A DNA stretch of 32,000 bases. It comes from Coriobacteriales bacterium OH1046. GTDB taxonomy: Bacteria > Actinomycetota > Coriobacteriia > Coriobacteriales > Atopobiaceae. The position numbers and the translations under genes are program-made. This document shows, piece by piece, positions 1-32,000 of this stretch. Location: NCBI GenBank assembly GCA_004010535.1, contig RQYE01000003.1, positions 192,936 through 224,935 of the forward strand, given 5' to 3'. The notes under the pieces are model-generated. The model did not search any database. It was not told the DNA's origin and worked only from the letters and a program-made list of their open reading frames with translations. The first letter of the stretch is position 1. The number at the start of each line of letters is the position of its first letter.

Positions 1-1623
1 CTTGCCGACGGCATCCATCGTGAGCGCGGCGAACAGGAACGGCAGCATACCGCCGATGAAGAGCGCGACGAGGACGATCGGGTTGTCGATGGCGAGGTTG
101 AATTCGAAGCCGGGATCGATCTGGTGGATCTTATCGACATAGGAGACCATGAGGGCCAGGGCGGTGAGGGCGGCGGAGCCGATGGCGAATCCCTTGCCGG
201 TCGCAGCGGTGGTGTTGCCGAGGGAGTCGAGCGCGTCGGTGCGCTCGCGGACCTCGCGGGGCATGCCGCACATCTCGGCGATGCCGCCGGCGTTATCGGC
301 GATGGGGCCGTAGGCATCGGTCGCCAGCGTGATGCCGAGCGTGGAGAGCATGCCGACAGCGGCGACGCCGACACCGTAGAGGCCCTGGGAGAAGGTGCCG
401 GCAGCTCCCTTGGAGCAGAAGTAGGCCACGAGCACCGCGATGCCGACGACGATGACGGGGCCGACGGTGGAGAGCATGCCGAGCGAGAGGCCGCTGATGA
501 CGATGGTGGCCGATCCGGTCTCGGATGCCTCGGCGAGCTTCTGCGTGGGCTTGTAGGTGTCGGAGGTGTAGTACTCGGTCATGGCGCCGATGACGACGCC
601 CGCAACGAGGCCCGCGAACACGGCGGCGTAGATGCCCATGTGCTCCGGAAGCAGGATCTTGATGGCCGCGAAGGCGGCGATCGCGATGAGGATCGCGCTG
701 ATGTAGGTGCCGGTGCGTAGGGCCTTCAGAAGGTTGCGCTGGGAAGCGCCCTCCTCGGTCCTGATGAAGAAGGTCCCCACGAGCGAGGCCGCCACGCCGA
801 GCGCCGCGATGAACATCGGCAGGGCCACGCCCTCGATGGAGTAGCCGGCGGCTACGGCGAGGGCGGCGGTGGAGATGATGGACCCCACGTAGGATTCGTA
901 CAGATCGGCGCCCATGCCCGCGACATCGCCCACGTTGTCGCCCACGTTATCGGCGATGGCGGCCGGATTGCGCGGGTCGTCCTCGGGGATGCCCGCCTCG
1001 ACCTTGCCCACGAGGTCGGCTCCCACGTCGGCGGCCTTGGTGAAGATGCCGCCGCCCACACGGGCGAAGAGCGCCATCGATGAGGCGCCCATGCCGAAGG
1101 TGAGCATGTTGGCGGTGATCTGCGTGAGCCTCTCGGCCATGGGAAGGGCGGAGAAGGCGGCGTTCAGGATGAAATACCAGATGGTGAGATCGAGCAGGCC
1201 GAGGCCGACGACCGTGAAGCCCATGACCGTGCCGGCGTCGAAGGCGATGCGCAGGCCGGAGTTGAGGCTCCGGGACGCGGCGTGCGCGGTGCGGCAATTC
1301 GCCATGGTTGCCGTGCGCATGCCGACAAAGCCGGCGAGCCCGGAGAAGAAGCCCCCCGTCAGGAATGCGAACGGCGTGAACCAGGAGAGCATGCCGGCGA
1401 AGGCCATGCAGACCATCGCCGCGAAGATCACGGCGAAGAAGATGAGCACGCCGGCGTATTGGCGCCTGAGGTACGCATTCGCGCCGTCGCTCACCGACTT
1501 CGAGATCTTCGCCATCTCGGGCGTTCCCTCGGGAGCGTTGCGGACGCTCCTGAATTTCGCGAAAGAGAACGCGAGGGCGATGAGCGAGCCGATTCCGGTG
1601 AAGATGAACGCCATTGATTCCAT
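1..1623 (-). CDS. hppA: Membrane-bound proton/sodium-translocating pyrophosphatase (V-PPase), partial; the C-terminus lies beyond the left edge
   Basis: Absent from the ORF track because it runs off the window. The reverse complement of 1..1623 is one open frame starting at ATG (rc of 1621-1623), MESMAFIFTGIGSLIALAF... It carries the V-PPase motifs GGGIFTKAADVGADLVGKVE, DNVGDNVGD, TEYYTS, DAYGPIADNAGGIAEM and GNTTAATGKGFAIGSAAL. It is strongly hydrophobic and multi-TM. Confidence 0.93.
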   Translation of the reverse strand, partial: MESMAFIFTGIGSLIALAFSFAKFRSVRNAPEGTPEMAKISKSVSDGANAYLRRQYAGVLIFFAVIFAAMVCMAFAGMLSWFTPFAFLTGGFFSGLAGFVGMRTATMANCRTAHAASRSLNSGLRIAFDAGTVMGFTVVGLGLLDLTIWYFILNAAFSALPMAERLTQITANMLTFGMGASSMALFARVGGGIFTKAADVGADLVGKVEAGIPEDDPRNPAAIADNVGDNVGDVAGMGADLYESYVGSIISTAALAVAAGYSIEGVALPMFIAALGVAASLVGTFFIRTEEGASQRNLLKALRTGTYISAILIAIAAFAAIKILLPEHMGIYAAVFAGLVAGVVIGAMTEYYTSDTYKPTQKLAEASETGSATIVISGLSLGMLSTVGPVIVVGIAVLVAYFCSKGAAGTFSQGLYGVGVAAVGMLSTLGITLATDAYGPIADNAGGIAEMCGMPREVRERTDALDSLGNTTAATGKGFAIGSAALTALALMVSYVDKIHQIDPGFEFNLAIDNPIVLVALFIGGMLPFLFAALTMDAVGK

Positions 1624-1827
1624 TGTCCCAACCTTTCCCAACCTGTTTCGGCACAAACGTACCTGCTCCGCATGCGGGAGAACAGAACTATTTCAGCCGA
1701 AACCATCCCCATTGAGAAGAATAAAAAGGTGAAAGGCGCAATCTATTGTTTTTGAGGACTATTTACGATGCGTTAACCTCGCCTGTGCTGGACGAGGGGT
1801 GCGATGCACGGTCGTGCAAGGGATGGG

Positions 1828-2955
1828 TTATCGGAGTCCCGCCTCGAGGCGCAGGAGCTCCCCGACGAATTCCTTGGCTATGAGCCGGGTGCCCGGGACC
1901 TTGCTCTCGCGCGGCCCCGCGATGTTCAGCGTGATGCCGAAGCCCACCTGCCCGATCCATGTGCGCGCCTCGGCGAACTCGTCCATGCCGCGCACGATCT
2001 TGCACGGCCTGCCGTATCTCTCGGCGAATTGCACGGTCATCTCGGTGCCGCTCTCGGGCTCGATGCCTGCCGGTGCGATGATGAGGGTGGCATGGCTATC
2101 GCGCACGTTCCATGCCGTACGCTCCACGTATCCGTCGGTGAAGCCCTCCTTGAGCTCGGGATAGGCGGCGAGCAGGCCGGGAGGATCGGGCATGTCCTCC
2201 GCGAGCCCTCCGGGCGGGCACCATCCGCAGATGGGGATGCCCGCCTCGCGCGCGGCATCCAGGCCGCCGCGATCGGCGCCGGTTTGGCCGCCGGAGCGGA
2301 TGAAGGCGATACGTGCGAGCGAGGCGCCGATGGCCCGGGCTTCCCGCTGCTGGGCGGCCACGGTCGCCGCATCCGTGGGGTCGGAGCGCTGGGCCATCTC
2401 CCACTGCTCGCGGGTGATCTTGGCTACATGGGCGGTGACCGCATCGCCCATGATCGTGCGCGGACGGTTCCTGATGATACGGTCGTGTGCGAGGCCGGTT
2501 TTCTCCATGACGCGGCGGCTCTGCTCGTTGGGCTCGTAGTATCCCCCCCAGATGCGGGAAAGGCGCAGATCGCGGAAGGCATGCTCCATGACAGCGCGCA
2601 CCGCCTCGGGCATATAGCCCCTGCCCCAGAGCGGCTTGGCGATCCAGTAGCCGAGCTCGGCCTCGTCGGAGCCGATGGCGAGGTCCGATGCCGTGCCGAT
2701 CTTGAGGCTGATGGCGCCGACCGCCTCGTCGGCGGGTTCGCGATCCTTGATGACGATGGCGAAGGATTCGGGGACGGAGAGGATATCGCGGATGATCCGG
2801 GTGCTCTCCTCGAGGCTGGCATGGGGCATCCAGCCGGCTGCGGGGCCCACGTCGGGATCGGAGGCGTAGGCGAAGAGCGCCTCGGCATCGGTCTCGCGCC
2901 AGGGGCGCAGGATGAGGCGGTCGGATTCGAGCGTGCGGGGCCAGGATGCGGGCAT
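1828..2955 (-). CDS. Two-domain fusion: N-terminal GNAT (RimJ/RimL-type) acetyltransferase and C-terminal SLOG-superfamily 'putative molybdenum carrier'-like domain
   Basis: 375-aa ORF. The N-terminal half has LRPWRETDAEALFAYASDPDV...GYWIAKPLWGRGYMPEAVRAVMEHAF (Acetyltransf_3-like). The C-terminal half has IRSGGQTGADRGGLDAAREAGIPICGWCPPGGLAEDM...ERTAWNVRDSHATLII...LNIAGPRESKVPG, typical of the MoCo-carrier/LOG-like Rossmann family. A GGAGG Shine-Dalgarno sits 6 nt upstream of the ATG. Confidence 0.85.
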   Translation of the reverse strand: MPASWPRTLESDRLILRPWRETDAEALFAYASDPDVGPAAGWMPHASLEESTRIIRDILSVPESFAIVIKDREPADEAVGAISLKIGTASDLAIGSDEAELGYWIAKPLWGRGYMPEAVRAVMEHAFRDLRLSRIWGGYYEPNEQSRRVMEKTGLAHDRIIRNRPRTIMGDAVTAHVAKITREQWEMAQRSDPTDAATVAAQQREARAIGASLARIAFIRSGGQTGADRGGLDAAREAGIPICGWCPPGGLAEDMPDPPGLLAAYPELKEGFTDGYVERTAWNVRDSHATLIIAPAGIEPESGTEMTVQFAERYGRPCKIVRGMDEFAEARTWIGQVGFGITLNIAGPRESKVPGTRLIAKEFVGELLRLEAGLR

Positions 2956-2973
2956 GGCCTGCCTCCAGTCTTG

Positions 2974-3813
2974 TCAATCGAAGGGTACGAAATGAGGTTC
3001 CATGCGGTCGAAGGCGTATACGCCCTCGTATCCTATCGCATTGAGGACGTCCTGGGCCTCGCGGATACGGGAGCCCAGATGCCTTGGCATATGGGAATCG
3101 GAGCCCACGGTCAGGATGCGGCCGCCCAGATCGTAATGGAGCTCGAGGATCTCACGGCACGGCATGGGCCCGGCCATCCCATAGCGGAAGCCCGAGGTGT
3201 TGAGCTCGATGCCCTTGCCGTCGGCGATCACCTGCTCGAGGATGGCGGCGATGATGTCGCGGCTCTTCTCGAAGGGGTAGGGGCCTGCGGGGTCGTAGCG
3301 TTTGACATGATCCAGGTGCGCGAGCACGCTGTAGTGCTTGTAGGAGCGGACCACGTCGTAGAGCTCCTGGTAATACTCGCCGTTATAGGCTGCTTGGCTG
3401 CGGCCTTCCATGAATTCGTTGCCGTCGTACCAGAACTCGATGTCGCGTACCTGGTGGATGGAGAGGAGCACGAAATCGAGCGGCCAGGCTGCGAAGAGCT
3501 GCTCGTAGGACCCGATGGTATGGGTCTGGACACCGAACTCGAGGCCCGCCCTCAAGCGGATGCGGTCCGCGTACTCCTCCCGGAGCTCGGCGATTCTCGC
3601 GAAGTAGGCGGGATAGGCCACGTTGACCGCAAGCTCGCCGTCGTGGTTCAGCCGGATGGCGGGGGAGTCCCATTCGTCCTTCACACCGTAATCCACATGG
3701 TCGGTGAAGGCGAGCTCCTCGATACCCAGCCCGATGGCATCGCGCACGACATCCTCCATGGGATAGTCGGAGTCATCGGAGAACGCGGTATGGACGTGGT
3801 AGTCGTAGAACAT
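2974..3813 (-). CDS. PHP-domain phosphoesterase, histidinol-phosphatase HisJ/HisK family
   Basis: 279-aa ORF beginning MFYDYHVHTAFSDDS...FTDHVDYG. Later it has LAHLDH, IELNTSG and GSDSH, the metal-binding His/Asp pattern of the PHP family. Confidence 0.85.
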   Translation of the reverse strand: MFYDYHVHTAFSDDSDYPMEDVVRDAIGLGIEELAFTDHVDYGVKDEWDSPAIRLNHDGELAVNVAYPAYFARIAELREEYADRIRLRAGLEFGVQTHTIGSYEQLFAAWPLDFVLLSIHQVRDIEFWYDGNEFMEGRSQAAYNGEYYQELYDVVRSYKHYSVLAHLDHVKRYDPAGPYPFEKSRDIIAAILEQVIADGKGIELNTSGFRYGMAGPMPCREILELHYDLGGRILTVGSDSHMPRHLGSRIREAQDVLNAIGYEGVYAFDRMEPHFVPFD

Positions 3814-3894
3814 GGGAGCCTTCCTAGGCGGATCGCGGTGCGGTCGCGACGGCGGGGACGGGGATGCGCGGGGCTCGTTCCAAGGAGCGCGCCC

Positions 3895-5838
3895 TCATTC
3901 CAGCTCGAACGCGCCGGTGTAGAGCTGATAGTACGTGCCCTGGGCGGCGATGAGCTCGTCGTGCGTGCCGCGTTCGATGATGCGTCCGTGGTCGAGCACG
4001 ATGATGACGTTGGCATTGCGCACGGTCGAGAGGCGGTGCGCGATGACGAAGGTCGTGCGCCCGGCCATGAGGGCGTCCATGCCCCTCTGGACGATCTGCT
4101 CGGTGCGCGTGTCGATGGAGGATGTCGCCTCGTCGAGGATCATGACGGGCGGGTCGGCGACGGCTGCGCGCGCGATTGCGAGGAGCTGGCGCTGGCCTTG
4201 GGAGAGCGAGGCGGCGTTGTCGCGCAGCATGGTCTGATAGCCGTTGGGAAGGCGCCTGATGAAGCCGTCCGCACCGGCGAGCTTGGCTGCGGCGATGCAC
4301 TCCTCGTCGGTGGCCGGGAGGCGCCCGTAGCGGATGTTGTCCATCACCGTGCCCGTGAAGAGGTTCGTCTCCTGCAGGACCATGCCGAGCGAGCGGCGCA
4401 GGTCCGACTTGCGGATCTTGTTGATGTTGATGCCGTCGAGGCGTATCTTGCCGTCCTCGATGTCGTAGAAGCGGTTCAGGAGGTTGGTGATGGTCGTCTT
4501 GCCCGCGCCCGTCGCGCCCACGAAGGCGACCTTCTGGCCGGGTTTGGCGTAGAGCGAGATGTCGTGCAGGATCGTGTTGCCGGGGGTGTAGGCGAAGTCG
4601 ACGTGCTCGAGCACCACGTCGCCTGCGAGCGGCGTATAGGTGACGGTGCCGTCGTGATGGGGGTGCTTCCAGAGCCATCGGCCGGTGTCCTCGTGCGTCT
4701 CGCATATCTCGCCGCCTACGATCTTCGCGCGGTGCAGCTCGACGTAGCCCTCGTCGGCCTCGGGCTCCTCGTCGATGAGCGAGAAGAGGCGCTCGGCACC
4801 CGCAAGGCCCATGACGATGAAGTTGATCTGGCTCGAGATCTGGCCGATGGAGCCCGCGAAGCGCTTGGTGAGGTTCAGGAACGGGACCACGATATCGATG
4901 GAGAGGGCGAGGCCCGAGATGGAGAGGTTCGGGATGTGCGAGGCGAGCATGATGCCCCCTGAGAGCGCGACCACCACGTAGGCGAGGTTGCCGAGGTTCA
5001 TGAGGACGGGACCGAGGATGTTCGAGTAGGTGTTGGCCTTAGCCGCCGCTTCGCAGAGCTCGCCGTTGAGGACCTCGAAGGACTTCTCGGTCTCCTCCTC
5101 GTGGGTGAAGACCTTGATGACCTTCTGCCCGGTCATGGCCTCTTCGACGAAACCCTCGGCAGCGGCGATGTTGCGCTGCTGGGCGAGGAAGTAGTGCGCG
5201 CTCCTACCGCCCAAGACGCGTGTGAGCCACGCCATGATGGCCACCATGGCGATCACCACGAGCGCCATCCAGACCGAGTACCATATCATGATGAAGAAGA
5301 TCGACGCCATGGCGAGGGCCATCGTGAGGACGTTGGGAAGGGACTGGCTGATGAGTTGGCGGATGGCGTCGACGTCGTTGGTGTAGTAGCTCATGACGTC
5401 GCCGTGCTTGGTGCGGTCGAAATAGCTGATGGGCAGGCTCTCCATGTGCTCGAACATCATGTTGCGGAGCTTCATGAGGGTGCCCTGCGTGATGATGGCG
5501 CCGATCTGCTCGCGCGCCGCGATGAGCGCGATGGAGACGATGTAGATCGCGACGAGGCGACCGGCTATGCCCGCGATGGCGGGTGCCGCCCCGCTCCAGT
5601 CGCCGGACTCCCAGTACTCGCCGACCACGGCAAGCGTCTCCTGGAGGAAGATCGAGGGCAGCGATTGCAGGATCGCCGGCACGATGATGCAGACGATGGA
5701 CAGCGGGAGCAGCACGGGATAGAACTTGAACACGAGCCCGAAGATGCGCATGAGCGTGGCTCCGGGATTCTGGGCGCCCTTGGAGCGGCGCACGCGGCTC
5801 GACATGGGGCCGTTGACCTGCTTCTTCTCCTCTGCCAT
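3895..5838 (-). CDS. ABC exporter half-transporter (TMD-NBD) with canonical NBD
   Basis: 647 aa with an N-terminal 6-TM-like region. Walker A is GATGAGKTT, Walker B/catalytic Glu is MILDEATSSID, and the H-loop is IAHRLST. The signature motif reads LSQGQRQ, a variant of LSGGQ. Confidence 0.93.
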   Translation of the reverse strand: MAEEKKQVNGPMSSRVRRSKGAQNPGATLMRIFGLVFKFYPVLLPLSIVCIIVPAILQSLPSIFLQETLAVVGEYWESGDWSGAAPAIAGIAGRLVAIYIVSIALIAAREQIGAIITQGTLMKLRNMMFEHMESLPISYFDRTKHGDVMSYYTNDVDAIRQLISQSLPNVLTMALAMASIFFIMIWYSVWMALVVIAMVAIMAWLTRVLGGRSAHYFLAQQRNIAAAEGFVEEAMTGQKVIKVFTHEEETEKSFEVLNGELCEAAAKANTYSNILGPVLMNLGNLAYVVVALSGGIMLASHIPNLSISGLALSIDIVVPFLNLTKRFAGSIGQISSQINFIVMGLAGAERLFSLIDEEPEADEGYVELHRAKIVGGEICETHEDTGRWLWKHPHHDGTVTYTPLAGDVVLEHVDFAYTPGNTILHDISLYAKPGQKVAFVGATGAGKTTITNLLNRFYDIEDGKIRLDGININKIRKSDLRRSLGMVLQETNLFTGTVMDNIRYGRLPATDEECIAAAKLAGADGFIRRLPNGYQTMLRDNAASLSQGQRQLLAIARAAVADPPVMILDEATSSIDTRTEQIVQRGMDALMAGRTTFVIAHRLSTVRNANVIIVLDHGRIIERGTHDELIAAQGTYYQLYTGAFELE

Positions 5839-5843
5839 AGGGC

Positions 5844-7673
5844 CTACGCCCCCTCTCCGTCGGTGCCATCTATCCCGATCGCCGCCATCGCGGCGTCATG
5901 GGACTGCTTGTTCTGCGAGGTGTAGGTCTCGCGGTAGATCTCGGAGGTGCGCAGCAGCTCCTCGTGGGTGCCTATGGCGGATATGCGGCCGCCATCTATG
6001 ACGACGATGCGGTCGGCGTCCTCCACCGAGCTCGTGCGCTGGGCGATGATGAGCTTGGTGGTGGAGGGGATGAATCGCTTGAAGCCCTCGCGGATGAGCT
6101 TGTCGGTCTTGGTGTCGACGGCGCTCGTCGAATCGTCGAGGATGAGCACCTTCGGGCTCTTGAGCAGGGCGCGCGCGATGCACAGGCGCTGCTTCTGGCC
6201 GCCCGAGACGTTGGTGCCCCCCTGCTCGATGTAGGTGTCGTACCCGTTGGGCAGGAGCTGGATGAACTCGTCCGCCTGCGCGAGCTTGCAGGCCTCGACC
6301 ATCTCCGCGCGCGAGGCATCCTGCTTGCCCCACCGGAGGTTGTCCTCGATGGTGCCGGAGAAGAGGATGTTGCGCTGCAGCACCACGGCCACCTCGTTGC
6401 GCAGCGTGTCCAGATCGTATTCGCGCACATCGTGCCCGCCCACCTTGACCGAGCCGCAGGTGGCATCGTAGAGGCGGCTGATGAGTTGGATGAGGGTGGT
6501 CTTGGACGAGCCGGTACCGCCGATGATGCCGATGACCTCGCCGCTCTTGATGTGCAGGTCGATATCGTCGAGGGCCATGCGCTCGGACCCGGCGGAATAC
6601 CCGAAGCTCACATGGTCGAAATCGATGGAGCCGTCGGCGATCTCGCAGCGGGGGTTCTCGGGGTTCTTGAGGTCGGACTGCTCCTCGAGCACCTCGACGA
6701 TACGGCGGGCGCTCTCCTCGCTCATGGTGATTATGACGAAGATCATCGAGAGCATGTTGAGGCTCATGAGGATCGAGAAGCCGTAGGTGATGAGGGCCGA
6801 GAGATGGCCGATGGCAAGATCGGCACCCTGGCTCTGGATGATGGCATGCGAGCCGAAGTAGATGACGAACACGTACACGATGTTGATGCAGAGCTGCATG
6901 ATGGGCATGTTCCATGCGAGCAGGCGCTCGGCGTGCAGGAAGTCGCGGTAGAGATTCTCGGAGGAGGCGTCGAACTTCTCCTTCTCGTACTCCTCGCGCA
7001 CGTATGACTTGACCACGCGGATGCCCTTGATGTTCTCCTCGACGGTGTCGTTCAGGGCGTCGTACTTGCGGAAGAGGCGGCGGAAGATGGGCATGACGTA
7101 GGCGGCGACGCCGAAGAGGAAGGCGCCGAGGAAGATGGACACCACCACGTAGATCGCCGCGAGCGCACCTCCGGTGAGGAATGCCATGGAGATGGCGAAG
7201 ACCAGCATGAGCGGGCTGCGGATGGCGGTGCGGATGATCATCATGTAGGCCATCTGGACGTTGCTCGTGTCGGTGGTGAGGCGCGTCACGAGCGAGCTCG
7301 TGGAGAAGCGGTCGATGTTGCCGAACGAGAACGACTGGATGTTGTGGAACATGTCGCTCCGGAGGTTCTTGGCGAGGCCCGTGGCCGCCGTGGAGCAGGT
7401 GATGCCGGCGATCGTGCCGCAGGCGAGCGAGATGAGCGCCAAGGCCACGAGGATGAGGGAGTAACGGCCTATGGCGGCCATGCCCTGGCCCTCGTTGATC
7501 GCGTTGATGAGCTGCGCGGTGATGAAGGGGATGGAGCACTCGATGACGACCTCGCCCGAGACGAGGATGGGCGTCTGGATCGAGGGTCGCCGGTATTCGC
7601 GCGCGCTTCCGGCGATGCGGCGCATGATCTGGGGGAGGGTGAGGTGCGCGAGGGTCTTCGCATGCTGTTCCAT
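5844..7673 (-). CDS. ABC exporter half-transporter (TMD-NBD) with degenerate NBD
   Basis: 609 aa. Walker A is GGTGSSKTT and the signature is VSGGQKQR. Walker B is LILDDSTSAVD (Asp in place of the catalytic Glu) and the H-loop position reads IAQRTSS (Gln in place of His). Only a 5-nt gap separates it from the downstream partner. Confidence 0.93.
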   Translation of the reverse strand: MEQHAKTLAHLTLPQIMRRIAGSAREYRRPSIQTPILVSGEVVIECSIPFITAQLINAINEGQGMAAIGRYSLILVALALISLACGTIAGITCSTAATGLAKNLRSDMFHNIQSFSFGNIDRFSTSSLVTRLTTDTSNVQMAYMMIIRTAIRSPLMLVFAISMAFLTGGALAAIYVVVSIFLGAFLFGVAAYVMPIFRRLFRKYDALNDTVEENIKGIRVVKSYVREEYEKEKFDASSENLYRDFLHAERLLAWNMPIMQLCINIVYVFVIYFGSHAIIQSQGADLAIGHLSALITYGFSILMSLNMLSMIFVIITMSEESARRIVEVLEEQSDLKNPENPRCEIADGSIDFDHVSFGYSAGSERMALDDIDLHIKSGEVIGIIGGTGSSKTTLIQLISRLYDATCGSVKVGGHDVREYDLDTLRNEVAVVLQRNILFSGTIEDNLRWGKQDASRAEMVEACKLAQADEFIQLLPNGYDTYIEQGGTNVSGGQKQRLCIARALLKSPKVLILDDSTSAVDTKTDKLIREGFKRFIPSTTKLIIAQRTSSVEDADRIVVIDGGRISAIGTHEELLRTSEIYRETYTSQNKQSHDAAMAAIGIDGTDGEGA

Positions 7674-7679
7674 GGGGTC

Positions 7680-8147
7680 CTAGGCCTCCTCGCGCTCGCG
7701 GGTCTCGATGGCGCGCCAATGCTCGGCGACGCGTTCGAGCAAACCGAGCAGCTCCCCGCGCTCATCCTCGGAAAGGCATGCGAAGGCCTCCTCCTCGAAG
7801 GCGAGCTTGTCGGCGATGAGCGCGCGCGCCTTGTCGCTGCCCGCTCGGGTGAGCTGGATGTCGAGCTGGCGTCCGTCGCTTGCGGAACGCACCCGCGAGA
7901 GGTAGCCGCCCGCCTCGAGCTTCGCGATGACCTCGGAGAGGGAGGCGGAGCTCACGCAGGATCGCCGTGCGAGCTCGCATTGGGCCATGTGGCCGCCGCT
8001 CTGGTACACGGAGAGCAGGATGTGCTGCCTGCCGCCCCTGCCCCCGGCATGGAGATGCAGGAAGTGGCCGAAATAGCCGAAGTTCTGGAGGAGCCGCCTC
8101 ACGGTGGTGCTGTCCGCAAGCGACTCGCGCAGTTCGATGTCTGTCAT
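7680..8147 (-). CDS. MarR-family transcriptional regulator
   Basis: 155 aa with a winged-helix core, MAQCELARRSCVSSASLSEVIAKLEAGGYLSRVRSASDGRQLDIQLTRAG. It lies first in the string with the two ABC genes, with a 6-nt gap to the next gene. Confidence 0.9.
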   Translation of the reverse strand: MTDIELRESLADSTTVRRLLQNFGYFGHFLHLHAGGRGGRQHILLSVYQSGGHMAQCELARRSCVSSASLSEVIAKLEAGGYLSRVRSASDGRQLDIQLTRAGSDKARALIADKLAFEEEAFACLSEDERGELLGLLERVAEHWRAIETREREEA

Positions 8148-8260
8148 GGAGATCCTTTGCGTGCCGTCTGTTGTGCGCCCACCACTTTCCGCTTAGGCGA
8201 AGAAGATGTCAAGGTACCTAATGAAAAATATGCAGTCAATGAAATGCATTCGCAACGAAA
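8148..8260 (-). promoter_or_regulatory. Putative promoter/operator region of the marR-ABC string
   Basis: This is a locally AT-richer stretch upstream of the marR ATG. On the minus strand there are two TTGAC boxes (plus-strand TGTCAA at 8207-8212 and AGTCAA at 8234-8239). A short inverted repeat, ATGCA-N10-TGCAT (8230-8249), overlaps one of them. No convincing -10 element was seen. Confidence 0.3.
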
Positions 8261-8337
8261 GCCATCCAGCTGGTTGGATATCCGGGATCGGACCGTTCTC
8301 CATCGGAAGCTCATCGCCCCATCGGAAGGCTGGTTTG

Positions 8338-8379
8338 AAAGAAGAGAAAAAACCCGCAGGGTCCAGGGTACCCTGCGGG
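8338..8379 (-). terminator. Rho-independent terminator downstream of the amidohydrolase gene
   Basis: An 11-bp stem (8351-8361 pairs with 8369-8379, ACCCGCAGGGT/ACCCTGCGGGT) has a 7-nt loop. Read on the minus strand it is followed by TTTTTTCTCTTC (plus-strand A-tract 8341-8350). It lies about 67 nt after the stop at 8446. Confidence 0.8.
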
Positions 8380-8445
8380 TCGGATGCGGGAGGCCGATAC
8401 CAAGGCAGGAAGGAGAGAAAAGGATGGTGGCCTTCCCAGGCGAGC

Positions 8446-10197
8446 TCAGCCCTCGTAAACGACGTTGCCGTTGGAAATGGTGTAGAGCACGGCGATGTCC
8501 GAGATTTCCTTGACATCGCAGGACAGCGGATCCTTATCGAGAACGACGATGTCGGCGAACTTCCCTTCCTCGAGCGTGCCGGCCTTGTCCTCCCAGAATG
8601 CGGCATAGGCGCCGTTCACCGTGTACATCTGGAGCATCTCGTAAACGGTTGCGGCTTGATCGGCGTTGCGGGTGTAGACGTCGACCTGCTCGTCCTCGCC
8701 CGGATACGGCGAGCATTGGGTGGCACCGGCCTCGATGGCATGGAGGGGCGCGAAATCATAGGTGACCGGATAGTCGTTGGAGCCCGTGATCATGACGCCC
8801 ACGTCGATCAGATCGCGGATATGATACTCGGATGCGAAGCGCTCGGCACCGAACATCTGCTCCTCGAGCGGCGAGAAGAACGGATCGTAGTAGAACCACA
8901 TGGGTTGCATGCAGCAGATGATCTTGTTCTCAGCGGTGCGCGGCACATCCTCCTTGGCAACCAGGTTGTAGTGGGTGATCTTGTTGCGGACGTCGGGGTC
9001 GCCGTTGGCCTTCCTCGATTCCTCGTAGGCGTTTATGGCCATGCGCACGGAGGCGTCGCCCATGCAGTGCATCTGCACCTGGTAGCCGGCGGCGTTCATC
9101 TTGGTGGTGAACGCGGTCATCTCCTCCTGGGTGTTGGCGGGGGAGCTGACGTAGTCGGGGTCGGTACCGGCGGCCGGGTCATAAGGCTCGAGCAGATAGG
9201 AGGACTTGCCCTCGGGCACGCCGTCGACCTTGTGCTTGACCTGCTTGATAGTCAGCATGTCGGAGACATACCGCTGTTCGCTGCCGAGCCTTGCGATGGC
9301 CTCGTCGGCCGCCTCGGCGGTTGCATCGGAGAAGAAGTTGGCGTTGTAACGGACGGTCAGGGTTCCGTCTGCCGCCATCTCGGCGAGCAGGTCGCGCGGG
9401 ATCGAATCACCGCCGGAATCCATGCCGGTGATGCCGTAGGAGTTGGCCTCAGCGAGGAAGCCCATCACGGCCTTGCGGTAGTCCTCGTTGGTGTACTCGA
9501 AATCGGGCAGATAGCCGTCGATGATGGCCCCGCAATCGGAGAAATAGCCCGTGAGCTCACCGTCCCCATCTTTGTAGATGATGCCGGAGGGCGGGTTGGG
9601 GGTGTCTTTGGTGATCCCGCACAGCTCGATGGCGACATCGTTGAGGAACTGCCCATGGCCGGAGACGTCGCTGAGGGAGACGGGCTTGTCGCTGCACACC
9701 TCGTTGATCCAGTCGTTGGTGCCCTTGCTGTCGGGGAAGGCCTTGAGGTCGACGCCCATCCCCAGGTAGATATCATAGTTGGGATGCGCTGCGATGAAGT
9801 CGGCCAGAGCCTGCTTGTAGACTTCGAGATCGACATCGTAGTTCAAGAACGCGATCTCGGTCTCCTCGGTCAGGTACGGGCCGGGAGCATGGATATGCCC
9901 ATCGATGAAGCCGGGCATGGCGCAGGCGCCGCCGAGTTCGATGACCCTGGTGGCGTCGCCGATATAGGTATCGACCCCATCATCGGCACCCACGTAGACG
10001 AGCTTCCCGTCCTTGACGGCGAGCGCCTCGGCGTAGCTGCCCTCCTCGACCATCGTGATGATCGAGCCGCCGCGGATGACGAGGTCCGCCGCATCGATGG
10101 GCCCCTCTTCGACGCCTTTGTTGGAGCATGCGGCGAGGGTTGCGGCGCCGACTGCGGCGGCACTCAAAAATGACCTGCGGGTAAGCTGATCGGACAT
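8446..10197 (-). CDS. Exported (Tat signal, lipobox) metal-dependent amidohydrolase, Amidohydro_3/YtcJ-like family
   Basis: Motifs are GFIDGHIHAPG, MHCMGDASVR, GSNDYPV and ADIVVLDKDP. The N-terminus MSDQLTRRSFLSAAAVGAATLAACSNKG has a twin-arginine motif plus an LAAC lipobox. Start 10197 is preferred over the track start 10242 because GGAAGGAG lies about 6 nt upstream. Confidence 0.9.
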   Translation of the reverse strand: MSDQLTRRSFLSAAAVGAATLAACSNKGVEEGPIDAADLVIRGGSIITMVEEGSYAEALAVKDGKLVYVGADDGVDTYIGDATRVIELGGACAMPGFIDGHIHAPGPYLTEETEIAFLNYDVDLEVYKQALADFIAAHPNYDIYLGMGVDLKAFPDSKGTNDWINEVCSDKPVSLSDVSGHGQFLNDVAIELCGITKDTPNPPSGIIYKDGDGELTGYFSDCGAIIDGYLPDFEYTNEDYRKAVMGFLAEANSYGITGMDSGGDSIPRDLLAEMAADGTLTVRYNANFFSDATAEAADEAIARLGSEQRYVSDMLTIKQVKHKVDGVPEGKSSYLLEPYDPAAGTDPDYVSSPANTQEEMTAFTTKMNAAGYQVQMHCMGDASVRMAINAYEESRKANGDPDVRNKITHYNLVAKEDVPRTAENKIICCMQPMWFYYDPFFSPLEEQMFGAERFASEYHIRDLIDVGVMITGSNDYPVTYDFAPLHAIEAGATQCSPYPGEDEQVDVYTRNADQAATVYEMLQMYTVNGAYAAFWEDKAGTLEEGKFADIVVLDKDPLSCDVKEISDIAVLYTISNGNVVYEG

Positions 10198-10330
10198 ACT
10201 GGGCTCCTTCCATTCCCGACACGTTGCACGCGGCCTTTCCATGGGCCGTCGTTAGGGAAAGCAAAGCACGTCCGTGCAGTCATCCATGGGGTAGATGTTC
10301 GCAACTGGCGGTTCTAACCGGGTTGAGGGG

Positions 10331-10354
10331 CAGGGTATAGTCCTGTATACCCTG
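10331..10354. promoter_or_regulatory. Perfect 9-bp inverted repeat with 6-nt spacer (CAGGGTATA-GTCCTG-TATACCCTG) between the LuxR gene and the amidohydrolase gene
   Basis: Read directly from the sequence. It lies about 14 nt after the LuxR stop and about 135-155 nt upstream of the amidohydrolase start. No T-tract follows on the minus strand, so it is more operator-like than terminator-like. Confidence 0.4.
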
Positions 10355-10367
10355 GCCAGGACGGCAT

Positions 10368-11261
10368 TCAGAGGGGCAATGGCTGCCTTTTCCCCTCGAT
10401 GAGCCTGCGGAGTTCATCTCGATTCGCCACGCCCACCTTGTGGTAGATGCGGTGCGCATGCGTTTTGACCGTGCCCGGCGAGATCCAGAGCTCGTTGGCG
10501 ATGGCATTGTTGGTTTTGCCTGAGAAGATCATGCCCATGATCTCGCGCTCGCGTGCGGTGAGGCCGTGCTCGGCGGCGATGATATCGAGCTGCACCGGTA
10601 TCTGGGCCTCCTCCGGTTCGGACCTCTTGAAGATGCGCCAGAGGTAGAAGATGGCGAGTACCAGGTAGCATACGTTGATGAACTCATTTGCGAAATCGCG
10701 GATGCCGAGGTCGAGGGGGTAGAACCGATTGCTGTCGGGTAGAAGCGCGCTGAAGGTCGATGGGATGCTTACCAGCAGGATGAGGAGCAGCATCCACCTG
10801 AGGCGTCCTCCGCTGATGTCATTGCGTTTCCGGGCGATCCTGTAGATGGCGTCGATCCAGATGTGGGTGATATAGAGCCGTGCGACAACGGGGGCATAGC
10901 GCGCTACGGGGGAGAAGCCGAGCGCAGATGCGAGCGGACAGCAGGCAATGAGCGCATATTCCCATATCCTTAGCTTGCGGTCGAAGATATGGGCCTCGAT
11001 CTCGCTCGTGCCGAGCATGATGCCTACCGTGGCGACGGCTCTGAGAAGGTGCCAGGCCCAGCCCTTCCCCAAGCTCCAGAGCCCGGGGCTGACTTCCTCC
11101 GCGAAGAACAGGCAATGGTCGAGGACGCAGCCGGCCATGAAGAATGCCACCCACAGCAACTTGTCCTCGCGGCGCTGGAGATAGGCGGCCGAGAACAGCA
11201 CGAGCACCATGGTGTTGGCGGCCAGGAGCAAGACGTCGTATATGAAGAGGCCGAGGCTCAT
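10368..11261 (-). CDS. Membrane-anchored LuxR-family transcriptional regulator (multi-TM N-terminus plus C-terminal HTH)
   Basis: The C-terminus LTAREREIMGMIFSGKTNNAIANELWISPGTVKTHAHRIYHKVGVANRDEL is a GerE/LuxR HTH. The N-terminal ~230 aa contain about 6 hydrophobic helices. Start 11261 (MSLGLFIY..., AAGGAG upstream) is preferred over the track start 11303. Confidence 0.85.
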   Translation of the reverse strand: MSLGLFIYDVLLLAANTMVLVLFSAAYLQRREDKLLWVAFFMAGCVLDHCLFFAEEVSPGLWSLGKGWAWHLLRAVATVGIMLGTSEIEAHIFDRKLRIWEYALIACCPLASALGFSPVARYAPVVARLYITHIWIDAIYRIARKRNDISGGRLRWMLLLILLVSIPSTFSALLPDSNRFYPLDLGIRDFANEFINVCYLVLAIFYLWRIFKRSEPEEAQIPVQLDIIAAEHGLTAREREIMGMIFSGKTNNAIANELWISPGTVKTHAHRIYHKVGVANRDELRRLIEGKRQPLPL

Positions 11262-11431
11262 GGGCTCCTTAGGCTGTTTGGGGTGGGCGTGCTGACGACG
11301 CATCTGAGGATATCACGACTTCGGAAAAGCGGCGGCACGCTTCCGTCCACGGCATGTCTAGGCGAGATACGCGCCGGCTGGGCAGCGATGCTCGCACCCG
11401 TTCTCCTCGTATATCTCGAACGTGCTCCTGA

Positions 11432-11860
11432 TCGCGACGAGTTGTTGACGGTGCGGCGGCTGATACCGCCGAAGCAGCCCGCGCATACCGGACGATGATC
11501 GAGAAAAAGACCGCCGACCGCGCTGCCGCCGAGGCGGTCTGAGATATCGCCGCAGCCCTTCCTGCGACGGACGGGATCGCCATCGACCCCGCAGGTGAGA
11601 TCGCAGCTGCGCGCGGGGTCTACGAGGTCCTGGCCGATAAGCAGAAGGAGCTCCCCACCGCCCGGGACGCCCTGGGGGCTATCGAGAGCGCCGAGGCTGC
11701 GCTCCAAGCTGTGCGGGATGCCGAGGCCCAGCGTATCGCCGAGGATGAGGCTGCGGCTGCATCGGCAGCCGAGAACTACGGCTATTCCGAAAGCTGCACC
11801 TGCTCTGCACCCGCACGGTCCGAGGACAGCCGCCTCGGCGAGCCGGTCTACCGCGACTAG
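11432..11860 (+). pseudogene. Coding-like frame with no usable start codon, interrupted by an in-frame TGA; possible gene remnant
   Basis: One frame reads ...VVDGAAADTAEAARAYRTMIEKKTADRAAAEAV, then TGA (11540-11542), then DIAAALPATDGIAIDPAGEIAAARGVYEVLADKQKELPTARDALGAIESAEAALQAVRDAEAQRIAEDEAAAASAAENYGYSESCTCSAPARSEDSRLGEPVYRD, then TAG (11858-11860). It shows G/C-rich third positions like the real genes. There is no ATG/GTG/TTG near either segment start and no Shine-Dalgarno. Confidence 0.25.
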
Positions 11861-11878
11861 GCCGTTTCTGGGCCCATC

Positions 11879-12712
11879 TCAGCCCTGGAGCTGCCCGATC
11901 AGCGCATCGATCAGCGCATCGGGCCTGCGCTTGGGGATGGAGTGGCCGCATTCGGGCACGACCATGAGCCTCGCATCTTGGATCGCCGAGAAGATCGCCA
12001 CGGTCTCGTCGTCGCGGATGCAATCGAACTCGCCGACCATGACCGTCACGGGACACGGGATCGATGCGAGCGATCCTGCGGGGATGTGGGGCTCGTCGAG
12101 CATGAGCTGCAGGAGCTCCGCCGAGACGGATGCCTCCTCGGGCGTGGGGGAGAGCAGGCTCGCATCGACATCCCCGCACCCGCCCCAATCCCAATCGGCC
12201 CAGGCGCGCAGCATCTCGGCGGTCCCCGCAAGATCCCATGCGGGATCCTCGAGCACGCCCCCGGGGGTGAGGTTCGCGCCGAGCGCGAGGACGGAAGCAA
12301 CCCGTTCCGGGCGGTCGCGGGCTATGAGCAGCGCCTCGATGCCGCCATCGGAGAAGCCCACCACATGCACGCGACGTATGCCGAGCGCATCGAGCACGGC
12401 GAGGGCATCGCGAGCAAGGAGCTCGTAGGTCAGATGCGCGCTTCCGCGGCTGGATTTGCCCTGACCCCGTGCATCGAGCGCGACGGCGGGATGCCCCGCC
12501 GCCACGCAGGCATCGATCGCGGGCCCGAAGATGCCATGCTCCTCGCCGTTGCCGTGGAGGAAGAGCACGGGCGTCCCGCCCTCGCGGTCTCCGTAGACGA
12601 AAGCGGCGATCTGCGCGCCATCTTCCATCCCGATGACCCGTGCGAGCGTCGGGATGCTCGAGGGGCGCTCGTAGGGGCTGGGGAAATGCAGGCTGGGGGG
12701 CGTAGGTGTCAT
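11879..12712 (-). CDS. Alpha/beta-fold hydrolase
   Basis: Contains VLFLHGNGEEHG (oxyanion region), the nucleophile elbow VVGFSDGG, and C-terminal ...VVPECGHSIP (catalytic His). The internal start at 12712 (MTPTPPSL...) is preferred because the track start 12805 would overlap the ppc Shine-Dalgarno and start. Confidence 0.85.
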   Translation of the reverse strand: MTPTPPSLHFPSPYERPSSIPTLARVIGMEDGAQIAAFVYGDREGGTPVLFLHGNGEEHGIFGPAIDACVAAGHPAVALDARGQGKSSRGSAHLTYELLARDALAVLDALGIRRVHVVGFSDGGIEALLIARDRPERVASVLALGANLTPGGVLEDPAWDLAGTAEMLRAWADWDWGGCGDVDASLLSPTPEEASVSAELLQLMLDEPHIPAGSLASIPCPVTVMVGEFDCIRDDETVAIFSAIQDARLMVVPECGHSIPKRRPDALIDALIGQLQG

Positions 12713-12798
12713 ATCTGTATCTTTCAGTCGGGCAAGCGCCGGGATCGGGTCTCCTGCCTGTATTGTAGGGAACGTCGCCGAGATAAGGAGGGGAGATC

Positions 12799-15471
12799 GT
12801 GTCATCGCATGGTTTTCCGCATGCGGCCGTTCCCGATGAGCTGGCCCAGAATATGGCGCTGTTCCTGCGCTTGGTGCGGCGCGTGCTCGGCGAGTACGAC
12901 GAGAGCCTGAGGAACGGCTTCGACGAGTTGCTCGACTGCATGGAACGGGCCGGCGCCGCAGAGGATGCCGCGCAGATCGACGCCTCGATCGACCGTGCCG
13001 TCGCGCTGACCGAGGGCCTTCCCGAAACCCAAGCCCAGCTATTGACCCGCGCCTTTGCGACGTACTTCCATCTGGCGAATATCGCCGAGGAGGATTACCG
13101 TGTGGATACGCTGCGCAAACGCGAGCGCGAGGTGCTGGCGACCGGTGCCGATACCACCGATGAGCTTGTCGGCGCCTACCGCAGCCTTATCGCGGACTGC
13201 GGGGAGGAGAAGGCCGGGCGGCTCCTCTCCAACCTCGAGTTCCACCCCGTCTTCACAGCCCATCCCACCGAAGCCCGCCGCAACGCGGTCGAGGGCAAGA
13301 TCCGCCGGATCGCGGCCCTCCTCGCCGAGCGCGCCGGCATCGGGGGCGTCGAAGCCCTCGATAACGAGCGCAAGATGCTCCAAGAGATCGATGCGCTCTT
13401 CCGCACCAACCCCATCGCCCCCAAGCGCCCCTCGCCGGTCGAGGAGGCCGAATCGCTCATCGCGATCTTCGACAACACGCTCCTTCCGCTGGCCATCGAT
13501 GTGTACCGGCGTCTCGATGATGCCCTGCTCGATGCCGAGGCCGGCCTTGTGGAGCCGGTTGCCCCGGCCTTCTTCCGCGTGGGCAGCTGGATCGGCTCCG
13601 ACCGGGACGGCAATCCCAACGTGACCGCCAAGGTCAGCCGCAAGGTGGCCGAGAAGTTCCGCACCCACATCCTCTCGGTGCTCGCCGAGCGCACGGAGCA
13701 GGTGGGGCGTGCGCTGACTCTCGAGAGCGGCTCCACGCCCGCGAGCGAGGCCCTCGTGAACCTGTGGAACCACCAGGTCGAGATGAGCGAGGTCCTCTCC
13801 ACGCAGGCGCTCGAGATATCGGCGCGCGAGCCCCACCGCGCGGTCATGCTCGTCATCGCCAACCGCCTGCAGGCCACGATCGCCCGCACGGCGGATCTCA
13901 TGTATGCAAGCTCCGATGACCTGCTCGGCGACCTGCGCGTAGTCCAGCGCTCTCTTGTGGATGCCGGTGCCCCGCGCGCCGCCTACGGACCGCTCCAAGA
14001 CCTTATCTGGCTGGTCGAGACCTTCGGTTTCCATCTTGCCGAGATGGAGTTCCGCCAGCATTCGCTCATACATGCCCGTGCTTTGGAGGATATACGGGCG
14101 CACGGCGCCCGCGGAGAGCGGGGTACGCTCGAGCCCATGACGCGCGAGGTGCTCGATACCTTCCGCGCCATCGGCTCCATCCAGCGCAAGGGAGGGTTGC
14201 GCGCCGCACGCCGCTACATCGTCTCGTTCACCAAGAGCGCGGGCGACATCGCCGCCGTCTATGAGCTCTGCCGCCTCGCCTTCGCCCACGAGAAGGATGT
14301 CCCCGTGCTCGATGTGATCCCGCTCTTCGAGCAGATCGCAGACCTCGAGGACGCCGTTGCCACGCTCGACGAGATCGTCGAGCTGCCGCAGGTCAAGCTC
14401 CGCCTCGCCGAGACGGGTAACACCCTCGAGGTCATGCTCGGCTATTCCGATTCATCCAAGGACGCGGGGCCCGTGTCCGCCACGTTCGTGCTCCACGCAG
14501 CCCAGCTCGCCATCGCCGATTGGGCCAAGGCGCGCGGCATCCGCCTTATCCTCATGCATGGGCGCGGAGGCGCCGTCGGGCGTGGGGGAGGGCCGGCGAA
14601 CCATGCGGTCCTCGCGCAGCCCAAGGGATCGGTCAACGGCTGCTTCAAGCTCACCGAGCAGGGCGAGGTCATCTTCGCACGCTATGGGAATGCGGCGCTT
14701 GCACGCCGTCATGTGGAATCGGTTGCAGCGGCGACGCTTTTGCACGCGAGCCCGCGCATCGGGCGCAGGAACATGTCCTCCACGCACGGTTTCTCCGAGA
14801 TGGCATCGCAGCTCGACGCCGTCTCGCGCGCGCACTACCTCGATCTGCTCGGAACGCCCGGCTTCGTCGAGTGGTTCGCCACGGTCACCCCCTTAGACGA
14901 GGTGGGCCTCCTACCCATCGGCTCGCGTCCCGCCAAGCGCGGCCTCGCGGCTTCCGCGCTCGAGGATCTGCGCACGATCCCCTGGGTCTTCTCATGGTCC
15001 CAGGCACGCGTCAATCTTGCCGCCTGGTACGGTTTGGGCAGCGCCTGCGAGCACGTGGGCGACCTCGGATTGCTCCGCAGGGCCTATGCGGAATGGCCGC
15101 TCTTCACAACCTTCATCGATAACATCGAGATGTCCCTCGCCAAGACCGATGCCCGTATCGCCGGGATGTACCTCGCGCTGGGTGGGCGCGACGACCTAGC
15201 CGATACGGTGCTTCGCGAGATGGAGCTCACCGCGCGGTGGGTCATGCGGATCATCGGCGAAGATCAGCTGCTCCAGCATCGGCGTGTGCTTGGACCCGTC
15301 GTCAGGAACAGGCTCCCCTTCGTGAACGCCCTCTCCATCATGCAGGCGAATGCCCTGCGCGTCCTGCGCACAGCCGAGGGGCGGCTCACACCCCAGCAGA
15401 AGGAACGGGAGACCTCCCTCATCCTCTGCACCGTCTCCGGCGTCGCCGCAGGCCTCCAGAATACAGGCTAG
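12799..15471 (+). CDS. ppc: Phosphoenolpyruvate carboxylase
   Basis: 890 aa with a GTG start preceded by AAGGAGG. Motifs are VFTAHPTE, GYSDSSKDAG and LMHGRGGAVGRGGGP, with the C-terminal QNTG. Confidence 0.97.
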   Translation: MSSHGFPHAAVPDELAQNMALFLRLVRRVLGEYDESLRNGFDELLDCMERAGAAEDAAQIDASIDRAVALTEGLPETQAQLLTRAFATYFHLANIAEEDYRVDTLRKREREVLATGADTTDELVGAYRSLIADCGEEKAGRLLSNLEFHPVFTAHPTEARRNAVEGKIRRIAALLAERAGIGGVEALDNERKMLQEIDALFRTNPIAPKRPSPVEEAESLIAIFDNTLLPLAIDVYRRLDDALLDAEAGLVEPVAPAFFRVGSWIGSDRDGNPNVTAKVSRKVAEKFRTHILSVLAERTEQVGRALTLESGSTPASEALVNLWNHQVEMSEVLSTQALEISAREPHRAVMLVIANRLQATIARTADLMYASSDDLLGDLRVVQRSLVDAGAPRAAYGPLQDLIWLVETFGFHLAEMEFRQHSLIHARALEDIRAHGARGERGTLEPMTREVLDTFRAIGSIQRKGGLRAARRYIVSFTKSAGDIAAVYELCRLAFAHEKDVPVLDVIPLFEQIADLEDAVATLDEIVELPQVKLRLAETGNTLEVMLGYSDSSKDAGPVSATFVLHAAQLAIADWAKARGIRLILMHGRGGAVGRGGGPANHAVLAQPKGSVNGCFKLTEQGEVIFARYGNAALARRHVESVAAATLLHASPRIGRRNMSSTHGFSEMASQLDAVSRAHYLDLLGTPGFVEWFATVTPLDEVGLLPIGSRPAKRGLAASALEDLRTIPWVFSWSQARVNLAAWYGLGSACEHVGDLGLLRRAYAEWPLFTTFIDNIEMSLAKTDARIAGMYLALGGRDDLADTVLREMELTARWVMRIIGEDQLLQHRRVLGPVVRNRLPFVNALSIMQANALRVLRTAEGRLTPQQKERETSLILCTVSGVAAGLQNTG

Positions 15472-17480
15472 CGCTGGCTCTCGTGCTTCTCGAAGAAATC
15501 GAAGCGGGGCGGCAGCTCTATGAGCGCGTGATCTTCGGGCTTCTCCGCACAGCATGCCGCCAGCTCCTCGAATCCCTCGAAGGCATGCTCCCACGAGAAG
15601 AAGAGCTCGTTCGGGAACCGCAGGCACTCCGCGATACGCTCGCACCCGCTCGGCACCACCGGATGCATGAGCAGGGTGAGGGTGCGAAGGCAGCGGAAGG
15701 CGTCGGCGAGCGCCCGGCGATAGGCCGCCTCATCGCCCTTCGATGCCCTCGAGGCGTCATCCCAGCGCTTGTTGGCGCAGCGCCCGAACTCCTCGGCGAT
15801 GCCCAGGGCCTCGTGGGCGTTGAAGGCGTGCGCTGCAGCCTCGAAACCGAGCGCGGCCTCATCGCAGAGCTCGACGCAATCCGGGCTGGGACTTTCGGCG
15901 GGCAGATGCCCCGCGCACGCGCGTGCGGCACCATAGAAGCAGCTCCGGGCCAGCCGGTTGAAGATATTGGTCAGAAACGCGCTCTCCTTGAGAGCGGGAT
16001 CGGCCACGCGCGGATCGTCTTTCACGAGGATCTCCGCCCCGGTCTCCTTGTCGGTGCGGCTGATGCTCGTGTCGAATGCCTTGGGCGCGAAGCTCACGGC
16101 CTTCTGGTCGAGGCCGAGCGAGAGCCAGTGGGCGCGCAGCTGCTCGGCGGTATAGGATCCCAGCAGCTCCACGGCCATGGGCGGCTTTAGGGCGCCCGAG
16201 CTCGACGCCTTCTTGTTCATGAAGAGGATGTGGTGGTTGGCGACGGGGGTGTCTTGGAAGAGGCCCCAATCGAGCGCCTCCCAGAGCGCCGGCTGGGCCA
16301 CGCAGTAGAAGTAGATGTTGTCCTGGCCGATGAATTGGTATACGCGGGCATCGTCGGCGCACCACCAATCGCGCCAGTCGGTGGAGGAGTAGCGGCCCTC
16401 CTCGGCGGTCGCGAGCACGGTCTGCGTGAAGGAGATGGGCGCCCAGAGGCTCTCGGGCCATACCCAGACGGTAAGACCCGCGATGCCCTCGAGATCGGGC
16501 GCGGGCACGCCCCACCCGATGTTGCCGGTGATGCGGAAGGGCAGCAGCGTCTTGCCCGTGCGGAAGCGCACGCCCGCCTCCTCGAGGATGCTGCGCGCGC
16601 GGTCGCGGTCCTCCCACGTGGAGAACCCTACCGAGAAGGACGTCTGGCTTCCCTCCGCCTCGTGCAGCGTATGAGTCGGCAGCGCGCCGGCAAGCGCGCC
16701 GAAGGCCCTGCGGAAGCTGTTCTGGATGTAGATGACGGGATCGGCGAGGGATTCGCGCACGGTCTTGGTGACGATGCCGCGCACCTGCGGGTCCGCGTCC
16801 CACGCACCGGCGAGCCTCTCGAGCGATGAGCGGAAGGCGGGCAGGTCGAAGTACCAGTTGTCGACCGGACGCAGCTCCGGCACGGTGCCGGTGATCTGCG
16901 AGACGGGGGCGATGAGCTCCTCGGGATCGAATTGATGGCCCAGATCGCATTCATCGGCATAGGCCTTCTCGCTCTTGCAGCCGCGCACGGGGCAACGGCC
17001 CTGGACCTGGCGGCCGTTCAGGAACGTGCCCGCCTCGACGTCGAAGAACTGGCGCGTGGACAGCTTCTTGAGATGGCCCTGCTCGTGGAGGCGGCGGATG
17101 AGCCCGTCGGAGAGGTCGGCGTGGAAGGAGCGGGCCGGCTCGAGTCCCGAGCCCGCGAAGATATCGAGCGAGATCCCGTAGGCGTCGAGCGCCTCCTTCT
17201 GCAGCTCATGGTTGGCACGCACATAATCCCCGATGGAGCCCCCATAGCCCTCTTCGGCGACCTTCTTGCGGTAGCCCTCCATGATGGGGGAGCCATAGCA
17301 GTCGGTACCGGAGACGAAGATCACGTTCTCGGCGCCGATGCGATCGCGCAGGAAGCGCGCGAAGAAGTCGGCCGGCACGAAGACGCCGCCGATATGGCCG
17401 AAGTGCAGGCTCTTGTTGCCATAGGGCATCCCGCCGGTGAGGACGGCGCGTTTGGGGAATGTGGGTCGTGCCATGAGCAT
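15468..17480 (-). CDS. metG: Class I aminoacyl-tRNA ligase, methionyl-tRNA synthetase-like (divergent)
   Basis: 670 aa. The HIGH region is SLHFGHIGG and the zinc knuckle is GRCPVRGCKSEKAYADECDLGHQF. MetRS-like blocks are VWVWPESLWAPIS and FIGQDNIYFYCV. The KMSKS position reads NKKASSSG. A second ATG at 17474 has better Shine-Dalgarno spacing and may be the true start. Confidence 0.78.
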   Translation of the reverse strand: MLMARPTFPKRAVLTGGMPYGNKSLHFGHIGGVFVPADFFARFLRDRIGAENVIFVSGTDCYGSPIMEGYRKKVAEEGYGGSIGDYVRANHELQKEALDAYGISLDIFAGSGLEPARSFHADLSDGLIRRLHEQGHLKKLSTRQFFDVEAGTFLNGRQVQGRCPVRGCKSEKAYADECDLGHQFDPEELIAPVSQITGTVPELRPVDNWYFDLPAFRSSLERLAGAWDADPQVRGIVTKTVRESLADPVIYIQNSFRRAFGALAGALPTHTLHEAEGSQTSFSVGFSTWEDRDRARSILEEAGVRFRTGKTLLPFRITGNIGWGVPAPDLEGIAGLTVWVWPESLWAPISFTQTVLATAEEGRYSSTDWRDWWCADDARVYQFIGQDNIYFYCVAQPALWEALDWGLFQDTPVANHHILFMNKKASSSGALKPPMAVELLGSYTAEQLRAHWLSLGLDQKAVSFAPKAFDTSISRTDKETGAEILVKDDPRVADPALKESAFLTNIFNRLARSCFYGAARACAGHLPAESPSPDCVELCDEAALGFEAAAHAFNAHEALGIAEEFGRCANKRWDDASRASKGDEAAYRRALADAFRCLRTLTLLMHPVVPSGCERIAECLRFPNELFFSWEHAFEGFEELAACCAEKPEDHALIELPPRFDFFEKHESQR

Positions 17481-17607
17481 GTCCTTTATGTCGAAAACGT
17501 CATTTCATCTTCCCGATTATCCCACAACGGCATTTCGCGGTGCTATCCTTGCTCAGGATGATTTGCCGGAGATGCCGGCAGGCTGCCGCGTGATTGGAGA
17601 TCGCTCG

Positions 17608-18579
17608 ATGCTCGTCAATATGAATGAACTGCTCTCTGTCGCCGATGAGGGCCATTTCGCCGTCCCTGCGTTCAACATCAGCTCGTACGCCATGTTCAAC
17701 GGCATCATGGACATCTCCGAGCGGAAGAGCGCTCCCGTGATCATCGAGATCCATCCCAACGAGCTCAAGCATATCGGTTCCGATGCGATCGCCGGCATGG
17801 TCAGGCGCGCCGGGTCCTCCACCGTCCCCGTGGTCATCCATCTCGACCACGGCTCATCCTTCGCCGATGTCATGGCCGCCATCCGCGCCGGTTTCACAAG
17901 CGTCATGATCGACGCCTCCGCGCTCCCCTTCGAGGAGAACGTCGCGCTCGCCAAGAAGGTCGTCGAGGCTGCACATGCCGCCATCAGCTATACTGCCTGC
18001 TACGACGACGATGATCCGCGCCGCGCCGAGGTCCCCGACGGTGACGAGTGGCACTACGTGCCCAGCGCGTTCAACCGCTACGTCTCGGTCGAGGCCGAGC
18101 TCGGCAGCATCGGCGTGACCGATGCCGACAAGGCCTTCGGCCAGGTCATCCACTACACCCGGCCCGACGAGGCAGTGAAGTTCATCAAGGCGACCGGTAT
18201 CGATACCCTCGCCATCGCCATCGGCACCTGCCATGGCCTCTATCCCGAGGGCTATGCGCCCGAGCTCAAGCTCGACCTGCTGCGCGAGATCAGGGCGGCT
18301 ATCGCCGACGCGGGCCTCACCTGCTACCTCGTGCTCCATGGCGGCTCCAACAATCCCGATGGCGAGATCGCCGAGGCTGCACGTTCCGGCATCGGCAAAA
18401 TCAATATCTCGAGCGATATCAAGGCCGCCTATTACACGAAGATGCGCGAAGTGCTCGCGGACAAGGGCCTGCGCGAGCCCAACGAGATCGAGCCTTTCTG
18501 CATCGTCGCCCTGCAAGAGGTCGCGGCCCAGAAGATAGACCTGTTCGGCGCTGCCGGCGCTGCCAAACGCTATGTCTGA
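17608..18579 (+). CDS. Class II ketose/fructose-bisphosphate aldolase family protein
   Basis: MLVNMNELLSVADEGHFAVPAFN, VVIHLDHG, SVEAELG, AIGTCHG and LVLHGGS are all present. Start 17608 (GGAGA 8 nt upstream) is preferred over the track start 17437, which would overlap the divergent metG start. Confidence 0.88.
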   Translation: MLVNMNELLSVADEGHFAVPAFNISSYAMFNGIMDISERKSAPVIIEIHPNELKHIGSDAIAGMVRRAGSSTVPVVIHLDHGSSFADVMAAIRAGFTSVMIDASALPFEENVALAKKVVEAAHAAISYTACYDDDDPRRAEVPDGDEWHYVPSAFNRYVSVEAELGSIGVTDADKAFGQVIHYTRPDEAVKFIKATGIDTLAIAIGTCHGLYPEGYAPELKLDLLREIRAAIADAGLTCYLVLHGGSNNPDGEIAEAARSGIGKINISSDIKAAYYTKMREVLADKGLREPNEIEPFCIVALQEVAAQKIDLFGAAGAAKRYV

Positions 18580-18589
18580 AGGAGCATCC

Positions 18590-18826
18590 ATGCCCACCCT
18601 CGAATTGTATGTTCGCCGTTGGTGCCCCTTCTGCATGAAGGTCCGGCGCTTCATGGAGGGGCGGGGTATCGAGATCGCGCTCCACGATATCGGCGAATCG
18701 GCGGACGATCGCGCCTTCCTGCTCGAGAAGGGCGGGAAGGGGCAGGTGCCCTGCCTGTTCATCGATGGAGAGCCGCTCTACGAATCGGACGATATCATCG
18801 CCTATCTCGATAAGACCTTCGGTTAG
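18590..18826 (+). CDS. Glutaredoxin-family protein (CPFC active site)
   Basis: MPTLELYVRRWCPFCMKVRRF...GKGQVPCLFIDGEPLYESDDIIAYL shows a thioredoxin-fold pattern. GAAGGAG lies 5 nt upstream of the ATG at 18590. Confidence 0.85.
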   Translation: MPTLELYVRRWCPFCMKVRRFMEGRGIEIALHDIGESADDRAFLLEKGGKGQVPCLFIDGEPLYESDDIIAYLDKTFG

Positions 18827-18835
18827 GGATGCAGC

Positions 18836-19429
18836 ATGGCGCGCCTGCTCCTCCATGCCTGCTGCGGACCGTGCTCGCTCGAGCCGGTCCGCTCGCTCAT
18901 GGAGGAGGGCTATGAGCCCACGATCTGCTGGACCAATCCCAACATAGCGCCTGCTGCCGAGCATGAGCTGCGCCTCACGACGCTGCTCGATTGGGCGCGC
19001 GATACCGCCCACCTCGATGTCATCATCGCGGGCGACGACCGTGCGGCATGGGAGCGTACCGTCGCCCCGCATGGTTTCGACCGTCCTGCGCGCTGCCGCG
19101 CCTGCTACGCCCAGCGTCTCGGGGAGGCATGCCGCGTGGCGGCGGCGGAGGGGTTCACGTGCATCTCGACCACCCTTGCCGTCTCGCCCTACCAGCTCTT
19201 CGAGACCTGCACCGAAGAGCTCGTGCGCCTTGCCGGGGCCTACGGCCTCTCACCCGTGATCCGCGATTTCAGGCCGCTCTATCCCAACGCCACCCGTGCA
19301 TCGCGCGAACTGGGGATGTACCGTCAGAACTACTGCGGGTGCCGTTTCTCTGCCGCCGAGGCCCAGATCGAGCGCCAGCTCGCGCGCGACGCGCGCAAGG
19401 CCGGGAGGCCCTCGGGCCATGCGGGCTAG
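18836..19429 (+). CDS. queH: Epoxyqueuosine reductase QueH (DUF208 family)
   Basis: LLLHACCGPCS at the N-terminus, CRACY, and YRQNYCGCRFS near the C-terminus are the conserved Cys clusters of QueH. It lies immediately upstream of queA. Confidence 0.88.
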   Translation: MARLLLHACCGPCSLEPVRSLMEEGYEPTICWTNPNIAPAAEHELRLTTLLDWARDTAHLDVIIAGDDRAAWERTVAPHGFDRPARCRACYAQRLGEACRVAAAEGFTCISTTLAVSPYQLFETCTEELVRLAGAYGLSPVIRDFRPLYPNATRASRELGMYRQNYCGCRFSAAEAQIERQLARDARKAGRPSGHAG

Positions 19430-19439
19430 GCGATGGGCC

Positions 19440-20531
<1,092 letters not shown>

Positions 20532-20547
20532 AGCCGCTGGGCATGGT

Positions 20548-20665
20548 GCGTGACAGGGGGGCAGCCGTGACGCGTGACAGGGGGACAGGTCATTTGTCAC
20601 GCCTCTTACGGGCGTGACAAATGACCTGTCCCCCTGTCACGGTCCCCCTGTCACGGCGGTCACGC
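20548..20665. repeat. Compound palindrome built from GTGAC(A) units; the core is a perfect 31-bp stem (20573-20603 / 20611-20641) with a 7-nt loop
   Basis: The left arm GTGACAGGGGGACAGGTCATTTGTCACGCC and the right arm GGCGTGACAAATGACCTGTCCCCCTGTCAC are exact reverse complements. The flanks carry extra GTGAC/GTCAC copies (20550, 20567, 20574, 20596 | 20613, 20636, 20650, 20659). It lies between the convergent queA and the coiled-coil gene. Confidence 0.9.
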
Positions 20666-20703
20666 GAAAAGCGGCCTCTTTCACGGGAGCGGTAGAAGGC
20701 GGT

Positions 20704-22089
20704 TCACTTGGGTCCGAAGATGAGCCAGAGGATGATGGCCAGCACTACGACCGCAGCTACGATCACCGCGATGAACAGCACGCGTTTCCCGCGCGTGCTC
20801 TCGCGCAGGCTCTTCTCCGAGGCGGCGAGCGCTTGGATATGGGAGCGCTGCCGATCGAGCTCCGCCTTCTGCTGGTCGACCGATGTCATGAGCGATTCGG
20901 TGATCTCGGGCGTGGCGTGGATCTCGTTCGCCTCATCGAGAATCCCCTGCGCCTCCTTGATGCGATCCTCGGCCCCGCGCAGCACGCCCTGCGCATGCTC
21001 GATGCCGGCCACGCGGGTATCGATCTCGTGCCGAAGCGCGCGTTCCTTGCCCGTGGCATCCTTGTGCAGGCGATCGAATTCGGCGCGCCTATCCTCGGCC
21101 TCCTTCTTTGCCGTCTCATAATCGCCTTCGGCGGCTCCGAGCGACTGGCGCAACGTGAACAGCTGCTGCTGCGCGCTGTCCACCGCATACTGCGAGTCGG
21201 TCGTGGCCGTTTGGACATCGGCGCGGGCCGCCTCGACCGAAGCCGCTTCCTGGGCAACCTCGCCTTTGAGGTCGAAGATCGCGGAAAGGGCCGATGCAGG
21301 ATTGTCCTGCATGGCCTTGAGCTCCTCCTGGACCTTGCGCAGGCGCTCCTGGGCGCTGTCGAGCGTTCGGTTCGCGGAGGCGATGCTCTGCTCGCGGCGG
21401 CGCGTCACCTCTTCGACCTGAGACTCCGCGTCTTTGACTGCGCGGCGTGCATCGCCGAGGATGCGGCTCGTGTCATCCGAACGCTTGCGCGTGGACTCGA
21501 CGAGCGTCTTGTAGGGGCGTAGCATCTGCTCGTTCTCCGCCTTGAGGGCGGAAAGCTGGTTCGAGAGCTGATCGCGCTCGGCGGAGAGGGACTCGATGGT
21601 GGCGGTCGCCTCATGCGCCGCGCGCCCTGCATCCTGGAGTTCGGCGGTCTCGTTGGAGACGATGCGGGTGTAATCGGACTCGATGTCCAGACGGTGCTGG
21701 AGCGCGGCGCTATCCTGCTCGAATGCGGCCTGCATCTCGCGCATGCGGGCTTTGGCACCGGCATGCTCGCGTGCTGCTGATGCGACGTCCTTCAAGGCCG
21801 AGAGGCCCTCGGCCATGGCCGCTCCGGCGTTGCGGGCTGCTCCGGCGGCGGCATCGCCCGCTTTGGCGAACGTCTGCTGAACCGACGAGGCCGCAAGCGG
21901 CCTGCCCTCGTCGAATGCCGCATCTTCGGGTTCGTTCCCCCATACGGGCGCCCCTCCCGCGCCATCGTCCTCGGATGAGGCGTCCCCGGAGGAGGCATCC
22001 ATTGCAGCATCGGTCGCATCAGGATCGTCGCTTCGAATGCCGAAGATGTTGTCGAACGTGTCATCACGGATCTTGGAATCGTCTTCCAC
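20704..22089 (-). CDS. Hypothetical tail-anchored coiled-coil protein (acidic disordered N-terminus, long coiled coil, single C-terminal TM)
   Basis: 461 aa. The N-terminus is D/E/S/A-rich. About 300 aa of heptad-like, Q/E/R/A-rich sequence follows. The protein ends ...RGKRVLFIAVIVAAVVVLAIILWLIFGPK. I recognise no enzymatic motif. Confidence 0.75.
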   Translation of the reverse strand: MEDDSKIRDDTFDNIFGIRSDDPDATDAAMDASSGDASSEDDGAGGAPVWGNEPEDAAFDEGRPLAASSVQQTFAKAGDAAAGAARNAGAAMAEGLSALKDVASAAREHAGAKARMREMQAAFEQDSAALQHRLDIESDYTRIVSNETAELQDAGRAAHEATATIESLSAERDQLSNQLSALKAENEQMLRPYKTLVESTRKRSDDTSRILGDARRAVKDAESQVEEVTRRREQSIASANRTLDSAQERLRKVQEELKAMQDNPASALSAIFDLKGEVAQEAASVEAARADVQTATTDSQYAVDSAQQQLFTLRQSLGAAEGDYETAKKEAEDRRAEFDRLHKDATGKERALRHEIDTRVAGIEHAQGVLRGAEDRIKEAQGILDEANEIHATPEITESLMTSVDQQKAELDRQRSHIQALAASEKSLRESTRGKRVLFIAVIVAAVVVLAIILWLIFGPK

Positions 22090-22250
22090 GGTACGCTCCT
22101 TCTCGAAAATCGACCACCCACATCGTAGATTACCGCTTCCAGCTAAGAAGAGTTTGCATCCGATGCGAAAGATTAGGTATATATAGGTTTGGTTTTGGTA
22201 GGATTATCTCGGTTGGGGGATATCTACCCCGGAGAGTGAGGAGTTCTCAA

Positions 22251-22523
22251 ATGGTTTCTGCACAGACTATGATCGTCAATGCCACCGGCCTGCATGCTCG
22301 TCCCGCCTCCCTGTTCGTCTCGGAGGCGAAGAAGTTCGCGAGCGCCATCACCATCAAGAACGTCGACAAGGACACCGCTCCTGTCAACGCGAAGTCGATC
22401 ATGATGATCCTTGCCGCCGGCCTCGGCACCGGCACCAAGATCGAGATCGCCTGCGATGGCGAGGACGAGCAGGCCGCCCTCGACGCCCTCATGGCCCTGA
22501 TCGACGGCGGTTTCGGGGAGTAG
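22251..22523 (+). CDS. ptsH: Phosphocarrier protein HPr
   Basis: MVSAQTMIVNATGLHARPAS has the phospho-His at position 15. The regulatory Ser motif VNAKSIMMIL is present. It is 90 aa, with GAGGAG 7 nt upstream. Confidence 0.93.
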   Translation: MVSAQTMIVNATGLHARPASLFVSEAKKFASAITIKNVDKDTAPVNAKSIMMILAAGLGTGTKIEIACDGEDEQAALDALMALIDGGFGE

Positions 22524-22551
22524 AGTCGGCGTGTGATCGCAGAGTGTGGCC

Positions 22552-22600
22552 GGGAAGACCCGATGGCCTACAAGGGCATCGGGTCTTCCCCTTCTTTTTT
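22552..22600 (+). terminator. Rho-independent terminator of ptsH
   Basis: A perfect 14-bp stem, GGGAAGACCCGATG (22552-22565) / CATCGGGTCTTCCC (22577-22590), has an 11-nt loop and is followed by CTTCTTTTTT (22591-22600). Confidence 0.9.
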
Positions 22601-22778
22601 CGGTCCCGACGGCCCCATCAACCGTATCCGCTACGACCTCCGCTGGCGTTTCCCCGGTGCCGGCAGATGCGGGCGGGCGCGGTTCCGTGCCCGTTGCTGC
22701 CCCGGACGGCACCATCGGCCGGCGCGGCGGGCGTGCACGGCGCTTTGGCCGGGAACCGCGGGAATTGTCTGGAGCTGA

Positions 22779-23918
<1,140 letters not shown>

Positions 23919-24235
23919 GCTGTCCTCCATCCCCTGCGGGGCATACGGTTCCGACGGGGCTGGCCTTCCGCTCCGAGGGGTGCGCGCCCGGGGCCCATCT
24001 TCCCTGCGGGAGCGCCTTCGGAGAAGCCGGCATCATCCGCTCGGGCGATTTCCCAAAGGCCGGATGGTATTTTCCTGACGGCGGCATATAATGGAGCCGA
24101 TAAATCGATAAGGGGCCCCGCCCCGTCACCTCCGTGTGATCCGAGCATGAAAAGGCAGATTCCCGCCATGGCCATCATCAGGCTCCCCCTGTGGTATAGG
24201 GCTATCCGTACCGTTTACGCATACGATGCAGGGAT

Positions 24236-27200
24236 GTGGCCGTAATGCCGCACCCCACCCCACCCCGTCGTTGGGAGCTGCTCGACCAGCGTGGCGATGT
24301 CGAGATCGAGCTCGAGCGCGAGCTCGGTACCAGCGCTCTGGTTGCCCGCGTCCTCGCCGCGCGCGGCATCTGCGACATCGAGGCCGCGCGCTCCTTCCTC
24401 ACCCCGTCGCTCGATCGCGATTGGGCGGATCCGCATGAGATCCCCGGCATGGCCGAGGCTGCCGACAGGGTGGAGGCGGCCCTCAAGGGACATGAGACCA
24501 TCGCCATCTTCGGCGACTTCGATGTCGACGGCATGAGCTCCACGTGCCTGCTCACCCTCGGCCTGCGCGAGCTGGGCGGTGCCGTCATGCCCTATATCCC
24601 GCACCGCTTCGGCGAGGGCTACGGCCTGTCCGAGGAGGCGCTGAACCGCGTCATCGCCGATTGCGATCCCGACCTCGTCATAACGGTCGATAACGGCATC
24701 GCCGCCGCCGCCGAGGTCGCATGGCTGCGCTCCCAGGGTATCGATGCGGTCATCACCGACCATCACGAGCCGGGCGATCTGGTGCCCGCGGAGGTCCCCG
24801 TCACCGATCCCAAGCTTTCGGCCGCCTGCGCGTCGCGCGAGCTGGCCGGCGCGGGCGTCGCCCTCAAATTGGTGGATGAGCTGGGCAGGCGCATGGGCAA
24901 GCCCGGACTCTGGCGCCGCTACACCGATGTCGCCACGCTCGGCACGCTCTCCGACATGATGCTCCTCACGCCCGAAAATCGCGCGCTTGTCGCCGAGGGC
25001 ATCGAGCGCATGCGCGCGACCACGCGCCCGGGCCTCGTCGCCCTTGCCGCCACGGCCGGCGTCGATCTCGCCGCCATCACGGCCGATTCCCTGCCCTTCT
25101 CCATCATCCCGCGCCTCAACGCAGCCGGACGCATGGGAACCAGCGATATCGCCTTCGATCTGCTCCTCACCGATGATCCCGCCGAGGCGGCCGTCCTCGC
25201 GGGCAAGCTCGAGGAGATCAACAGCAAGCGTCGAGAGATCGAGTCCATCCTTTCCGACGAGGCGCTCGCCAAGGTCGAGGAGGGCTACGCGGGCGGACGC
25301 GTGGTCGTCGTGGGCGGCGCGGGCTGGCATGAGGGCGTCAAGGGCATCGTCGCCAGCCGCATCGTCAACCGCTACCACGTGCCCGCGCTGCTCTTCACCA
25401 TATCCGACGGCATCGCCCGCGGAAGCGGCCGCTCGGTCGGCAGCGTCGACCTGTTCCACGCTGTCGAGCAGTGCTCCGATATGCTCATCCGGTTCGGAGG
25501 GCATCCGGGCGCCGTGGGCGTTACCGTGGAGGAGGCGCGCCTGGACGAATTCAGGCAACGCCTCGAGAACGTCCTCTCGAAGCTCCCTGCAGAGCAGTTC
25601 ATCGACACGGGAGAAGTTACGGCCACGGTCTCGCTCGACGAGCTCACCGTCGAATCCATCGGCTCGCTCGAATGCCTGCAGCCGTTCGGGCAGGGCAACA
25701 AGAGGCCCCTGTTCGCCGCCTGCGGCGTCGGCATGTCCAATCGAAGCTGCGTCGGCCTTGCCGGTACGCACCTGCGCTTCATGGCGACGGACGGCGCCGC
25801 GTCGGTTCCCGCCATCATGTTCAGAGCGCCGGATGTCGACCGCCTCGCCGCTTACGATGGGGAGTGCGACATCGTCTTCGATGCGGTCAACGAGACTTGG
25901 CAGGGCCGTACGAAGGCCAAGCTCATGGTGCGCGACATCCTCATCCGCGCGGATGGCGTCCGCCTTCAGACGGGAAGGGCCGAAGGCTCCATCTCCGACG
26001 AGCTCTTCGACAAGGCCGCTGAGATCCTTGCACGCGACGAGTACGCCTCGATCGCCGATGCGGAGCGCTTCGTCACCAAAGTCGTGGGCGTCTCCTTCGA
26101 GGGACGCCAGCAAAAAGTCGCCGGGCTTTCCGAGGGATCCGAGCTCGCGGTGGTCCGCCAACCCGACAACCCCTACGATCCCCATGCCATGGCGATCATG
26201 ACCTCTGCGGGCGATCAGGTGGGGTTCCTGCGCCGCCAGATCGCCAGGGCCCTGGCACCGCTTGCCGATGCCGGGGCGCGCTACCGTGCCCGCGTCCTGC
26301 AGGTGACGGGCGGCGATCAGCGCTCGTGGGGCGTCAACATCGAGGTCGCACGCGTCGAGGACACCGGCGCGCGGGGCGGGGACGAGACGGGGGCCCGCCC
26401 CGAGCGCGCCCGCCTCTCCGCACTTCCAGCTGCTGAGCTCATCGACGAGCTGCGCAGGCGCATGATCGGCTCGAACCGGCTCCTTCCCGCCCAGGCCAAG
26501 ACGCTCGGACTTCTGGGCGACAGGCGCAGCAGCCTCTGCATCATGGCGACCGGTCGCGGGAAATCCCTCATCTTCCACCTGCATGCCGCGCGGACGGCAC
26601 TGCTCGAGAACAGGGCGAGCGTGTTCGTGTACCCGCTTCGCGCCCTCGTCGCCGATCAGTCGTTCCATTTGGCGGGGTCTTTCGGCGAGATCGGCATGAA
26701 GGTCGTCGTCCTCACGGGTGAGACGCCGCTCGACGAGCGCGCTGCGATCTTCTCGGAGCTGGCCGCCGGCGATGCGGACATCGTCCTCACCACGCCGGAG
26801 TTCCTCGCCATCCACAAGGCCCGCTTCGCCGAGGCGGGCCGCGTGGGTTTCGTCGTCATCGACGAGGCCCATCATGCCGGCCTCTCAAAATCGGGCAATC
26901 GGAGCGCCTATGCGAGCCTTCCCGAGGTGAGGGCGGCGCTCGGCGAGCCCACCGTCCTCGCGGTGACGGCAACCGCCGAGGATGCGGTCGCACAGGAGAT
27001 CTGCCGTCTCGCCGGTATCGATGCCGATTCGGTGGTGGTCGATCGGTCTATCCGCGATAACCTCCGCATCATCGATCATCGCAACGCCAAGGACCGCGAA
27101 TCCGAGCTGGTCTCGGTCGTCTCGCGGGGTGCGAAGTGCATCGTCTACGTCAACTCGCGCGAGCAATCCATATCGTTGGCGCGGATGCTGCGCCGTAAGA

Positions 27201-27913
27201 TCCCCGAGCTGGGCCGGTCCATCTCGTTCTACAACGCGGGGCTCACCCGCAGCGAGCGCACCCGCGTCGAGCGGGCGTTCAGGTCGGACGAGCTCTCCTG
27301 CATCGTCTCCACGAGCGCCTTCGGCGAGGGGGTCAACCTTCCCGATATCGCACACGTCATGCTCTACCACATGCCCTTCGGCCGCATCGAGTTCAACCAG
27401 ATGAGCGGCCGAGCGGGCAGGAATGGCGAGGATGCCGAGGTGCATATCCTGTTCGGTTCCAAGGACACCAAGATCAACGAGCGCATCATCGCAAGCTCGG
27501 CTCCCATGCGCGGCGAGCTGTCGTTGCTCTACCGTGCCCTCATGACGCTGTCCCATCGTGCCGTATCCTCCACGGGAGAGGCGGGCTTCTCCGAGTCGAA
27601 CGCCGCGATCGCCGATCTTGCGCGCTCCATCGACCCCAAGACCCCCATCGACGAGCGCTCGGTATCATGCGGCATCTCGATCTTCCGCGAGCTGGGTTTC
27701 CTCGCAACCACGGGCTTCGGCACGGCACGGCGCATAGAGATGGTAGAATCTCCAGTGCGCATGGATCTCGGTTCGTCGATCCGCTACCTCGAGGGGCTCA
27801 GGTCGCGTGAGGAGTTCGGCGCCTTCTCGACGTGGGTGCTCACAGCCTCCGCCGACGAGATGCTCGCTCAGATCAACAGGCCCATCACGCCGACGTTCGG
27901 CATCGGGGTCTAG
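24236..27913 (+). CDS. recJ: Single-stranded-DNA exonuclease RecJ fused to a HIRAN domain and a RecQ-family SF2 helicase core
   Basis: One uninterrupted 1225-aa frame. RecJ motifs are IFGDFDVDG, VDNG, ITDHHEP (24758-24766 = DHH) and FGGHPGAVG. The HIRAN-like block is VVGVSFEGRQQ...VRQPDNPYDPHAMAI...GFLRRQIARALAPLAD...VTGG. Helicase motifs are MATGRGKS (I), PLRALVADQ (Ia), VVIDEAHH (II), VTATA (III), STSAFGEGVNLPD (V) and QMSGRAGRNG (VI). The start is GTG 24236 or ATG 24245. Confidence 0.9.
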   Translation: MAVMPHPTPPRRWELLDQRGDVEIELERELGTSALVARVLAARGICDIEAARSFLTPSLDRDWADPHEIPGMAEAADRVEAALKGHETIAIFGDFDVDGMSSTCLLTLGLRELGGAVMPYIPHRFGEGYGLSEEALNRVIADCDPDLVITVDNGIAAAAEVAWLRSQGIDAVITDHHEPGDLVPAEVPVTDPKLSAACASRELAGAGVALKLVDELGRRMGKPGLWRRYTDVATLGTLSDMMLLTPENRALVAEGIERMRATTRPGLVALAATAGVDLAAITADSLPFSIIPRLNAAGRMGTSDIAFDLLLTDDPAEAAVLAGKLEEINSKRREIESILSDEALAKVEEGYAGGRVVVVGGAGWHEGVKGIVASRIVNRYHVPALLFTISDGIARGSGRSVGSVDLFHAVEQCSDMLIRFGGHPGAVGVTVEEARLDEFRQRLENVLSKLPAEQFIDTGEVTATVSLDELTVESIGSLECLQPFGQGNKRPLFAACGVGMSNRSCVGLAGTHLRFMATDGAASVPAIMFRAPDVDRLAAYDGECDIVFDAVNETWQGRTKAKLMVRDILIRADGVRLQTGRAEGSISDELFDKAAEILARDEYASIADAERFVTKVVGVSFEGRQQKVAGLSEGSELAVVRQPDNPYDPHAMAIMTSAGDQVGFLRRQIARALAPLADAGARYRARVLQVTGGDQRSWGVNIEVARVEDTGARGGDETGARPERARLSALPAAELIDELRRRMIGSNRLLPAQAKTLGLLGDRRSSLCIMATGRGKSLIFHLHAARTALLENRASVFVYPLRALVADQSFHLAGSFGEIGMKVVVLTGETPLDERAAIFSELAAGDADIVLTTPEFLAIHKARFAEAGRVGFVVIDEAHHAGLSKSGNRSAYASLPEVRAALGEPTVLAVTATAEDAVAQEICRLAGIDADSVVVDRSIRDNLRIIDHRNAKDRESELVSVVSRGAKCIVYVNSREQSISLARMLRRKIPELGRSISFYNAGLTRSERTRVERAFRSDELSCIVSTSAFGEGVNLPDIAHVMLYHMPFGRIEFNQMSGRAGRNGEDAEVHILFGSKDTKINERIIASSAPMRGELSLLYRALMTLSHRAVSSTGEAGFSESNAAIADLARSIDPKTPIDERSVSCGISIFRELGFLATTGFGTARRIEMVESPVRMDLGSSIRYLEGLRSREEFGAFSTWVLTASADEMLAQINRPITPTFGIGV

Positions 27914-27925
27914 GGGGAGGCCGAC

Positions 27926-30277
27926 ATGGACAAGCCGACCGGACAGGCCGAGGAGCGAGCCAAGGGCACGCCCGATGCCGCCAACTGGCGTCTTCTCGAA
28001 GAGGCCTGCGCGTCCTATCTCGATCCGTACGATGTCACCGCCATCAGGCGCGCGTACCGCTTCGCCGCAGATTACCATCGTTCCCAGAAGCGCAGGAGCG
28101 GCGAACCCTATATCAACCACCCCGTCGAAGTCGCCCTCATCCTCGCAGACGACCTCCATATGGATGCCGACTGCATCTGCGCTGCCCTCCTCCACGATAC
28201 GGTCGAGGATACCGACGCCTCCCTCGACGAGCTCACCGCCCGCTTCGGCGAGGACATAGCGGATCTCGTCGACGGCGTCACGAAGCTCACCAACATCGAG
28301 GTCTCATCCATGGACGAACGCCAGGCGCTCAATCTCCGCAAGATGTTCCTCGCCATGTCCAAGGATATCCGTGTGGTCATCATCAAGCTTGCGGACCGCC
28401 TGCACAACATGCGCACGCTTGCCGCGCTCAAACCCGAGAGGCGCCTGTTCAAGGCGCGCGAGACCATGGACGTCTACGCCCCGCTCGCCGATCGCCTGGG
28501 CATGTCCAGCGTCAAGTGGGAGCTCGAGGATCTGGCGTTCTTCTGGCTCGAACCCGAGGAGTACGAGCGCATCGCCCGCATGGTCCAGGACAGCCGCGCC
28601 CAGCGCGAGGCCGATACCGAGGCTGCCATCAAGACGCTCGATGACGAGCTCAGGAGCGTGGGGCTCACGGGTTATGCCATCAAGGGCCGCCCCAAGCACC
28701 TGTGGTCCATCTACCAGAAGATGACGCGCAAGGGCCGTGAGTTCTCCGATATCTACGACCTCATCGCGCTGCGCGTGATCACATCGTCGGTGGGCGATTG
28801 CTATTCGACGCTCGGCGCCGTCCACGCGCTCTGGCATCCCATGCCCGGCCGCTTCAAGGACTATATCGCCACGCCCAAGGCCAATCTCTACCAGTCGCTG
28901 CACACCACCGTCATCGGCCCCGACGGCCGCCCCATCGAGATCCAGATCCGCACCGAGGAGATGCACGAGGCCAGCGAATACGGTATCGCGGCCCACTGGC
29001 TCTACAAGAAGGACGGCAATTCGCGCGGCAGGATGAGCTCCGAGGATAGGAACGTCGATTCCACCATCCGCTGGATCCGGCAGAGCCTCAACTGGGCGGT
29101 CGAGGACGATATCGAGGATGCCCATGAGTACCTCGACGACCTCAAGGTCGACCTATTCGAGCACGAGATCTTCGTGTTCACGCCCAAGGGCGAGGTCATG
29201 AGCCTGCGTCGGGATTCCACGCCCCTCGATTTCGCCTATGCCGTCCACACCGAGGTGGGCAACCATTGCGTGGGCGCCAAGGTGAACGGCTCCGTCGTGC
29301 CCCTCACGCACAAGCTCGCGAGCGGCGACCGGGTCGAGATCCTCACCAACAAGAACGCCAAGCCCTCGCGCGACTGGATGTCCATCGTGGCAACGCCGTC
29401 CGCGCGCAACAAGATCCGCAAGTTCTTCACCGCCGAGAGCAAGACCGACGATGCCGAGCAAGGGCGCGGCGAGCTCGCCAAGGAACTGCGCAAGAAGGGT
29501 TACGGCATCTCCACGCAGCGCACGGTCAAAGCCCTCGCCAAGGTGCTCGAGCATTTCGATTACCGCAGCTCCGACGATCTCTTCGCCGCCATCGGCGCGG
29601 GCAAGCTCAATGCCAAGACCGTGGCCGCGAAGGTGAGCGAGGTCCTCGGGGAGGGCTCGCCCGAGCAGCTCGCCGCCGCGCGCAGGCAGGCCGAGCGCGA
29701 GGCTGCCATGAAGGCCGCTCTGAGCCAGGATATGCCGCTCATGCAGTCCTATGCCCTTGCGCGCACCGAGAAGGGCAAGAAGCACAAGAAGACCAGCTGC
29801 GGCGTCGTGGTCAAGGGCGATGCCGATCTGCTCGTCCATCTCGCGCACTGCTGCAATCCCGTGGCGGGTGACGAGATCGTGGGATTCATCACGCGCGGCC
29901 GCGGCGTGTCGGTGCATCGTGCCACCTGCCCCAACGTGGGCGCCCTCATGCAGAACCCCGAGCGCATGATCGACGTCGAATGGGACACCTCCGGTGCCAC
30001 CGAGTTCAGGGTCGAGATCGTGATCGAGGCCTCGGATCGCATGGGCCTGCTCAAGGATGTGACGATCGCCGTAGGCGAGGCCGGTGCCAACATCCTCTCC
30101 GCAGCCACCCAGGTAAGCTCCCAAGGTTTGGCGCGCCTGCGCTTCCTCGTAGCCATCTCCGATGCGAGCCTGCTCGATGCGCTGCTCGCGAGCGTGAGCC
30201 GCGTACCGTCCGTCTATGATGCGCGCCGCATCATGCCGGGAGAGGGCGCCAACCAGATGAGGCGGAGGATCAAGTGA
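27926..30277 (+). CDS. relA: Bifunctional (p)ppGpp synthetase/hydrolase RelA/SpoT (Rel)
   Basis: The HD hydrolase is HPVEVALIL...LLHDTVEDT. The synthetase is GRPKHLWSIYQKM...YDLIALRVI...FKDYIATPK. The TGS block is FVFTPKGEVMSLRRDSTPLDFAYAVHTEVG, followed by a C-terminal ACT-like domain. GGGGGAGG lies upstream of the ATG. Confidence 0.96.
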   Translation: MDKPTGQAEERAKGTPDAANWRLLEEACASYLDPYDVTAIRRAYRFAADYHRSQKRRSGEPYINHPVEVALILADDLHMDADCICAALLHDTVEDTDASLDELTARFGEDIADLVDGVTKLTNIEVSSMDERQALNLRKMFLAMSKDIRVVIIKLADRLHNMRTLAALKPERRLFKARETMDVYAPLADRLGMSSVKWELEDLAFFWLEPEEYERIARMVQDSRAQREADTEAAIKTLDDELRSVGLTGYAIKGRPKHLWSIYQKMTRKGREFSDIYDLIALRVITSSVGDCYSTLGAVHALWHPMPGRFKDYIATPKANLYQSLHTTVIGPDGRPIEIQIRTEEMHEASEYGIAAHWLYKKDGNSRGRMSSEDRNVDSTIRWIRQSLNWAVEDDIEDAHEYLDDLKVDLFEHEIFVFTPKGEVMSLRRDSTPLDFAYAVHTEVGNHCVGAKVNGSVVPLTHKLASGDRVEILTNKNAKPSRDWMSIVATPSARNKIRKFFTAESKTDDAEQGRGELAKELRKKGYGISTQRTVKALAKVLEHFDYRSSDDLFAAIGAGKLNAKTVAAKVSEVLGEGSPEQLAAARRQAEREAAMKAALSQDMPLMQSYALARTEKGKKHKKTSCGVVVKGDADLLVHLAHCCNPVAGDEIVGFITRGRGVSVHRATCPNVGALMQNPERMIDVEWDTSGATEFRVEIVIEASDRMGLLKDVTIAVGEAGANILSAATQVSSQGLARLRFLVAISDASLLDALLASVSRVPSVYDARRIMPGEGANQMRRRIK

Positions 30278-30912
30278 TGCCGGACGAGCTGCGCCAATAC
30301 GCCGTGGGCCCCCTCCAGACCAATTGCTACGCCTACATCAGCGCGGGCAGCTGCCTGATCGTCGATCCGGGCGCGTCGGGAGCGGCGCTCGCCGGCGCGC
30401 TCTCCGATACCGGGGTCGCGGCCATCGTCTGCACCCACGGTCACGGCGATCACGTGGGCGGCGTGGCGGCGCTCAAGGAGCAGACCGGCGCACCCTACCT
30501 GATCCACGCAGCTGATGAGGGAATCGCCCGCCATGCCGGCGAGGTTTCCGAGCTCGGCATCGCCTACGACGACGATGCGCCCGAGCCCGACGGGTTTCTC
30601 GCCGAGGGCAGCGTCATCGAGGTGGGAAGCGCCTCCTTCGCGGTCGTGGAGACGCCGGGCCACAGCCCGGGAAGCGTGTGCCTCGTCGGGCGGGGGAGTG
30701 CCGAGGGCATCGTGTTCACGGGCGATACGCTCTTCGCGGGCAGCCGTGGGCGCACCGATCTCGATGGGGGAGACGAGGCGCTCATCATGGCCTCGCTTAC
30801 GCGTCTCAAACGCGAGATCGCGCCCGCTTCCACGCTGCTTCCCGGTCACGGCCCCCCATCGACGATGGCCCATGAGCTGGAGACGAATCCCTATCTGAGC
30901 CGCATCCTTTAG
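30274..30912 (+). CDS. MBL-fold metallo-hydrolase (glyoxalase II-like)
   Basis: Contains CTHGHGDHVGG (the HxHxDH motif), TPGHSPGS, GDTLF and PGHG. Its start (GTG 30274 or ATG 30277) overlaps the relA TGA (30275-30277). Confidence 0.88.
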   Translation: MMPDELRQYAVGPLQTNCYAYISAGSCLIVDPGASGAALAGALSDTGVAAIVCTHGHGDHVGGVAALKEQTGAPYLIHAADEGIARHAGEVSELGIAYDDDAPEPDGFLAEGSVIEVGSASFAVVETPGHSPGSVCLVGRGSAEGIVFTGDTLFAGSRGRTDLDGGDEALIMASLTRLKREIAPASTLLPGHGPPSTMAHELETNPYLSRIL

Positions 30913-31274
30913 GTTTTCGGGTATCTCCCGTTTTGCAAAGGCAGACTCCCGGGAGCTGGGATCCGACCCACCCCGGATTCCCGTAGATCCATGTATCTGC
31001 GGAGACCCATGCACAGCCGTATTTCCGATGCAGGCTGTTCTCCGGCAGCATATCCTATCAAACAGCTGGGGAAGAAGATCCGTTGATGCAGTGCCTGCCG
31101 ATAGTGTCGTGAGAGGGATGCACTCCCTGCATCAGCTTCGGTCGATAAACATGATCCTTTGCGTCCCCCATCGTCGCGCTGCGGAAGGGCGGGATCCTCC
31201 GGGCATCCGACCTCTCGTTTCCGCAGTTCCCCCTTGCTCCAGACCGTTTTGCAGGTGCATCGTTCACCAAGCTA

Positions 31275-31303
31275 TTGACTTCATGTCGCCCTGCAATTAG
31301 CAT
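31275..31303 (+). promoter_or_regulatory. Sigma-70-like promoter for the ROK regulator gene
   Basis: -35 TTGACT (31275-31280), an exact 17-nt spacer, and -10 TAGCAT (31298-31303). It lies about 50 nt upstream of the GTG start. Confidence 0.55.
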
Positions 31304-31310
31304 GGAATAG

Positions 31311-31335
31311 ACTTTTTACGGGTTTCGTAAAAAGT
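31311..31335. promoter_or_regulatory. Perfect 10-bp inverted repeat, ACTTTTTACG-GGTTT-CGTAAAAAGT, between the -10 element and the Shine-Dalgarno
   Basis: Read directly from the sequence. It begins 8 nt after the -10 hexamer and ends 1 nt before the AGGGAGGAG Shine-Dalgarno. It is an operator-like site or a 5'-UTR hairpin. Confidence 0.55.
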
Positions 31336-31353
31336 AGGGAGGAGCAGATATCT

Positions 31354-32000
31354 GTGACTGAGAAATCTGATTTCCGAAATCGAAGACTCCTGCTTTTGCG
31401 CCTGTTAGACTACGGCAATGCCACCAAGCAAAATCTCGTGCAGTGGACTGGCCTGAGCAATACGACCGTGTCTGACGCTATCAACGCGATGCTCTCGACT
31501 GGCTTTGTCCGCGCTGCTGGCATGCAGAAATCGATTGGAGGCCGCCGATCCGTCATCTATTCCATCAACGGGGAATACGGGCAGTTCGCCGGTGTGGAGA
31601 TGTGGAGCCGGGGTGCTCGCATCACCATCTGCGATGCGCGCGGGCAGATCCAAAGCCATTTCCAAGTCTCGCGCCATCCGGACGAGCTATCTATCAATCT
31701 GCTGTATCGAGCCGTCGATATGCTCTTGGAGCGGCCGGATGCCGCCAACATCCTGGCTCTTGGCATCGGTGTTGAAGGGCGGATCGATTACCCTTCCCAA
31801 ATGGTGCTGAGAAGCGATTCGCTTGAATGGAAGAACGTCCCGCTGAAGGAAATCGTAGAGCGAAGAATCTATCTCCCGGTTTTTATCGACAGTACGATCA
31901 ACGGCCAAGTTTCCCTCCGCAAGTATACGCAAGGCGTTGAATGCCCCGCCCATTTCATGATCCTGAACGACCGGTTTCCGTGCAAAGCGGCGCTTTGCCT
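31354..32000 (+). CDS. ROK-family transcriptional regulator (NagC/XylR-like), partial; continues beyond the right edge
   Basis: Absent from the ORF track because no stop falls in the window. A GTG start follows AGGGAGGAG. The translation is VTEKSDFRNRRLLLLRLLDYGNATKQNLVQWTGLSNTTVSDAINAMLSTGFVRAAG (wHTH), then ...ALGIGVEGRIDY...VFIDSTINGQ (ROK sugar-kinase-like fold). Confidence 0.8.
   Translation, partial: MTEKSDFRNRRLLLLRLLDYGNATKQNLVQWTGLSNTTVSDAINAMLSTGFVRAAGMQKSIGGRRSVIYSINGEYGQFAGVEMWSRGARITICDARGQIQSHFQVSRHPDELSINLLYRAVDMLLERPDAANILALGIGVEGRIDYPSQMVLRSDSLEWKNVPLKEIVERRIYLPVFIDSTINGQVSLRKYTQGVECPAHFMILNDRFPCKAALC

What the first reader, a model, noticed from the sequence alone, without database searches (positions are those of the whole stretch)
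24236..27913. RecJ nuclease, HIRAN domain and RecQ-like helicase encoded as one 1225-aa polypeptide
Seen in the sequence: a single frame with no stop runs from 24236 to 27913. It contains, in order, a complete RecJ DHH/DHHA1 core (DFDVDG, VDNG, DHH, GGHPGAVG plus an OB-like region), a HIRAN-like block, and all SF2/RecQ helicase motifs (GRGKS, DEAH, TATA, SGRAGR). Established knowledge: in E. coli, RecQ unwinding and RecJ 5'-3' degradation act together to process gaps and stalled forks ahead of RecFOR/RecA loading. Canonical RecJ proteins are far shorter and have no helicase. Inference: this is a Rosetta-stone fusion that hard-wires the RecQ-RecJ partnership into one fork- or gap-resection machine. 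I am not aware of a characterised example. It sits in the conserved recJ slot directly upstream of relA, so it is probably the organism's only RecJ.
Basis: partly seen in the sequence, partly recalled or inferred. Interest (0 to 1): 0.72.

Follow-up and report, generated by a model that had tools for sequence, protein, structure and literature searches.

The report
RecJ nuclease fused to HIRAN–RecQ-like helicase
This gene really does encode one ~1,220-residue protein that joins the DNA-end-chewing nuclease RecJ to a 3'-end-binding HIRAN domain and a RecQ-type DNA-unwinding motor; it is conserved across a whole class of gut bacteria, is labelled only "RecJ" in databases, and appears uncharacterised.

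Summary
Window 24236-27913 (+) is one uninterrupted frame. The likely start is the ATG at 24245, giving 1222 aa. Profile searches give DHH, DHHA1, RecJ_OB, HIRAN, DEAD and Helicase_C in that order, followed by a 160-aa tail with no Pfam match. I modelled the tail at pLDDT 93 as a winged-helix-containing domain.

The RecJ half passes NCBI's RecJ equivalog cut-off. The helicase half is closest to RecQ, WRN and BLM in both sequence and fold. It fails the recQ_fam cut-off and has no Zn-finger and no HRDC domain.

The fusion is not an artefact. More than 200 full-length homologues exist. In 66 of 68 genome loci with a complete ORF, a near-complete RecJ and the helicase share one ORF, and rel follows closely in 73 of 80 loci. 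The family spans Coriobacteriia, Negativicutes, Peptococcaceae and Armatimonadota. All nine RecJ catalytic residues checked are invariant (223/223), and the ATPase motifs are intact in 213/223.

Best explanation: a single-chain 5'-end or gap resection machine. The RecQ-like motor moves 3'-5' and feeds the displaced 5' strand to RecJ, while HIRAN holds a 3'-OH end. This is inferred, not shown.

No paper describing the fusion was found. I rate it a new variant of a known kind, with interest about 0.6.

The parts
24245..27913 (+). Whole gene: RecJ-HIRAN-RecQ-like helicase fusion. It is 1222 aa from the ATG at 24245; the ORF opens at a GTG at 24236. The end coordinate includes the stop codon.
   Evidence: ORF and translation. 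The near-identical 1222-aa protein P0001.
24332..25939 (+). RecJ 5'-3' ssDNA exonuclease core. Contains DHH (24497-24946), DHHA1 (25298-25579) and the RecJ OB fold (25622-25936).
   Evidence: TIGR00644 recJ equivalog: 455.2 bits against a 396.9 cut-off, residues 33-568. Pfam DHH, DHHA1 and RecJ_OB. Nine catalytic residues invariant in 223/223 homologues.
25940..26065 (+). Variable linker between the RecJ OB fold and HIRAN.
   Evidence: Poorly conserved, gap-rich columns in alignment A1.
26066..26305 (+). HIRAN domain, a putative 3'-OH ssDNA-end-binding module.
   Evidence: PF08797: 47.1 bits against a 24.7 cut-off. HLTF HIRAN structures at E about 5e-6 with the NPYD motif aligned. The Asp is conserved in 188/223 homologues. 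Predicted as a beta-rich domain at pLDDT above 90.
26486..27427 (+). RecQ-like SF2 helicase motor: RecA lobe 1 (DEAD/ResIII, 26486-26989) and lobe 2 (Helicase_C, 27116-27427). Motifs 0, I, Ia, II, III, IV, V and VI are intact.
   Evidence: Pfam. NCBIfam recQ_fam and recQ are the best helicase models. PDB sequence search gives RecQ at 1e-33 and WRN at 1e-27. The top 50 Foldseek hits are all RecQ family. The Walker A lysine is kept in 213/223 homologues.
27431..27910 (+). Conserved 160-aa C-terminal domain: a helical hairpin, a winged helix and two helices, ending in the motif INRPIxP. It occupies the place of the RecQ RQC region but has no zinc-binding cysteines.
   Evidence: No Pfam hit. AF2 model at pLDDT 93.2, pTM 0.84. 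Foldseek gives only generic winged-helix hits, with E of 8.6e-3 or weaker. Conserved residues D, P, E and P.
27926..30277 (+). Downstream neighbour: bifunctional (p)ppGpp synthetase/hydrolase Rel, starting 12 nt after the fusion gene. The two are probably co-transcribed.
   Evidence: Pfam HD_4, RelA_SpoT, TGS and ACT. TIGR00691 at 779 bits. No terminator-like site between the genes. rel follows the fusion in 73/80 related loci.
22782..23918 (+). Upstream neighbour: housekeeping tRNA-guanine transglycosylase Tgt, with queA at 19296-20528 further upstream. This marks the conserved queA-tgt...recJ-rel housekeeping cluster.
   Evidence: TIGR00430 equivalog at 449.5 bits against a 306.75 cut-off; queA equivalog.

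Best explanation
The gene encodes the lineage's RecJ orthologue, permanently fused to a HIRAN domain and a RecQ-family 3'-5' DNA helicase with a zinc-less, winged-helix C-terminal domain.

Proposed mechanism:
1. The helicase half loads on the 3'-terminated strand at a double-strand end, a gap or a stalled fork, and translocates 3'-5'.
2. The complementary strand is peeled off with a free 5' end.
3. That 5' strand is threaded directly into the covalently attached RecJ ring and degraded 5'-3'.

Both activities move into the duplex in the same direction, so a single polypeptide can generate the 3' single-stranded tail, or the enlarged gap, that RecFOR/RecA needs.

The HIRAN domain, placed between the two enzymes, most likely grips the 3'-OH end of the tracking or nascent strand. 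That would target the enzyme to 3' ends or primer termini and possibly shield the end from 3' exonucleases.

Shown here: the domain identities, intact catalytic motifs in both enzymes, conservation of the fusion, and its housekeeping genomic position. Inferred: the polarities (from family membership), the coupling, and the role of HIRAN.
For: - Domain order and identity.
- The RecJ half is above the equivalog cut-off.
- All nine RecJ catalytic residues checked are invariant in 223/223 full-length homologues. Walker A, Walker B and the Arg finger are intact in 213/223. Both activities are therefore under purifying selection.
- The helicase's nearest sequence relatives are RecQ (1e-33) and WRN. 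The top 50 structural matches are all RecQ family, and bacterial RecQ cores align over 508-531 columns.
- HIRAN matches the HLTF HIRAN domain, including the NPYD motif. HLTF HIRAN is described as recognising the 3' end of ssDNA (PMC4666394).
- The HIRAN, motor and tail segment models as one confident unit, with pLDDT 93 and pTM 0.86.
- The gene sits in the housekeeping tgt...recJ-rel slot. It does so in 73/80 related genome loci, and 66/68 complete ORFs carry the full fusion.
- The family spans several phyla.
- Established biochemistry: RecJ alone resects 5' overhangs, but needs the RecQ 3'-5' helicase for blunt or 3'-tailed ends (PMC4846377, citing Morimatsu & Kowalczykowski 2014).
Against: - There is no biochemical or genetic evidence for any member.
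- The helicase fails the recQ_fam cut-off (164 against 219.8 bits) and lacks the RecQ zinc module and HRDC domain. Polarity and substrate preference are therefore extrapolated.
- Four clusters (Armatimonadota-type) have lost motifs I, II and VI yet keep RecJ and HIRAN, so unwinding is dispensable in some lineages.
- 28 of the 80 closest genome loci lack HIRAN, so HIRAN is not essential to the fusion.
- The same HIRAN-helicase module occurs free-standing in mobile-element replication modules, which hints at another ancestral role.
- The relative geometry of the RecJ hole and the helicase exit could not be modelled, because the protein exceeds the size limit.
Confidence: 0.62

Rival explanations
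1. The protein is a stalled-fork remodeller rather than an end-resection enzyme. By analogy with HLTF, HIRAN captures the 3' end of the nascent leading strand at a blocked fork. The RecQ-like motor then unwinds or regresses the fork, and RecJ trims the nascent lagging strand.
For: - HIRAN sits N-terminal to an SF2 motor, the same arrangement as in HLTF (PMC4666394).
- E. coli RecQ and RecJ are known to process nascent DNA at UV-blocked forks (Courcelle & Hanawalt 1999, as cited in PMC4846377).
- The tail contains a winged helix, the element RecQ-family enzymes use on branched DNA.
Against: - The motor is RecQ-like, an ssDNA translocase, and not an SNF2 dsDNA translocase.
- HIRAN is absent from a large part of the family, including Collinsella and some Olsenella, while the rest of the fusion is kept.
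- This rival overlaps heavily with the best explanation and cannot be separated from it in silico.
Confidence: 0.2
2. The helicase half is a defence or mobile-element helicase of the DpdF or PsyrT type. The fusion would then be an anti-phage or plasmid-directed nuclease-helicase, not a repair enzyme.
For: - The best PADLOC hits are DpdF (1.4e-56) and PsyrT (5.8e-47).
- Free-standing HIRAN-helicase genes lie beside DnaD-like initiator, partition and SSB genes in mobile elements (L003 and L086).
- A TGT-family gene lies upstream, and DpdA is TGT-like.
Against: - The PADLOC matches cover only the generic RecQ-like motor, positions 11-357 of 610.
- The upstream gene is the housekeeping Tgt equivalog (449.5 against a 306.75 cut-off), accompanied by canonical queA.
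- No other Dpd or PsyrA partner lies nearby.
- The RecJ half has no PADLOC hit.
- The locus is syntenic and vertically conserved between tgt/secDF and rel throughout Coriobacteriia. This is the opposite of a defence-island pattern.
Confidence: 0.05
3. The fusion is an assembly or sequencing artefact, or a recent pseudogene-like read-through of two adjacent genes (recJ plus a helicase).
For: Two related loci show disrupted copies: L057 with an 855-aa ORF and L077 with a 1026-aa ORF. Frameshifts therefore do occur in assemblies of this gene.
Against: - The same continuous ORF occurs in more than 100 clusters and on megabase-scale contigs.
- It occurs in 66/68 genome loci with complete ORFs.
- It occurs in homologues down to 30% identity in other phyla.
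- GC content is even across the junctions.
Confidence: 0.01

Closest known systems
RecJ plus RecQ of the bacterial RecF pathway (E. coli, D. radiodurans, B. subtilis), a two-protein system
   Same: Both have a DHH/DHHA1/OB 5'-3' ssDNA exonuclease and a RecQ-type SF2 motor. The known functional partnership is that RecQ unwinds blunt or 3'-tailed ends so that RecJ can resect (PMC4846377). The RecJ half here passes the RecJ equivalog test and occupies the recJ locus next to rel.
   Different: Here the two are one polypeptide. In D. radiodurans no direct RecJ-RecQ contact was found (PMC4846377). The helicase lacks the Zn-binding module and HRDC domain, falls below the recQ_fam cut-off, and carries an extra HIRAN domain.
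WRN (Werner syndrome protein), a RecQ helicase fused to an exonuclease
   Same: WRN also has an N-terminal exonuclease and a RecQ-family motor in one chain. WRN helicase cores are among the best sequence and fold matches.
   Different: The WRN nuclease is a DnaQ/DEDD 3'-5' exonuclease, of opposite polarity and from an unrelated fold. WRN keeps the Zn/RQC and HRDC regions and has no HIRAN domain. It is eukaryotic.
HLTF / Rad5 (HIRAN plus an SF2 motor)
   Same: A HIRAN domain lies immediately N-terminal to an SF2 ATPase. The HIRAN sequence matches HLTF HIRAN, including the NPYD motif.
   Different: The HLTF motor is an SNF2 dsDNA translocase with a RING insert and no nuclease. PMC4666394 states that no other fork-reversal SF2 enzyme is known to carry HIRAN.
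Helicase-nuclease end-resection machines (RecBCD, AddAB, AdnAB, eukaryotic DNA2)
   Same: They share the concept of a motor and a nuclease physically coupled to convert DNA ends into 3' tails.
   Different: Those machines use SF1 motors and PD-(D/E)XK (RecB-type) nucleases, and most are multi-subunit. Here an SF2 RecQ-like motor is joined to a DHH phosphoesterase in one chain.
Exonuclease-fused DinG (S. aureus, B. subtilis)
   Same: This is another bacterial SF2 helicase with an N-terminal exonuclease in one polypeptide (PMC12345164 and PMC12525004, seen).
   Different: It combines an XPD/DinG-type 5'-3' helicase with a DEDD 3'-5' exonuclease. The families and polarities differ, and it has no HIRAN domain.
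DpdF / PsyrT RecQ-like defence helicases
   Same: The motor core scores strongly against these PADLOC models.
   Different: Only the generic motor matches. No Dpd or PsyrA partners are present. The upstream TGT gene is the housekeeping Tgt, and the locus is housekeeping and syntenic.

Membership tests
RecJ (single-stranded-DNA-specific 5'-3' exonuclease, TIGR00644) | Whole-family profile score above the curated equivalog cut-off | tested here: met
   455.2 bits against a 396.9 cut-off. Residues 33-568 match profile positions 2-546 of 546.
RecJ (single-stranded-DNA-specific 5'-3' exonuclease, TIGR00644) | DHH-family metal-binding motifs (DxDxD, D, DHH, D) and the DHHA1 GGH motif | tested here: met
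   D91, D93, D95, D149, D172, H173, H174, D237 and H420 are present and invariant in 223/223 homologues.
RecJ (single-stranded-DNA-specific 5'-3' exonuclease, TIGR00644) | OB-fold domain closing the ssDNA-only hole | tested here: met
   PF17768 RecJ_OB: 70 bits against a cut-off of 27, residues 463-567.
RecJ (single-stranded-DNA-specific 5'-3' exonuclease, TIGR00644) | 5'-3' exonuclease activity specific for ssDNA | not testable with these tools
   Requires a biochemical assay.
RecQ family DNA helicase (TIGR00614 / TIGR01389) | SF2 motifs 0, I, Ia, II (DExH), III, IV, V and VI, with RecQ-type signatures (RxNL, YHAGL-like, QxxGRAGRDG) | tested here: met
   The motifs are visible in the translation and are invariant or nearly invariant in alignments A1, A3 and A4. 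The alignment to C. sakazakii RecQ spans chain residues 32-377.
RecQ family DNA helicase (TIGR00614 / TIGR01389) | Profile score above the curated family cut-off | tested here: not met
   recQ_fam scores 164.2 bits against 219.8. The recQ equivalog scores 163.7 against 640.2. Only profile positions ~5-347 match.
RecQ family DNA helicase (TIGR00614 / TIGR01389) | Zn-binding Cys4 module of the RQC region | tested here: not met
   The 160-aa tail has a single Cys and no alignment to the RecQ Zn region.
RecQ family DNA helicase (TIGR00614 / TIGR01389) | Winged-helix domain C-terminal to the motor | tested here: inconclusive
   The AF2 tail model contains a winged helix. Foldseek on the tail alone gives only generic WH hits at E of 8.6e-3 or weaker. 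In the 633-aa model, bacterial RecQ cores align over 508-531 columns, but with high rmsd.
RecQ family DNA helicase (TIGR00614 / TIGR01389) | HRDC domain (present in most bacterial RecQ) | tested here: not met
   There is no HRDC Pfam hit, and the protein ends right after the tail domain.
RecQ family DNA helicase (TIGR00614 / TIGR01389) | 3'-5' ATP-dependent DNA unwinding | not testable with these tools
   Requires a biochemical assay.
HIRAN domain (PF08797) | Profile score above the gathering threshold | tested here: met
   47.1 bits against 24.7, residues 611-690.
HIRAN domain (PF08797) | Similarity to the structurally defined HLTF HIRAN domain, including the NPYD 3'-end pocket motif | tested here: met
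   2mzn, 5bnh, 4xzf and 4s0n match at E about 5e-6, with RQPDNPYDPHAMAI aligned to RDPNNPYDKNAIKV. The Asp is conserved in 188/223 homologues, but the Tyr is variable. The assignment of pocket residues rests on my own recollection of the HLTF structures.
HIRAN domain (PF08797) | Binding of a free 3'-OH ssDNA end | not testable with these tools
   Requires a binding assay.
Dpd (7-deazaguanine DNA modification/restriction) system helicase DpdF | Full-length match to DpdF, plus presence of DpdA (TGT-like) and other dpd genes | tested here: not met
   NCBIfam DpdF scores 107 bits against a 550 cut-off. PADLOC hits cover the motor only. The neighbouring TGT gene is the housekeeping Tgt equivalog and sits with queA. 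No other dpd genes are in the window.

The most novel reading that the evidence does not exclude
This family could be a third, previously unrecognised architecture of bacterial DNA-end-resection machine. It would be a self-contained single polypeptide: an SF2 RecQ-like motor, a DHH nuclease and a HIRAN 3'-end clamp. It would do the job of RecBCD, AddAB or AdnAB in Coriobacteriia and several Bacillota and Armatimonadota lineages. In this reading HIRAN acts as a built-in 3'-end protector, which would explain how a RecQ/RecJ-type pathway can work without inactivating 3' exonucleases. It would also be the first HIRAN-coupled RecQ-type helicase, linking bacterial repair to HLTF-style recognition of 3' ends.
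Probability: 0.25. Interest if true: 0.8.

Novelty: new variant of a known kind. Interest (0 to 1): 0.6.

Why it matters
RecQ and RecJ are the textbook helicase-nuclease pair of the RecF pathway, yet how they are physically coordinated is unclear. In D. radiodurans no direct contact was detected (PMC4846377).

A natural, conserved covalent fusion gives a Rosetta-stone argument that the two act on the same DNA molecule at the same time. It also provides a tractable single-protein system for structural and single-molecule study of coupled unwinding and degradation.

The embedded HIRAN domain brings a 3'-end sensor, known mainly from the eukaryotic fork remodellers HLTF and Rad5, into a bacterial housekeeping repair enzyme.

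The family appears to be the RecJ of common human and animal gut genera such as Olsenella, Collinsella and Parafannyhessea. Current annotation as plain 'RecJ' hides half of the protein's function. Natural ATPase-dead and HIRAN-less variants offer ready-made dissection of what each module contributes.

Tried and rejected
- **Full-length structure prediction:** The geometry between RecJ and the helicase is therefore unknown.
- **Artefact or frameshift explanation:** rejected on conservation.
- **Dpd or defence-island explanation:** rejected. The neighbour is the housekeeping Tgt with queA, the PADLOC matches cover the motor only, and the RecJ half has no PADLOC hit.
- **Specific identity for the tail domain:** Foldseek against the PDB gave only generic winged-helix hits, none at E of 1e-3 or better. 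Pfam found nothing.
- **Literature:** six full-text searches combining RecJ, HIRAN, RecQ, fusion, Rosetta stone, Coriobacteriia and RecQ-like found no description of this architecture. PMC4663267, on RecJ C-terminal domains, does not mention helicase fusions. The Millman et al. preprint matched only through its reference list. The library covers open-access papers only, so this absence is not proof.
- **Rfam scan of the whole window:** no hits.
- **Promoter and terminator scan around the gene:** nothing above chance.
- **Viral collection scan:** only two close relatives. One is a host-type fusion, and the other is a mobile-element standalone gene.

Full report
**Observation**

The window contains one + strand ORF at 24236..27913, 1225 codons from a GTG. 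The fourth codon is an ATG at 24245. The near-identical database protein P0001 (listed as 100% identity) is 1222 aa, so 24245 is the probable start. GC content is even across the gene, at 0.63-0.74.

**Domain content**

- DHH, residues 88-237
- DHHA1, 355-448
- RecJ_OB, 463-567
- HIRAN, 611-690
- DEAD/ResIII, 751-918
- Helicase_C, 961-1064

The last ~160 residues have no Pfam match.

NCBIfam scores residues 33-568 at 455 bits against the RecJ equivalog TIGR00644, whose cut-off is 396.9. The N-terminal half is therefore an orthodox RecJ.

The best helicase models are recQ_fam and recQ, at about 164 bits each. Both are below their cut-offs (219.8 and 640.2), and only the motor part of each profile matches.

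A sequence search of the PDB with residues 600-1225 returns C. sakazakii and E. coli RecQ (1e-33 and 7e-31), then WRN, RECQ4, RECQ1, RECQ5 and BLM. In every case only the two RecA lobes are covered.

**The C-terminal tail and the whole helicase half**

I built a 45-sequence alignment of the tail and modelled it with AF2, giving pLDDT 93.2 and pTM 0.84. The model is a helical hairpin, a helix-helix-beta-hairpin (winged helix) and two further helices.

Foldseek against the PDB gave only generic winged-helix proteins: MarR, Fur, KAT6A-WH, Cdc6-WH and ROQ. The best E was 8.6e-3 and TM was 0.41 or lower. The tail is therefore a real, conserved domain with no specific solved relative.

A second model covered HIRAN, motor and tail (633 aa, 74-sequence alignment A4). 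It was equally confident, at pLDDT 93.0 and pTM 0.86. All 50 best PDB matches to it are RecQ-family enzymes. The bacterial RecQ catalytic cores align over 508-531 columns, close to their whole length.

The last 13 residues (INRPITPTFGIGV) have low confidence in the tail-only model but reach pLDDT ~95 in the larger model. This suggests the conserved C-terminal peptide docks onto another domain.

The tail has a single cysteine, so the RecQ Cys4 zinc module is absent, and there is no HRDC domain. I therefore call the motor "RecQ-like": derived from the RecQ family, but not a member by the curated criteria.

**HIRAN**

The HIRAN segment matches the solved human HLTF HIRAN domains at E about 5e-6. 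RQPDNPYDPHAMAI aligns to RDPNNPYDKNAIKV. From my own knowledge of the HLTF structures, the Tyr-Asp of this motif lines the 3'-OH pocket. PMC4666394 describes HIRAN as recognising the 3' end of ssDNA. It also notes that no other fork-reversal SF2 enzyme is known to carry the domain.

**Is the fusion real and conserved?**

A word-indexed search found more than 100 clusters with the identical Pfam architecture at 56-100% identity. Several lie on megabase contigs. All that carry a name are called simply "single-stranded-DNA-specific exonuclease RecJ": Parafannyhessea umbonata, Atopobium fossor, Olsenella uli and Atopobiaceae MAGs.

An exhaustive HMMER search with the HIRAN-helicase-tail half gave 332 representatives (50% clusters) at E of 1e-30 or better. 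Most full-length ones are 1050-1300 aa with the match in their C-terminal half, down to 30% identity. Named distant members come from Armatimonadota, Peptococcaceae, other Bacillota, Actinomycetota MAGs and the Negativicute Selenobaculum/Anaerosinus gibii, which has a complete genome.

The best 80 are all Coriobacteriia, and the closest is an "Actinomycetes bacterium" MAG at 84%.

In those 80 loci:
- 68 have a complete ORF boundary.
- RecJ sequence is in the same ORF as the helicase in all 68.
- The RecJ part is near-complete in 66. L057 and L077 look frameshifted or truncated.
- rel follows within about 320 nt in 73 of 80.
- HIRAN is detectable in 52 and absent in 28, including Collinsella, Thermophilibacter and some Olsenella.

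**Selection on the catalytic sites**

In 223 homologues of at least 1000 aa, all nine RecJ metal-binding and catalytic residues checked are invariant. The Walker A Lys, the DE of motif II and the motif VI Arg are intact in 213-216. The HIRAN Asp is present in 188, with 22 gaps. Ten sequences, in four clusters including the Armatimonadota MAG protein P0250, have lost motifs I, II and VI while keeping an intact RecJ and HIRAN.

**Genomic context**

The local gene order is queA (19296-20528), HPr, tgt (22782-23918), the fusion, rel (27926-30277, 12 nt downstream) and an MBL-fold hydrolase. tgt and queA pass their housekeeping equivalog cut-offs, and rel passes TIGR00691. This is the classic queA-tgt-(yajC-secDF)-recJ-rel housekeeping cluster. 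No recQ lies in the 32-kb window.

**Free-standing relatives**

The HIRAN-helicase-tail module also exists without RecJ:
- P0173 lies directly after secF, in the recJ position, in L001 and L002.
- P0145 (L003) lies beside a gene with a sub-threshold DnaD_N match (22.4 bits against a cut-off of 27), with a small HTH_3 gene about 3 kb away.
- A 648-aa gene in the predicted viral contig L086 lies near genes for a partition protein and a DnaD-like loader/initiator upstream and SSB downstream.

So the module is an independent evolutionary unit that also serves mobile-element replication or recombination.

**Mechanism**

Established biochemistry says RecJ degrades ssDNA 5'-3' through a hole that admits only ssDNA. 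It can start alone on 5' overhangs, but needs the 3'-5' helicase RecQ to open blunt or 3'-tailed ends (PMC4846377).

If the fused motor keeps RecQ polarity, it tracks the 3'-ended strand into the duplex while the displaced strand presents its 5' end to the attached RecJ. Both activities advance in the same direction, so covalent coupling is geometrically coherent. The product would be a 3' tail or a widened gap for RecFOR/RecA.

HIRAN, between the two enzymes, would hold a 3'-OH end. That could be the end of the tracking strand, giving loop formation, targeting and protection from 3' exonucleases. It could instead be a nascent 3' terminus at a gap or stalled fork.

I put about 0.6 on the coupled-resection model. 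I put about 0.2 on a more fork-specific, HLTF-like role, which overlaps with it. The specific role of HIRAN is the weakest link. The domain identities and conservation are shown; the polarity, the coupling and the HIRAN role are inferred.

**Rivals rejected**

An artefact is excluded by conservation. A defence role was considered because DpdF and PsyrT are the best PADLOC hits and a TGT-family gene lies upstream. However, the hits cover only the motor, the RecJ half has no PADLOC hit, the TGT gene is the housekeeping Tgt next to queA, and the locus is syntenic across the class.

**Novelty**

Six full-text searches found no description of a RecJ-HIRAN-helicase or RecJ-RecQ fusion. The RecJ C-terminal-domain paper does not mention one. 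The proteins are in public databases, but they are annotated only as RecJ.

All the parts are known and their partnership is known. The covalent architecture, the HIRAN insertion and the zinc-less winged-helix tail are new. I therefore rate it a new variant of a known kind, with interest 0.6.

**Not resolved**

Three things remain open:
- whether the same genomes also carry a canonical recQ, a second recJ, or RecBCD/AddAB;
- the three-dimensional relation of RecJ to the motor (the size limit blocked this);
- any biochemical activity.

Noticed in passing
Related proteins P0242/P0277, P0243 (with P0270-P0276), P0245 and P0250 (Armatimonadota MAG); equivalent to window residues ~766-1061 (window 26540-27427): A clade of full-length fusions has lost helicase motifs I, II and VI (for example ISPRSGGER in place of MATGRGKSL, and FEVAD in place of IDEAH). 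It keeps all RecJ catalytic residues and the HIRAN Asp. The ATPase-dead motor is apparently retained as a structural or DNA-binding module.
   Followed up: partly
Loci L035, L043-L045, L048-L050, L055, L056, L059, L063-L067, L071-L074 and L076-L084 (Collinsella, Thermophilibacter, some Olsenella); also P0092 (Olsenella uli, 1117 aa): 28 of the 80 closest genome loci encode the RecJ-helicase fusion without a detectable HIRAN domain (ORFs ~1026-1284 aa, typically ~1111-1200). Atopobium fossor P0099 has a degenerate HIRAN. HIRAN has therefore been lost repeatedly, or was gained after the fusion.
   Followed up: partly
L086:4977-6923 (IMG/VR contig IMGVR_UViG_2837169743_000001); L003:265-2193: A free-standing HIRAN-RecQ-like-tail gene sits in mobile-element replication modules. 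In L086 it lies near genes for a partition protein and a DnaD-like loader/initiator upstream and SSB downstream. In L003 it lies beside a gene with a sub-threshold DnaD_N match, with a small HTH_3 gene about 3 kb away. This hints that the module fused to RecJ has a mobile-element relative or origin.
   Followed up: partly
L001:632-2533 and L002:631-2532 (Logan contigs): A standalone HIRAN-helicase (P0173, 633 aa) lies directly downstream of a SecF C-terminus, where recJ normally sits. It has no RecJ domains and is followed by an alpha/beta hydrolase instead of rel. This may be a lineage in which the RecJ half was lost or moved.
   Followed up: no
window 27875-27910 (last ~13 residues, INRPITPTFGIGV): The conserved C-terminal peptide is poorly ordered in the tail-only model (pLDDT 65-88) but reaches pLDDT ~95 when HIRAN and the motor are included. 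It probably docks onto another domain of the same protein. Its contacts could not be inspected.
   Followed up: no
window 23919-24244, compared with loci L009, L011, L018-L020, L037-L039 and others: In this genome and its two closest relatives, tgt lies only ~230-330 nt upstream of the fusion. In many other Coriobacteriia it lies 2.2-3.8 kb upstream, leaving room for yajC-secDF. The secDF block therefore seems to have been lost or moved from this position in the window's lineage.
   Followed up: no
window 1828-2955 (- strand): A 375-aa protein combines an N-terminal GNAT acetyltransferase with a circularly permuted YpsA SLOG domain (PF12694, 1.2e-37). This is an unusual two-domain combination that I did not pursue.
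   Followed up: no
window 1804-4962 (+) and 8206-10173 (+): Two very long ORFs (1052 and 655 aa) have no Pfam hits. They are shadow ORFs of real - strand genes in this high-GC genome: GNAT-cpYpsA, a PHP protein, two ABC transporters (3895-5838 and 5844-7673) and an amidohydrolase (8446-10242). They are not genes.
   Followed up: yes
L057 (MAG, uncultured Actinomycetota) and L077 (Collinsella sp. MAG): Two related loci carry shortened ORFs (855 and 1026 aa). In L057 the N-terminal RecJ part lies outside the ORF. These are probably frameshifts or assembly errors rather than natural split genes.
   Followed up: no
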